In this document: in pieces, positions 1 to 43,513 of the stretch
Numbering within the stretch: position 1 is the first letter of the stretch
Layout of the letters: the number at the start of each line of letters is the position of its first letter
Assembly (NCBI GenBank): GCA_050117895.1
Contig: JASFLX010000001.1
Coordinates: forward strand, 1 to 43,513
From: Desulfobacterales bacterium
GTDB taxonomy: Bacteria; Desulfobacterota; Desulfobacteria; Desulfobacterales; UBA11574
Reading direction: 5' to 3'
Length of the DNA: 43,513 nt
Notes under the pieces: model-generated
Seen by the model: the letters and a program-made list of their open reading frames with translations, nothing else
What the model was told of the DNA's origin: nothing
Databases searched by the model: none
Program-made: the position numbers and the translations under genes

Positions 1-65
1 TTGTCACGATATTAAACTCGATTTAAATAACATCTCAATAAATTATCGTATTCTGGCAACCCGGT

Positions 66-998
66 TTAAACATTTCTCCCGAGAGGAAACGGCGGTATCT
101 GTCTTTTCTGCCTGAAGTTAACCAACAGAATGCCTGACACGATCAACAACAGGGCGATAAGAATATTTATCGTGATCGGTTCCCCCAAGATCAGTCCTCC
201 CAGCAAAACTCCTGAAATGGGCATAAAGAAAATAAAAGAATGCAATGCAACGGCACCGTATTTTTGCAGCAGGGTAAGCCATGCGACAAAACAAAAAGAA
301 GCCGTAACAAGGCCCTGGTACAAGAGAGCGCAAAGAACTTTTACGTTAACATGGGTTATCATAACGTCGTCCCAAACAAATCCTTCAAGAAAAAACAAAG
401 GCGCCGAAAACATCATTGGATAAAGGACCAAATGAAACGGTTTAAAAGCGTGAATAATCCTTTTGGTATAGACTGCGCTGCAGGACCAGAGAGAAGCGGC
501 AGCAAGGATTATTAAATCGCCGATCTGGAAGTCGGTTGTGACTCCCTTTTTTTCCAGAAATACAAAAACCACACCGGCAAATCCAAGCATAATACCCAAG
601 GTTTTTCGTTGAGTCATCCGGTCTCCGGGAATGAAATAATGTGCCAGAAAAAGTGTAAAAAAGGGCTGTAAATTAACCATCAAGGTTCCCCGGGAAGCAT
701 TGGTTTTGCTGAGCCCGAGATAAAACAATGATAGTTGCACGGTAAACACCATTGAGATAATCAGTAGCTGACGAAGCTGCCCGCTCTTAATTTTAAAGGA
801 TCTTCCGGTCATTCGAGCCCAAAGAAAAATTGTCGCCGAAGCCATACTGAAACGGAGTCCTGCGGTGGTGAACACCCCCAGTCCGGAAAGACTGATTTTA
901 ATAGCGACGGCATTGGCACCGAAAAGGACACACAAGCATACGGTAAAAATTGCGGCTAATAAGGAGAGTTCCTGATTTTGGGGTGTATGGTTGATCAT
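66..998 (-). CDS. EamA/DMT-family transporter
   Basis: 310-aa very hydrophobic ORF with about 10 predicted TM helices in two similar halves, typical of drug/metabolite transporter (EamA) permeases. Confidence 0.8.
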   Translation of the reverse strand: MINHTPQNQELSLLAAIFTVCLCVLFGANAVAIKISLSGLGVFTTAGLRFSMASATIFLWARMTGRSFKIKSGQLRQLLIISMVFTVQLSLFYLGLSKTNASRGTLMVNLQPFFTLFLAHYFIPGDRMTQRKTLGIMLGFAGVVFVFLEKKGVTTDFQIGDLIILAAASLWSCSAVYTKRIIHAFKPFHLVLYPMMFSAPLFFLEGFVWDDVMITHVNVKVLCALLYQGLVTASFCFVAWLTLLQKYGAVALHSFIFFMPISGVLLGGLILGEPITINILIALLLIVSGILLVNFRQKRQIPPFPLGRNV

Positions 999-1006
999 TA
1001 TCTATA

Positions 1007-2587
1007 TCATTCAATATGAACCGTATCCCCGGGTTTGGGAACCATTGCCGAAAAGCCTTGGTGGTTTAAAAATTTTGCAAACGATAAGGATTGATCTTCT
1101 TCACCATGAACCACGGCAATCTTATGGATATGCAAATTAGATTCTTTTAGAAAACGGAACATTTCATTTCTGTCTCCATGGGCGCTGAAACCGCCCAATT
1201 TTACTACATGTGCTTTCAACGGATACTCTTTGTTGAGAAATTTCAACAGGGGGGGTGAACCCTTACGACCGGATTTCTCATATTTCGTGCCCTGTTCTAG
1301 AATACGACGTCCCAGGGTATTTTGAGCCATATATCCGACGATCAGAATGGTATGTCGAGAATTATGGATTTTATGCCGCAAATGATGCAGAACCCGCCCG
1401 GCTTCACACATTCCGGAGGCTGCGATGACGATATGGGGTTTCTGACTGCGATTCAACGCCATTGATTCTTCGACCGAACCGACAAAATGAATCTTGTCAA
1501 AGAAAAACGGATTTTGACCTTTTGCCAGAAAGGCTTCATGAGTTTCTCGGTCATAAACTTCAGGATGCTCTCCAAAGACACGGGTAATATTGGTTGCCAG
1601 AGGACTGTCCACGAATATTGGTACCGGCCTGACTTCATTGTCGTTATACAGTTCGTGCAGTATGTATAAAAGTTCCTGAGTGCGACCGTATGCAAATGCA
1701 GGTATAATAACCGTTCCTTCCCGTTCAACGGTATCCGTAAGAACCTTTTTCAACCCGGGTCTCAAATCTTGCAACGGTTCGTGAACGCGGTTTCCGTAAG
1801 TGCTTTCCATAATCATCAGATCGATGTTCCTGTCGGTCTCCTGGAAATGAAGCGCCGGATCTTTTATAATGGGTTTGTCAAATCGACCGATATCACCCGT
1901 ATAACAGATCGTTCGGGAACGACCGTTTTCAATGACCTTGATTATGGATATGGCGGATCCTAAGATATGTCCGGCTTCGTAAAAAATACAGGTCGAGTCT
2001 TTTCCGACGACTGTCGGGTTGCGATAAGGCTGACCTTCAAAGAAACCGAGAGCATGCTTCGCATCTTCAATGGAATAAATAGGACGGACGGGGTCCATGT
2101 GATGTTTTTGGATGAGTTCGTTGATTTTTTCAGTGTCGAGTTGATGTGCGTCTTTTTTTAAAATCTTTTTGATATGGTTCAATTCTTTTTTTGAGCCTCT
2201 TTTTTTGCCTTGCCGCGTTTTGTTCCGAGATAAAATAGACCTCAAGGCTTTATAATTGAGGTAGTTTGCGTCTGATTCCTGAATGTGAGCTGAATCCATC
2301 AGGAGGTATTCGCATGCATCTTGAGTTGCGCGGGTACAGACAATCCGTCCGACAAAAGAGTTTTTCGTCAGTAACGGGATCCGTCCGGAATGATCGATGT
2401 GAGCATGCGAAAGGACAAGACTGGTGATGTGTTGTGGAGCAAAAGGCAGTCGTCTGTTTTTCTCCTCTGTTTCTTTGCGACGACCCTGAAACATTCCGCA
2501 GTCCAGCAGTATGCGATCATTTTCAGTGGCGATCAGGTGCATAGAACCGGTAACTTCCCGAGCAGCGCCGTAAAACGTTATATCCAT
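1007..2587 (-). CDS. MBL-fold beta-CASP RNA-metabolising hydrolase (RNase J/CPSF-like)
   Basis: HxHxDH motif (LSHAHIDHSGRIP) and the N-terminal MDITFYGAAREVTGS signature. Start moved to ATG 2587, which has AGGAG 8 nt upstream; the ORF-track start at 2626 would overlap the upstream gene by 25 nt. Confidence 0.8.
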   Translation of the reverse strand: MDITFYGAAREVTGSMHLIATENDRILLDCGMFQGRRKETEEKNRRLPFAPQHITSLVLSHAHIDHSGRIPLLTKNSFVGRIVCTRATQDACEYLLMDSAHIQESDANYLNYKALRSILSRNKTRQGKKRGSKKELNHIKKILKKDAHQLDTEKINELIQKHHMDPVRPIYSIEDAKHALGFFEGQPYRNPTVVGKDSTCIFYEAGHILGSAISIIKVIENGRSRTICYTGDIGRFDKPIIKDPALHFQETDRNIDLMIMESTYGNRVHEPLQDLRPGLKKVLTDTVEREGTVIIPAFAYGRTQELLYILHELYNDNEVRPVPIFVDSPLATNITRVFGEHPEVYDRETHEAFLAKGQNPFFFDKIHFVGSVEESMALNRSQKPHIVIAASGMCEAGRVLHHLRHKIHNSRHTILIVGYMAQNTLGRRILEQGTKYEKSGRKGSPPLLKFLNKEYPLKAHVVKLGGFSAHGDRNEMFRFLKESNLHIHKIAVVHGEEDQSLSFAKFLNHQGFSAMVPKPGDTVHIE

Positions 2588-2601
2588 CCTTGTTATCTCC
2601 T

Positions 2602-3213
2602 CTAAGTTCTCATTTGATTTGTCCATTCAACATGAAAATCGTTTTTAACAACAGATGCAATGTGTTCATCGAAATAAAAATGTTCTATGAGCCACTTCTG
2701 GTTCCGGTAGTCTATTACAAGATGATTATCGTCGACTATCCTTACAATACGGCATTTTGAAAGATCCCTGATACCGGTTCCCGAAGCTTTTAATACCGAT
2801 TCCTTTGACGTCCAGTAGCGATAAAAAAGGATGAATGGATCTGTGTCAGAAAGTTCCCATTCACGGTCATGGGCGGTTTTTCTGAAAAGAGCCTTTGAAC
2901 AGGGCCGGATCTTTTCGATATCAATACCGATGGGAGTCGAAGCAATCACGGCCGCCACATATTTGGACTTGTGGGTAAGGGACCAGTAATTCCCGTTAAA
3001 AGGCAACGGAACACCTTTTTCATTTTTTTTTAGATTGCGTAATCGGACGTGGCTCTTTTGGGCGGATATTTCAAGGGCTTTTCTGGCATGCTTGCTGAGG
3101 AAAGAAACCTTTTTCCTACCGGTAAGGTGTTGTATGTTATCAGGGACAGCGAGAATTACCGGAAAAAGAATTGGTTTCAGGTTTTGGGTTTTCGGACTTG
3201 GGGTGGTCTTCAT
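2602..3213 (-). CDS. 4'-phosphopantetheinyl transferase (Sfp-type)
   Basis: GIDIEKIR and WTSKESVLKASGTGI motifs characteristic of the PPTase superfamily. Confidence 0.8.
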   Translation of the reverse strand: MKTTPSPKTQNLKPILFPVILAVPDNIQHLTGRKKVSFLSKHARKALEISAQKSHVRLRNLKKNEKGVPLPFNGNYWSLTHKSKYVAAVIASTPIGIDIEKIRPCSKALFRKTAHDREWELSDTDPFILFYRYWTSKESVLKASGTGIRDLSKCRIVRIVDDNHLVIDYRNQKWLIEHFYFDEHIASVVKNDFHVEWTNQMRT

Positions 3214-3214
3214 A

Positions 3215-4099
3215 TTAATTCGAATTGTGCTTTTGACTCTGCATCTTGCACTTCAGCCTCAATGCCTCATCATATACCTTATTTTTCGGAAGGCCATAAT
3301 TTTTAGCTATGATTTTGGAAAGTTCGGATAGTTTGCTTTCTTTTTTCTCCAATGCTTTAATTATCTCGGTTCTAACGGTCTTTACAGAAATTTCTTTGTT
3401 CTCTTGACATCCGGTTACGAGAAGCGTGCATTCGCCTTTTATTGCCGATCGCGCATTCAAGCTGTTAAGAATTTCTGATAAGAATCCTCTAATAATTTCT
3501 TCGTGTAATTTGGTCATCTCTCTGCAAAGGACACCGTATCTGTCCCCCATAACAGATATGATCTCCTTTAAAAATGTCAAAATGCGCTTTGGCGATTCAT
3601 AAAATACCATGGTTTTGTTTTCACCGGCAAGGTCATTGAGTTGCTTAAGCCGTTTTGCTTTCTTTTTGGCGGGAAAGCCTATGAAAACAAAGGAATCGGT
3701 CGGCAGTCCCGAAACACTGAGAGCGGCAATGGCAGCCGACACACCGGGAATGGGGATGACTCTTATATGGTTAATGACCGCCTCTTTTACCAACCTGTAG
3801 CCGGGATCGGATACGGATGGCGTGCCTGCATTTGATACCAGGGCCACTGATGATCCGGCTTTGAGCCTGTTAATAAGATCCGGTGTACGTTCTTTTTCAT
3901 TATGTTCATGAAAAGAGATCATCCGACATTTGATATGGTGATGTGCCAGGAGCCTGCCGGTATGTCTTGTATCTTCTGCGGCCACAAGATCGACATGCCC
4001 GAGGGTATTGAGAGCTCTTATGGTGATATCGTCTCGGTTCCCTATGGGCGTGGCAACAACGTAAAGTATGCCGGGAGTATTGCTGGGTTGTAACGGCAA
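3215..4099 (-). CDS. rsmI: 16S rRNA (cytidine1402-2'-O)-methyltransferase
   Basis: N-terminal LYVVATPIGNRDDITIRAL...AAEDTRHTGRLL tetrapyrrole-methylase-fold signature of RsmI; 294 aa. Confidence 0.9.
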   Translation of the reverse strand: MPLQPSNTPGILYVVATPIGNRDDITIRALNTLGHVDLVAAEDTRHTGRLLAHHHIKCRMISFHEHNEKERTPDLINRLKAGSSVALVSNAGTPSVSDPGYRLVKEAVINHIRVIPIPGVSAAIAALSVSGLPTDSFVFIGFPAKKKAKRLKQLNDLAGENKTMVFYESPKRILTFLKEIISVMGDRYGVLCREMTKLHEEIIRGFLSEILNSLNARSAIKGECTLLVTGCQENKEISVKTVRTEIIKALEKKESKLSELSKIIAKNYGLPKNKVYDEALRLKCKMQSQKHNSN

Positions 4100-4190
4100 A
4101 AGAAAATCCTCTTTACTCCGGAAAAATAAATTTTGTACTATAATCTAAACAGATTAACACTTACAGCGCAAGTTCTTAATAAGTATTGAT

Positions 4191-4562
4191 TTATGAGTAG
4201 GCGAGTTCGAATGCATTTTTAACGATTTCTATATCCGCATTCTTTTCTGTAGAAAGTATGCTGACCACGTCAAATCGCGCTTTGACATTATTCTGTTTTG
4301 AGGCTTTTAAATAGTAGAGTGCCACCATGGAAATTTTGCGCTGTTTTTTAGGGGTTACAGCCCATTTGGGATTCCCGAAGCGGCTGGATTTTCTTGCTTT
4401 GACCTCGATAAAGACAAGGGTATCCTTTTCTTTTGCAATAATGTCGATCTCGCCCAGCTTGTTACGGTAGTTCTGCTCCAGAATCTTGTATCCGTTCTTT
4501 TTAAGGTGCCTGACGGCAATGGACTCACTTTCTTTACCGAATTGCTGCCGTGTATTTAGCAT
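4191..4562 (-). CDS. yraN: YraN-family (UPF0102) endonuclease-like protein
   Basis: 123 aa with GEIDIIAKEKDTLVFIEVKAR core typical of YraN. Confidence 0.85.
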   Translation of the reverse strand: MLNTRQQFGKESESIAVRHLKKNGYKILEQNYRNKLGEIDIIAKEKDTLVFIEVKARKSSRFGNPKWAVTPKKQRKISMVALYYLKASKQNNVKARFDVVSILSTEKNADIEIVKNAFELAYS

Positions 4563-4676
4563 TAATCATGAAACCTTTAATTTTTTGTATCTGGTTACTG
4601 TACCCGTTTACGGGTTCGGGATGCGGATGAATCCGTGAACGCTTGCGTTTTTTTGCATCAGTCCAACGAAAAGGTG

Positions 4677-5273
4677 TCAGGGTTTTTCTATGACCAACCC
4701 GTCTTGAAAAATAACAACTGCTGTAATATCCGGCCCAAAATATGTCCACTCTTCCATGGTGGGATTAATGCCAACGATTACGCCACCCGGTGCAAATACA
4801 TCGATCTGGGGCTGATTCACTATTTCTGTTAAATCAGGGTATCCCATTTTACGGATAACATCTCTTTTCTTATCCCCGATTTCTATTTTTTTCATGTTTC
4901 TTTGAAAACTTTCTTTGGTTTCAGACAAAGAATTATCCATGTTTCGTGGGATCCCCCAGGCTTTGATTTCTTCTTTCTCCCGAGCTTCTTTTCTTGATTT
5001 TTCAAGATCTTTGGACTTGATATAAATGTCTCCAATTTTGTCAGTATGGATATAGGTTCCGCTTTCATCTTGCCGAAAATCATACTTCCCATTCATACCC
5101 GGCGGGATAGATATATCAAAATCATTGGGGTCGATATAATATTCACCCTCTTTGTCTATTGAGATGTAGATTCCACGCTCATCCTTATCAATATAGTAAA
5201 TTCCACCCGCATACACCATAGCTGGAAAAAGGCATATGAATAACATTGCAAGTAAAAATCTTGAAATTTTCAT
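4677..5273 (-). CDS. secreted protein with short internal repeats and a BamE/SmpA_OmlA-like C-terminus
   Basis: Signal peptide MKISRFLLAMLFICLFPAMVYA; repeated G-x-YY/YI-D-K motifs; charged linker; C-terminal IGDKKRDVIRKMGYPD...EEWTY...FQDGLV resembles SmpA/OmlA; GAGGGGG RBS upstream. Confidence 0.6.
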   Translation of the reverse strand: MKISRFLLAMLFICLFPAMVYAGGIYYIDKDERGIYISIDKEGEYYIDPNDFDISIPPGMNGKYDFRQDESGTYIHTDKIGDIYIKSKDLEKSRKEAREKEEIKAWGIPRNMDNSLSETKESFQRNMKKIEIGDKKRDVIRKMGYPDLTEIVNQPQIDVFAPGGVIVGINPTMEEWTYFGPDITAVVIFQDGLVIEKP

Positions 5274-5561
5274 GTGTCCTGCCCCCTCAAATATAGACTG
5301 TTAATCCGATGAGCCTCAGCCATGCCTATCGTGATGATAGGCGGTTGAAAACCTTGTTATATACTGGTTTTAGCCACCCGTAGGCAGTATGATAAGAATT
5401 CCCTTTTTGAGAGTGAAATAAGTGAAAAATTAAGGTGGTGTAAGGTAACCGAATGCATCTTAATATATAGTGGAACCGAAGAAAAAAAGCAATCATCATC
5501 AGGTAACCGGCGAATTGGGCTCTGATAACAGATACCGGCTGTATTATCAACAAAGCTTTTG

Positions 5562-5894
5562 TCAGAGAACCGACTTGAGCTGGGCGGCAAATCGGGCTTG
5601 ATCGAACACCACATCTTCCTTTTTTTGTTGTAAAATTTCCGGCAATTTTTCCACAAAAACTTTTATTTTATCCCTAACTCTACGATAGTGTTCCATGGCC
5701 TCCGGCTCACTTTGACTATCTCCGGCTAATCTTGGCGGATCTTCAAAGGCCATGTGAACCACACGGGTTTTGGCAGGAAAGGTCGGACATGTCTTCCGGG
5801 CATTATCGCAAAGTGTTATCACAAAATCAAATTTCATATTGACATATTTTGTAATAATAATATTTCTAAGAAAGCAAAGCATCCAAAGAACCAA
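5562..5894 (-). pseudogene. N-terminally truncated arsenate reductase / LMW-PTP (ArsC) remnant
   Basis: FDFVITLCDNARKTCP...HMAFEDPP...YRRVRDKI matches only the C-terminal roughly 60 percent of thioredoxin-type ArsC. The CX5R P-loop region is absent, and an in-frame TAG lies just upstream of the non-ATG start. Confidence 0.55.
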
Positions 5895-5955
5895 AGATTT
5901 CTAATGACCTTAGGTTCTTGTTTGCAATTCAATCCGGCTTGTATAGGAGAAACGC

Positions 5956-6153
5956 GTGTCAATGTTAGTAAATGTTTTAAAGTTAATCGCTGTACTGGTG
6001 GCTGCTTTATTGGTCGGGAATTGGTTTTTGGGTGAAGTCAAAAAGGCCCGATTTACGGGTAAACCATGGTATCAGCCTTATTTATCTATTCCGGGCTTAT
6101 TGATAATTCTGGCGTTACTGCTGCCGATTATCGTGTGGATAACAAACAAATGA
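5956..6153 (+). CDS. small two-TM membrane protein
   Basis: 65-aa ORF with two hydrophobic helices; AGGAGA 5 nt upstream of GTG 5956 (ATG alternative at 5962). Confidence 0.4.
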   Translation: MSMLVNVLKLIAVLVAALLVGNWFLGEVKKARFTGKPWYQPYLSIPGLLIILALLLPIIVWITNK

Positions 6154-6362
6154 GTTAAAATCTGTTCTTTCTTTACGAACCTTTTTTATGGTTTTGTATG
6201 ATGGTGTTGTTGATTATTCATGGAGCTATTGAATCGAAAAGACTCCCCGACATATCCACGGGTATGCCTGCGGTTTTCGCAAACCCTTATGCATCAAGAT
6301 CTCAGCACATCTCTTCCCAAAAAATCGCTCGACTTAGTTTAAAATAAGATGAATTCGACCGG

Positions 6363-7250
6363 TTATGAGTTTCTCAATTTTAAGGAACGATGAAAATTTT
6401 CTTCCAAAACGCTAACCTCCTTCATCCTTTGAGGATCAAGAAATATTTTATATAATGTTTCGGTCTTATCAATGGGTCTATCCAGCAGTTTCTGCTCGAG
6501 TATTGATATTGCTTCAATGGATTTATCGCATACCGGATATCCTTTGTCATCTAGTCTGATCTCAGGTCCAAATGAAACCCTGGAGATATTATTGATATCT
6601 ACCAGTTTAATATCTCCCTGGTATGTGATGATAAGATTCTCCAGACCGGCAAAGTCAGGAACAATGGATGTTTCCAGGATCATTTTTTTTACGCATTTAA
6701 TAAAATTTTCGACTCGTTTCTGAAACTTGGCAATAAGACGCTCCGGAGTCATTTTTAGGGAATTGGGTCTGTTTACCCTTATGTCGGCAAAAATATTCCC
6801 CAGTTGATTGATGCCAATCGTTTCCCATGGATTCAGAATTTCACCCGCCACATACTCCTGAAGGCCGCAAAGAATGAAATCGCGATTTCCATTCCAGATA
6901 TAATCCACAATAAATTCGTCAGACTTTGCATAAGAATCGGATGGAAGATATTTTTCGATAATTTTTAACTTCCGTATCTCTTCAAAAACATCTGTTAAAG
7001 AGTCGAATCTGGTTCTAAAGATCCTGAGCATTTTTAAAGGCATGGCCCAGGGGAAAAATAGTATTCCGTTTGTTATTTCACCTGTGTTTTGCTTAATAAC
7101 ATCATCCGGGTCGAGCACTTCCATGATTTGGGATCGCAACCCCTGCTTATGGTATTTCCGAAATACGTAGGCTCCCGGTTTTCTGATAAAATTCAATTCG
7201 ATGATATCTTCATGGCTGATATGGGCTTTATCTCTTATATCTTTTATCAT
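6363..7250 (-). CDS. hypothetical protein, possible atypical protein-kinase-like fold
   Basis: 295-aa ORF. Hinge-like CGLQEYVAGE, catalytic-loop-like IVPDFAGLENLII and DFG-like GDIKLVDIN spaced as in kinase-like folds; no family recognised. Confidence 0.55.
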   Translation of the reverse strand: MIKDIRDKAHISHEDIIELNFIRKPGAYVFRKYHKQGLRSQIMEVLDPDDVIKQNTGEITNGILFFPWAMPLKMLRIFRTRFDSLTDVFEEIRKLKIIEKYLPSDSYAKSDEFIVDYIWNGNRDFILCGLQEYVAGEILNPWETIGINQLGNIFADIRVNRPNSLKMTPERLIAKFQKRVENFIKCVKKMILETSIVPDFAGLENLIITYQGDIKLVDINNISRVSFGPEIRLDDKGYPVCDKSIEAISILEQKLLDRPIDKTETLYKIFLDPQRMKEVSVLEENFHRSLKLRNS

Positions 7251-7340
7251 TTCAGGGTATTTTGTTTTGAGGGACTCTTAGAAATATGTTCCATTATTCC
7301 ATCATTCCAAATGGACACTAACTATTTGAGAGGTTACCCA

Positions 7341-7922
7341 TTATAATAGAAACTTAATTATTAAAAACCCGGTAACCAGAAGAATTGTAAATGCGGTAGC
7401 TAGAATGTTAAAGTACTTGTCGATGAAGGATTGAATGCTGGGGCCGAAAATATAAATGAGTCCACCGACCAGAAAAAATCGCGCGGATCGAGATACAATG
7501 GATGCAATTAAAAATACCGAAAAGTTGATGTTAAATGCACCGGCTGAAATCGTGAATACCTTGTAAGGTATGGGAGTAAATCCGGCGATTCCCACGGCCC
7601 ATGCATCATATTTATTATAAAGGACTTCAATGTATTCGACCTTTGGGGTCAGACCGTAAAAGGCTACAATACGGTCCCCGATTGAAGCCATGAACTGCCA
7701 TCCGATCAGATAGCCGAAGCATCCGCCAAGTACAGATCCGGCCGAGCATATTAATGCATATTTCAAAGAATTTTTAGGAATGGCGACAGCCAGCGCTATA
7801 AGCAAAATATCAGGGGGTATGGGAAAAAAAGAAGACTCGCTGAAGGCCAGCAGAAATAATGCCCATGATCCGTAAGGTGTATCTGCCCAGTGGAGCACCC
7901 AGTCGTAAAGACGGCGAAGCAT
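7341..7922 (-). CDS. YqaA/DedA-related (SNARE-associated) membrane protein
   Basis: 193 aa; LLAFSESSFFPIPPDILLIAL motif and multiple TM helices. Confidence 0.8.
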   Translation of the reverse strand: MLRRLYDWVLHWADTPYGSWALFLLAFSESSFFPIPPDILLIALAVAIPKNSLKYALICSAGSVLGGCFGYLIGWQFMASIGDRIVAFYGLTPKVEYIEVLYNKYDAWAVGIAGFTPIPYKVFTISAGAFNINFSVFLIASIVSRSARFFLVGGLIYIFGPSIQSFIDKYFNILATAFTILLVTGFLIIKFLL

Positions 7923-7925
7923 AAA

Positions 7926-8588
7926 TTACCCTTTCCATCCATATTCACCCACAAGTTTGACGAACCGGCATCCGCCTAAATTTGTCTTGTGAATGCCTTG
8001 TTCATCCTTGTAAAGCTTTATCAGTTCCTGGGAGTAACGGTCTCCTACGGGTATCACCATACGCCCCCCCATAGCAAGCTGGCTCACAAGGGGCTTGGGA
8101 ATTCCCGGTGAACCTGCGGTAACAATAATACCATCAAAAGGGCTTTCATCCGCCCATCCGGAAGTGCCGTCGGAATATTTGGTTACAATATTGTGATAAT
8201 GAAGCTTGTCAAATAGCTTGCGGCTACTTAAATATAGTGAGTGTATTTTCTCGATAGTATAAACGCGAAATACTATTTCTGCTAAAACTGCTGCCTGATA
8301 TCCTGATCCTGTTCCGATTTCAAGTATCCTGTCTTCTTCGTCCGGCTGCAATGCCTGGGTCATCTCGGCTACAATATACGGCTGTGAGATGGTCTGCTGT
8401 TCTCCGATGGGAAGCGGAAAATCACCATAGGCCTGATCTCTTAAGGCTTCACTCACAAAAAGATGCCTCGGGACTTTGCTCATGGCCGCAAGGACCCTGG
8501 AATCCGTTACCCCGCGTCCTTGAATCTGCCTTCTAACCATTTCTTCTCGCTGGCGTTCATATTTTATGGAATTTTCATTCAATGTCAA
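7926..8588 (-). CDS. pcm: protein-L-isoaspartate O-methyltransferase
   Basis: VPRHLFV, ISQPYIVA and ILEIGTGSGYQAAVLA SAM-binding motifs. Start is TTG at 8588; a later ATG is possible. Confidence 0.9.
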   Translation of the reverse strand: MTLNENSIKYERQREEMVRRQIQGRGVTDSRVLAAMSKVPRHLFVSEALRDQAYGDFPLPIGEQQTISQPYIVAEMTQALQPDEEDRILEIGTGSGYQAAVLAEIVFRVYTIEKIHSLYLSSRKLFDKLHYHNIVTKYSDGTSGWADESPFDGIIVTAGSPGIPKPLVSQLAMGGRMVIPVGDRYSQELIKLYKDEQGIHKTNLGGCRFVKLVGEYGWKG

Positions 8589-8906
8589 AGGTCTCGAAAT
8601 TGATACAAAGATTTGAAAGGGTTATATTGTTGGTTTAAATTACGATGCATGATAAATAAATTTTCTATCAAATTAAAAGGGTTAGGTCAAGAATTTAGAA
8701 TCTGATAGCAGAAAAGAGTGTTTTTCCGGACCCAAGACACATGCCATGTATTCAACGATTTGGTTTGGATTCAGAATTTAGCAATAAAAAACCCTTGATT
8801 TATCAACAAAATGTAACATAATTAAGTAAAACCCGTGAAAGAAATAAATCATAAAAAAACAAATTGAAATAACGATTAATAGACACGCGTTGCACCAATC
8901 TAACTT

Positions 8907-9123
8907 TTGTCCATCCATAAATGAGGTTTTTTGTTCAAGATCAAGACATGTGAAAAAAATAACCACCCCGGTACGATCTGCCGGCCCTGTCCCGGCATTT
9001 TCACGGGGACCTACGGGGCAGGCAGGCATATGTTTAATATTCCGAGGATTATTTTTTGAGCATAACGCAGAGACTTGTCCGCCTCCGGCGGATTGGGCAA
9101 AAAGACCATTTATGGGTGGACAC
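8907..9123. repeat. palindromic MITE-like element, copy F (long variant)
   Basis: Terminal inverted repeat GTCCATCCATAAATG (8909-8923) / CATTTATGGGTGGAC (9107-9121), 1 mismatch. Central core GCAGGCATATGTTTAATATTCCGAGGA. Carries the 21-nt hairpin module ACTTGTCCGCCTCCGGCGGAT (9073-9093). Confidence 0.7.
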
Positions 9124-9161
9124 TAACTCGGTGTCAGGATCGGAAAAAGCTATGTGGGCAA

Positions 9162-10178
9162 ATGAATAGTACAAAACATCTGATCTTTGCTAATTTATTA
9201 GTGATACTCATCATTAGTCTGGGGGTAGCCGGATATATGATGATCGAAGGGTGGAACCTTTTAGATGCGTTATATATGACCGTCACCACGCTGACCACGG
9301 TGGGATATGGCGAAGTACATGAGATGACAAAAATGGGGCAGGTGTTTACTATTATGCTCATCTGTGTCGGCGTTGCCTTCTTTTTGTATGTTGCCGGCGC
9401 TGTTGTCCAGTTCATGGTTGAAGGGCGAATCAGAACCATATTAGGGAGAAGAAGATTGGATAAAAAGATTGATCGACTGAAAAACCATTATATTATTTGT
9501 GGATATGGGCGTATCGGCAAGGTTCTTTGCAAAATGTTATTAAGAAAGCCCTTTGACCTGATCGTTGTTGAGAAGGATCCGGAGCTTATCCCGGTAATGG
9601 ACGCAGATAAAATTCTCTATGTGTCAGGTGATGCGACAAATGAAGAAAATTTGCTTAAAGCAGGATTGAATCGTGCGAAAGGGCTGATTGCCGCGCTGGC
9701 TACGGATACGGAAAATGTTTTCCTGGTGCTGACAGCCAGACAACTGAACCCCGACCTTTATATTATTGCAAGGGGAAGCAGTAACGAATCTAAGAATAAA
9801 TTGCATGCCGCAGGCGCCAACAAGGTAGAATTACCATACGATATGGGTGCCGTGAGTATGGCCCAGCGGATCATCCGTCCAACCGTGACCAATTTTCTGG
9901 AACTTGCCTTTGCTCACCGACGTAAAGATATTCAGATGGAAGAAATGCCGGTCCACTCTTCCTCTAATCTTGTCAATATCATGCTGAAAGATTCAGGAAT
10001 CAGGCAACAATTCAACTTGATAATCATTGCGATAAAAAAGCTTGATGGGAATATGCTGTTTAATCCTTCTTTTGAGACGGTTATCGAGGGCGGTGATACC
10101 GTAATTGCTGTGGGGCAGGAAAATAATCTTCAACAACTGGAAAAGATATTGAATCCAACAGGACAAGGGCTTGCCTAG
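9162..10178 (+). CDS. voltage-independent K+ channel with TrkA-N/TrkA-C (RCK) domains
   Basis: Selectivity filter TTVGYGE; Rossmann HYIICGYGRIGK; C-terminal RCK-C. Start set to ATG 9162 because the ORF-track extension from 9075 is a translation of repeat copy F. Confidence 0.85.
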   Translation: MNSTKHLIFANLLVILIISLGVAGYMMIEGWNLLDALYMTVTTLTTVGYGEVHEMTKMGQVFTIMLICVGVAFFLYVAGAVVQFMVEGRIRTILGRRRLDKKIDRLKNHYIICGYGRIGKVLCKMLLRKPFDLIVVEKDPELIPVMDADKILYVSGDATNEENLLKAGLNRAKGLIAALATDTENVFLVLTARQLNPDLYIIARGSSNESKNKLHAAGANKVELPYDMGAVSMAQRIIRPTVTNFLELAFAHRRKDIQMEEMPVHSSSNLVNIMLKDSGIRQQFNLIIIAIKKLDGNMLFNPSFETVIEGGDTVIAVGQENNLQQLEKILNPTGQGLA

Positions 10179-10348
10179 TGTCCATCCAGAAATGGTAGAT
10201 TTTGGTTTCCGGCAAGGCCCGAGCAAGTTTTCAACCTCCCCGAAAACATCACGGGATCTCCGACAGGCATAGCGCGCTATTTCGAGGATTGAAAACGAGC
10301 GAGAACGCCGCCGGGGGCCGAAAGATGCCGTTTATGGATGGACACTAG
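10175..10348. repeat. palindromic MITE-like element, copy A
   Basis: CTAGTGTCCATCCAGAAATGG (10175-10195) / CCGTTTATGGATGGACACTAG (10328-10348). Core CAGGCATAGCGCGCTATTTCGAGGATTGAAAAC. Near-identical to copy B except for a 28-nt internal insertion. Fills the whole convergent gap. Confidence 0.85.
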
Positions 10349-10355
10349 TTAGCGG

Positions 10356-10943
10356 TTATATTTTGTATATAATTCTTTTTTCGGTAATTATAATATCGAC
10401 ATACTTGTCATGGGATTCCATTTGTATTTGCGGTATGATTTGGTTTTCAAAAGTAAGCGCAACTTTTCTTGTTGTGATCGATAATTTTGGAATAAGCCGG
10501 TCGTAATATCCATCACCCGATCCTATTCTCCCCCCTTTTTCATCAAATGCAACACCGGGGATTATTGCGATATCGATACATTCGATGGGCACAACATTAC
10601 AACGGCTCGAGTCCGGTTCCAGGATGCCTCTGGCCCCGGGAATTAAATCGGTATCCAAGTTATCGATTTTCATCAATTTCATTTCATATTTGGCTGTGTC
10701 AAAGGCAGGAAGAATGACAATTTTTTTGTAATTTAAACATCTTTCTAATATCTTTCGCGTATTCACTTCGCTGGTACTGTTTATATAAAGCAATACAATA
10801 TTTGCTTCTAAAAAGTTGGCAAATTCAAAGAGACGGTTTTCTATCTTTGTAATATTTTTTTCAATTTCGCTGTCGGAAAGTTCATTCAGTTTTTTTGCTA
10901 TGTTGCTGCGTATTTCATTTTTTGTTTCTCGAATCTCCTCCAT
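10356..10943 (-). CDS. 5-formyltetrahydrofolate cyclo-ligase
   Basis: 195 aa; GGRIGSGDGYYDR signature of MTHFS. Confidence 0.85.
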   Translation of the reverse strand: MEEIRETKNEIRSNIAKKLNELSDSEIEKNITKIENRLFEFANFLEANIVLLYINSTSEVNTRKILERCLNYKKIVILPAFDTAKYEMKLMKIDNLDTDLIPGARGILEPDSSRCNVVPIECIDIAIIPGVAFDEKGGRIGSGDGYYDRLIPKLSITTRKVALTFENQIIPQIQMESHDKYVDIIITEKRIIYKI

Positions 10944-10981
10944 AAGTATTCTCCCGGACAGATATTTAGAATATTATTTAT

Positions 10982-11010
10982 TATATACAAATTTTAGCAA
11001 ATAATGTCAA
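10982..11010 (-). promoter_or_regulatory. sigma-70-type promoter candidate for the cyclo-ligase gene
   Basis: On the minus strand TTGACA (11010-11005), 17 nt, TATATA (10987-10982), about 40 nt upstream of the ATG. Confidence 0.45.
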
Positions 11011-11160
11011 CTAACAATAATCATTGACTATATGGCTTGCCCGTGATAGGACCTCTCTAAAACTTTTTCATAATTTAGATGCCTGCAATATTTTTCTCAA
11101 CAAGCCGGATCATATGAGATGCAGGCTTTGTCATTTGGCCGAGAGAAGATAGGAATTGTT

Positions 11161-12435
11161 ATGCTGGAAATCAAATTTGTGAGACAGAACCTTCCTGAAA
11201 TCGAAAAAGCGCTTTCAAGGCGAGGACAAACCGCCGACCTTGAAACTTTTAAACAATGTGATGCCAAACGAAAAGCCATTCTTCTTGAGATTGAAAACCT
11301 GAGACATCGCCGGAATGTGGTTTCTGAACAGATAGCGGATATGAAAAAAGATGGCGAGGCTGCAGATGATCTTGTAAATCAGATGCGTGAAGTCGCCGGC
11401 AAGATAAAGGCATTGGATCATGGTTTGTCGGAAAGTGAAGATAAAATAAACCAAATCCTTTTCGGATTGCCGAATATACCTCATCAATCGGTCCCTGTGG
11501 GAAAGGACAGTTCTGATAATCCTGTTCTAAAACAGATCGGTACACCCCCTGATTTTGATTTTGAGCCCCTGCCTCACTGGACATTAGGTAAAAAACTCAA
11601 GATCTTAGATTTCGAGACAGCAGCTAAAATCACCGGAGCCCGCTTTCCGCTCTATTCAGGTAAAGGCGCAAGGCTGGAAAGGGCGCTTATCAATTTCATG
11701 CTTGATATTCATACCACAAAACACGGTTATACAGAGATACTGCCGCCCTTTATCGTGAACCGCAACAGCATGACAAACACCGGTCAACTTCCAAAGTTCG
11801 AGGAAGACCTTTTCAAGCTTGACGGATGGGATTATTTCCTTGTACCCACGGCTGAAGTTCCGGTAACCAACATCCATAAGGGTGAAATTTTAAATGAAAA
11901 AATGTTGCCGATTTTCTACACGGCGTATACCCCCTGTTTTCGTTCGGAAGCAGGCTCCTATGGAAAGGATACCAAAGGGTTGATCCGGCAGCACCAGTTC
12001 AACAAGGTGGAACTGGTCAAGTTTACGACGCCGGAAACATCCTATGATGAGCTTGAAACCCTTTTAAATCACGCCGAAACAATTTTAAACATTCTCGGGC
12101 TTCCTTATCAGGTTGTTTCTCTTTGTACCGGCGATCTGGGCTTTTCCGCAGCAAAAACTTATGATATTGAAGTCTGGATGCCCGCGCAAAATGTTTACAG
12201 AGAGATCTCATCGTGTAGTAATTTTGAGAACTTTCAGGCCAGGCGTGCCAATATCCGGTTTAAACGAAAGGGGAAGAAGGGTACCGAACTTGTACATACC
12301 CTCAACGGATCCGGGCTTGCTGTCGGAAGAACGGTGGCCGCAATACTCGAAAATTTTCAGCAGGCGGACGGGTCCGTTTTTATTCCCGAAGCCCTGAAAC
12401 CTTATATGGGCGGAGTTGAAAAAATATCGTCGTGA
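11161..12435 (+). CDS. serS: serine--tRNA ligase
   Basis: [11 protein letters not shown]-terminal coiled-coil arm and class II motifs ([16 protein letters not shown]). Start at ATG 11161 with AGGAA RBS. Confidence 0.95.
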
Positions 12436-13943
12436 AACCAAAAGATTTTCCTAAAGATATTAAATCCTTTATCATTCCGAAACACCAAGGCAAACTCATT
12501 TATCGGTGCCTTGGGTGTGCCCGGGAATATGGTATTGATGAACTGCTCTATACCTGTCCGGATTGCGGACAGGTGCTTCTGATATTCGATGTAAATTTTG
12601 AACGTTTAAAAAAGATCCCGGGTAGGATATGGCGCAAGATTTTTGATTATCGCAAGATGCTCACCATCCCGGCGTTAAAGGGGATCTATCTTTATCATGA
12701 ATTTATCGGGCCGGTTATTCCGTTAGAATCTGTAATCTATTTGGGCGAGGGACACACTCCTGTTGTGGAAGCAAACGATTTTCTGCAGGGGAAAGCAAAC
12801 CTTAAATTTTACTTTAAAAATGACGGCCAGAATCCCAGCGCCTCATTTAAGGACAGGGGGATGGCCAGCGCATTGAGCTATATCAACTATCTGGTTCAAA
12901 AAGGTCATACTTCCGATGTGCTTGCCATATGCGCTTCCACCGGGGACACCTCAGCTGCCGCAGCCTTGTATGCATCTTTTCTTCAACCCCATGTTAAATC
13001 CGCAGTGCTTCTACCTCATAAGAAGGTGACACCGCAGCAACTTTCTCAGCCTCTGGGAAGTGGCGCCGATGTATTCGAAATGCCGGGTGTGTTTGACGAT
13101 TGCATGAAGGTTGTTGAAGCCCTGTCGGAAAATTACAATGTTGCACTGTTAAACTCAAAAAATGCCTGGCGTATTCTGGGTCAGGAGTCATATTCATATG
13201 AAATCGCACAGGCTTTTGAGTATGACATGGCAAACAAAGTCGTGGTTGTACCGATCGGTAATGCCGGCAATATTACTGCGGTAATCAGCGGGTTTTTAAA
13301 ATTTTATGAGACCGGTGTGATACGGTCTTTGCCGAAAATATTGGGTGTACAGTCAGAACATGCCAATCCTGTTTACCGGTATTATCTGGAACCTGATGCT
13401 AAAAAACGAAAATTTATTCCCGTAACCGTTAAGGCGAGTGTGGCCCAGGCAGCCATGATCGGAAATCCTGTTTCAATGCCGAGAGTGATTCATCTGGTGG
13501 AGTTATATAACCGTTTGTCAGGAAGGCAGAATGTCTTTTTTATTGAAGTTAGCGAACAATCCATAATGGACTGGGAACTTCTGGCCAACCGTAATGGACA
13601 TATCGCCTGTACCCATGGCGGCGAATCTCTTGCCGGTCTGATTGTCGCTCGCAAGAAAAAAATTGTTGGACAAAAGGATGTTGCCATTGTCGATTCAACG
13701 GCTCATCCACTAAAATTTTCGGGTTTTCAGGATATGTATTTTGAAAATAGCTTTCCTGAAGAATTCGAAATTTCTCCGAACCCGGATCTTATGAACACCC
13801 CTGTTTATGTTTGTCCGGATGATCTTACAAATGTTCCCGCTCCGGGGAAACCGTTGCACAAGGAAGATTTTGAGCGGTTTGTCCAAGGTGTATCCTCAGA
13901 GATTGCAAAGATTTTGAGTCTCAAAAAAAGGCAGAAAGAATGA
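12432..13943 (+). CDS. thrC: threonine synthase (long form with N-terminal zinc ribbon)
   Basis: PLP-lysine motif SFKDRGMA; CxxC...CxxC ribbon at the N-terminus; GTG start overlaps the serS stop (GTGA). Confidence 0.88.
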
Positions 13944-15763
13944 AATTCCAAAGATCATCTTTAGTATTCGTCTTTTTGGTGATACTCATTCCCGCATTCT
14001 TTATTTTTCCCGGTTCCGCATACACTGCTTTTTTGTATAAAAGCTATACCATTCGATATGACAGAGGATGGGACATATTATGTGATCCATATGTTGTGAA
14101 AAAAAACGACTGGCTTTACAAACTCTTCAGACAAAAAGGAGAAATTTCTCACAGGGATTTCCCGGAATTTTTGAGGATATTCAAACGTATAAATCCACAT
14201 ATTCATGATATAGACAAAATTCGTGCCGGCCAGCATATTATCATCCCATTAAAAAAGTTAAGCCCGGTTTCACTGCCCGGACAATCTTCAGGTGTGGTTA
14301 CCATTCCATTTGTGACCCTCCCCAACATACCTGAAACCCTTAAAACGTATTCAGCAAAATATACCGTCCAAAAGGGAGATTGCATATCCATTCTTATTTC
14401 GGCAACATACGGGGCTTATGGCACAGAACCATATAATCAGGGCATCGAACTGTTCAGACGGATCAATCCCGATGTCAAAAATCTGGATCGTATTTATGCC
14501 GGTCAGGATATCCTTATCCCGGATTCGGCTATCTTAGACCAGCCATGGTATCAATCCCTGTTTGACAGTTCGGCAGATAATAACAAACGTCCCGATATGA
14601 ACGGTTCAATTCTGACTTCTAAGACAACACCGGAGTTTTCTGTTTCCGAAGACAGGGAAGAGCAACAGACGACTCATTTATCAAAAATTTCATCGGTTTT
14701 AGATGGGAAACTTATAAATAAGGGAGTGTATTATTTTCCAAGGCCGGGCCGGGAGGATTTTGCGCTCGATCTTTCTAAAATCTCCTTAATGGAATTAAAA
14801 AATGGAACCCGCATCCTTTTTCCAATGGACAACACAAATCAGGACCCTGAGCTTGACGTGGTAAAATCCTTTTGGGAAGATGTACATATCGTTCGAGTGA
14901 CGCCCAACCATTCTATAAAAAATGACTTTGATGCTGTTTTTAAAAGCTTGGGCAAAGATTCTTTAAAAAACCATTTGTCTTTTTCCGATCAAGGCGTCAA
15001 GGTTGAAGTCCGGGGGGAATGGATATTTGATAAAATTGCTGAGAAAGGAAAAAGCGTGCGCCATTTTTGTATATCCTTTATTGATCATTCCGGCAAGAAG
15101 ACTCCCGAATCAATCTTGCGCTACCTGGATCAAAATAATATCGTTTTAAAAGAAATCGTTATGGGTAATAATACTTCCGAACAGAAATCTAATGAGCCGG
15201 TTTTTGATAAATCGGCTGAAATTGCGAGCACTATCGATTCTTCAGATCAAAAAACCTTTGTAAAAGATTTGATTATGGCCATTGGATTCACGTACTCCCC
15301 CAATGTCAGTATTTCATTTCCGTATTCCGGAGTTCAAGTCAAGACAGTTTCGAATCTTTTCATGGGAAGTGACGGAAACCCGTTTCTTATAGATTTTGGG
15401 GATCTTTACGGTGATGCGGTTTCTGCCATTGAAAAAACCGGCTTTACCGTCATCCAGATAAAAAGTGATGATAATTATCCTGTGATCATACAAAAGATCC
15501 TTGACGCCATGGACGTTTCTTATACCCATAATCCAACTTTCCTTGCAGCCAAAAGACCTGCTATCTACAATACCGTTTTGACGATACCCGGTTTTCTGGT
15601 TACCGGTGCGGGAAAACCAAGAATTCTTCTTTCTTTTGCTACCCCGCATCGTGCGATAATTCACTTTTTAACAAATCAAGGGGTTAAGATCAGTGTGATC
15701 GAACCGTCTAAAGCCAATGTAACCTCTCAAAAAATGGTTGAGCCAACAGGTGATAAAATGTAA
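13940..15763 (+). CDS. LysM-domain protein (two LysM repeats plus an uncharacterised roughly 400-aa C-terminal region)
   Basis: N-terminal signal/anchor. Two LysM-like units (YTIRYDRGWD...IDKIRAGQHIIIP and YTVQKGDCISIL...LDRIYAGQDILIP). ATG overlaps the thrC stop (ATGA). Confidence 0.75.
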   Translation: MKFQRSSLVFVFLVILIPAFFIFPGSAYTAFLYKSYTIRYDRGWDILCDPYVVKKNDWLYKLFRQKGEISHRDFPEFLRIFKRINPHIHDIDKIRAGQHIIIPLKKLSPVSLPGQSSGVVTIPFVTLPNIPETLKTYSAKYTVQKGDCISILISATYGAYGTEPYNQGIELFRRINPDVKNLDRIYAGQDILIPDSAILDQPWYQSLFDSSADNNKRPDMNGSILTSKTTPEFSVSEDREEQQTTHLSKISSVLDGKLINKGVYYFPRPGREDFALDLSKISLMELKNGTRILFPMDNTNQDPELDVVKSFWEDVHIVRVTPNHSIKNDFDAVFKSLGKDSLKNHLSFSDQGVKVEVRGEWIFDKIAEKGKSVRHFCISFIDHSGKKTPESILRYLDQNNIVLKEIVMGNNTSEQKSNEPVFDKSAEIASTIDSSDQKTFVKDLIMAIGFTYSPNVSISFPYSGVQVKTVSNLFMGSDGNPFLIDFGDLYGDAVSAIEKTGFTVIQIKSDDNYPVIIQKILDAMDVSYTHNPTFLAAKRPAIYNTVLTIPGFLVTGAGKPRILLSFATPHRAIIHFLTNQGVKISVIEPSKANVTSQKMVEPTGDKM

Positions 15764-15833
15764 CATAATTGGTTAGTTGACCAGGTTAGTGAGCTTAAAA
15801 AAAAACACCCAACGTATCATTAAGGTTAAAAAA

Positions 15834-16601
15834 ATGAGAACATATCGATTTGTTCAGCCGCTAGTTTTAATTTTGATATTCGGCGTTATTTCGTGTGCGG
15901 CAAATTTGGAAATGCAAAAAAAACAGGCCAAAGCTTCAAGGAGTTTCGGCGAAGCACATTACCGGCAGGGAAATTATCCTGGCGCGTTAGGAGAATTTCT
16001 TAAATCAGAAAAACTTTATCCGAGCGATCCTTTTCTTCAAAATGACCTGGGCCTTACTTACATGGCCATGGGAAAAATGGATCTTGCCGTCAAACATTTC
16101 CAAAAGGCCATTGAAATTAAACCCGATTACGCTCCTGCCATAAATAACTTAGGAACCGCTTATCTAAACAAGAAAGAATGGGATGCAGCCATCAGATATT
16201 TCAAGGAGGTTAGCGAAAACCTTCTGTATGCGACGCCTCATTTTGCCTTTTCTAATCTGGGATGGGCCTACTACAACAAGAAAGAGTATGAGCTTGCTGA
16301 AAAATTCTATCTTAAGGCCCTTGAAATTAATCCCGAGTTTATCACTGCGCGGGTCGGTCTCGGCAAGACGTATACTGCGATGGGCAGGAGTTCAGAGGCA
16401 GTAGCCACACTTGAAAAAGCGGTTCAAGATTATCCGCGTTTGGGTCAATTATATTTCGATCTGGCCCGGGCCTACACTTTATCGGGTGAATATGAAAAGG
16501 CTCTTGAAGCTTATGAAAAAGTGGCTGAATTTTCTCCGGACAGTGCCCTTTCCCGGGAAGCGGAAAGAGAAGCTCGAAAAATAATGAGATTTCGGAAGTG
16601 A
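15834..16601 (+). CDS. TPR lipoprotein, PilW/PilF/Tgl-like (putative secretin pilotin)
   Basis: Lipobox-like FGVISC after a signal peptide, then about 6 TPR units; size and architecture match type IV pilus PilW/PilF. Start set to ATG 15834. Confidence 0.65.
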   Translation: MRTYRFVQPLVLILIFGVISCAANLEMQKKQAKASRSFGEAHYRQGNYPGALGEFLKSEKLYPSDPFLQNDLGLTYMAMGKMDLAVKHFQKAIEIKPDYAPAINNLGTAYLNKKEWDAAIRYFKEVSENLLYATPHFAFSNLGWAYYNKKEYELAEKFYLKALEINPEFITARVGLGKTYTAMGRSSEAVATLEKAVQDYPRLGQLYFDLARAYTLSGEYEKALEAYEKVAEFSPDSALSREAEREARKIMRFRK

Positions 16602-16607
16602 AAAATT

Positions 16608-18998
16608 TTACATCTGGGTTTTTATATTGCGTTGTTCAAGCTGAACGATTCTGGGAGTAATAAAAATCAGCAGCTCGTCCAGCTGGTCTTCTTTGGAATT
16701 TGTTTTAAAGAGCCACCCGAGAACCGGTATTTTCATCAGTCCCGGAATCCCGCTTTCATCTCTGTCTGTTCTTGTCTTGCGAATACCGCCGATGATCACC
16801 GTATCCCCGTCATTGACCAGAAGTTCGGTATTGGCTTCCTTGGTGGTAAATGACAACTCATTATTAATAACCGCACCGACTTCATTGTTTTTTACTGAAA
16901 TTTCCATCGTAATGCGGTCATCAGGGGTAACATGCGGCGTAACTTCCAGCTCAAGGGCGATGTCTTCTAGCTCAACGGTCGTATTTCCATCCGCATCCAG
17001 CTTGGTATACGGGTATCTTAAACCCTGTATGATACTCGCCTGGGTATTGTCGAGTGCTAAAATTTTAGGGGTTGAAATTATCTTTACCTGTCCCTCACTT
17101 TCAGCGGCCTCTATGGTAGCCCCCAAGGTCCATGGCGAGCCGGTGAGCTTGCTGAAATTAATGCCCAAACTTCCGAGGCTGGATACCGGCGGATTGGTTG
17201 CCGTAAAGGAAAAATCACGGGTATATTTGCTGCCGACCGGACCATAAGTTCCTGACAGGGTGACGCCAAGCTCCCTTGAAAAGTTATTGCTGGCTTCGAC
17301 AATTCTGGCTTCGATGAGAACCTGTGGGGTTACCCGGTCAAGTTTTTGAACGATTTCCTTGGCCCGTTTAATGGATCGCGCCACATCCGACATGACGATC
17401 ATGTTGTTTGTTTTATCAATGCTAACCTTGCCACGTTCGGGGTTGAATTTACTATTTCCCTGATCATTCGTAAATTTTCCGTCTTCCACAAGATGTTTGC
17501 CGATATCAATGGCATCAACATAGGAGATACGCATAAATACGGTGATCAGTTCTTCCTGATTTTCGGCTTCCCGCTTTGCTGACAATTTTTCTTTTCTTTC
17601 CTCTTCTTCCTGTGCCAGAGTTTTAAGGGTAGCCACCCGTATGATGCCTTCTTCATATACCAAACCCAGCTTGTTCATCTTCAGGACCAAAGCCAGAACC
17701 TGGTCCCACGGTATGGGTTTTTCAAGGCTCAACGTAACCTCACCGGTTACATCCTTGTCAATGGCAAAGTTTTCTCCGCTGACTTCCCGTATAATTCGAA
17801 ATACGTTTTTAATATTGGTTCTAAAAAAATCAACCGCGATTTTTTCCCCGATATATTTCTTTTCACTCTCCGTTCGATAAAAATTCAAAGATCTTCTTAT
17901 ACCCGTAACGGCATCGGTGGCTTTTTGGCGCTCGGTATCATAAGCAGCACCCAAAGAGGCTTTTTCTGGTTTTGCTCCTGTAGGAGCAACCGGCTGGGTC
18001 ATCACTTTTTTCCATGGTGGAAGCTTGGCTTTATCAAAAGGCCTGGGAGATATTGAAGACGCTTCAAAATGGAGCAACAGAAGACTATCCGTCTGTTCCA
18101 CAAAATAGGGTACGGATTCTCTCAATTCAATGGTAACCAGAGAAGTCTCTTTCATGGCCGGTGACTGAACTGGTGTAATACGATCAACAGCGCTGTGAAA
18201 CCGTGTGGTCACCAATGGACGCTGGCGATATTCCGGAAGCCTTGTATTATAAAGACAAAGCAGGAGTTTTTTATCATCGATTTTTTTTAAGTCGTATGTG
18301 ATCGGTATTGTAGTCCCGATAATAATTGTCGATTTGCCGCCTTCTTCACCTGAAAAATCTATCCGGTTAATCCAGGCGGGTTTGTCTTTTTTAATTTGAG
18401 GGGTAACCGTTTTATTGACCGTGGTTTTGGCATCTAATTTTTTCTGTTCAGACGCGGCCGGCTGTTCCTTGGCATTTTGCGATGTATCGCTCGATGTTTC
18501 TTTGATCTTTAATTTCGCATCGGTAGAAACCGAAACTCCGGATTCTTTATTGAATGATATTTTAAGACCCGTATCTTCTCTGTTTACTTCATAAGAAGCA
18601 TCTTTTTTCAATAATATTTCAACACGGGATGTATGCCCTTTGGTTGTTAATTCAGAAGAATTGATTGAACTTACAATTTCACTGTCCGGCACATAGGAAG
18701 TATTGATATCGCCCAGAACCGTCTCAGGGAAATAAAGTAAAACCCCCAGGGGGAAAGTTTGTTTGACCGATGTATAGGTAAGCAGCCGGTTCCCTCTGAT
18801 CCAGATAGTAGAAGATGTTAAATCCTCGCTGGCACTTATGCCGGTTATATGCTTGGGCTCAAAAGCTTGGCCTGCATCCTTTTTTGTTTCTTTAACCGCC
18901 ATGGTGTTAGACGCACACCCAGCCAAAACCGCCATCAACATTCCCAAAAAGAAGATAATAGCTCCAATCTTTGACCATCTTTTGATGTTACCATTCAT
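16608..18998 (-). CDS. pilQ: type IV pilus secretin PilQ with two AMIN domains
   Basis: 796 aa; N-terminal lipoprotein-like signal, two AMIN-like modules, C-terminal secretin domain (ISTPKILALDNTQASI..., GIPGLMKIPVLGWLF). Confidence 0.9.
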   Translation of the reverse strand: MNGNIKRWSKIGAIIFFLGMLMAVLAGCASNTMAVKETKKDAGQAFEPKHITGISASEDLTSSTIWIRGNRLLTYTSVKQTFPLGVLLYFPETVLGDINTSYVPDSEIVSSINSSELTTKGHTSRVEILLKKDASYEVNREDTGLKISFNKESGVSVSTDAKLKIKETSSDTSQNAKEQPAASEQKKLDAKTTVNKTVTPQIKKDKPAWINRIDFSGEEGGKSTIIIGTTIPITYDLKKIDDKKLLLCLYNTRLPEYRQRPLVTTRFHSAVDRITPVQSPAMKETSLVTIELRESVPYFVEQTDSLLLLHFEASSISPRPFDKAKLPPWKKVMTQPVAPTGAKPEKASLGAAYDTERQKATDAVTGIRRSLNFYRTESEKKYIGEKIAVDFFRTNIKNVFRIIREVSGENFAIDKDVTGEVTLSLEKPIPWDQVLALVLKMNKLGLVYEEGIIRVATLKTLAQEEEERKEKLSAKREAENQEELITVFMRISYVDAIDIGKHLVEDGKFTNDQGNSKFNPERGKVSIDKTNNMIVMSDVARSIKRAKEIVQKLDRVTPQVLIEARIVEASNNFSRELGVTLSGTYGPVGSKYTRDFSFTATNPPVSSLGSLGINFSKLTGSPWTLGATIEAAESEGQVKIISTPKILALDNTQASIIQGLRYPYTKLDADGNTTVELEDIALELEVTPHVTPDDRITMEISVKNNEVGAVINNELSFTTKEANTELLVNDGDTVIIGGIRKTRTDRDESGIPGLMKIPVLGWLFKTNSKEDQLDELLIFITPRIVQLEQRNIKTQM

Positions 18999-18999
18999 G

Positions 19000-19647
19000 T
19001 TATTCTTCTCCAGGAGGTTTCAATTCTATTTCTTTTTTACGGATAGAAATTTTGCCGTAAATATCTTCAACCTCTTCCTCAACAATGATTTTATTCGGTA
19101 ATATATTTATTACCCTGCCTGCGTTTGTCCCGATGTAAGTTCCTTTCTTTACTATGTACCCCTTCCCGGAATCCTCTTCAACCAGGGCTTTGTTTCCGCT
19201 CGGAGCGCGTAATATTGCGACAAGTTTAAGCTGGCTTAAATCGAGTTTTTCAAGGGGTGTGAGCAGCCTGCGCCGAACTGCTTTTCTATGCTTCACCGGT
19301 AAAGCCACGGGTTTTTCTCTGATCAATGGTTTAAATGGATCCAGTTTTCCTTTGGAGTTGTAAAAGTCGTTTATTTCGGACGGTTCGATTTTTTCGATCG
19401 TCTTGGATACCGAAGCCATCCGTTTTTCTTTTAAATCACCAACCTCGCCCTTTGAAATATCCGGTGAAATTTTTGCTTTGGGCTTGGTCGTTACTTGTTT
19501 TGACTCATCTTTCTTGTCAATAATGATTTTTTTGGTGATCTTCCTGGACTTCGGGGGCGGCTCAGCTTTTTTATCACAACCCACCCAAAGGGAATATATG
19601 CAAATGAAACAAATGAAACTGCCGATTATGACTATTTTATTATCCAT
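19000..19647 (-). CDS. pilP: pilus assembly lipoprotein PilP
   Basis: Lipobox WVGC, Lys/Pro-rich linker, C-terminal beta domain (LKLVAILRAPSGNKALVE...GYIVKKGTYIG); position between pilO and pilQ. Confidence 0.7.
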   Translation of the reverse strand: MDNKIVIIGSFICFICIYSLWVGCDKKAEPPPKSRKITKKIIIDKKDESKQVTTKPKAKISPDISKGEVGDLKEKRMASVSKTIEKIEPSEINDFYNSKGKLDPFKPLIREKPVALPVKHRKAVRRRLLTPLEKLDLSQLKLVAILRAPSGNKALVEEDSGKGYIVKKGTYIGTNAGRVINILPNKIIVEEEVEDIYGKISIRKKEIELKPPGEE

Positions 19648-19658
19648 GACTCAGGGTT

Positions 19659-20315
19659 TTATTTCTTCTTTTTTTTCTTATCCTTTGTTTCGGGCTTCGT
19701 TTCCACAAACCGATAAGTAACAGCGGTGCATTTTGTGTCCAGTTGATTACTTTCTTTTGTTGCGGTCATCTTAATGTTGTCTATATTAACAATCCTATGT
19801 AACCTCGAAACCTTGTCGAAGAAAAGAGCGGTTTTATGATAGCTGCCCGTAACTAGTATTGATACAGGAATTTCCGCATAGAATTCTTTGATCTGCTCTT
19901 TTTTCGGCTCAAATAACAAAAATTCCAGACCGGCATCATGACCGGATCGGGAAATGCTTGACAGCAAAGAAGGTATTTCTTTTTTTTCGGGGAGTTTTTT
20001 CACGGCCACTTTAAAATCCGTTTCTGCCTTTTTGAATTTGTCCTGTAAATGCTTAAGCTCTTTTGCCTTTGCTTTTGCCTTGACAAGTTTTGTTTCCAGA
20101 GTTTCATGTTCGGATTTCAATTGGTCAATTTTTTTTACTTTCGGCTGATAAAAAAAATAGAAAAAAGGCCCCACAAGTATTAAAAAAATCCCAAAACATA
20201 TCAAAATCCGATATAGTTTTGGAAGCTTTCCGATTTTATCAGTCTTTTCTAATAAAAGATTCTTTACTTTCGAAATATCGATCTTCTTCATTTTTTTTTG
20301 CCCTGCCCGGAGCAA
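19659..20315 (-). CDS. pilO: pilus assembly protein PilO
   Basis: Single TM, coiled coil, then a ferredoxin-like domain; gene order. ATG at 20291 is a likely alternative start. Confidence 0.72.
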   Translation of the reverse strand: MLRAGQKKMKKIDISKVKNLLLEKTDKIGKLPKLYRILICFGIFLILVGPFFYFFYQPKVKKIDQLKSEHETLETKLVKAKAKAKELKHLQDKFKKAETDFKVAVKKLPEKKEIPSLLSSISRSGHDAGLEFLLFEPKKEQIKEFYAEIPVSILVTGSYHKTALFFDKVSRLHRIVNIDNIKMTATKESNQLDTKCTAVTYRFVETKPETKDKKKKKK

Positions 20316-20318
20316 TTT

Positions 20319-20939
20319 TTATTTTTGACTTTTCGATTGATTCAAAGAAATCTTACTGCAAGTAATTGCAAAGCTTTTTAAGTTTAATTTACTTATTTTC
20401 TTTTGTTCAAGCCTTTTCAGGTTTACCTTTTTATAAAGTTTTGAATTTTCTAAACGGGTCATAAAATCAGCTACGGTTTTATTATCCATGGCAATACCTT
20501 TGATGTCGATATTGTCCCCTTTTGCCTGGAAATCAATGAACCATAATCGCTTACCAGACTCGTTATCATTATCTGACAATGTATCCGATCCGGAATTTGA
20601 CGTGCTCTCAGCAACCATCTTGGTCATGTTATCAAGCAGAAAGAAGGCATCTTTTCGTTTTTTCTCAAGATTTTTAATCACTTTGGTCTTTTTCTCTAAA
20701 TTGTTTAAATCTTTTTTTATTCTATCAACTTCCTTTGCTTGGCTTTCAATTTTGGCCAACATTTTTTTCTTGTTTGCTATCTTTGTATTTAAACCATCGA
20801 TTCTTTTTTGCAAACTTATATTATAACCGACCAAGATGACAACAACAAATAGAAAAGATAAGAAAAATATACTCATCTGTTTACGAATGTTTTCTTTTTC
20901 ACGTATTTCTCGATAAGGTATCAGATTTATTCGTATCAT
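20319..20939 (-). CDS. pilN: pilus assembly protein PilN
   Basis: MIRINLIPYRE N-terminus (conserved PilM-binding INLLP-type motif), TM, coiled coil; 4-nt overlap with pilM. Confidence 0.8.
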   Translation of the reverse strand: MIRINLIPYREIREKENIRKQMSIFFLSFLFVVVILVGYNISLQKRIDGLNTKIANKKKMLAKIESQAKEVDRIKKDLNNLEKKTKVIKNLEKKRKDAFFLLDNMTKMVAESTSNSGSDTLSDNDNESGKRLWFIDFQAKGDNIDIKGIAMDNKTVADFMTRLENSKLYKKVNLKRLEQKKISKLNLKSFAITCSKISLNQSKSQK

Positions 20940-21991
20940 TTGTCACCAATTTTTCTTAATGCAAGACCCATACATATCGCAGCCTGGGGAGCCATCTGTT
21001 CAAGATAAGAAGAATCAAAACGGTCACTGTCGATGGATAAGTTTTGAAAAGGATTTATAATTTCGACGTCGCTTGAGGTTTCCACAGCCAAGAGTTGTCG
21101 AAACTCCTCAATGTTGGCCCCGCCGCCGCTAAGAATAATCTTTGTTATTTGATCTTCGGGGAATGTCGAGTAAAAGAAATCGAGAGCGCGTTTTATTTCA
21201 GTACACCAGTCGGTTACCACTGATGAAACAATGCCATTCAGATCTTCGTGGGGAATAATGTCTGGTTTCTCGCCAAGCTTAATCTCTTCGGCTTCCGTTA
21301 AAGAACATTCTACAAGGGAAGCAATTTTTTCGTTTATCTGTCCGCATCCCAGCGAAACATCGCGCATGAATACAGAAGTGTTATCTTTCATGATGTTCAA
21401 TGATGTCTTGCTGGCTCCAATATCAATAAGGGCTATATTTTCATCTCCCGGATCATAATTAAATTCAAAAATATTTTGGAGGGCAAACGCATCAACATCT
21501 ATTATGCAGGTATTAAGTCCGGTCATTCGGACCAGATTGATATATTCGTTAACCATTTCCTTTTTGGCCGCAACCAGAAGAACACTCATTTGATTTGGGT
21601 TGTGTTCGCTTTCCCCGAGTATTTGGAAATCTAGATTAACATCGCTTATATCAAACGGAATGTACTGTTCCGCTTCAAAATGGATCGATCCCTGTAACTC
21701 TTCTTCGCTCATATTCTGAACATTGATCTTTTTGACAATTACCGAGTATCCTCCGATGGAGATGGCTACATTTTTTTCTTTGAGCTTCGATTCCTTGAAG
21801 ATTTTACGGATAGATTCAGAAACAGTTTCAGGATCTTTAACAGCACCCTCTTCGATGAGTCCCGGTTCAATATCAATCGTGTGGAAACCTTTTAAGATAT
21901 GCTTTGTTTTTTTATCAACTATTTCGGAAATCTTTATAGTTCTTGAACCGATATCAAGGCCGATAAGATGAGTTTTTTTTCCAAAAATCAT
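20936..21991 (-). CDS. pilM: pilus assembly ATPase-fold protein PilM
   Basis: 351 aa actin/FtsA-like fold (IGLDIGSRTIK, ALIDIGASKTS, ILSGGGANI). Confidence 0.9.
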   Translation of the reverse strand: MIFGKKTHLIGLDIGSRTIKISEIVDKKTKHILKGFHTIDIEPGLIEEGAVKDPETVSESIRKIFKESKLKEKNVAISIGGYSVIVKKINVQNMSEEELQGSIHFEAEQYIPFDISDVNLDFQILGESEHNPNQMSVLLVAAKKEMVNEYINLVRMTGLNTCIIDVDAFALQNIFEFNYDPGDENIALIDIGASKTSLNIMKDNTSVFMRDVSLGCGQINEKIASLVECSLTEAEEIKLGEKPDIIPHEDLNGIVSSVVTDWCTEIKRALDFFYSTFPEDQITKIILSGGGANIEEFRQLLAVETSSDVEIINPFQNLSIDSDRFDSSYLEQMAPQAAICMGLALRKIGDK

Positions 21992-21997
21992 GATATA

Positions 21998-22198
21998 CTA
22001 TTCATCACCAAATATTTTGTTTTTGTCAGAAAGGCTGAAACCAAGGGCCAGAATGATTTTTCGTTGAGTTTCCAAGCGGCAAGGCATGCCTTTTTCTATG
22101 CGTGCAATCGTAATAGGAGACACCTTTGCCTTCCTGGCAAGTTCGGTTTTGCTCATCAGTAAAGATTCTCTAATTTTCTTTACAGAATTACCTTTCAT
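21998..22198 (-). CDS. XRE-family helix-turn-helix protein, first gene of the pilMNOPQ operon
   Basis: 66 aa; IRESLLMSKTELARKAKVSPITIARIEKG HTH_3-type motif; 6 nt upstream of pilM. Confidence 0.75.
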   Translation of the reverse strand: MKGNSVKKIRESLLMSKTELARKAKVSPITIARIEKGMPCRLETQRKIILALGFSLSDKNKIFGDE

Positions 22199-22220
22199 TC
22201 AATACCCTATAAAAAGAATA

Positions 22221-22342
22221 ATAGTTAAATTTGTAATATCGGTAAAAAGTATAATTTAATTAATAAATTTTGATTTTAAAACAATGTTACCTTAAATTAT
22301 AACTAATTTCAAGAACTTTTATATATAATTATAGTTAAATTT
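22221..22342. repeat. two exact ATAGTTAAATTT 12-mers 110 bp apart in a very AT-rich divergent control region
   Basis: 12-mer at 22221-22232 and 22331-22342, read directly from the sequence. Confidence 0.6.
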
Positions 22343-22615
22343 AAATTAATTGCTTTATTTTGTGGTTTGCTTAATTAAATGACTATATATAGTATGATAT
22401 AAGAACGTTAAAATATAAACAATATAATAATACTATCTAAACATAGGGTTAGATGCCACAAAATTGACCGGTTCTATTTTTTATTGAAGATGTCCATGAC
22501 CTGCATTTTTTTCAACGATTCATCACACCTCATACTATCGTCAGCATTTAAGAATCTAAACGCGCAAATTGTGACCGTTCAAGTTATATATTGTCAATGG
22601 TAATAAAGCATTACC

Positions 22616-22644
22616 TTGACTTTCATGATCAGGTTCCATATATG
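22616..22644 (+). promoter_or_regulatory. sigma-70-type promoter candidate for the kinase/regulator operon
   Basis: TTGACT (22616-22621), 17 nt, TATATG (22639-22644). The -35 overlaps the imperfect inverted repeat GTCAATGGTAAT/ATTACCTTGAC (22592-22620). Confidence 0.35.
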
Positions 22645-22726
22645 ATAGTTTTGTAAAAACTCAAATAACGACCTTTTACGAATTTATCAAATATATCAAT
22701 TCCAATCTGAATGATTAACCTTATTT

Positions 22727-24148
22727 ATGAGCATCCATTCATCAGAAGAAAAAGTCAAGCCGTTTAGACTGGTAAAATACTTTACGTTTACAAGCCTTAC
22801 GGTAATATTTATTGGGACATTGCTCCTCTCTTTTCTTAACACCCACCTGGCAAGGACCATGCAGCAAAAAAAAAGTGAAGATTACGCCAAGCTTCTCATA
22901 GAAAATCTGAACCATCAAGTCTTTTTGCAGTTCATAATTCCCGTTGCACTGAAATTTGGAAAGATTCAGCTCAGTGACAAAAAACAGTTCGAACGCATGG
23001 ACAAGGTCGTCAGAAGTACACTTCACAGCTTCAAAATCGATATGGTAAACATTTTCGATATAAATAATACCATTTCTTATAGCTTTGACCTATCGGTGAT
23101 CGGCAAAAAAGATGTCGGAGGTAAAGGCTATCAGGATGCAATTTCCGGCAAGTCCACTTCAAAACTTTTTCAAAGGGGAAATTGGTTCGAGATACTTCTG
23201 GGATTTTCGCCTCACAGCAAATTAATTACTTTTGCGCCGCTACGCGCGGAGCGGCCGCTTTCACGTATATCCGGCCCGGTACTCGGTGTTGTTGAAATCG
23301 TACAGGATTTAACGGAAGATTATAAAGCGATTTTTACTTTCCAGATAAGAATTATTAGTGCTTGCACCGTGGTCATGGGCGCTCTTTTTTTAGTGCTTCT
23401 ATATGTTGTCAAGAGAGGCGAAGCTATCATTGAACAGCGCGCTTTGGAAAGAATACGGCTAAAAGAACGGTTAAGTCGTGCGGAACATTTATCTTCTCTG
23501 GGTGAAATGGTGGCGGGAATCTCTCATGAAATCCGTAACCCGCTGGGTATTATTATGAGTTCCTCCGAGCTTTTGAAGAAAAAGATGGCCGACTACGATC
23601 CTTCAAATCCGATCCCAAATATAATCATTGAAGAATCTTCCCGATTGAACAATATCATAACAGATTTTTTGAATTTTGCGAAACCCAAAACCCCGACTTT
23701 GACATTGTGTAAAATCGAGGATATTATTGAAAAAAACATAACCTTCCTGGCATCACAGATTAAAGAGGAAGGATATGCTATTGATAAACATTATGATAAT
23801 AATCTTCCGGAAATAACCGCCGATCCTGATATGTTGTATCAGGCATTCCTTAACATTTTAATCAATGCCATGCAAGCCATGCCACAACGCGGTAAAATTA
23901 ATGTAAAAATCTGTTCCAGTGATAATGCTGTGGAAATATTTTTTGAAGATCAGGGGGAAGGTATCGCAGAAGATATTTTAGAAAAGATATGGGATCCTTT
24001 TTTCACCACCAAGTCAAAAGGGACCGGCCTGGGACTTGGTATTGTAAAAAATATTATCGAATCTCACGGTGGAAGCGTACAGATCAGTAACCGATCGGTA
24101 TCCGGAGCCAAAGTGACCGTAAAATTACCCGTAGAGCAGGGAGTATAA
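22727..24148 (+). CDS. sensor histidine kinase (two TM helices flanking a periplasmic domain; HisKA + HATPase_c)
   Basis: H-box SHEIRNPL; N, G1 and G2 boxes ([21 protein letters not shown]). Confidence 0.85.
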
Positions 24149-24150
24149 TT

Positions 24151-25518
24151 ATGGAGACGGTCCTGATTGTAGATGATGAAAAAAATTATCCGCTGATATT
24201 AGGTGCGGTTCTCGAAGAAGAAGGTTTTGAAACCTTCGCGGCCAACAGCGGAGCTGAAGCGCTTGAAATACTGAAAAACACCGACGTTGACCTGGTACTC
24301 ACAGATATGAAAATGCCGTCAATGGACGGTATGGAACTTTTGGAGAAAATCAAAGCCAAAGATGAGGAACTTCCGGTCATTATGATGACGGCTCACGGTA
24401 CGGTGGATAAGGCCGTGGAGGCGATGCAGAAAGGCGCCTACAGCTACATCCTCAAACCCTTCGACAACGACAGGTTGATTCTTTATGTGAACAAGGCCGT
24501 TTCCGTGTATCGGGTAATCAAAGAGAACCGGCACCTGAGGAATGCTGTGGGATTACAATATAGTTTCGGAAATATCATCGGAAAAAGTAAAGTGATGCAG
24601 GATGTTTTCGATACTATCCGGAAAGTCGCGCCCACCACAGCTACGGTTTTGATTGAAGGTGGAAGCGGCACCGGAAAGGAACTGGTCGCAAAATCCATTC
24701 ATTTTAACAGTCTGCGGCGAGATAAGCCCTTTATTGCTGTGAACTGCAGCGCACTTGCCGAATCTCTCCTCGAAAGCGAACTTTTTGGCCATGAAAAAGG
24801 AGCGTTCACCGGTGCCGTGGCCATGAAGAAAGGCCGTTTTGAACTGGCCGACGGCGGGACCCTTTTTCTTGATGAAATAAGCGAGCTGTCGCAAAGTCTT
24901 CAGGTAAAACTGTTACGGATTCTTCAGGAAAAAGTTTTCGAAAGGGTTGGGGGGGTTAGACCGATTTCGGTCGACATTCGTATTATTGCCGCTACAAACA
25001 AAAATCTCAAAGAAGAGATGGAACAGGGACGATTCAGAGAGGACCTCTATTATCGATTGAATGTGGTCCATATTGTCCTTCCCCTTTTAAGGGAGCGCCA
25101 AGAGGATATTCTCCTGCTTGTGGACCACTTTATAAATAAATATGGAAATGAACGAAAATTTGCAGTCTCTGTAACCGGCCTTGATCAGGAGGTCGAACGT
25201 CTTTTTTACGATTACAGTTGGCCCGGAAATGTTCGTGAACTGGAAAATGTCATTGAACGGGCAATGATCATGTGCCCCGGCGAAGTTATTAGGCTTTCTG
25301 ACCTTCCGAAAGATTTTAAGGGCAATGTAAAAGATGCCCAGTTTCTTGACAGTATACCAATTGATGCAAAATTATCCGAAACCGTTACAACAATAGAAAA
25401 AATGATGATTAAAAGGGCTTTGAAACTGACAAATAATGTTCAATCAAAAGCTGCCGAACTCCTTGGAATCGGGAAAAGCGGATTTAATAAAAAAATAAAT
25501 AAATATCGAATTTATTAA
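24151..25518 (+). CDS. sigma-54-dependent response regulator (REC-AAA+-Fis HTH; NtrC/PilR class)
   Basis: [13 protein letters not shown] receiver, GSGTGKE Walker A, GAFTGA sigma-54 contact loop, C-terminal HTH. Confidence 0.9.
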
Positions 25519-25590
25519 GTTGGTTTTAAAAATTAAAAGCAACCGTTTTATTCTTATTATTTCGTTAGTAATGTATAGAATACACCTTGG

Positions 25591-25660
25591 GTTTCCATTT
25601 GGAAACCATTCGGTATCCAAACGGAAACCTTTTATGGGTCATATTTTAGTTTCCTTGGAT
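25591..25660. promoter_or_regulatory. candidate enhancer (UAS): tandem GTTTCC-N4-GGAAAC palindromes
   Basis: GTTTCCATTTGGAAAC (25591-25606, perfect palindrome); GTATCCAAACGGAAAC (25613-25628, centres 22 bp apart); partial GTTTCCTTGGAT (25649-25660). Confidence 0.45.
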
Positions 25661-25690
25661 GTTTTTTTTATGAGTTGGATTTTCAACTTA

Positions 25691-25708
25691 TTTTCAACTC
25701 GTTGAAAA
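25691..25708. promoter_or_regulatory. TTTTCAAC-TC-GTTGAAAA palindrome / IHF-like site between UAS and promoter
   Basis: Perfect 8+8 palindrome. TTTCAACTCGTTG has one mismatch to the IHF consensus WATCAANNNNTTR. Further TTTTCAAC copies at 25680-25687 and 25781-25788. Confidence 0.3.
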
Positions 25709-25757
25709 TTCATACGATATGATATTTTATGGATTATATTTATTTTTTTAAAAAATA

Positions 25758-25773
25758 TGGCAAGCAAATTGCA
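25758..25773 (+). promoter_or_regulatory. sigma-54 (-24/-12) promoter
   Basis: TGGCAAGCAAATTGCA against consensus TGGCAC-N5-TTGCW: GG and GC exactly 10 nt apart, one mismatch in the specified positions. Confidence 0.6.
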
Positions 25774-25783
25774 TAACTAATTT

Positions 25784-25857
25784 TCAACCTAATAATTTCT
25801 TCATCTGTTTTCTTCCTTAATGACTAATCGGAAACGTTCCGATTAGTCATTTTTTTT
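25784..25857 (+). ncRNA. candidate sigma-54-dependent small RNA (about 74 nt)
   Basis: Bounded by the -24/-12 promoter and an intrinsic terminator. No ORF. 5' half is the CU-rich stretch TTCTTCATCTGTTTTCTTCCTTAA. The 5' end is inferred from promoter geometry only. Confidence 0.5.
25820..25857 (+). terminator. rho-independent terminator
   Basis: Perfect 14-bp stem ATGACTAATCGGAA / TTCCGATTAGTCAT (25820-25833 / 25837-25850) followed by T7 (25851-25857). Confidence 0.75.
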
Positions 25858-25867
25858 GAAATGCGCA

Positions 25868-26015
25868 CAGAAGTGGTTTCAAAGCCTTCAATCAGGTTCA
25901 AAGTCAAGGCGGACCGAGGGGTTCAAACATAGGAATATATTTAATATTTCAAGTATTGAATCCTTCGGTCCAACACAGAAATTGGGCCTGAGGGGAGGTT
26001 TTGAAACCACTTCTA
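25868..26015. repeat. palindromic MITE-like element, copy D
   Basis: CAGAAGTGGTTTCAAA (25868-25883) / TTTGAAACCACTTCTA (26000-26015). Internal TCAAAGTCAAGGCGGACCGAGG and CAACACAGAAATTGGG shared with copy E. Confidence 0.75.
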
Positions 26016-26705
26016 CCCTGTTACTCTTTCTTTTATAATCTCAACATACATGGAGCCGGAATGATCAGATAGGATTTTCTTAAAGGCACTTATACTCTTA
26101 TCATGATCGCCCATGGCAGCATAAAGCTCTCCCAAGTTGAAAAGAGCCTCGTCCTTGATGGTATAATCCGGCGCTGAAGCAATGGCTTCAAAATAACTGA
26201 CTGCGGTTTTAAAATCTTTTTTTGCTTTATAAGAGTAGCCCAGCCCGTTTAAGCTTAAGTTTTTTATAAACATTTCGTCATTAAAATTTATTAGCGATTT
26301 TTTGTAAAGCTCTATTGCCTTGTCGTAATTTTTGGCGGTGTAACACATATTCGCATAAATAAAACTGGCCAGTTTACTCCCGTCTCTTTTTGAATATTTA
26401 TCCATAATAAGCTGCAAATCATTTTCCACATCAAAGAAGGCTTTTTCCGGAGTGCTGGTTTTCAATTTTGTCTGGTAGTTGATGATTACCTGCTGAAGCA
26501 AAGCAAAGGCTTTATCTTCGGATTTTTTTATAAAATACACCATTCCGATAATAATGATACTTATGATAACCATAACGCCCAAAGCGCTTGAAAAAATCAG
26601 CTTATATTCAGAGATAAATTCAAATAATTTTGCCCAAAAGCTTATAAACTCATCGGGTTCACTCAGGTCTCTTTTCCGGGATCGGGACACCCTTTTTTTC
26701 GCCAT
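26013..26705 (-). CDS. membrane-anchored TPR protein (YfgM-like)
   Basis: Basic N-terminus, single TM (ALGVMVIISIIIIGMVYF), then TPR repeats. The stop codon TAG lies in the terminus of repeat copy D. Confidence 0.7.
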   Translation of the reverse strand: MAKKRVSRSRKRDLSEPDEFISFWAKLFEFISEYKLIFSSALGVMVIISIIIIGMVYFIKKSEDKAFALLQQVIINYQTKLKTSTPEKAFFDVENDLQLIMDKYSKRDGSKLASFIYANMCYTAKNYDKAIELYKKSLINFNDEMFIKNLSLNGLGYSYKAKKDFKTAVSYFEAIASAPDYTIKDEALFNLGELYAAMGDHDKSISAFKKILSDHSGSMYVEIIKERVTG

Positions 26706-27702
26706 GATTCCTCCAATATTTTTTTATTCTCTGCCATCCTTGCTCCGGGATGTTTGCTCCGACGACCTGACATACTTCATAACCACATGCAGACCCGAGG
26801 TTACCGCATTGTTCAAGGCTATAACCGTTAACCAGTCCAAACAGAAAACCCGACGCCCATAGGTCTCCGGCTCCTGTGGTATCAACAGCAGGGTCGAGTG
26901 ACATGGGTTCAATCTTTATAATTTTGCCGGCATGGGAAATGTAACTTCCCCGTTCTCCCACTTTAAGTGCTGCAATAAGCGTGTGTTCCGAAAGAGAGGC
27001 GACCGCTTTTATTTCATCCGAGTATCCTGTAAATGCCAGTGCTTCATCCTCATTGGCAAGCAAAATATCAACAAAATTTTTTACAATTTTTTTAAGAAGA
27101 ACTTTGGACTCCTCAACAACCGTAAAACTGGCAAGGTCTAAAGATACCAGTGCTCCGGCCTCTTTCGCGGCATTTAAGGCGGCAAGTATCAGATCTTCGT
27201 TAAAAAGAAGATATCCTTCGATATGTACAATTGCCGCATTTTCAAAGCATCTTTTTGTGATTTCTTGGGGTTGTGTTTCTGAAGACGCACCCAGGAATGT
27301 AAACATGGAACGCTGTGCATCGTGAGTGATAATGGAAAGGACTCTTCCGGTGAATGAAGATGATGTAAAAAGCACGGGATCGACATTGTTTTTTCTTAAA
27401 TTTGTTTCAAAAAACTTTCCTATTTTACCTTTGCCTCTTTTTCCGACAAAGCGGGCATGTCCACCGAGTTTTGCAATACCTATAACCGTGTTGCAGGCAG
27501 ACCCCCCCGGAACCATCGTCGGTTTTTTGGATGCTTGTGACACTGTCAGCTCTATGAACTCTTTGTCAACATATTTCATCCCACCCTTTATCGCACCGGT
27601 TTTCTGCAAAAATTCATCGCTTTCACGTGCAAGAATATCCACAAGAGCCGATCCAACTCCCACAACTAACTTTCTTTGCTTTAATTTCTGACCGGTAAAC
27701 AT
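26659..27702 (-). CDS. PfkB-family carbohydrate/nucleoside kinase (adenosine kinase-like)
   Basis: DTTGAGDLWASGF motif and N-terminal GxGxxxxD lid. The C-terminal tail overlaps the next gene by 47 nt. Confidence 0.8.
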   Translation of the reverse strand: MFTGQKLKQRKLVVGVGSALVDILARESDEFLQKTGAIKGGMKYVDKEFIELTVSQASKKPTMVPGGSACNTVIGIAKLGGHARFVGKRGKGKIGKFFETNLRKNNVDPVLFTSSSFTGRVLSIITHDAQRSMFTFLGASSETQPQEITKRCFENAAIVHIEGYLLFNEDLILAALNAAKEAGALVSLDLASFTVVEESKVLLKKIVKNFVDILLANEDEALAFTGYSDEIKAVASLSEHTLIAALKVGERGSYISHAGKIIKIEPMSLDPAVDTTGAGDLWASGFLFGLVNGYSLEQCGNLGSACGYEVCQVVGANIPEQGWQRIKKYWRNHGEKKGVPIPEKRPE

Positions 27703-27902
27703 TATGTTATCTTTTGTACTAACTTAATGCTCTGATTCGTAAATACAGTAACGTATTTTATAACAGGTCACCGCATTCAACATAGCGATTGATCATAAAA
27801 GTGACTAAAATGAATAAACCAACTATTATACGTAATCGTATTTAAGAATGCGTGTACTTAGCAATCGATAATAGTTTTGAGTTATCAAAAAAATCGAACA
27901 TG

Positions 27903-28334
27903 TTACCAGACCAGAGACTTATGGATCCACCCCTTGTCTCCATCAGCATGCTGACCGTAAATCCAGCTCCCTTTGCGTTTGATAACCATAAACGGAATTC
28001 CCTTTTCAACCGTGAATACGATCGCAAAACCGGTGCCCGGACCCGATCGAATATTGCAATTTTCTTTTTTTGTAATAAAAGATGGAATATTACGGACAAG
28101 CGGTTTATAAATCCACCCCTCATCTCCCTCAAAATCTCTAAAATGATACCATTGACCGGACTTTTTTATAATATTCAGGGGGTGGTATTTTTCGATTTCC
28201 CATAAGATGTCATAATTTTCTCCGGGTCCGGAACGTACATTGGCCACTGAAACCGCAACGGCCAATCGTTCAGCCCAAGCCGCGCTGCTGAATAATAACA
28301 GCAGAATCGTTATCATCAATGAACAATGTTTCAT
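27903..28334 (-). CDS. secreted protein with two bacterial SH3 domains
   Basis: Signal peptide MKHCSLMITILLLLFSSAAWA. Two repeats of NVRSGPG...W...GD.GWI. Start set to ATG 28334. Confidence 0.7.
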   Translation of the reverse strand: MKHCSLMITILLLLFSSAAWAERLAVAVSVANVRSGPGENYDILWEIEKYHPLNIIKKSGQWYHFRDFEGDEGWIYKPLVRNIPSFITKKENCNIRSGPGTGFAIVFTVEKGIPFMVIKRKGSWIYGQHADGDKGWIHKSLVW

Positions 28335-28451
28335 TTTTAAAGATAACGCCCTTTCGGATTTTATTAAGACTGTCTTTTTACATTCAACAATTGAACGATC
28401 ATTGAACCAAAAGTCAATGGAATTCTTCATTAGAAATCCGGGACATACCGG

Positions 28452-29387
28452 TTACAGAAACATAAACCTGCGTTTTCGGCGGTCGAGTCGGTCAACCCCT
28501 TCTTCCCTTGCCGCCTCCAAGGCCGTTTTATAATCCTTTTGTGAAAGATAATCGGAAAGTTCCTTTATTTCTGCGGCTCTACCGCAGGGCCTGTACTGGG
28601 GCATTATATTTACATAAGTGTTGGATGAAATTTTATTTGCAATAAATCTCATTATTTCGCGTGTTCCTGCAAGTCCATGGGGTAACACAAGGTGCCGTAC
28701 CAAAAGCCCCCGCCTGGCTATACCCGATTCATCGGTAATAAGATCACCGACCTGCCGGTGCATTTCAACAAGCGCTTTTCGGGCGACCTCCGGGTAATCT
28801 TGGGCGTCGCAAACGGTTTTTGAAATTTCAGGATCCCAAAATTTGAAATCCGGCATATAGATATCAAATACCCCTTCAAGCAGTTTCAGGGTTTCAACAC
28901 GGTCATACCCCCCCGTGTTATAAACCAGGGGAACCGAAAGACCGTGATCGACGGCTATTTCAACAGCGGTAAGGATTTGGGGCACAACATGGGATGGGGT
29001 AACGAAATTAATGTTGTGGCATCCTGCATTTTGTAAATGGAGCATGATACCGGCAAGGTTTTCATTGGATGTCTGTTCACCATGACCCAGGTGGCTGATA
29101 TCGTAATTCTGGCAGAAGATGCACAACAGATTGCAGTGGGTAAAAAAAATGGTGCCGGATCCATGGGTGCCCACCAGAGGGTCCTCTTCTCCAAAATGAG
29201 CATTAAAGCTTGAAACATATGCTTTTTCACCGGTTTTGCATATACCGGTTTCACCGGATAGGCGATTTACCTTGCATTTTCGGGGGCAAAGGGTGCAGGA
29301 GTTCAAAATTTTATACGCTTTTTCAATCTTTTCCGAAAGCAATCCCTTTTTAGAAGTTTCAATATAGGCGGGTTTAAAAAGCGACAT
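28452..29387 (-). CDS. radical SAM enzyme (PFL-activase-like, AmmeMemoRadiSam-type)
   Basis: CNLLCIFCQN CX3CX2C cluster, preceded by an N-terminal CTLCPRKCKVNRLSGETGIC cysteine motif. Confidence 0.75.
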   Translation of the reverse strand: MSLFKPAYIETSKKGLLSEKIEKAYKILNSCTLCPRKCKVNRLSGETGICKTGEKAYVSSFNAHFGEEDPLVGTHGSGTIFFTHCNLLCIFCQNYDISHLGHGEQTSNENLAGIMLHLQNAGCHNINFVTPSHVVPQILTAVEIAVDHGLSVPLVYNTGGYDRVETLKLLEGVFDIYMPDFKFWDPEISKTVCDAQDYPEVARKALVEMHRQVGDLITDESGIARRGLLVRHLVLPHGLAGTREIMRFIANKISSNTYVNIMPQYRPCGRAAEIKELSDYLSQKDYKTALEAAREEGVDRLDRRKRRFMFL

Positions 29388-29473
29388 ATGTTATAGCTTC
29401 CTTCTGGGATGATTAAAATTGCCCATAATATGGTTTTAAAAAATATCCCATATTTTTTCCTTCCCGTATGCCT

Positions 29474-29535
29474 GGTTTCAGGTGTCAGGTGTCAGTGCCT
29501 CTGTCCGTCATTCCTGACACCTGACACCTGAAACC
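29474..29535. repeat. perfect 22-bp inverted repeat (18-nt loop) abutting the feoB stop codon
   Basis: GGTTTCAGGTGTCAGGTGTCAG (29474-29495) / CTGACACCTGACACCTGAAACC (29514-29535). Each arm contains CAGGTGT twice. No U-tract on the feoB strand. Confidence 0.8.
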
Positions 29536-31716
29536 TTAAGCCAGCAGAATGGTTCCCCCCTGATATATGCAAAAAGCAACTATCCACGCAAGGGATGTAC
29601 TATAAACAACGCTGAAAATCATCCATTTATAGGAACCGGTCTCACGTCTGATGGCAGCGACTGTTGCAAGACACGGCATATATAAAAGTACAAAAGCCAT
29701 CATTGCAAGAGCCCCCAGAGGTGTCATGCCGGAGGATAACAGTGCGTTTTGGAGTGCTGCCGAATCTTCTGTTTGATCCGTAGCATAAAGTATTCCCATG
29801 GTACTTACAACAATTTCTTTGGCAACAAAACCGGTAAGAAGAGCGATACTGCCGCGCCAGTCGATACCGATGGGTGCAAACACGGGCGCAAGCAATTTTC
29901 CTATATTGCCCATAAAAGATTTTTCCGCTTTTTCAGCCTTCTTTGCTTTTATGAGCTCTGCAACCGCAACGTCCCGTTTTTTTGCGAGCAGCTTTTTGTC
30001 AAATTCGTGGGCGGTTTCAATTTCGGCGTTATAAGATGCCTTGACCGCTGAAATTTCCGAGTTATAGTCCGATGAATATGATATGTTATGAGGAAATGCC
30101 GACAGAATCCATACCACAATCGAACCCACAAGGATAACGCCTCCCATCTTTTTTAAAAAGATCTTGCTTCGATCCCACATATGAATCAACAGGCTTTTGA
30201 TCATCGGGGCTCTGTAGGGCGGAAGTTCCATGACAAACGGTGCATCAGCACCTCTTAAAAGGGTGGATCGGAAAAGGCGGCCGGTGACAATGGAGAGTAT
30301 AATCCCCGCCAGGTATATGCCGAAGATAACGGTCCCGGCCCTGGCACCGAAGAATGCACCCGCAAGTACAATATAGACCGGCAGTTTTGCCGAGCATGAC
30401 ATAAAAGGGGTGATAAGAATAGTAAGCGTGCGGTCTTTTTCACTTTCAAGGGTGCGGGAGGCCATAATGGCCGGAACATTACACCCGAAACCCATCAACA
30501 TGGGAATGAAGGATTTGCCGTGAAGTCCGATAAGGTGCATGATCTTGTCCATCAGAAAAGCCGCTCTGGACATGTAGCCGGTATCTTCAAAAATGGCGAT
30601 ACAGAAAAAAAGAATTAAAATATTCGGAAGAAAGATGGCAACGCTCCCCACTCCAGCGATGACGCCGTCCAAAAGGAAATCCTTAAAAAGATTATTCGGG
30701 AGAACATGGGCTAAAGATTTTGAAAAAAGGTTAACCCCCATGTCGATCCACTCCATGGGATAGGCGCCCAGTGAAAACGTTAACTGGAACATGGCCCAGA
30801 TAAAAAAAATAAAGATGGGAAAGCCGACAAATCGGTTGGTAAGAACCAGGTCAATGTTGCGTGAAATATCGACCCGCTGTTTTGTAGAGGTTGTCAGGAC
30901 TTCTTTGATAATTCCGGCGATAAATCCGTAACGTTCATCTGTCATTACAATTTCCGGATTATCATCGAAACGGTCCACGAGAAAGTCTCGGTGTGTCTGG
31001 GCTTCCTGAAGAATCTCCCGGCTGTTTTCTCCGGCCTTGTTGAGAACACGGTTCTTTACAATTTTGTCATCTTCTAAAAGTTTTATGGCTGTCCATCGGG
31101 GGTTGTAAGGAATTGGCCCTTCCGTCCAGTTTTCGAGAAAGGACTTTAGACTGGAAATCGAATTTTCAATATCTTTGCTATATTTGACTCTCCGTTTTTT
31201 AGGGATCTCATAACTCGATTCTGCAAGTTCTATGGCTTTTTCCAGAAGTGTATCAATGCCCTGGTTTTTGTTTCCGACGGTAAAAACTACAGGTAAATCG
31301 AGAAGTTCAGAAAGCTTTTTACCGTCAATTTTGAATCCCCGTGATCGGGCAACGTCTGCCATATTTAGAGCGAACAAAACCTTGCAATCTATCTCTCTGA
31401 ATTGGGTTGCAAGATAAAGGCTTCGTTCCAGGTTGGATGCGTCGATGATATCGATCACAACATCCGGACGTTCTTCCAGAACAAAGTCACGGGCAATAAT
31501 TTCTTCTATGGTAAAGGGTGTTAAACTATAGGTTCCGGGAAGATCTATAATTTTTAAATCATATCCGAATTTTTTGACATTGCCTTCTTTTTTTTCAACA
31601 GTCACCCCCGGCCAGTTTCCCACCTTCTGCCGGGTGCCGGTCATATTATTAAATATTGTGGTTTTGCCTGAATTAGGATTGCCTGCCAGGGCTATTGAAA
31701 GGCGTTTTGGATTCAT
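29536..31716 (-). CDS. feoB: ferrous iron transporter FeoB
   Basis: N-terminal G domain GNPNSGKTTIFN, DLPGTYS; large polytopic C-terminal domain; 726 aa. Confidence 0.95.
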   Translation of the reverse strand: MNPKRLSIALAGNPNSGKTTIFNNMTGTRQKVGNWPGVTVEKKEGNVKKFGYDLKIIDLPGTYSLTPFTIEEIIARDFVLEERPDVVIDIIDASNLERSLYLATQFREIDCKVLFALNMADVARSRGFKIDGKKLSELLDLPVVFTVGNKNQGIDTLLEKAIELAESSYEIPKKRRVKYSKDIENSISSLKSFLENWTEGPIPYNPRWTAIKLLEDDKIVKNRVLNKAGENSREILQEAQTHRDFLVDRFDDNPEIVMTDERYGFIAGIIKEVLTTSTKQRVDISRNIDLVLTNRFVGFPIFIFFIWAMFQLTFSLGAYPMEWIDMGVNLFSKSLAHVLPNNLFKDFLLDGVIAGVGSVAIFLPNILILFFCIAIFEDTGYMSRAAFLMDKIMHLIGLHGKSFIPMLMGFGCNVPAIMASRTLESEKDRTLTILITPFMSCSAKLPVYIVLAGAFFGARAGTVIFGIYLAGIILSIVTGRLFRSTLLRGADAPFVMELPPYRAPMIKSLLIHMWDRSKIFLKKMGGVILVGSIVVWILSAFPHNISYSSDYNSEISAVKASYNAEIETAHEFDKKLLAKKRDVAVAELIKAKKAEKAEKSFMGNIGKLLAPVFAPIGIDWRGSIALLTGFVAKEIVVSTMGILYATDQTEDSAALQNALLSSGMTPLGALAMMAFVLLYMPCLATVAAIRRETGSYKWMIFSVVYSTSLAWIVAFCIYQGGTILLA

Positions 31717-31758
31717 TATGGATTATCTGAATGCGATATTTTTTCAAAGTTGATACGT

Positions 31759-31986
31759 CTATTTTACATTATCAACAGTAATTTGTGCAGCTTCTTCAAC
31801 CCGAAGTGATACATGATACCCCTTTACAATTAACTCTATAGGATCTTTCAGGGGTGCATATTTTTCAACATAGACCTCGGAACCCTTCAGGAGCCCCATT
31901 TCGAGAATCCTTCTACGCAGAGCCCCGTTACCTCCGATATGAACGATTCTTGCGGTCTGGTTTTCTTTTATATCGCTTAATAACAT
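31759..31986 (-). CDS. feoA: FeoA
   Basis: 75-aa SH3-like FeoA (RRRILEMGLLKGSEV...IELIVKGYHVSLR). Start at ATG 31986 with GGGGAGA RBS. Confidence 0.8.
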   Translation of the reverse strand: MLLSDIKENQTARIVHIGGNGALRRRILEMGLLKGSEVYVEKYAPLKDPIELIVKGYHVSLRVEEAAQITVDNVK

Positions 31987-32002
31987 GAATAAATCTCCCC
32001 GG

Positions 32003-32683
32003 TTAACTTCTAATAAGCTCCACCAGTATCTTCTTTGCCAGCCCACGCCCAAGAGCGTACCGGTTATAATCTATGGCAACCACCAATTGTCCTTTGTCCA
32101 GATTGGTAACTACCTCTATCTTGTCTCCAATTCTCAAACCCATGGATAATAGACGCATACGTGCCGTCGCACCTCCGATAAAATCTTTAATTTCAAACCG
32201 TTCACCTTGTTTGGCATTGACAAGCGTCATGAGTTGTTCGCGATCTTTAAGGCATTTGGAACAGATACCGTAGATTTCCATTTTGTGACGGAGCATGTGG
32301 AAATTATAGTCCGCAGCAATCTGAATCTGCAAGTTTTCAAGCGCTTCGTTCTCAAACTCAAAAATATTTTTACATTTTGTACAGATCATATGATCATGAT
32401 GTTTACCCAAATGTCTGTGTTCATAGCGCACTTGTCCATTATTGAAGCTCATTTTTTGTGCAAAACCAAAACGGCACATAAGCTTCAACGTGTCCCGGAC
32501 AAAATCAGGAGTTAATTCATATCCATTTTCATTAAGAAGCTGAACAAGTTCGGCAACGGTAACGTGTTCCTCGGTCTGAAGAAAAACTTCCAGGATATTG
32601 AATCTATCTTCGAAATAATCAATATCTTCTTGTTTAAAAAGCTTTTCGAATTGTTCTTTTTCTTTTTTATGAACTCGTTTCAT
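32003..32683 (-). CDS. Fur-family regulator fused to a C-terminal FeoA domain
   Basis: Residues about 20-150: winged-helix plus HHDH, CTKC and CSKC Fur metal sites. Residues about 160-226: FeoA-like (ATARMRLLSMGLRIGDKIEVV...VVAIDYNRYALGRGLAKKI). Confidence 0.8.
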   Translation of the reverse strand: MKRVHKKEKEQFEKLFKQEDIDYFEDRFNILEVFLQTEEHVTVAELVQLLNENGYELTPDFVRDTLKLMCRFGFAQKMSFNNGQVRYEHRHLGKHHDHMICTKCKNIFEFENEALENLQIQIAADYNFHMLRHKMEIYGICSKCLKDREQLMTLVNAKQGERFEIKDFIGGATARMRLLSMGLRIGDKIEVVTNLDKGQLVVAIDYNRYALGRGLAKKILVELIRS

Positions 32684-32733
32684 ATGGATTCCTTGCTCAA
32701 ATAATGTCTAAGTATAAGACGATTACGAGTAAA

Positions 32734-32778
32734 TTACGCGTAAGTTATAACATTAATGCTTAGTCAATGCATTGTCAA
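32734..32778 (-). promoter_or_regulatory. feo operon promoter candidate with a palindrome at the start site
   Basis: Minus strand TTGACA (32778-32773), 17 nt, TAATGT (32755-32750). Perfect palindrome TTACGCGTAA at 32734-32743. AATGCATT palindrome in the spacer. Confidence 0.4.
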
Positions 32779-33008
32779 TAAAGCAACTTCCCGGAAATGA
32801 AACAAATATCGTAACTATTCACGGTTTAAATGTTCAGGGTTGGTCGCCCTGGAATTTTTTCATGAACCCTGGCCCAATTTGCCGTTCTCCGCATCGGAAA
32901 TTCTCCGTCTCATAGAGAAAAAGCATACAACAAATCGCAAAATATTGCCCCTTCCTGTTGGAATTTGCAATTTAGTTGAGAGGTCTTGGCGTTTTTATTA
33001 ATATAACC

Positions 33009-33214
33009 GCTCCATGAATAATCCGCAACACCACCGTACAAACTCATGCAAAGGGCTCGTAACGAAAAAACATTGGTTCAATATTTAAATAAATAGACCA
33101 AACAGGTAACATTTTTTATCTTTTCATTTCGAATTCATAAAAGCGCTGTTTTTTCGCAACGATCCCTAATGCATTCAAACAGTGCACGATGGTGTTGCGG
33201 ATCATTCATTCCGC
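33009..33214. repeat. 206-bp inverted-repeat element (second module family)
   Basis: GCTCCATGAATAATCCGCAACACCACCGT (33009-33037) against ACGATGGTGTTGCGGATCATTCATTCCGC (33186-33214), about 24 of 29 complementary. A related solo arm lies at 6198-6226. Confidence 0.65.
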
Positions 33215-33298
33215 TTAATTTTGAGCTCTAAATGAAAAACTCCCCGATTCCTAAATTTAATTAGTTTCAATTTAGAAATCTATATTGGGGACAAATTC

Positions 33299-33442
33299 AG
33301 TTTCCATCCAGAAATGGTAGATTTTGGCTTCCGGCAAGGCCCGAACGAGTTTTTAACCGCAGGCATAGCGCGCTATGTCGAGGATTGAAAACGAGCGAGA
33401 ACGCCGCCGGAGGCCGAAAGATGCCGTTTCTGGATGGAAACT
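33299..33442. repeat. palindromic MITE-like element, copy B (compact prototype)
   Basis: AGTTTCCATCCAGAAATGG (33299-33317) / CCGTTTCTGGATGGAAACT (33424-33442), 1 mismatch. Core CCGCAGGCATAGCGCGCTATGTCGAGGATTGAAAAC. Confidence 0.85.
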
Positions 33443-36233
33443 AATGTCTGGTCAAACTTCCATATATCCGTAACAGTTTGTCGGGCAGTTCGCGGACGTC
33501 AGATATCACATTGTGATGAACATTTCCATAAAGATCATCCAGCTTGGGATCTCCTGCAAAATTAACGGTTATGGCATGAGTATATATGTTTTTCGAACGC
33601 GCCTCGAATATGGCTTTTCGTGTATCTTCAATTGCATAATTTTGCTTGTAATCAACATCGTTGGGGAATCCGTCACCTAAAATAATCAATAAACGGACTT
33701 TTGAAGAAATCTCTTTAAGTTCACGGGTCGCATGGCGGATGGCGGCCCCCATTCGGGTGCTCCGTTGAGGCGTCATGGCATTAATACGCCGCTTGACAGT
33801 ATCATCCATATTTTCATCGAGATCTTTTATGCGAAAGTAATCCACTCCCAAGCGTCCGGTTCCGGAAAAACCTGCGATAGCAAAGGCATCTCCCACAACT
33901 TCCAGCGCTTCGCAAAAAAGTACGATAGCCTCCTTCTCCACATCCAGAACGGTCGCATTTGAACCCAAAACAGCGTTTGCTGTTGAACGTGACAGATCGA
34001 CAAGCAGGAGCACGGCAACATCCCGGGTCTGTTTAATGTGTTTGATATACAGCCTGTCCGATGGAATTTTTCCCGCCTTTTTATCTATGGCAAAGTCTAA
34101 CAGTGCCCGGTAATCGAACTCATCTCCCTCCGTCCATTGTCTTAATCTTATAAGTCCCTCGGGCTTCAACAGTTCAAAAGCATAGCGTATCCTTTTTACC
34201 AGGCCCCTGTAATGTTTTAATGTTAACTTATAAAAATCGCTTTCTTTTTCGGTTATAGATTTGTCGAGCACCCTCACATGAGAATGGAGATAATCCTGCA
34301 AGTTACAGTCCCATTCTTTGTGCCAGGTAACAATACCGGAAAAATCTTCTTTCTGAAGCACGATCGTGTCGTCAGTGCCGAGGAGTTCGGACAAATCCAT
34401 CCAGGATAAGTCTATGGAAACTTTTTGTTGGGATAACATATGAGGCCCGTGGTTTTTCCGAAAACATAATATAATTTCTTTCAGGTCCTGATGGGAAACC
34501 CTACCGTTGTTTTCCATCAGGCGTTTTTTAATATCCGATGTATAGACTTCAAACCCCTTTTCCACGAGTTGAACCTTTAAGATCCTGGCCAAACGCTCAT
34601 ATTTCCGATTCGCACGGAAAAAAAGATCAGGTCTTAATGTACGGCCAAAGGGTGTTTGCATGGGCTTATAAAATCCCTTAAGTTCTTTTTTATCATATGA
34701 CGTCTGGTTCAAAAGTCTTTCCATTTCCGGATAAATTCTGACAACAAGTTCCGCGCAGGACTCAACCGTAGAGTTTTCATTTATTCCTGTTTCGAAAGAA
34801 TCCTTTAACTGCTTGGTATAATTATATATTTTGGCATCCAAGCCAAAATGCTCTTTTTCTGAAATACCCAGGGCAATCCACAGATACAAAAGAAAGACCA
34901 TGTCAACCGGCTTATGGTTTTTAATCATCCGTTCGGCTTCTCGTTGAAGCACGGGAAGGGTCTGCCTGACCAGGCCCGGATACTGACGGTGCAACATCAA
35001 TCGGATGCGGCCGTGTTCGAAGATGGTGAACAAATCCGCTGCCAGCGCCGTGACCGGAAAATACGAGAAAAAACGCTCCAGATCAGATAGATCTTCCCCG
35101 TTTTGGATGACATCGAATTTTAAATCATAATCTTTTAATTCCGGGATGTCCCGGCATTTTTCCATGGCTTTTTCAAGATCAAAATCGAAGGTGCCAAACT
35201 CATAATGTCCGGCTTCAAGTCTTGCAAGGCATTTATATAGGGCTATGTTTTCGGCTTTTTGGGGAAAATGACTGATTTCATCAGGAAGGTATATGAACTT
35301 CCCGTCTGAACAGACAAAAATAATTTTATGGGGATCTGTTAGTAATGAATCCGGGAGTAAAGAAAGCGGCCGCACTGAAACTGCAAGGCCGGTTCTGGCC
35401 ATAAGATAACGGTTCAACTGCTGCCGAACCCGGGAAATATGAATCGTGACCTGCATATCGGTAAAGGTATCGATCCCGAATTTGGATTCCAGTGAAAGAA
35501 ATTTTTTTGTTAGTTTGGGGTTACGTTTTAATTTTTCGAGCCCCACTGAAACAAAACGACTTAAAGCCTCTTTGGAAAGCAGATCCAGTCCTTTTTCAAG
35601 GCCGTCCAGAAAAAAATCGGCCAGGTGACAATCAGCCTTTATCACGCGTCCAAGCTGTTCTGTCTGCCAGGCTCGCTTTGAAGAAGAAAAGGCACGCACG
35701 GCCCCGGGCAGGATATGAGCAAAATGCTGGCTCTGGACATAGGACATATCCTGGGAAAAGATATCGCCAAGCAAATCAAGGGTTGCAGATGCGGCTTCAA
35801 TCTGGTTTCCGTTTAATAATTCCGACAAAACCCTAAGCGGATCTTTCAGGGTATATGTACCTTTGTTCAGCATAATCTCGAGGGTTTGCAAAAAGCGCTT
35901 TAAAAAATGTTTGTCCCCGTATTTTATTACCGGCACAAGATGCTCGGCCATAATCCGCCCCAGCGTCGGACCGTTGCGCCCAAAGTTTCGGACCAGATCC
36001 CGGTAGCGAAAAATTTTTTTAAGATCAACATCCCCAATCAGATCCGCATAACCGATTGCCAGAGTTCGACCGAAAGAAATCTCTCGGGCTAATCCCCACA
36101 ACGTCTCTTCAACCAGCAATGTAAGGCTTTGGTTTGAAACCGGACTGTCTTTCTGATTCAAGGCAGTCGTAACCGCCTTTGCCAGGTCCGGATCGGCAAT
36201 AGCGAGCTGTTTGAGTGGATCTTCTTTGTGCAT
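33441..36233 (-). CDS. large VWA-domain protein (CbbO/NorD-like partner of a MoxR-class ATPase)
   Basis: 930 aa. C-terminal VWA with MIDAS LLLVDLSRSTAN and ILGDGFPND; long helical N-terminal region. Confidence 0.75.
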   Translation of the reverse strand: MHKEDPLKQLAIADPDLAKAVTTALNQKDSPVSNQSLTLLVEETLWGLAREISFGRTLAIGYADLIGDVDLKKIFRYRDLVRNFGRNGPTLGRIMAEHLVPVIKYGDKHFLKRFLQTLEIMLNKGTYTLKDPLRVLSELLNGNQIEAASATLDLLGDIFSQDMSYVQSQHFAHILPGAVRAFSSSKRAWQTEQLGRVIKADCHLADFFLDGLEKGLDLLSKEALSRFVSVGLEKLKRNPKLTKKFLSLESKFGIDTFTDMQVTIHISRVRQQLNRYLMARTGLAVSVRPLSLLPDSLLTDPHKIIFVCSDGKFIYLPDEISHFPQKAENIALYKCLARLEAGHYEFGTFDFDLEKAMEKCRDIPELKDYDLKFDVIQNGEDLSDLERFFSYFPVTALAADLFTIFEHGRIRLMLHRQYPGLVRQTLPVLQREAERMIKNHKPVDMVFLLYLWIALGISEKEHFGLDAKIYNYTKQLKDSFETGINENSTVESCAELVVRIYPEMERLLNQTSYDKKELKGFYKPMQTPFGRTLRPDLFFRANRKYERLARILKVQLVEKGFEVYTSDIKKRLMENNGRVSHQDLKEIILCFRKNHGPHMLSQQKVSIDLSWMDLSELLGTDDTIVLQKEDFSGIVTWHKEWDCNLQDYLHSHVRVLDKSITEKESDFYKLTLKHYRGLVKRIRYAFELLKPEGLIRLRQWTEGDEFDYRALLDFAIDKKAGKIPSDRLYIKHIKQTRDVAVLLLVDLSRSTANAVLGSNATVLDVEKEAIVLFCEALEVVGDAFAIAGFSGTGRLGVDYFRIKDLDENMDDTVKRRINAMTPQRSTRMGAAIRHATRELKEISSKVRLLIILGDGFPNDVDYKQNYAIEDTRKAIFEARSKNIYTHAITVNFAGDPKLDDLYGNVHHNVISDVRELPDKLLRIYGSLTRH

Positions 36234-36317
36234 TGTTTCTTCCGCAACGTTGTTCTGATATCTTATTTGTCCTATGATACCAGCAAAGCGGTTTTTTATG
36301 CTCTACAGGGTTGTTTT

Positions 36318-36430
36318 GAACGATAAACGTCGAACATATTATATTAAAAGATGAACGTCCAACTCGCCACAGGCGAGCAAGCACTTGTCCGCCTCCGGCG
36401 GATCAAACATTGAACGTCGAACGTCGAATA
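36318..36430. repeat. intergenic hairpin cluster flanked by GAACG(T/A)-rich direct repeats
   Basis: GAACGATAAACGTCGAACA (36318-36336) and GAACGTCGAACGTCGAATA (36412-36430) flank the hairpins CTCGCCACAGGCGAG (36363-36377) and TCCGCCTCCGGCGGA (36388-36402). Confidence 0.55.
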
Positions 36431-36453
36431 ATGATGTCGCTCCGCTCCTCAAA

Positions 36454-36843
36454 TTATTCTGTCATGGATTCCTTTATTTCAAACAGATTTCCGTCATAAT
36501 CCTCGATAAAAATTATCAGATAATCTCCCTTGGAAAACCGTTTGACAATCAGCCCCGATTGCTCACACTTTTCTGCAAAGGATTGCCTGTCTTTAACTTC
36601 CAGACAGATGTGTTGATACGGCGTCTTCATTTTAGGAACAGAGACGGTAACAAAGACCTCAATCCTGAAATCCTCGTTTCCGTAGAGAATCATTTCACAT
36701 TCTTGAGAAATACCAAAAAGTTGTTCTCCAAACGCCCGATCAAGTGTTCCGGATTTTATCTTTTTCAGCCCGAGAACCCCCTCATAGAATCTGTCCGCCC
36801 TTTCAATGGAGCTGCAGACAATCGCAATATGATGTAGTTTCAT
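36454..36843 (-). CDS. VOC-family (glyoxalase/bleomycin-resistance/dioxygenase fold) protein
   Basis: MKLHHIAIVCSSIERADRFYEGVLGL... typical VOC N-terminus; 129 aa. Confidence 0.8.
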   Translation of the reverse strand: MKLHHIAIVCSSIERADRFYEGVLGLKKIKSGTLDRAFGEQLFGISQECEMILYGNEDFRIEVFVTVSVPKMKTPYQHICLEVKDRQSFAEKCEQSGLIVKRFSKGDYLIIFIEDYDGNLFEIKESMTE

Positions 36844-36917
36844 TGTTTTTCCATTTGTTTATTCTTGTATTCAATGAATGTTAAAAAAAGTTTATTCCCT
36901 CCTCTTTTTGTTTAAAC

Positions 36918-37733
36918 CTAAAACATATCTTCGATCAGATCGTTCAAGGTTTCCTGAAGCCGGGCATCATCGGTTAAGGGAAGACATATCGCGGACCGGC
37001 ACGCATCGTGAACCGGAATGTTCCGTCCGATCATCTGTGCGGCATAAATTAAAAGTCGGGTACTGGCCCCTTCGGTAAGGCCGTGTTCTCTGATGTTTCT
37101 TATTTTTTGTGCCAAAGATACCAATTTCAAAGCGGATTTCATATCGATATTCCCTTCATGGGAGACAATCTCGGCTTCTTTTTCGGTTTCGGGATAATCA
37201 AACTCAAGGGATATAAACCGCTGTCGCGTGCTCTGTTTGAGATCTTTCAATACCGATTGATATCCCGGATTATACGATATCACCATCATAAAATCCGGAT
37301 GGGCCTGTATCAATTCTCCTTTTTTGTCAATGGAAAGGGTTCGCCGCATGTCTGTTAATGGATGAATGACGACCGTTGTATCCTTTCGAGCTTCAACGAT
37401 TTCGTCCAAATAGCAGATGGCGCCCATACGCACGGCCCGTGTTAACGGACCGTCCACCCATACGGTCTCGTCTTTTTTTAAAAGGTAGCGCCCCAAAAGG
37501 TCGGAAGCAAACAGGTCTTCATGGCAGGCAACGGTAATCAGGGGTCGTTTTAAATGATACGACATATATTCGACAAATCTGGTTTTGCCGCATCCGGTAG
37601 GCCCTTTCAGCATAACCGGGAGCCTGGCATCAAAAGCAGCCTCAAACATTTTGATCTCATCCCCTGTCCCGAGATAATACGGCTCTTCTATAATCAGATG
37701 ACCGGGGGTATCCGGTTTAATTTGATGTGTCAT
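36918..37733 (-). CDS. CbbQ/NirQ/NorQ/GpvN-family MoxR AAA+ ATPase
   Basis: Walker [11 protein letters not shown], Walker [11 protein letters not shown], 271 aa, the typical size for this family. Confidence 0.88.
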
Positions 37734-37826
37734 AGATGGTTTGCCTCATAATTGAACGTTTCTGAAATTCTACAACTTTTTAAAATATAAATCTTTTGAT
37801 ATCTTCCTGTTTCTGCCGCCGGCATG

Positions 37827-38011
37827 GAAAAATGGAATGCTGGAATATTGGGGATAAGGGCGGAAATAAACCATTTTAATTGTAAAAAACTCCTTTCCTT
37901 CAACTTCGTTCAGGACAAGCTCATCCATCATTCCATTACTCCATTATTTTTACCCCGTGAAACTTTTCTTCTATTTCACCGGGGCCACTATTCCAATCGG
38001 GGCGAAGCCCC
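37827..38011. repeat. GGAATG-rich imperfect inverted repeat plus two GC-clamped hairpins
   Basis: AAAAATGGAATGCTGGAATATT (about 37829-37850) against AATCATTCCATTACTCCATTATTTTT (about 37925-37950). Hairpins CCCCGTGAAA...TTTCACCGGGG (37953-37984) and GGGGCGAAGCCCC (37999-38011). Confidence 0.4.
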
Positions 38012-38126
38012 TAAGTTCTGCAAGTTTTAGGTTGTATTGACATGGTCAATGTAATAGTTATGTTAGCAGCATCGAAAAATTATTAACCGGCCAAGATACC
38101 GGCCAGCATACATATACCGAATTCAA

Positions 38127-39290
38127 ATGATAAACAACCCCCATAACATAGATCGACTCGTATTTGAAGACAAAGAGATTATACTTTTGGGGACAGCACA
38201 CGTATCAAAGGAAAGCGTCCGGCTGGTCGACCATGTTATTGCGTCGGAAAAACCTGACATTGTCTGTGTTGAGTTGTGCGAATCCAGATTCCAGTCCATT
38301 CGACAAAAAGACAAATGGCTGGACAAAGATATCATCAAAGTGATTAAGGAGAAAAAATCCTTTCTTCTTCTTTCAAATCTTCTCCTGGCGTCTTTTCAAA
38401 AAAGAATTGCAGAAAAATTTGACATCAAACCCGGGGAGGAAATGATAAAGGCCATTGACGCCGGAGAGACCGTGGGAGCAGGAATACATCTTGCCGACAG
38501 GAACATCCGTATCACTCTGACCAGAACATGGCGGGTCATGGGATGGTGGGATAAAATCAAACTGTTGTTTCAACTCATTTTATCCTTGGGAAAAATCGAC
38601 GAAGTTAGCGAGGAAGACATAGAAAAAATGAAGCAGGAGGATGTGCTTCAAACCATACTTTCCGATGTTGGGAAGTCGCTTCCGACATTGAATGATATAT
38701 TGATTGATGAGAGAGACCGGTATCTGACTCACAAAATCCGGACGGCACCCGGAAAAAAAATTGTTGCGGTTGTGGGTGCAGGACATGTTCCCGGTATTAA
38801 AAAATACTGGAACCAAGACATCGATTTTGAGACCCTTGAGCAAATCCCGCCCAAAGGAAAGACATCAGGAATCTTAAAATGGATAATTCCTACGGCTATA
38901 CTTGTGCTATTTGTCTTAGGCTTTTATCATGGCGGGGCCAATACCGGAACCGATATGATAACGTGGTGGATTATGGCGAACGGTATTCTGGCAGGTCTTG
39001 GCGCCGTCATTGCTTTGGCTCATCCCCTAACCATTCTCTCGTCGGTTTTGGCCGCCCCTTTGACTTCCTTGAATCCCATGATTGCTGCAGGATGGGTTGC
39101 CGGGCTTGTTGAAGCCTTTTCACGGAAACCCAGGGTCAGGGATTTCGAACAATTACCGGAGGACATAGTTTCCATAAGGGGATTCTGGAAAAACAAAATT
39201 ACGCGGATCCTCTTGGTGGTTGTTTTTACCAACCTGGGAAGTTCTCTGGGTACCTTCGTTGCTATTCCGCTAATGGTAAAAGTATTGTAA
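38127..39290 (+). CDS. TraB/GumN-family protein
   Basis: ILLGTAHVSKESV, CVELCESR and VVGAGHVPGI motifs; C-terminal TM helices. Confidence 0.85.
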   Translation: MINNPHNIDRLVFEDKEIILLGTAHVSKESVRLVDHVIASEKPDIVCVELCESRFQSIRQKDKWLDKDIIKVIKEKKSFLLLSNLLLASFQKRIAEKFDIKPGEEMIKAIDAGETVGAGIHLADRNIRITLTRTWRVMGWWDKIKLLFQLILSLGKIDEVSEEDIEKMKQEDVLQTILSDVGKSLPTLNDILIDERDRYLTHKIRTAPGKKIVAVVGAGHVPGIKKYWNQDIDFETLEQIPPKGKTSGILKWIIPTAILVLFVLGFYHGGANTGTDMITWWIMANGILAGLGAVIALAHPLTILSSVLAAPLTSLNPMIAAGWVAGLVEAFSRKPRVRDFEQLPEDIVSIRGFWKNKITRILLVVVFTNLGSSLGTFVAIPLMVKVL

Positions 39291-39307
39291 TTTTAGAAAG
39301 ATCGAGT

Positions 39308-39530
39308 TAGGGAGACCTTTGAAAAATGTCAATTTTTGTTTAAGTTCAAGGCAATTCTGCAGGATAGCAGAATTGGACAGCTGCCAAGCTGCCCGCAAGG
39401 GCGAGGGGCATGGACGCCCCGAGTCAACGCGATAATTTTAACCGCAGGAATACATTGAGTATTTTGAGGATTAAAATTTGAGCCTGACGCAGAAATTGAG
39501 CAAAAAGAGGCGTTTTTCAAAGGTCTCCTA
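39308..39530. repeat. palindromic MITE-like element, copy C (long variant)
   Basis: TAGGGAGACCTTTGAAAAATG (39308-39328) / CGTTTTTCAAAGGTCTCCTA (39511-39530). Core CCGCAGGAATACATTGAGTATTTTGAGGATTAAAATT. Confidence 0.75.
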
Positions 39531-40349
39531 GGCTTCCGGTGACGGCAGAATTCTCACCACAGTTCTCTCCATTTTCTTGCCATTCTTCAATGGATAGGAC
39601 ATCCGGACCGTTTTAAGCCGCCCCTGGGCAAACAGTTTTACACATTCCGGATAAAGCGCCCACTCCAGCTTCAAGCCTTTTGCTCTGATGGAATCCAGAG
39701 TATCCTCCTCGAGTATCTCATAAGCCTTCTGACCGATAATGGGCCCTGAATCTTCACCGTAATCGACAAAATGTACCGTACACCCGCCGATCTTGCATCC
39801 ATATCGGAAGGTGTCCCCATATCCATCTACACCGGGAAACGCCGGTAGCAGGGCCGGATGGATATTCATTATACGCGGTATATCTGAATCCGTATTTACC
39901 CTGTCGATAAAATAAGGCGATAAATTTCTCATATAACCGGCCAATACCAAAAGATCGAACGGATAATGCTTCATCGCATCAATAAGTTTTGCTTCTGCAA
40001 CAGCCCTTGTGATGATAAAGGTTTTCGCCGTTTCAGTGTCGGCATGGGCTGTAAAAAGCGTCTGTTTTGAGAGCAGGTCGTTAAGGTCGAAATCGTCCGG
40101 GGGTACGACATTTTCCGGTGTATTTTTGAAATGTTGAATGATGGATCCATAATCGACGACAAACGTTGGGATCCCAAGCCGGGTCCCTTTTTCCAGACCC
40201 GGTGCATTGGGATTATCCGATCCCACGAATACGATTTTCCCGTTTATTTTTCCCGATTCACAGGAATCGATAATGGCCTGCAGGTTTGTCCCGGTTCCGG
40301 ATATCAGCGCTCCGATTCGGATGGTTCGGTCCATTTTAGAGGTCTCCAT
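39528..40349 (-). CDS. purN: phosphoribosylglycinamide formyltransferase (with a roughly 45-aa internal insertion)
   Basis: IGALISGTGTNLQAI, LLVLAGYMR and NIHPALLPAFPG motifs; 273 aa against about 210 for canonical PurN. Confidence 0.85.
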   Translation of the reverse strand: METSKMDRTIRIGALISGTGTNLQAIIDSCESGKINGKIVFVGSDNPNAPGLEKGTRLGIPTFVVDYGSIIQHFKNTPENVVPPDDFDLNDLLSKQTLFTAHADTETAKTFIITRAVAEAKLIDAMKHYPFDLLVLAGYMRNLSPYFIDRVNTDSDIPRIMNIHPALLPAFPGVDGYGDTFRYGCKIGGCTVHFVDYGEDSGPIIGQKAYEILEEDTLDSIRAKGLKLEWALYPECVKLFAQGRLKTVRMSYPLKNGKKMERTVVRILPSPEA

Positions 40350-40478
40350 GATTAAAAGATGTAAAAAGTTGAGAAATCATCTGAAAATCCTGTTATAATG
40401 GATTATAATAAATAAAATGGCTACAAAAAAAGAATACCAGTAAAACTTTTTCCGGTAAAGGTTTTAATCAGAGCCAAT

Positions 40479-41726
40479 GTGAGATCTGTGAAAAGCTTAT
40501 TTTTGAAATTTTTTATCCTGACGGGTATGCTGCTGGGGTTGCCCATGCTGGGTGTGGTTCTGGCAGGGTATCCAATGACCCGGTATCTGGAGTTTCCCCC
40601 TGAAACCCGGTATGTTTTTCATGCACCCTTTTCATGGATTGCCTTCATTGCTTACACCCTTTTTATCCTTGCAGTGGTTCTTCCCTTTATCGTAAATTCC
40701 ATGGTTCGAATCCCACAATTTAAAATCAGACCTTCGGTCACTAGAAGCCATCTCAAAAATAGGATTTTGGCTCAAGGTCAAGGCAGGACCGAGTTTCAAC
40801 CCGCAGGCATACTCAAGTATGTCGAGGACTTGAAAGGAGGGCCTAACACAGAGATTGAGGAAAAAGACTTTTTTGAGATAGCTTCTAATACGTTCCCCTG
40901 GTGGGGATGGATGGGTTCACTCACCGGCGCGGTTTCATGGATATTGGCATGGACCCGTTTTTCCTGGTTTGCCCCATATCAGCCTCACACATTCATTCCG
41001 TTGTGGCTTTCTTTCATCCTGGTGATAAATGCCCTGTGCCATAAACGAACCGGGCACTGCATGATGATAGACCGCACCCGTTTTTTTCTTTTGCTTTTTC
41101 CTTTAAGCGCCGCATTTTGGTGGTTCTTTGAATACCTGAACCGGTTTGTCCAGAACTGGAGCTACACCGGGGTTCATTATAGCTCCTGGGAGTATTTCTG
41201 CTATGCAACACTCTCTTTTTCAACCGTACTTCCCGCGGTTTTGGGAACTCGGGAATGGATGGCCGGTGCTTTCCGTACCCGGCAGGGAGTGTGGGATTTT
41301 CACCCCTTGAGGTTCCCGTATCCCAGAATGTTGGCAGGGGCTGCCCTACTGATATCCGGTGCCAGCCTGGCCGGCATCGGCGTCTGGCCGAATTATCTTT
41401 TTCCTCTCCTATGGGTATCTCCTCTCATTGTTATTGTGTCACTCCAAACCCTGACCGGTGAACGCACGATCCTGTCGGGTATAACCAAAGGAGATTGGAG
41501 CCTGATCATCACGTCCGCAGCCGCCGCTCTTTTATGCGGAGGATTCTGGGAGATGTGGAACTATTACAGTTTGGCCAGATGGGAATACAGCGTCCCGTTT
41601 GTTCATGGGTTTCAAATCTTTGAAATGCCGCTCTTAGGTTATGCCGGGTATCTCCCCTTTGGCTTGGAATGTATGGTTTTCGGAGATTTGCTGGAACGGT
41701 GGATGAGGTTTCGCAGCACAATATAG
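40479..41726 (+). CDS. polytopic membrane protein of unknown function carrying an in-frame repeat insertion
   Basis: 415-aa ORF with about 9-10 hydrophobic helices. Residues about 88-136 are the translation of repeat copy E. Confidence 0.6.
   Translation: MRSVKSLFLKFFILTGMLLGLPMLGVVLAGYPMTRYLEFPPETRYVFHAPFSWIAFIAYTLFILAVVLPFIVNSMVRIPQFKIRPSVTRSHLKNRILAQGQGRTEFQPAGILKYVEDLKGGPNTEIEEKDFFEIASNTFPWWGWMGSLTGAVSWILAWTRFSWFAPYQPHTFIPLWLSFILVINALCHKRTGHCMMIDRTRFFLLLFPLSAAFWWFFEYLNRFVQNWSYTGVHYSSWEYFCYATLSFSTVLPAVLGTREWMAGAFRTRQGVWDFHPLRFPYPRMLAGAALLISGASLAGIGVWPNYLFPLLWVSPLIVIVSLQTLTGERTILSGITKGDWSLIITSAAAALLCGGFWEMWNYYSLARWEYSVPFVHGFQIFEMPLLGYAGYLPFGLECMVFGDLLERWMRFRSTI
40742..40887. mobile_element. 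palindromic MITE-like element, copy E, inside a CDS
   Basis: TAGAAGCCATCTCAAAAA (40742-40759) / TTTTTGAGATAGCTTCTA (40870-40887), 17 of 18 complementary. Core CCGCAGGCATACTCAAGTATGTCGAGGACTTGAAAG. Confidence 0.8.
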
Positions 41727-41923
41727 TTTTTTTGGGCAACTGTGTCACATTTTTTTCCAATATTGCCATAAATTGATTTTTTTTGTTGACATTCAGAAAT
41801 ATATTAATGTAAAGGCATCACAAATTCTTGATTGGTAAAATAGATTTTATATCTTTTTCCGATACTTGATAAAATATTTTCTGTGAAATAAACCGATCCG
41901 TTTCATTTAAAAGCTTTTGCATT

Positions 41924-43276
41924 ATGATAAAAAACATCGGATTTGTTTCAACCCGCTTTGCAGGAGTAGACGGTGTCACTCTGGAATCGAGTAAGTGGGC
42001 GGATGTTTTTGAAAAAAATGGACACAACTGTTTCTGGTTTGGCGGAGAACTGGATCGGGATAGTGACAAAAGTTATCTTGTTCCCGTAGCGCATTTCCAA
42101 AACAAACAAAATAAATGGATCAATGCGCAGGTCATGGGCAAAAAAGGCCGCAAACCGCCGGTTACCCAAGCCATCCACGATTTAAGATCACTGCTTAAAG
42201 TCCAACTCCACGAATTCATCGAGTATTTCAACATAGACCTTCTGATTGCCGAAAATGTTCTCACGATTCCCATGCACGTCCCTTTGGGACTGGCATTGAC
42301 GGAGATCATTGCGGAGGCCCAGATTCCAACCATTGCTCACCATCATGATTTTTACTGGGAACGGGTCCGTTTTTCTGTAAATGCCGTTAACGATTACCTC
42401 AGAATGTCCTTTCCTCCCAAGCTGGACAATATCAAACATGTGGTGATCAATTCCGAAGCCCAGGAACAACTGGCGCTTCGCACGGGAATTTCTTCGATTA
42501 TCATTCCCAATGTCCTCGATTTTGAAAACCCTCCGGTGATGGATATTGGAGCGGCCCGTGTTTTCCGGAAATCCATGGGTTTAAAACCGGATGACCGGAT
42601 GATTTTACAGCCCACCCGCATCATTCAACGTAAAGGCATTGAACACGCCATTGAATTGATCAAGGAACTCAAAGATCCCCGGAACCAACTGGTGGTATCC
42701 CACGAAGCCGGTGATGAAGGATTCGAATATGTGGAATGGTTGAAAGAATATGCCTGCGAATATAACATCAGTCTTAGACTATTAACGACCAGAATTGCCG
42801 ATCCCTGGTGTAACAATGGTAATGGTGGGGCCAGGTATTCTCTCTGGGATGTTTATCCCTTCGCTGATTTTATCACATATCCCAGCCTGTATGAAGGATT
42901 CGGCAATGCGTTTCTAGAGGCTATCTACTTTAAAAAACCCATGTTAATCAATCGCTATTCTACATTTATCCGGGATATTGAGCCTCAAGGTTTTGATCTT
43001 GCGGTCATGGACGGGTTTCTCTCGAGAAAGACCGTCCAATGCGTTAAAGAAATTATGGACTCGCCGAAACGAAGAGAACAAATGGTAAATTATAACTATG
43101 AGGTAGCAGCGCGGCATTATTCTTATTCTGTCCTTCGGAACCGGCTCAACGATATTATGAGCTATTTTTTTGGGGATTCCGTTAAACAACTTTCCGGCAA
43201 GGCACAGTCCCCGAAAAATAAAAACTATTTAAATATCGAACCACGACAAACCCTGCAAAAACGATTTGCCAACTAG
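41924..43276 (+). CDS. GT-B fold glycosyltransferase (GT4/group 1-like)
   Basis: C-terminal YPSLYEGFGNAFLEAIYFKKP (E-x7-E) motif; N-terminal IGFVSTRFAGVDGV sugar-acceptor domain. Confidence 0.75.
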   Translation: MIKNIGFVSTRFAGVDGVTLESSKWADVFEKNGHNCFWFGGELDRDSDKSYLVPVAHFQNKQNKWINAQVMGKKGRKPPVTQAIHDLRSLLKVQLHEFIEYFNIDLLIAENVLTIPMHVPLGLALTEIIAEAQIPTIAHHHDFYWERVRFSVNAVNDYLRMSFPPKLDNIKHVVINSEAQEQLALRTGISSIIIPNVLDFENPPVMDIGAARVFRKSMGLKPDDRMILQPTRIIQRKGIEHAIELIKELKDPRNQLVVSHEAGDEGFEYVEWLKEYACEYNISLRLLTTRIADPWCNNGNGGARYSLWDVYPFADFITYPSLYEGFGNAFLEAIYFKKPMLINRYSTFIRDIEPQGFDLAVMDGFLSRKTVQCVKEIMDSPKRREQMVNYNYEVAARHYSYSVLRNRLNDIMSYFFGDSVKQLSGKAQSPKNKNYLNIEPRQTLQKRFAN

Positions 43277-43300
43277 GGCTGAAGGCAAATTCCTTTCCAT

Positions 43301-43513
43301 TTATATTTTTTTTAGTTCATAACTTCGGCTTCCAAGTCCAAGGCTTTGGGCATAATCGAGCTGAATGGTCCAGTCCACGTTGGGATAAATACCCCTGAAT
43401 TTATCCCCACCTTTTTCCATGTGCGTTGTCAGGCATGATTCCGGAAGCGCCTGTTCCCGGTTCACCAGATCGACGGATGCCTGGTCAATGGCAACCGGGT
43501 CGGTGGACGCAAC
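43301..43513 (-). CDS. DUF362-family protein, C-terminal fragment (runs off the window)
   Basis: Hand translation of the minus strand: VASTDPVAIDQASVDLVN...WTIQLDYAQSLGLGSRSYELKKI*, resembling the conserved DUF362 C-terminus. Not in the ORF track because the start lies outside the window. Confidence 0.5.
   Translation of the reverse strand, partial: VASTDPVAIDQASVDLVNREQALPESCLTTHMEKGGDKFRGIYPNVDWTIQLDYAQSLGLGSRSYELKKI

Follow-up and report, generated by a model that had tools for sequence, protein, structure and literature searches.

Small mobile hairpin elements with a conserved folded core in a Desulfobacterales bacterium

Copies of the element and their host genes

The analyzed DNA of a Desulfobacterales bacterium (contig JASFLX010000001.1, positions 1 to 43,513; hereafter, the window) was searched with Pfam over 38 ORFs, which gave housekeeping genes only; neither a transposase, the absence of which had been stated in the initial annotation, nor an HUH, reverse transcriptase (RT) or integrase gene was found among them. 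Seven copies of a palindromic element were detected in these 43.5 kb using the covariance model R1 run with filters off, namely, six on the + strand (A–F) and one truncated copy on the − strand, with no other significant match in the window. The bit scores were 135 (E), 115 (B), 110 (D), 54 (A), 42 (C), 19 (F) and 19 (− strand copy), and the density was about one copy per 6 kb. A motif search for the core CAGG(C/A)ATA-N5-9-TAT..GAGGA gave seven matches, six on the + strand and one on the − strand, while the strict core pattern, with 0.01 occurrences expected, was found 3 times. All six + strand copies and the − strand core (6244–6273) lay within a few bases of the positions originally assigned to them.

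The copies were 142–217 nt in length, the basic form being about 142–146 nt, and the longer forms consisted of the basic element with extra hairpin modules of 20–75 nt. Element boundaries were fixed by the covariance model and terminal motifs; the outermost minimum-free-energy pair and the cheap-gap extension alignments overran into the flanks, and only their qualitative result was used. The arms forming the terminal inverted repeats were 33–60 nt long and 70–84% complementary. The initial annotation had described terminal inverted repeats common to the copies, which was not borne out, as the terminal sequences differ between copies and it is the complementarity that is kept. Termini were conserved within each subfamily across genomes and different between subfamilies, with the following combinations of termini and duplication: GAAGCCATCTCAAAA with TA, GTGTCCATCCAGAAA with 6 bp, GAGACCTTTGAAAAA with 5 bp and ACCTAAGTTGAGCG with 3 bp.

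The truncated copy (6227..6338, − strand; M-type, ACTAAGTCGAGCG..) lies shortly beyond the 3′ end of ORF 6363..7250 (− strand). It retains the 5′ arm and the apex (6244–6273; R1 match of 19 bits at 6242–6275, − strand), and its 3′ arm has been exchanged for the arm of another repeat at 6163–6226; full-length relatives exist, for example, L006, L025 and L030. Copy F (8907..9123, + strand), a long A-type variant (TTGTCC..GGACAC) with extra nested hairpins, occupies the divergent promoter gap between the PCMT gene (start 8588, − strand) and the K+ channel gene, and is flanked by the 6-bp direct repeats TAACTT (8901–8906) and TAACTC (9124–9129). Its fold has −86 kcal/mol (z = −5.5), the R1 match of 19 bits covers the inner part, and a 19-nt module at 9074–9096 recurs elsewhere (blastn-short). 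Copy A (10178..10345, + strand; A-type, GTGTCC..GGACAC; −86.3 kcal/mol, z = −8.8) is flanked by TA at 10176–10177 and 10346–10347. The TAG stop codon of the adjacent K+ channel gene (ORF 9075..10178; Pfam TrkA and Ion_trans_2) is composed of the left TA and the first G of this copy.

Copy D (25870..26013, + strand; D-type, GAAGTGG..CCACTTC) lies between CA at 25868–25869 and TA at 26014–26015, and its last C together with this TA forms the TAG stop codon of a TPR gene (ORF 26013..26705, − strand). Similarly, the last C of copy B (33300..33441, + strand; A-type, GTTTCC..GGAAAC) and TA at 33442–33443 form the TAG stop codon of a VWA gene (ORF 33441..36233, − strand). Copy B is the shortest form, is antisense to its two neighboring genes and was found in every strain-level contig (L200–L205); it is distinguished from copy A, as had been noted, by a 28-nt extra hairpin inserted in the latter at 10236–10263. 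Copy C (39312..39527, + strand; C-type, GAGACC..GGTCTC; −101 kcal/mol, z = −10.5) carries a 74-nt cluster of four mini-hairpins in its 5′ arm; C and F had been described initially as longer variants. The R1 match of copy C (42 bits) covers the inner part, the flanking 5-bp repeats are TTAGG (39307–39311) and CTAGG (39528–39532), and the formyltransferase gene beside it (− strand) uses CTA at 39528–39530 as its stop codon.

Copy E (40744..40885, + strand; E-type, GAAGCC..AGCTTC), flanked by TA at 40742–40743 and 40886–40887, is located inside ORF 40479..41726, which encodes a 415-aa membrane protein. The net insertion of 144 nt (48 codons) preserves the frame and contains no stop, and the translation reads ..IRPSVT(48 aa)TFPWWGW.. 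versus ..IRPSATYTFPWWGW.. in the L119 orthologue. Overall, five of the seven copies abut a gene 3′ end, and element ends contribute stop codons at A, B, C and D. The copies had been placed almost exclusively at gene 3′ ends and in convergent gaps, which is correct for these five but not for F and E.

Conserved fold and distribution

The inner scaffold, common to all subfamilies, is a long hairpin with a sequence-conserved apical stem-loop set in an asymmetric internal loop (GCA/GA). The apex consensus is CC-GCA-GGCAUA-loop-UAUGUC-GA-GG-A, and a further internal loop, CAAGGC/AACGC, is present in most subfamilies. Every copy folds as a whole into one long hairpin, in agreement with the initial annotation (z-scores from −5.5 to −14.7). 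Pairing statistics were obtained for 121 further copies from 100 genome loci (677 kb), in which standard pairs accounted for 90.6% of pair cells compared with 59% in shuffled sequences and 35–47% with the partners slid, and two-sided changes were present at 38 of the 40 pairs. In the seed alignment, 30 of the 40 pairs were compensatory, and the apical G-U was invariant in 24 of 24 sequences. The whole hairpin is maintained by compensatory change.

Proper folding takes place on one strand only. The fold of copy B had −84 kcal/mol on the + strand versus −60 kcal/mol on the − strand, and that of copy D −82 versus −58 kcal/mol; the corresponding R1 scores were 115 versus 16 bits and 110 versus 18 bits, the overall range being 110–135 bits on the + strand and 16–18 bits on the − strand. 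In the variable stems, G-U was found 345 times versus 78 for A-C, and a near-invariant G-U likewise marks the folding strand. At the apex, the length of the spacer ranges between 5 and 8 nt, and covariation is seen at the loop-closing pair (C-G, G-C, U-A), which fits a hairpin and does not fit a dimer site; a double-stranded apex site, either Xer/dif-like or operator-like, was rejected for this reason. Two other candidates were also rejected, namely, integron attC sites (neither an R/L box pattern nor a cassette array) and the K-turn and the hammerhead, hairpin and twister ribozymes (core motifs absent, no Rfam hits).

At least 117 further loci were found in a genome scan, so that the family is not refuted by the search which the initial annotation had named as a test, and 40 copies were counted in 729 kb of orthologous loci. 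Almost no synteny was revealed among the first 117 loci. The apex is conserved in Desulfobacterota, Acidobacteriota, Nitrospirota, Planctomycetota and a Selenomonas. Among complete assemblies, OY761158.1 (Thermoanaerobaculia), OY771548.1 (Desulfosarcina) and CAWGGE010000001.1 contain the element. The family, which had not been recognized from its sequence, was also not recognized in database searches: covariance models of Rfam 15 gave no match at the gathering score in the whole window, no meaningful match for copies B and E at E-values up to 10, and none on the elements in four loci from other phyla, while blastn of copy B against 5,426 complete E. coli genomes and searches of plasmid and phage collections gave no match to the element. 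A literature search found no description of these hairpin elements.

Mobility and target duplications

The elements are mobile, which is directly evident from filled and empty orthologous sites and from the short duplications flanking the copies; both site states, the comparison of which had been proposed at the outset, occur among related contigs. Copy E is present at its site in the window and in contig L118, which is 99% identical; at least 18 related contigs have the empty site. The copy C site is filled in some relatives and empty in others, with C-type ends reading GGAAG-CCTAG-(element)-CCTAA-CTCGATC when filled versus GGAAG-ACTAA-TTTGACG when empty; this fits NCTAR as a 5-bp duplication in which one or two bases were substituted. 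Loci L156 and L164 are a filled/empty pair for the A-type, and L172 and L180 for the D-type, while a 269-nt relative is filled in L202 as compared with the window and L200. Together with the short duplications and the lack of a transposase in the window, the filled and empty sites support the designation "MITE-like" given initially. Of the general features of bacterial MITEs, small size (under about 400 bp), absence of a transposase ORF, terminal inverted repeats, target duplication, multiple copies and presence/absence variation were found. The sole open frame in the elements is the 48-codon read-through of the E-type.

These data also bear on the possibility that the copies are an ordinary non-mobile family of paralogous small-RNA genes. 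The strong covariation and strand specificity do resemble a structured RNA family; however, filled and empty orthologous sites at both strain and species level contradict fixed genes, as do the target duplications flanking the copies, the contigs that break within copies, the copy inserted in a coding sequence and the lack of an Rfam family match, and this explanation is considered hardly credible.

The length of the flanking direct repeats depended on the subfamily. In the E/D-type, 2-bp repeats were present in 16 of the 18 copies, 14 being TA, where a TA duplication at palindromic CTAG sites is indistinguishable from an element that brings one TA. The M-type had 3-bp repeats (8 of 12 copies), the C-type 5-bp repeats (5 of 10) and the A-type 6-bp repeats (6 of 12); clean repeats were missing in about a third to a half of the A-, C- and M-type copies. 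The duplication length is normally constant per transposase family. A simple "deletion derivative of one IS" model would not predict four lengths on one scaffold, and a single IS630-type mechanism for all subfamilies is contradicted by the repeat lengths. In approximately 1.5 Mb of fetched loci, no autonomous element with the same termini was found (paired-terminus distances, TA-flanked long inverted repeats), and no IS630 copy was detected in the fetched DNA. As the window also lacks a transposase, we infer the mobilizing enzymes entirely.

An alternative that would bring all subfamilies, despite their differing ends, under a single enzyme is mobilization guided by structure, in which the enzyme acts on the single strand in its folded form, be it DNA or RNA, and recognizes the conserved apex and the internal loops instead of the terminal sequences. 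The candidates would be HUH/Y1 enzymes (as in IS200/IS605 and REPIN-RAYT), an integron-like recombinase that works on folded DNA, or reverse transcription. Such a route would agree with a core that is conserved while the termini vary freely as long as pairing is kept, with the strong strand specificity of the fold, with the presence of one core in subfamilies of different repeat length, with the lack of a cognate IS in the fetched loci and with an orientation independent of host transcription. However, target duplications are not known for Y1/HUH and attC-type systems, whereas the repeats here, variable in sequence and of characteristic length in each subfamily, match a single copy at empty sites. 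In addition, the elements have neither the GTAG nor the CGTC tag of REPs, a poly-A, a 5′-truncation series and an RT gene were not seen, and the window has no HUH, RT or integrase gene. Mobilization of this kind is therefore regarded as quite improbable.

The position of the copies relative to genes was also analyzed. The orientation with respect to neighboring genes was random (9, 11, 12 and 7 copies in the four classes), including 9 co-directional sense versus 11 antisense copies, which argues against a simple sense-strand 3′-UTR function. Copies in the same 8-kb loci were on the same and on opposite strands about equally, and a local strand bias, as in replication-linked insertion, was accordingly rejected. 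The orthologous C copies were 93–98% identical, compared with 86–92% nucleotide identity for the adjacent formyltransferase gene. This slow divergence is one of the points that would speak for a transcribed hairpin benefiting the host, with mobility as a mere route of spreading; the hairpin could stabilize 3′ ends, be processed by RNase III or RNase E, act between convergent genes as a terminator or insulator, or be bound by a global RNA-binding protein. The conservation of the apex across phyla and the location of five of the seven window copies at gene 3′ ends point in the same direction, and ERIC and Correia elements are known to influence mRNA stability and processing (PMC2229807). Nevertheless, the slow divergence could stem from concerted evolution, i.e., gene conversion among copies instead of selection, the orientation is random, and copies are also found in a promoter gap (F) and within a gene (E). 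Sites are, moreover, polymorphic between close strains, so individual copies are dispensable. A host-serving role of this type is thus rated as rather unlikely, although less so than structure-guided mobilization.

Probable origin and relation to known elements

The explanation regarded as probable is that the copies belong to a superfamily of small non-autonomous transposable elements (MITEs) moved in trans by several enzymes and sharing a common scaffold that acts single-stranded. The elements insert into AT-rich targets, mostly at TA, leaving a short target duplication. Elements of the IS630/Tc1/mariner group insert at TA only and duplicate it (PMC2170065), and the TA footprint of the E and D subfamilies suggests IS630/Tc1-mariner transposases acting in trans; the differing duplication lengths imply that the subfamilies with 3-, 5- and 6-bp duplications are probably moved by other enzymes. 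Since the element starts with G and ends with C, insertion at the TA of a TAA or TAG codon rebuilds TAG for the gene on either side, and insertion may be tolerated through this rebuilding of stop codons and, in the E-type, additionally through the open reading frame. The scaffold would work single-stranded; the RNA form, in transcripts that read through it, is the most likely, and a role of one DNA strand in the course of mobilization is possible. Its conservation would reflect selection on element lineages for a harmless or useful hairpin bound or processed by a widespread host factor, and would not be due to recognition by one transposase.

A bolder reading, in which the core, comprising the apical stem with its near-invariant G-U, the GCA/GA internal loop and the CAAGGC/AACGC loop, is a functional single-stranded module recognized by a widespread protein, is considered unlikely, its place being between the host-serving and the structure-guided explanations. 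Two versions fit the data: the module may travel with, or have been acquired by, several transposition systems that are unrelated to each other, in at least five phyla, or the mobilization may be of a new structure-guided type, in which the termini of the subfamily, and not the enzyme family, set the duplication length.

MITEs are usually viewed as decayed insertion sequences conserved only at their transposase-bound ends. The elements described here are the reverse case, with ends and footprints varying by subfamily and the inner folded core conserved. If functional, the core would point either to an unrecognized host factor that binds or processes it or to a mobilization route that reads structure instead of sequence. 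It should be noted that the initial annotation had missed the covariation of the arms, the strand-specific fold, the different duplication lengths on one core and the in-frame copy.

Hairpin MITEs are an established class that includes TA ends, target site duplications, variants with internal insertions and in-frame insertion (PMC2229807, PMC3184786); among known kinds, ERIC, Correia, RUP and RPE come closest. The IS630-Spn1 transposase is believed to move the RUP of pneumococcus, which has a size of ~100–150 bp, terminal inverted repeats, insertion at TA with TA at both ends, many copies and no transposase coding capacity (PMC2229807). The E and D subfamilies share its TA footprint, whereas the A, C and M subfamilies, unlike RUP, have no 2-bp TA duplications. 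The terminal repeats of RUP match a known IS, while no cognate IS was found in the fetched loci; furthermore, no structured core common to families with other footprints has been reported for RUP. ERIC/IRU (RU-1) and Correia/NEMIS are imperfect palindromes of 107–155 bp that form one long RNA stem-loop, have TA termini, a target duplication and size variants due to internal insertions, and are co-transcribed with neighboring genes; some of them carry ORFs and extend or enter genes (PMC2229807, PMC3184786). The element has no sequence similarity to ERIC, the enterobacterial consensus of which is 127 bp, as follows from the blastn search of the E. coli genomes with copy B. In contrast to ERIC and Correia, each restricted to one bacterial group, it occurs in at least five phyla, and a single core is combined with several termini and duplication lengths.

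The RPE palindromes of Rickettsia (105–146 bp) are found in frame within genes that stay open (PMC2229807), as is copy E; however, RPE are Rickettsia-specific and frequently inserted in frame, whereas one of the seven window copies is intragenic. Hairpin repeats with compensatory changes and long persistence are also known for REPIN-RAYT and for bcr1 of Bacillus (PMC3116915, PMC3184786), features shared with the element, but the apex motif is absent from both. REPINs are doublets of 20–40-nt REPs that carry a GTAG or CGTC tag and leave the target unduplicated, while the units described here are at least 142 nt long, end in TA-G..C-TA or ACCTAAG and are accompanied by duplications, which sets them apart from REPs. 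The bcr1 repeats have a two-hairpin, cruciform-like shape and 5-bp repeats.

With one copy per 6 kb in this window, the element is dense in environmentally important sulfate reducers, where it rewrites stop codons and can add 48 residues to a protein. The elements interrupt metagenome assemblies, many public contigs ending inside them, and annotation would gain from a covariance model of the family. At least 122 protein clusters contain the open E-type frame, the 122 database proteins with it being short ORF calls of 44–86 aa, and the elements thereby give rise to spurious short "hypothetical proteins".

Copies in the window and their fold

The family of palindromic elements described in the initial annotation was recovered by two scans of the window. 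The core motif CAGG[C/A]ATA-N5-9-TAT..GAGGA occurred at six plus-strand sites and one minus-strand site (its strict form three times, versus 0.01 expected), and R1, a covariance model of the element (146 positions, 40 pairs, seed of 24 copies), run with filters off, detected the same seven places and no other match of note. The scores on the plus strand were 135 bits for copy E (40744..40885), 115 for B (33300..33441), 110 for D (25870..26013), 54 for A (10178..10345), 42 for the inner part of C (39312..39527) and 19 for F (8907..9123); the minus-strand match (6242-6275; 19 bits) lies in a truncated M-type copy (6227..6338). Copies A and B, previously considered nearly identical apart from a 28-nt insertion, were indeed 92–95% identical when the 28 extra bases of A were set aside. 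Each copy folded, as had been proposed, into one long hairpin (z from −5.5 to −14.7 relative to shuffled controls), with extra nested mini-hairpins in copies C and F. Pfam scans of 38 ORFs revealed only housekeeping genes in the window, among them pilMNOPQ, feoAB, fur, serS, a sigma-54 two-component pair and genes for a K+ channel and a formyltransferase; the earlier statement that no transposase is present there was thus confirmed, and neither reverse transcriptase, HUH enzyme nor integrase was detected. The small FeoA was called mechanically as a 97-aa ORF (31759-32052) with a TTG start and a 50-nt overlap with fur-feoA, whereas public annotation of the identical region (L200, 13819-14046) gives 75 aa, starting 17 nt after fur-feoA; on this basis, the shorter start is probably correct.

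The basic element is about 142–146 nt long. Inward from its ends it comprises a terminal helix of about 17–20 bp, which varies in sequence by subfamily and is self-complementary in all; a second helix with abundant U-G pairs; an internal loop, present in most subfamilies, in which CAAGGC (5' side) and AACGC (3' side) are conserved; a pair of short helices; an asymmetric loop (5'-CC|GCA ... GA|GG-A-3'); and a sequence-conserved apical stem, GGCAUA/UAUGUC, with a variable closing pair and a loop of 4–6 nt. The fold is compensated: both sides changed at 30 of the 40 predicted pairs in the seed alignment, and the second apical pair was G-U in all 24 seed sequences. In a further 121 copies, taken from 100 genome loci, standard pairs filled 90.6% of pair cells, versus 59.2% after shuffling and only 35–47% in the slid-partner control, and double changes were found at 38 of 40 pairs; this alignment was fitted to R1, so the pairing figures are somewhat inflated; the results for the seed alignment and the slid-partner control agree with them in direction. 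The fold is also strand-specific. The variable helices contained 345 G-U pairs versus 78 A-C mismatches, folding energies were −84, −82 and −53 kcal/mol on the plus strand versus −60, −58 and −48 on the minus strand, and R1 gave the best copies only 16–18 bits on their opposite strand. This bias rules out a constraint on duplex DNA alone and fits RNA and a single DNA strand equally.

Filled and empty sites and target duplications

Orthologous loci (n = 80; protein identity from 99% down to 63%) were collected by a metagenome scan with the formyltransferase encoded between copies C and E, and both filled and empty states, which the initial annotation had proposed to compare, were found at both sites. 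The window and L118 carry a copy at the E site, which is empty in at least 18 relatives; the interval between flanks was 195 nt when filled and 51 nt when empty (net gain of 144 nt), and the empty sequence GTA-TA-AGTGGCC corresponded to GTAT-TA-[GAAGC..GCTTC]-TA-GTGGCC. The C site was filled in the window, L118, L121, L127, L128 and L131 and empty in L119 and L120, while L122 and L130 retained only the first 12 nt of a C-type copy (TAGGAGACCTTT) just past the formyltransferase stop codon, joined to the downstream flank at a CTTT microhomology, which resembles the trace of a deletion more than precise excision. Further pairs were found for A-type (L156 versus L164, TAGTTA duplicated), D-type (L172 versus L180, TC duplicated) and sister-family copies. 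Among contigs coding for an identical CbbQ-like protein (the strain-level set L200–L205), B, C and E were kept, and a 269-nt relative occupied exactly the fur-feoA stop codon in L202 (6558-6842, versus about 32003-32052 in the window), L204 and L205 and was missing from the window and L200; its duplicated bases are AGA or TAGAA, and it has ACCTAAA.. ends and the CAAGGC/AACGC loop but a different apex. Thus, this is a multi-copy, mobile, non-autonomous family of hairpin elements with target duplications, and a non-mobile ncRNA family was excluded.

A sister family has TGACGG..CCGTCA ends and an apex AGGCGUAC-loop-GUACGC, and shares the CAAGGCG/AACGCAG loop. One site was filled by it in L119 (12167-12295), L120, L123, L124, L126, L133 and L144, these copies scoring 51–57 bits with R1, and was empty in the window (about 38057-38098) and L118.

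When copies were sorted by terminal sequence and the flanking bases forming a direct repeat were counted, the length of the duplication differed between subfamilies: 2 bp (14 TA, 2 AT) in 16 of 18 E copies (GAAGCC..GGCTTC); 3 bp (TAT, TAA, CTA, TTT, TTA) in 8 of 12 M copies (ACCTAAG..CTTAGGT); 5 bp with at most one mismatch in 5 of 10 C copies (GAGACC..GGTCTC); and 6 bp with at most one mismatch (about TAANTA) in 6 of 12 A copies (GTGTCC..GGACAC). About 1% or less is expected by chance in each class. A filled/empty comparison stands behind each class, that for 3 bp being the 269-nt relative in L202, which has ACCTAAA ends and is no canonical M-type copy. Across all four subfamilies, the inner 100 nt are plainly homologous. 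A transposase family normally has a fixed duplication length; several lengths on one body therefore imply either several enzymes or an unconventional mechanism. Structure-guided mobilization by one enzyme is attractive in that the conserved part is the core and not the ends, but true duplications weaken the idea. With several enzymes, the likelier case, the E and D subfamilies would be moved in trans by an enzyme of the IS630/Tc1-mariner type, as suggested by their TA footprint, the only one that this superfamily leaves (PMC2170065), and the remaining subfamilies would use other enzymes.

Insertion niches and sequence turnover

Comparison of ORF ends with element ends revealed four window genes whose stop codon was made by insertion: those for the K+ channel (left end of copy A) and for the TPR, VWA and formyltransferase proteins (right ends of D, B and C, respectively). 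Since the element starts with G and ends with C, a copy that enters a stop codon at its TA restores TAG on both sides. The second niche is in-frame: copy E lies within ORF 40479..41726, which reads ..IRPSVT-[48 residues]-TFPWWGW.. versus ..IRPSATYTFPWWGW.. in the L119 orthologue, and the gene remains open in the window, L118, L200, L201 and L203. At least 122 protein clusters also have the copy E frame open, all of them gene calls of 44–86 aa labelled hypothetical. Copies are oriented at random with respect to flanking genes: of 39 with callable neighbours, 9 were same-direction sense, 11 antisense, 12 convergent and 7 divergent. This randomness, together with the dispensability of copies at the strain level, weakens an RNA role serving the host. 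The scaffold probably acts as RNA or as one DNA strand and is kept by selection on element lineages.

In orthologous C-site copies, the common backbone was 93–98% identical, whereas the adjacent gene was 86–92% identical at the nucleotide level, indicating either purifying selection or homogenization among copies. These copies differed by lineage-specific insertions of 26–74 nt at differing positions, and identical internal modules reappeared in copies of unrelated MAGs, so that the variants are circulating forms; gene conversion or re-insertion probably takes place.

Two GC-rich mini-hairpins, CTCGCCACAGGCGAG and TCCGCCTCCGGCGGA, together 38 nt long (36364-36401), were present in the window, L200 and L201 and missing from the otherwise closely matching L202. 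The 19–20-nt unit, CTTGTCCGCCTCCGGCGGA, is also found as an optional module of copy F, in its right arm (9074-9096), recurs in element copies of L027, L037 and L047 and had matches in L054 and L124; such mini-hairpins may be REP-like mini-insertions.

Distribution, affinities and neighbouring repeats

Scanning 185,579 species-representative genomes, in answer to the genome-wide copy check proposed initially, yielded at least 117 further loci matching the apex pattern. Among the matches listed, the carriers were nearly all MAGs of Desulfobacterales and other Thermodesulfobacteriota, the others being Thermoanaerobaculia and other Acidobacteriota, Nitrospiraceae, Candidatus Magnetocorallium, Planctomycetota and a Selenomonas. 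Many listed matches lay less than 100 nt from a contig end, as expected of an assembly-breaking repeat. The pattern occurred in only two IMG/VR contigs, and no match was found in 72,556 plasmids, 50,697 phage records or 5,426 E. coli genomes, the last of which led to rejection of identity with ERIC; identity with REP or REPIN was also rejected. The family, which the initial annotation did not recognize, had no match in Rfam 15, whether the entire window (gathering scores), copies B and E (E up to 10) or four loci of other phyla were compared, and no description in the literature searched, which turned up only general MITE reviews.

The family is a real, well-defined new MITE superfamily. It agrees with the generic MITE class in every testable respect apart from a cognate IS, which was not found in about 1.5 Mb of related loci. 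Each qualitative trait has a precedent in bacterial MITEs: long stem-loops at the RNA level; TA ends and duplications, known from Correia, ERIC and RUP; size variants through an internal insert, again known from Correia; compensatory changes, known from bcr1; and in-frame insertion, known from RPE (PMC2229807, PMC3184786). What is out of the ordinary is one conserved structured core across several phyla, on subfamilies differing in termini and footprints.

Other repeats were observed in the window. An unrelated hairpin of about 196 nt (33014-33209) has arms ATGAATAATCCGCAACACCACCGTACA and TGCACGATGGTGTTGCGGATCATTCAT, 89% complementary; in L202, 188 nt of it are missing and a single arm is kept. 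A 64-nt single arm, 81% similar, lies at 6163-6226 (minus strand), where the truncated M-type copy would have its 3' half. The arm opens with a short ORF-like ATGAATAAT..CAACACCA.. string. A perfect 22-nt inverted repeat (29474-29535; GGTTTCAGGTGTCAGGTGTCAG / CTGACACCTGACACCTGAAACC, 18-nt spacer), containing a tandem GGTGTCA unit, is located between the radical-SAM gene start and the feoB 3' end, both genes being on the minus strand. A terminator-like hairpin (25820-25866; ATGACTAATCGGAAACGTTCCGATTAGTCAT), followed by a run of T, immediately precedes copy D, about 300 nt past the sigma-54 response-regulator gene.

Follow-up and report, generated by a model that had tools for sequence, protein, structure and literature searches.

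The window analysed here, the whole stretch of 43,513 nt, is AT-rich (42% G+C), and its nearest relatives are uncultured Desulfobacterales. It carries a sensor histidine kinase gene and an NtrC-family sigma-54 response regulator gene in tandem, divergent from the pilMNOPQ genes and separated from them by a small HTH_3 gene. The pair is followed by a 494-bp intergenic region that holds two palindromes, a candidate sigma-54 promoter, a predicted small RNA and a Rho-independent terminator (Table 1). Every gene downstream of the RNA (TPR, PfkB, SH3, radical SAM, FeoB) lies on the minus strand. These gene calls agree with the first-pass annotation of this DNA, which had described pilMNOPQ as divergent from the kinase/regulator pair and the genes further downstream as lying on the opposite strand.

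Table 1. Genes and predicted features at the locus, in coordinates of the window.
Feature	Position	Strand	Remarks
pilQ, pilP, pilO, pilN, pilM	16608-21991	-	
Small HTH_3 gene	21998-22198	-	
Sensor histidine kinase	22727-24148	+	Pfam HisKA, HATPase_c
NtrC-family sigma-54 response regulator	24151-25518	+	Pfam Response_reg, Sigma54_activat, HTH_8
Intergenic region	25519-26012		
Distal activator palindrome GGTTTCCATTTGGAAACC	25590-25607		perfect GTTTCC-N4-GGAAAC; putative regulator site
Proximal activator palindrome GGTATCCAAACGGAAACC	25612-25629		22 bp (two helical turns) from the distal one
Candidate sigma-54 promoter TGGCAAGCAAATTGCA	25758-25773	+	-24 GG at 25759-60, -12 GC at 25771-72
Predicted small RNA	25786-25857	+	~72 nt; start placed at 25784-25787 from the -12 element and the onset of conservation
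Unpaired, near-invariant 5' region AACCUAAUAAUUUCUUCAUCUGUUUUCUUCCUU	25786-25818	+	~33 nt, CU-rich
Rho-independent terminator	25819-25857	+	15-bp stem, 3-nt loop, U8 tail
TPR protein	26013-26705	-	
PfkB kinase	26659-27702	-	

As read from its translation, the kinase has two predicted membrane helices (approximately residues 17-38 and 205-230) that enclose a presumably periplasmic domain of ~165 aa and are followed by the HisKA and HATPase_c domains. It is presumed to be the cognate sensor of the regulator, which in turn is presumed to activate the RNA gene. The regulator has a receiver domain with phospho-acceptor D52, a Walker A motif, an AAA+ domain with GAFTGA, and a Fis-type HTH. It is of the generic NtrC/AtoC type: its top NCBIfam models are AtoC (518 bits against a cut-off of 714), NtrC and ZraR, and every score lies below the curated cut-off. 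The LuxO model scored 391 bits against a cut-off of 800, and no PilR model was among the NCBIfam matches listed for the regulator. A database look-up for a protein identical to it returned no record.

The candidate promoter TGGCAAGCAAATTGCA lies 240 bp past the regulator stop (25518); its GG and GC are at the canonical distance, and it departs from TGGCAC-N5-TTGCW at one position, as the first-pass annotation had described. By sequence alone the match is not above chance: two sites in the window fit the consensus with no more than one mismatch where 1.18 are expected, and 30 of 100 shuffles reach this number. The reality of the promoter therefore rests on comparative evidence. TGGC and TTGCA are invariant across 54 distinct upstream sequences, in which the N positions alone vary, and the gap from promoter to RNA core is 12-13 nt in 53 of them and 17 nt in the remaining one. 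The mean majority fraction is 0.56 in the 20 nt before the promoter, 0.95 in the promoter, 0.63 in the 12-nt spacer that follows and 0.95 in the RNA core. Conservation is thus confined to two islands and begins at the predicted transcription start, ~25786, which supports both the predicted promoter and the predicted boundaries of the RNA. In addition to consensus and spacing, the element has a GAFTGA-bearing, presumably cognate activator and sites 100-200 bp away that this activator would bind, as expected of sigma-54 promoters. A one-mismatch match to an IHF site, TTTCAACTCGTTG, is present near 25692, between the palindromes and the promoter; it is poorly conserved and is not claimed as a functional site.

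The 5' region of the predicted RNA is unpaired in the single-sequence fold and in the RNAalifold consensus, which predicts the terminator hairpin alone. This hairpin, AATGACTAATCGGAA-ACG-TTCCGATTAGTCATT, spans 25819-25851, with T's running to 25857, and has an energy of -19.6 kcal/mol (z = -6.9 vs shuffles). Its stable stem and U-tract, with a structure maintained across homologues, are those of an intrinsic terminator. The first reading of this sequence had proposed an RNA of about 74 nt from ~25784, ending in a perfect 14-bp stem and T7. The start and the hairpin with its T-run stand; the predicted length becomes ~72 nt and the terminator differs trivially, with a 15-bp stem and T8. The same reading had called the interval between promoter and terminator non-coding, and no ORF was found there: the single ATG opens an 8-codon frame that lies inside the stem and is not conserved. 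A minus-strand candidate, visible as AAGGAGG-N7-ATG in the reverse complement, was rejected, since it stops after 6 codons in the window and in two relatives (L081, L084) and its ATG reads ATA in half of the homologues. No family matches were obtained with Rfam 15 at the gathering threshold over the whole window, and lowering the stringency to E <=10 over 25758-25857 gave noise alone (RsaOG with 17.6 bits where 50 are required, and miRNA models). A covariance model built for the RNA (R1) scores 97.8 bits at the window RNA, the sole full-length copy in the window. No terminator was found between the regulator stop and the RNA, so some of the RNA could come from read-through and processing instead of from the sigma-54 promoter.

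The TTTCC cores of the two palindromes start 166 bp (distal) and 144 bp (proximal) before the TGGC of the promoter, and GTTTCC-N4-GGAAAC with up to two mismatches is found 10 times in the window against 2.7 expected. Two classes of palindrome occur among the related loci. Class A, in the window and 8 other loci, is TTTCC-N4-GGAAA in two copies 22 bp apart, at approximately -166 and -144 from TGGC; the distal palindrome is conserved in these relatives, and the 22-bp spacing is kept in 8 of the 9 loci, the second site of L084 having missed the search pattern. Class B, in all other loci, is TTCAAA-N2-TTTGAA in one to three copies ~78 bp apart, at approximately -145, -223 and -301 from TGGC. The regulators differ accordingly in their recognition-helix region, with a helix of the form ...NKKINKY in class A and ...NWKIKKF in class B. 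Class A regulators end soon after it, whereas those of class B have the form SGLNWKIKKFKL and a C-terminus, KSGLNWKIKKFKL, with an extension of 7-8 residues. Palindrome class and regulator C-terminus agree without exception among the loci compared. The correlation cuts across overall similarity: a type B regulator (P0006) is 93% identical to that of the window over residues 1-380 and 60% identical over residues 381-455, while the figures for a type A regulator (P0054) are 82% and 75%. Because the two types switch together with the DNA-binding C-terminus, the palindromes are probably the enhancer of the regulator. Since the palindromes sit within ~400 bp of the regulator gene's 3' end, a single recombination event could exchange the two together, and we infer from the pattern of co-variation that such a joint exchange has happened.

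The extent of conservation was assessed in two sets of loci. The regulator has many close relatives. The contigs of ten of these, 79-93% identical and chosen blind to the RNA, gave twelve loci (L081-L092, with regulators at 78-93% identity), and all twelve carry the palindromes, promoter, spacer, core, hairpin and T-run after the regulator gene. Their promoter reads TGGCA(A/G)G-N4-TTGCA and is followed by a variable spacer of 12-13 nt, by the near-invariant core AACCUAAUAAUUUYUUYAUCUGUUUU(YY)UYCUUAAUG, and by a hairpin whose sequence varies by lineage while its pairing is kept, with the T-run next. A metagenome scan with a degenerate pattern limited to the RNA core added 58 further loci; the invariance of the core among these is partly circular because of the search pattern, and the fair tests of core conservation are the twelve protein-ascertained loci and the positions that the pattern left free. 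Outside the pattern, a TGGC...TTGCA promoter was present in every metagenome locus with enough upstream sequence, and hairpin and T-run followed the core in 57 of the 58, the T-run being broken in L125 (TTATTGTTT). Wherever the flank was recovered, the regulator gene precedes the RNA on its own strand, at a distance of 266-800 bp. In total, ~70 related Desulfobacterales loci with 46 distinct RNA sequences were collected. Across the latter, 91% of cells in the terminator stem are paired and 11 of its 12 pairs show compensatory changes; none of 500 shuffles reaches this covariation, and slid registers have at most 50% of cells paired. A search of related genomes for synteny and covariation had been proposed as a check in the first-pass annotation, and the short form of the locus shows a conserved unit, a linked regulator and a covarying stem in its relatives.

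Most loci share the order pilM, HTH_3, kinase, regulator, RNA, TPR, PfkB. Kinase and regulator are conserved together in most loci, the kinase being cut to 56 residues in L081, and the regulator-RNA pair is kept across three downstream and three upstream neighbourhoods. Thus L089 has an MlaD-like gene upstream and a Cys-rich ORF and another sigma-54 regulator downstream, L081 (the Desulfobacterales MAG chromosome CP070768.1) has aconitase, HSP20 and HU genes upstream, and pstCAB converges on the RNA in L090 and L113. L089 belongs to Eth-SRB1, the bacterial partner of ethane-oxidising archaea; its predicted RNA falls at about 641111-641184 of RPGP01000040.1, on the minus strand of that record, and the one in CP070768.1 at about 2627637-2627716. 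Beyond these relatives, species-representative genomes yielded distant regulators only, with at most 73% identity. Next to two regulators at 73% identity, the element is absent from a 30-bp intergenic region (L001) or reduced to a weak TGGCCAGCATACCGCA with the RNA unrecognisable (L002), so that a regulator of this kind need not be dedicated to the RNA. When R1 was run over 81 sources, no homologue was found beside regulators with 73% identity or less. A 33-bit R1 match in Buttiauxella looks like an unrelated terminator and was rejected. Within the sampling here, the RNA family appears confined to one sediment clade of Desulfobacterales.

The CU-rich 5' region is presumed to be the seed, or anti-Shine-Dalgarno region, of the RNA. 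Its pyrimidine tract reads CCUCCU in 23 of the 46 sequences and otherwise CUUCCU, CCUUCU, UCUUCU or UUUCCU; by direct reading, all of these variants remain complementary to AAGGAGG once G-U wobble pairs are counted. Variation in the 5' region of 45 sequences (L089 was left out of the count, as a 2-nt deletion shifts its alignment) consists of C/U transitions at five positions and a U-to-A change at one, in 3 sequences. At the positions left free by the scan pattern, variation is by C/U transition only. The 5' half had been described beforehand as CU-rich and anti-Shine-Dalgarno-like; the conservation and the wobble-compatible variation fit a seed that would occlude Shine-Dalgarno sequences. 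Base-pairing sRNAs are short transcripts with a conserved, single-stranded seed and a U-tailed terminator hairpin, as predicted here, and most likely the RNA acts in trans by pairing with Shine-Dalgarno or start regions of mRNAs, probably with Hfq as a helper. Prediction of targets with the CU-rich seed, as suggested in the first-pass annotation, gave nothing distinctive when the seed duplex was scored against the 37 translation-initiation regions and all 60-nt stretches of the 43-kb window; the best duplex has -20.6 kcal/mol, at z ~ -3 with 37 genes tested. Feedback on the start region of the regulator mRNA was not significant in ~35 loci (z +0.2 to -2.3).

Small RNAs driven by sigma-54 and encoded beside their NtrC-type activator are known from several lineages. 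The best-known functional analogue is Qrr/LuxO, in which the sRNA has an unstructured seed and a terminator, depends on Hfq and acts by base pairing. The first reading had drawn this analogy, which is apt as architecture; qrr1 is divergent from luxO, whereas the RNA here lies downstream of the regulator, and Qrr has ~100 nt and four stem-loops, with no Rfam Qrr match to the RNA here. Closer precedents exist in Pxr/Nla19, NrsZ/NtrC and the Desulfovibrio ncRNAs. In Pseudomonas, CrcZ and NrsZ are RpoN-dependent sRNAs activated by the NtrC-family two-component systems CbrAB and NtrBC, respectively, and crcZ follows cbrB. CrcZ is a ~400-nt sponge for Hfq/Crc and NrsZ is a modular, processed RNA of ~226 nt; neither has sequence or structure in common with the RNA here, and both belong to a different phylum. 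The nrsZ gene occupies the tail-to-tail intergenic region directly after ntrC and before PA5126, which is the geometry seen here (PMC4253122). In Myxococcus xanthus and other Myxococcales, the gene for Pxr follows nla19 at 262 nt and is driven by a sigma-54 promoter of its own (PMC5568312). The likeness extends to the position of the sRNA just after an NtrC-type sigma-54 regulator (262 nt there, ~270 nt here), to its conservation with the regulator while other neighbours change, and to the placement of both in the former Deltaproteobacteria (PMC5568312). Pxr differs in being 108 nt long and processed, with three stem-loops, against a single hairpin and an unstructured 5' half in ~72 nt here, and no sequence similarity was seen between the two. 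An Rfam scan beside Myxococcota and other regulator homologues detected neither Pxr (if it is in the library) nor any other sRNA. The mapped targets of the regulators DVU0653 and DVU0679 in Desulfovibrio vulgaris Hildenborough are ncRNAs encoded just behind the regulator genes themselves; relatives have kept the binding sites and promoters, and tiling arrays detected the DVU0679 RNA (PMC3333781, PMC4641369). Compared by description alone, these are alike in combining a sulfate reducer, a sigma-54 regulator and an adjacent downstream small RNA, and differ in belonging to the order Desulfovibrionales.

Several other explanations of the locus were weighed. The first-pass annotation had seen the element in the slot where pilA normally sits and had offered, as one of two readings, that the promoter and terminator of a sigma-54-dependent pilA were left behind after pilS-pilR by deletion. 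The pair does adjoin pilMNOPQ, pilA follows pilR in Geobacter and Myxococcus, and the window has no pilin, as had been stated: a six-frame scan for the motif G[FMILVY][TS][LMF][IVLT]E found none. However, no pilin or any other ORF occurs between promoter and terminator in any of the ~70 related loci, for which reason this reading is rejected. The short form is clearly under purifying selection, its 37-nt body being more conserved than the flanks and its stem showing compensatory evolution, and the unit also occurs away from the pil genes (L089, L081). Nor are kinase and regulator demonstrably PilS and PilR. PilS of Pseudomonas is a multi-pass membrane kinase, whereas the kinase here has two membrane helices around a periplasmic domain; the regulator is generic, and a homologue of it from a Geobacter MAG sits in an NtrY/NtrX-like context with pilA not adjacent. 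The framing as a pilA slot is thus not supported, and the probability of a deletion scar is practically nil. It is very unlikely, too, that the hairpin merely terminates the kinase-regulator operon, with a fortuitous sigma-54 match and a conserved stretch that is a 3'-UTR element. The regulator gene is followed by no other terminator and matches to the promoter consensus are by themselves not above chance, but TGGC and TTGCA stay invariant while the flanks vary, the distance to the core is 12-13 nt in all but one locus, and the palindromes at canonical distance covary with the DNA-binding domain; a 3'-UTR would need neither a promoter at fixed distance nor such palindromes. The two roles are not exclusive, and the hairpin probably terminates both the operon and the RNA transcripts.

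The 5' region shows no covariation, so that its sequence conservation alone cannot separate a function in DNA from one in RNA, and the 37 nt might be a protein operator or a recombination site. We consider this extremely unlikely, given that the stretch fits precisely between a conserved promoter and a covarying hairpin whose T-run is confined to one strand, and that conservation begins at the predicted +1. A genuine sigma-54-dependent RNA that does not pair with mRNAs, and instead titrates a protein (as CrcZ does with Hfq) or acts in cis or as antisense on the TPR transcript, is unlikely in our estimation. It would accord with the lack of a detected target among the window start regions and the regulator start region, with an A/U- and pyrimidine-rich 5' region that could serve as a protein-binding platform, and with an RNA end that lies ~50 nt from the convergent TPR stop codon in most loci. 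By direct reading, no U-tract follows the hairpin on the minus strand, and TPR transcripts could therefore run through it as antisense. On the other side, the RNA lacks the repeats of GGA or CA type that are usual in sponge RNAs, and it persists in loci that lack the TPR neighbour (L089, L090, L113). Its one short unstructured region is strictly conserved apart from wobble-compatible C/U changes, a pattern typical of a seed.

It is therefore hypothesized that the locus encodes a sigma-54-driven, trans-acting sRNA that is switched on by the adjacent regulator, a proposal we hold to be likely on the comparative evidence. Of the two readings first offered, the conservation of promoter, RNA body, terminator and regulator linkage in ~70 loci strongly supports the one in which the two-component system has a regulatory RNA as its output. 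The membrane kinase would sense a periplasmic signal and phosphorylate the NtrC-family regulator, which would bind the two palindromes (25590-25629), ~150 bp upstream of the promoter. Through DNA looping and ATP hydrolysis, the regulator would then open the closed sigma-54 complex at TGGCAAGCAAATTGCA. Transcription would start near 25786 and stop at the hairpin/U8 terminator, and the CU-rich tract (CCUCCU or CUUCCU) and its flanking bases would pair with the Shine-Dalgarno or start regions of target mRNAs and alter their translation or stability. Sequence comparison shows the promoter, the limits of the RNA, the hairpin structure, the regulator linkage and the joint change of palindromes and DNA-binding module, whereas transcription, dependence on the regulator and on RpoN, a base-pairing mode and mRNA targets are inferred. 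The best reading is of a new sRNA family on a known design, that of a sigma-54 regulator with an adjacent sRNA, with novelty relative to the Desulfovibrio ncRNAs judged by description alone. It is not a new kind of mechanism, the layout being already known in other bacteria.

A wider proposal, which we regard as doubtful, is that the RNA would be the principal, and perhaps the sole, output of a two-component system that senses the periplasm and shares synteny with the type IV pilus operon across a widespread clade of marine-sediment Desulfobacterales, Eth-SRB1 included. It would then be an anti-Shine-Dalgarno switch, similar to Pxr or Qrr, for surface and collective traits such as pili, extracellular electron transfer and consortium formation, with the DNA-binding domain and the enhancer swapped between lineages as one cassette while promoter and RNA stay fixed. 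If true, the cassette swap would amount to a change of specificity made by nature in an enhancer-binding protein.

The paired switch of palindrome and C-terminus is in any event a compact natural data set on the recognition specificity of the Fis-type HTH. The regulatory RNAs of uncultured marine sulfate reducers, and of the bacteria that live in syntrophy with alkane-oxidising archaea, have hardly been explored, and the locus offers a cleanly delimited candidate, complete with sensor kinase, activator, predicted enhancer, promoter, probable seed and an RNA of ~72 nt. It would bring one more lineage under a design that keeps recurring, that of an sRNA encoded next to a sigma-54 two-component system and serving as its output (Pxr, NrsZ, CrcZ, Qrr and the Desulfovibrio ncRNAs). 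This recurrence supports the view that the design is a solution of general use, as opposed to an oddity of a few model organisms.

In the metagenome-assembled chromosome CP070768.1 (L081, 3823-3993), all that is left of the kinase gene is a 56-residue HATPase_c fragment, and the locus does not neighbour the pil genes; the regulator, the palindromes, the promoter and the RNA are all intact. Two relatives, L001 and L002, each encode a regulator 73% identical to that of the window. In L001, the region between the regulator and TPR genes spans only 30 bp (6377-6408), and in L002 it spans 130 bp (6402-6530), where a weak TGGCCAGCATACCGCA occurs but the RNA cannot be recognised, indicating that the regulator has been kept without the RNA in some lineages. 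In Eth-SRB1 (RPGP01000040.1; L089, 4822-5184), a 120-aa ORF on the strand of the RNA begins 35 nt past the terminator. Its product is Cys-rich with an internal duplication (two copies of ...EWKNRVLCSDEGCIGVIGPDGRC.ECGKIYE...), and no Pfam match is on record for it.

On the other side of the kinase gene, pilM and the kinase are separated in most loci by a conserved 66-aa HTH_3 (XRE-type) gene (window 21998-22198). In the window it is followed by a 528-bp, very AT-rich divergent intergenic region (22199-22726). Apart from the RNA promoter, the window contains a single sequence within one mismatch of the sigma-54 consensus, TGGCGCCGTCATTGCT (38999-39014); it lies within an ORF (38127-39290) and is probably due to chance.

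A 147-nt near-perfect hairpin (window 25869-26015; -82 kcal/mol, z = -12) was observed with the RNA terminator on one side and the TPR gene stop codon abutting it on the other. It is missing in all four of the closest relatives, where the spacer is ~15-25 nt, and is therefore an insertion particular to this genome. No second copy was found, either elsewhere in the window or among the fetched loci. One possibility is a MITE-like or REP-like element. Elsewhere in the window, one family of long inverted-repeat elements occurs in two copies, the halves of which are 92-95% identical. The ends of these elements (AGTGTCCATCCAGAAATGG...) bear a loose likeness to the TTTCC-N4-GGAAA (type A) palindrome.

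Repeats, inverted-repeat elements and RNA-complementary sites in the window and in relatives' loci (L numbers)
Feature	Position	Remark
35-nt direct repeat	22198-22232 and 22308-22342	in 528-bp divergent intergenic region
Long intergenic inverted-repeat element	10175-10348	same family as 33299-33443
Long intergenic inverted-repeat element	33299-33443	same family as 10175-10348
Long intergenic inverted repeat	39311-39528	separate hairpin, ~218 nt
Type-B palindromes	~145, 223, 301 bp before promoter	loci L085-L088, L091-L150
Purine box	L094 3292-3305; L097 4826-4839; L136 3050-3063	
Similar purine-box sites	L092, L100, L101, L111, L122, L145	

Some type-B loci carry a purine box, (GA)GGAAAACAGA(AAAA), which precedes the promoter on the same strand and lies ~129 nt ahead of the RNA start. 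The box is complementary to UCUGUUUUCCUC of the RNA over 10-12 nt, reaching 15 of 16 nt in L094, and read-through transcripts of the regulator gene would include it. It could serve in feedback or self-sequestration, or the complementarity could be a product of chance in a purine-rich stretch.

The type-B palindrome (TTCAAA-N2-TTTGAA) is embedded in tandem repeats of ~78 bp each, present in one to three copies per locus. Palindrome type and the C-terminal DNA-binding module of the regulator (residues 381-460) change jointly and independently of the remaining protein; the type-B regulator P0006 displays 60% identity in this module versus 93% elsewhere. This joint change in sequence suggests that the DNA-binding domain has been exchanged as a cassette along with its operator.

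Follow-up and report, generated by a model that had tools for sequence, protein, structure and literature searches.

A palindromic, MITE-like element that probably added 48 codons to a membrane-protein gene in Desulfobacterales

In the window (the whole 43,513-nt stretch of Desulfobacterales DNA analyzed here), a gene encoding a polytopic membrane protein contains a hairpin repeat, designated element E, that is read through in frame as 48 additional codons. We consider it highly likely that E is a non-autonomous MITE that inserted on a TA dinucleotide in a single event, which was then tolerated and inherited.

Element E and its host gene

The features of the host gene and of E, with the basis of each assignment, are as follows.

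40479..41726, + strand: host gene, 415-aa polytopic membrane protein (ORF; >5600 homologues; AF2 mean pLDDT 80)
40635..40709, + strand: codons of predicted TM helix 2 (residues 53-77), 5' of the insert (AF2 secondary structure, hydropathy)
40742-40887: element E, whole, 146 bp (TA, 142-bp core, TA), a near-perfect hairpin
40742..40743, no strand: left TA, putatively one copy of the duplicated target dinucleotide (filled versus empty site)
40743..40886, + strand: the 48 added codons, residues 89-136 of the protein (translation; 95 of 98 homologues lack 48 residues here)
40744..40885, + strand: core of E, 142 bp, GAAGCC...GGCTTC, 'E-type' subfamily (fold; nhmmer E = 1.9e-39; subfamily alignment)
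40744-40812, 40813-40816 and 40817-40885, + strand: left arm, tip loop and right arm of the core
40886..40887, no strand: right TA, putatively the second copy of the target dinucleotide (same basis as the left TA)
40899..40952, + strand: codons of predicted TM helix 3 (residues 141-158), 3' of the insert (AF2 secondary structure, hydropathy)

The coordinates and sequence of E in the preliminary description (40742-40887, TAGAAGCC...GGCTTCTA, 146 bp) match our re-examination, as does its claim, recomputed here, that the ORF is unbroken by the element. With the flanking TA counted as part of the element, the frame of the 48 codons begins at base 2, and they are translated as RSHLKNRILAQGQGRTEFQPAGILKYVEDLKGGPNTEIEEKDFFEIAS. 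The 146 bp fold as a single long hairpin (-53.3 kcal/mol) whose stability none of 200 dinucleotide shuffles reaches (z = -6.2), and E matches a profile of the other copies in the window with E = 8e-36 to 2e-39 (nhmmer), which is far beyond chance. There is no terminator-like site within or 3' of the hairpin. The insert peptide is hydrophilic (GRAVY -0.75; seven K/R and eight D/E) and lies between two hydrophobic helices (residues 53-77 and 141-158), both as first described, and the AF2 pLDDT over its residues is 52-67 compared with 80 for the whole protein. The native loop between TM2 and TM3 is RIPQFKIRPS, an invariant FPWWGW motif opens TM3, and the K/R-rich, insert-bearing loop is probably cytoplasmic.

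The host protein is 415 residues long with the insert compared with 364 in insert-free orthologues, and its ORF starts with GTG in the window and with ATG in allele L127. Neither it nor any of its >5600 homologues has a Pfam or NCBIfam match, and Foldseek against the PDB gives no match with E < 1. The gene order purN-like, host gene, GT1, DUF362 is conserved.

Filled and empty sites

Comparison with homologues shows what the element adds. The TM2-TM3 loop has 18-23 residues in 95 of 98 aligned homologues (exactly 21 in 88 of them) and 69 residues in the other three, a difference of 48. Longer homologues (379-398 aa) were considered as further insert carriers and rejected, as their extra length is at the termini and their TM2-TM3 loop is unchanged. 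At the DNA level, a single clean TA-bounded gap of 144 bp separates the four filled alleles (the window, L127, L003, and L001, which is identical to L002) from ten empty loci, synteny being shown for four of the latter. The earlier calculation of a net gain of 144 bp or 48 codons is therefore borne out, in that syntenic orthologues lack precisely these 144 bp at the same point, and the orthologue alignment proposed at that stage gave the expected result, element-free orthologues lacking the 48 residues.

With a core of 142 bp, a gain of 144 bp is what a TA duplication would give. The filled site reads GxCAC-TA-core-TA-ATACG and the nearest empty site GCCACTTATACT, which is ACTTATAC and not ACTAATAC; from such sites we infer the exact pre-insertion sequence. 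The preliminary suggestion that TA is a target duplication agrees with the comparison of empty sites and also with the flanks of other E-type copies, which are TA/TA in 8 of 12 copies and are implied to be so in 15 of 15 E-type peptides read into the flanks. The insert carriers are grouped by a four-point distance test on their flanks, L003 included, and the filled alleles have derived states in common (e.g., peptide IEEK where the subfamily consensus is IGQK), while E-type copies at other, non-orthologous sites share only 76-85% identity with E. The best explanation would be a single insertion in the common ancestor of the small carrier clade, followed by inheritance.

The repeat family

E belongs to a family of MITE-like hairpin repeats. 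The window has six copies, and genomes of the Desulfobacterales/Thermodesulfobacteriota have more than 110 that are full-length (118 full-length matches in the window plus the related loci examined). The other five copies in the window are listed here.

8908..9122, + strand: GTGTCC-type copy with two extra GC-rich mini-hairpins (nhmmer, termini)
10175..10348, + strand: GTGTCC-type copy whose TA|G is the TAG stop of a K+-channel-like gene ending at 10178
25869..26014, + strand: GAAGTGG-type copy whose terminal C|TA serves as stop codon for gene 26013-26705 on the minus strand
33298..33443, + strand: GTTTCC-type copy whose terminal C|TA serves as stop codon for gene 33441-36233 on the minus strand; L002 has the orthologous copy
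39311..39528, + strand: GAGACC-type copy adjoining the stop codon of the purN-like gene; filled in the window and L127, empty in L001/L002, with a duplication of roughly 5 bp

The terminal TA|G thus supplies the TAG stop at three gene ends in the window. All six copies lie on the + strand, and strands are mixed at other loci.

In the family consensus hairpin, built from 66 copies, compensatory changes are seen at 33 of the 40 pairs, and the inverted termini pair within each subfamily (e.g., GAAGCCATCTCAAAAA / TTTTTGAGATAGCTTC). A core of 142 bp is the modal length in the larger subfamilies (12 of 27 GAGACC and 8 of 10 GAGCCAC copies) and among undecorated E-type copies. The other subfamilies have exact 4-, 5- or 6-bp duplications in 8 of 10, 12 of 27 and 7 of 24 copies; such lengths in sister subfamilies, instead of TA, are unusual within one family. 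The hairpin tip is almost invariant across the family, and the termini and target-duplication lengths vary. Several features of a MITE are found: the 142-bp core is small (under about 300 bp), has no coding capacity of its own, is dispersed in many copies, is an inverted repeat over its whole length, has a target duplication and occurs in filled and empty sites.

Family copies adjoin an ORF end in 37 of 114 cases, and E is the only convincing intragenic copy among the roughly 110 independent full-length copies, so that intragenic residence is the exception in this family, unlike in the RPEs of Rickettsia. Four further read-through ORFs (L025, L026, L071 and L081) were rejected as intragenic copies because they are short, of low complexity and look spurious. 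Searches with the 48-aa peptide (5.8 billion proteins; 1.84 billion cluster representatives), which are insensitive to inserts within long proteins and in the first of which P0001 and P0002 were missed, added no further intragenic insert. The matches are almost all ORFs of 44-140 aa that consist of the repeat itself; in metagenomes, the element translation has matches among small ORF calls numbering 541 representatives. Two longer matches were discarded as insert carriers, P0266 (212 aa), a lipoprotein whose called ORF is extended upstream through an element, and P0247 (3597 aa), a repetitive adhesin with a score summed from weak matches; none of nine longer matches has a Pfam domain. The broader suggestion made from the first reading, that this family can remodel proteins, is based on E as a single event, the roughly 110 copies having given no second convincing intragenic case.

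The whole window has no match in Rfam 15 at the gathering score; one copy run at E up to 10 gave only noise-level matches to CRISPR repeats (E of 3-9), and BLAST of one family copy against plasmids gave no match. The family appears not to have been described until now.

A search for the mobilizing enzyme across 1.1 Mb of related DNA turned up neither an autonomous element sharing the family's termini nor any pair of termini 0.6-3.5 kb apart enclosing a transposase, solo termini also being examined. The candidate parent ISs were rejected since, judged from sequence, they enclose threonine-aldolase-like, NAD-kinase-like and SPFH-like genes and no transposase. The TA duplication characteristic of IS630/Tc1-mariner elements is seen in the E-type subfamily only, and mobilization would have been in trans, by a DDE transposase.

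Proposed history of the insertion

We propose that a copy of the 'GAAGCC' subfamily (142-bp core) of this widespread Desulfobacterales family, a non-autonomous DNA transposon palindromic over its whole length, moved to a TA within the codons ACT-AAT of the short, K/R-rich TM2-TM3 loop, and that the TA would have been duplicated on integration. Since 142 + 2 = 144 = 48 x 3, and the frame in which the element landed is free of stops, the reading frame goes on. The protein would thereby have acquired a hydrophilic, poorly ordered stretch of 48 residues in a probably cytoplasmic loop, and the insertion would have been tolerated and inherited in a small clade in which the remaining gene is still under purifying selection. 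We infer that the added peptide is a passenger and not a functional module.

The case amounts to a natural before/after experiment, with thousands of insert-free relatives on one side and on the other a small clade whose transposon-derived loop of 48 residues has apparently been carried through species-level divergence. It suggests that MITE-driven protein remodeling also takes place in free-living anaerobes, beyond reduced intracellular genomes, and it brings to light an abundant Desulfobacterales hairpin-repeat family. In practical terms, hundreds of small 'hypothetical proteins' are gene-caller products of repeat copies.

Divergence among insert carriers and alternative explanations

The four insert-bearing alleles come from five independent assemblies, and the divergence between them bears on the age of the insertion. 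Between the window and L003 only 3 of 144 insert positions have changed, compared with 11.8% in the flanks (p = 1.6e-5); the insert is significantly less diverged than the flanks in all three comparisons with L003 and in no other pair. This is unexpected under a simple 'old neutral passenger' model. One possible, though less probable, explanation is that the insertion is younger than the divergence of the flanks implies, either because homologous recombination carried the insert-bearing segment from one lineage to another, or because the L003 flanks were overwritten, or because L003, a metagenome contig of 1632 bp, is a chimeric assembly. Piecemeal overwriting by insert-less relatives would spare the insert because its replacement would delete it, and the zone of low divergence (gene nt 241-432) indeed corresponds to the insert plus about 25 nt on either side. 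However, the four-point test on the flanks still places L003 with the other carriers, and the flanks contain a difference as close as 5 nt to the junction. A younger insertion would alter the history of the event and not its nature.

The same comparison could be taken to mean that the insert is not a mere passenger, either because its nucleotide sequence is constrained, for instance as an RNA hairpin with an effect on mRNA stability or on ribosome speed between TM2 and TM3, or because the peptide now works as a cytoplasmic loop. Between the window and L003 none of 29.5 synonymous sites in the insert has changed, against 31% in the flanks (p = 2e-5), the hairpin is kept in all four alleles (-46 to -57 kcal/mol), and the ORF is maintained across at least 12% nucleotide divergence. 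Nevertheless, we regard such a role as improbable. The insert changes as fast as the flanks in the window-L127 and window-L001 pairs, and the anomaly is limited to the one 1.6-kb metagenome contig. Moreover, the substitutions make the hairpin less stable (-45.8 instead of -56.8 kcal/mol) and include radical amino-acid changes (G/D, E/K, G/R, and PAG to TKS), with roughly seven non-synonymous to four synonymous, and AF2 confidence over the insert is low.

A related reading, to which we give little credence, treats the E-type as an RPE-like 'coding palindrome' with an open consensus frame and the near-constant E copy as having a hairpin or loop role; if true, that role might, for instance, be translation pacing between TM2 and TM3 or a new interaction surface. 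The frame used by E is open in many metagenomic copies, but a family-wide open frame was rejected for the GTDB copies, since only three of the independent E-type copies compared have it open, namely E, L105 and the 145-bp L067.

We consider it very unlikely that the insertion inactivated the gene, leaving a young pseudogene whose frame is open by coincidence, even though a hairpin of -53 kcal/mol in the mRNA could hinder expression. The ORF is complete in all four alleles (five assemblies), none of which has a frameshift or stop, and the gene order is conserved. Flank pN/pS between carriers is 0.25 (p = 3e-6), 0.36 (p = 7e-4) and 0.20 (p = 4e-19), with an overall range of 0.20-0.39 and p taken against neutrality, and purifying selection at this level means that the host gene is not a pseudogene, the possibility that the preliminary description had named as fatal to its reading. 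The pattern of sequence evolution also suggests that the insert is translated.

Finally, that the 48 residues are ancestral and were lost from the other orthologues has nothing for it beyond the presence/absence pattern itself and is refuted, as the segment belongs to a repeat with >110 copies, mostly intergenic, is bounded by TA and the inverted termini of the family, and is carried by one small clade among >5600 homologues, with a 21-residue loop in 88 of 98.

Comparison with known systems

REP/BIME elements are imperfect palindromes of 20-40 bp with a GTAG/CGTC head that are RAYT-associated and have no target duplication; the 142-146 bp of E and its family's target duplications rule against that assignment. 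Correia elements (NEMIS) of Neisseria and RUP of Streptococcus pneumoniae are hairpin MITEs of 100-160 bp with duplicated TA flanks, the former carrying an IHF site and promoter elements and the latter linked to IS630-Spn1. Like them, the Desulfobacterales family is mostly intergenic and near gene ends, but it occurs in other taxa, has TA duplications in one subfamily only, the others having 4-6 bp, and, unlike RUP, yielded no partner IS in the 1.1 Mb of related DNA.

The Chunjie MITE of Geobacter uraniireducens is summarized as 178-235 bp long with 21-bp TIRs and 9-bp direct repeats (Chen et al. 2008, via PMC3184786). By that summary it is likewise a 'deltaproteobacterial' MITE with a very stable fold and some copies overlapping protein genes, and differs from the present family, with its 142-bp core and duplications of 2, 4, 5 or 6 bp. 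ERIC/IRU and BOX, in the same source's account, are small repeats with open frames fused to chromosomal ORFs (Delihas 2007; Croucher 2011, via PMC3184786); they belong to other sequence families and other hosts. QMITE1 and QMITE2 of Coxiella burnetii overlap the 3' ends of genes, where they give the gene a stop codon or a short C-terminal tail, and in occasional cases they are found mid-ORF in frame, in hypothetical proteins (PMC5896051). The Desulfobacterales copies also adjoin ORF ends and form TAG stops, but the host is unrelated, and the gene carrying E belongs to a conserved family whose many insert-free orthologues allow a clean before/after comparison.

Of the RPE families of Rickettsia, roughly half of the copies are reported to lie inside ORFs (Ogata et al. 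2000, 2002, as cited in PMC10969869). By description, E resembles them in being about 150 bp long, palindromic and in frame within a gene, and in adding a hydrophilic peptide that does not destroy the host protein. In contrast, only about 1 in 110 copies of the Desulfobacterales family is intragenic, a high in-ORF share with a conserved peptide not being seen, while its target duplications are clear, a filled/empty pair exists, and its hosts are free-living. Because in-frame MITE fusions are already documented in other bacteria (RPE, ERIC, BOX and QMITE; PMC10969869, PMC3184786, PMC5896051), E introduces no new principle and is instead a clean new example.

Element E and its insertion site

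Element E (window 40742-40887; 146 bp, TAGAAGCCATCTC...GAGATAGCTTCTA), a hairpin copy of the GAAGCC subfamily, forms, as a single strand, one long imperfect hairpin whose tip is the four bases 40813-40816 (-53.3 kcal/mol, z = -6.2; 0 of 200 dinucleotide-preserving shuffles equally stable), and no terminator-like motif was found within or just downstream of it. It lies inside ORF 40479-41726, which encodes a 415-aa membrane protein, and codons 40743-40886 read as RSHLKNRILAQGQGRTEFQPAGILKYVEDLKGGPNTEIEEKDFFEIAS (residues 89-136). The window sequence, fold and translation agree with the preliminary description on position, hairpin and in-frame read-through. The element is thus carried in frame within a conserved membrane-protein gene, and the insert is presumably translated with it.

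Homologues of the host protein number more than 5600, every named one from Desulfobacterales-type MAGs; no Pfam or NCBIfam model covers the family and no structural neighbour was found in the PDB. Its members are Trp-rich polytopic membrane proteins with the conserved motifs FPWWGW, FWWFFEYLNRFVQNW and FWEMWNYYS, and the gene invariably has a purN-like gene and a GT1 glycosyltransferase as neighbours, the latter weakly resembling mannosylglucosylglycerate synthase. In a 98-sequence alignment the interval between the invariant residues P69 and F139 spans 21 residues in 88 sequences, 18-23 in seven more, and 69 in the three that bear the insert (the window protein and database proteins P0001 and P0002), so that carriers exceed the common length by 48 residues. 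The insert-free contigs show the same gene neighbourhood (upstream, on the opposite strand, a purN-like formyltransferase; downstream, glycosyltransferase 1 and DUF362) and therefore represent true orthologous loci. Filled and empty DNA align with a single clean 144-bp gap: the filled site is ...TCGG(T/C)CA(C/T)-TA-[142 bp]-TA-ATACGTTCCCC and the closest empty site, locus L008, is ...TCGGCCACTTATACTTTCCC. Minus the core and one TA, the filled site reads GCC ACT AAT ACG against GCC ACT TAT ACT in L008, one base different within the target, and orthologues have C/T/A-AT at that codon. Hence a TA target duplication accounts for the numbers (142 + 2 = 144 = 48 codons), and since element E has its subfamily's canonical length, no secondary indel is needed. 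The earlier suggestion of a TA duplication with a net gain of 48 codons fits the DNA, and the expectation that element-free relatives lack these residues holds at both the protein and the DNA level.

In an AlphaFold2 model built from the same alignment (mean pLDDT 80, pTM 0.77), the insert forms three short helices (pLDDT 52-67) between helices 53-77 and 141-158, and it is hydrophilic (GRAVY -0.75), as had been proposed for a segment between two hydrophobic helices. K/R are abundant in the native loop (RIPQFKIRPS) and at the N-terminus, so by the positive-inside rule the insert-bearing loop is probably cytoplasmic.

A mobile palindromic repeat family

Repeat finding and pairwise alignment revealed related palindromes at 10175-10348 and 33298-33443, and an nhmmer search of the window with a profile built from these gave six copies with E-values of 1e-11 to 1e-39.

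Family copies in the window
8908-9122, + strand, nhmmer
10175-10348, + strand, nhmmer and repeat finding
25869-26014, + strand, nhmmer
33298-33443, + strand, nhmmer and repeat finding
39311-39528, + strand, nhmmer
40742-40887, + strand, element E, nhmmer

All six share the + strand (two-sided chance about 0.03), while multi-copy loci elsewhere have mixed strands. A second, different palindrome lies at 33014-33209, immediately upstream of copy 33298-33443 (27-nt arms, 89% complementary, 142 nt apart), and its partial relative at 6163-6226 is inverted (64 nt, 81%).

The family centre, AACC[G/A]CAGG[A/C]ATA..TAT[T/G]T[C/T]GAGGATT, is nearly invariant and orientation-specific, and the right arm also shares AAC[G/A]CAGAGATTGGG; the outer arms vary in sequence between copies but keep their complementarity. 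A core-pattern scan of GTDB genomes, one for each species, yielded at least 118 stretches, and the matches listed are nearly all in Desulfobacterales/Thermodesulfobacteriota MAGs, alongside Desulfosarcina alkanivorans PL12 and Desulfobacterium sp. N47. The profile search counted 118 full-length copies across the window and the loci from those matches. RNAalifold on 66 canonical-length copies gave a hairpin of 40 pairs, 33 of which have two-sided changes preserving the pair in at least one copy; to judge from these changes, the alignment shows the palindrome to be a maintained property of the family. The pairing is compatible with either co-evolving transposase-binding termini or RNA structure and does not tell them apart.

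Several subfamilies occur together in this one window, and among its copies and loci L009-L126 the tip is nearly invariant, yet termini and duplication lengths (TA, 4, 5 or 6 bp) are subfamily-specific. Many copies (8908-9122, 10175-10348 and 39311-39528; loci L012, L017, L043, L054 and L108) have extra GC-rich mini-hairpin modules at the same internal sites, in the right arm for example ...CCCGCCTCTGGCGGG... and in the left arm roughly 48 bp long, which suggests a modular or nested structure.

Subfamilies by terminus (commonest core length 141-142 bp) and their flanking duplications
GAGACC...: 5 bp, exact in 12 of 27
GAGCCAC...: 4 bp, exact in 8 of 10
GTGTCC/GTGCCC...: 6 bp, often TANNTA, exact in 7 of 24
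GAAGCC... (the type of element E): TA on both sides in 8 of 12

All 15 metagenomic ORFs that run through E-type copies imply the junctions ...T|A-GAAGC on the left and TTC-T|A on the right, so TA flanks these copies on both sides. Copy 39311-39528 is present in locus L127 and absent from L001/L002, where the region is only 4% diverged from the window; CTAAG at the empty site is matched by TTAGG|element|CTAGG at the filled one. Together with the subfamily duplications, this filled/empty pair identifies the family as a MITE (miniature inverted-repeat element) in the usual sense. No autonomous partner was found when pairs of termini separated by 0.6-3.5 kb were examined across 1.1 Mb of related DNA; judging by translations, the genes enclosed by these candidate parent elements look ordinary and are not transposases. 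Rfam has no matching family and a literature search found no paper on a Desulfobacterales MITE. The repeats are a widespread and apparently undescribed MITE family.

Around the host gene, the orthologous locus L005 has its own copy in the divergent promoter region (49-206) and L008 has a solo terminus near 5188, between the membrane gene and the glycosyltransferase. Such copies at different sites mark this neighbourhood as a recurrent landing zone.

Copies within genes and at gene ends

Among 114 independent full-length copies (window and loci from the matches listed), a long credible ORF surrounds the copy only at the element E locus; four further read-through ORFs of 168-253 codons are of low complexity and look spurious. 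In 37 of the 114, an ORF of at least 100 codons ends at a terminus, where random positions would give about 8. Three window copies supply the TAG stop of the abutting gene through their terminal TA|G or C|TA (10176-10178, 26013-26015 and 33441-33443), and a fourth neighbour's stop codon, 39528-39530, lies within the element's duplication.

The frame used in element E is open in few GTDB E-type copies and in many metagenomic ones. Searches with the 48-aa peptide returned 125 short proteins from a word-indexed database, plus 541 cluster representatives; nearly all of these are ORFs of 44-140 aa made of the repeat plus flanks. The searches revealed no second internal fusion, which is weak evidence because they have little sensitivity for an insert within a long protein. 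Hundreds of catalogued 'hypothetical proteins' of 44-140 aa (among P0121-P0364) are simply one reading frame of the repeat, continued into unrelated flanking sequence, and P0266 is a lipoprotein whose called start is displaced upstream through an element.

Origin and fate of the insert

Four insert-bearing alleles come from five independent assemblies, which rules out an assembly artefact.

Insert-bearing alleles and amino-acid identity to the window
Window: reference
L127 (JGI Ga0180432): 97%
L001 = L002 (two JGI samples): 94%
L003 (ENA contig): 88%

By the four-point condition, the flanks set carriers apart from empty alleles; the internal branch is about 2%. The carriers have the same junctions and derived states, and E-type copies at non-orthologous sites in other genomes reach only 76-85% identity to element E. 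A single insertion in the ancestor of the carrier clade is therefore the simplest history. The full ORF is intact in every carrier, and flank pN/pS is 0.25 for window-L001 (p = 3e-6 against neutrality), 0.36 for L127-L001 (p = 7e-4) and 0.20 for window-L003 (p = 4e-19), so purifying selection on the gene has continued since the insertion and it is not a pseudogene. The in-frame insertion is real, and the preliminary interpretation is supported. Within the insert the four alleles differ by roughly 4 synonymous and 7 non-synonymous changes, several of them radical (G/D, E/K, G/R, PAG to TKS), and the peptide looks to be under relaxed constraint.

The window and L003 are 11.8% diverged in the flanks (78 of 253 synonymous sites), whereas the insert has just 3 differences over 144 positions, with no synonymous change among them (p = 1.6e-5 for the contrast). 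The remaining two L003 comparisons agree (p = 4e-4 and 8.5e-3), and comparisons among the window, L127 and L001 lack the contrast. The low-divergence tract extends over the insert and roughly 25 nt to either side (window 40479-41726 aligned with L003:268-1515). The likeliest explanation is mosaic flanks, produced by recombination with insert-less relatives, which overwrites flanks but can replace the insert only by deleting it. A chimeric 1.6-kb L003 contig is another candidate, and gene conversion a possible cause. Constraint on the insert is less likely. Hairpin stability falls from -56.8 kcal/mol in L003 to -45.8 in L001, which speaks against strong selection on the fold.

Comparison with known systems

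Element E is a clean case of in-frame MITE fusion, in a family that is unusual for its conserved tip, for termini and duplication lengths that vary, and for ends that form the stop codons of neighbouring genes. Such fusion is already known: the literature drawn on here establishes the joining of small palindromic repeats with host ORFs for Rickettsia palindromic elements (RPEs), intragenic ERIC copies, pneumococcal BOX and related repeats, and Anabaena MITEs, and likewise for Coxiella QMITEs, some of which provide the stop codon where they overlap the 3' end of a gene (PMC10969869, PMC3184786, PMC5896051). Element E behaves in the same way, which does not imply membership in any of those sequence families. 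Chunjie of Geobacter, as described in PMC3184786, is unlike the Desulfobacterales family in size, termini and duplication length. In contrast to the RPEs, the Desulfobacterales family is intragenic only exceptionally.
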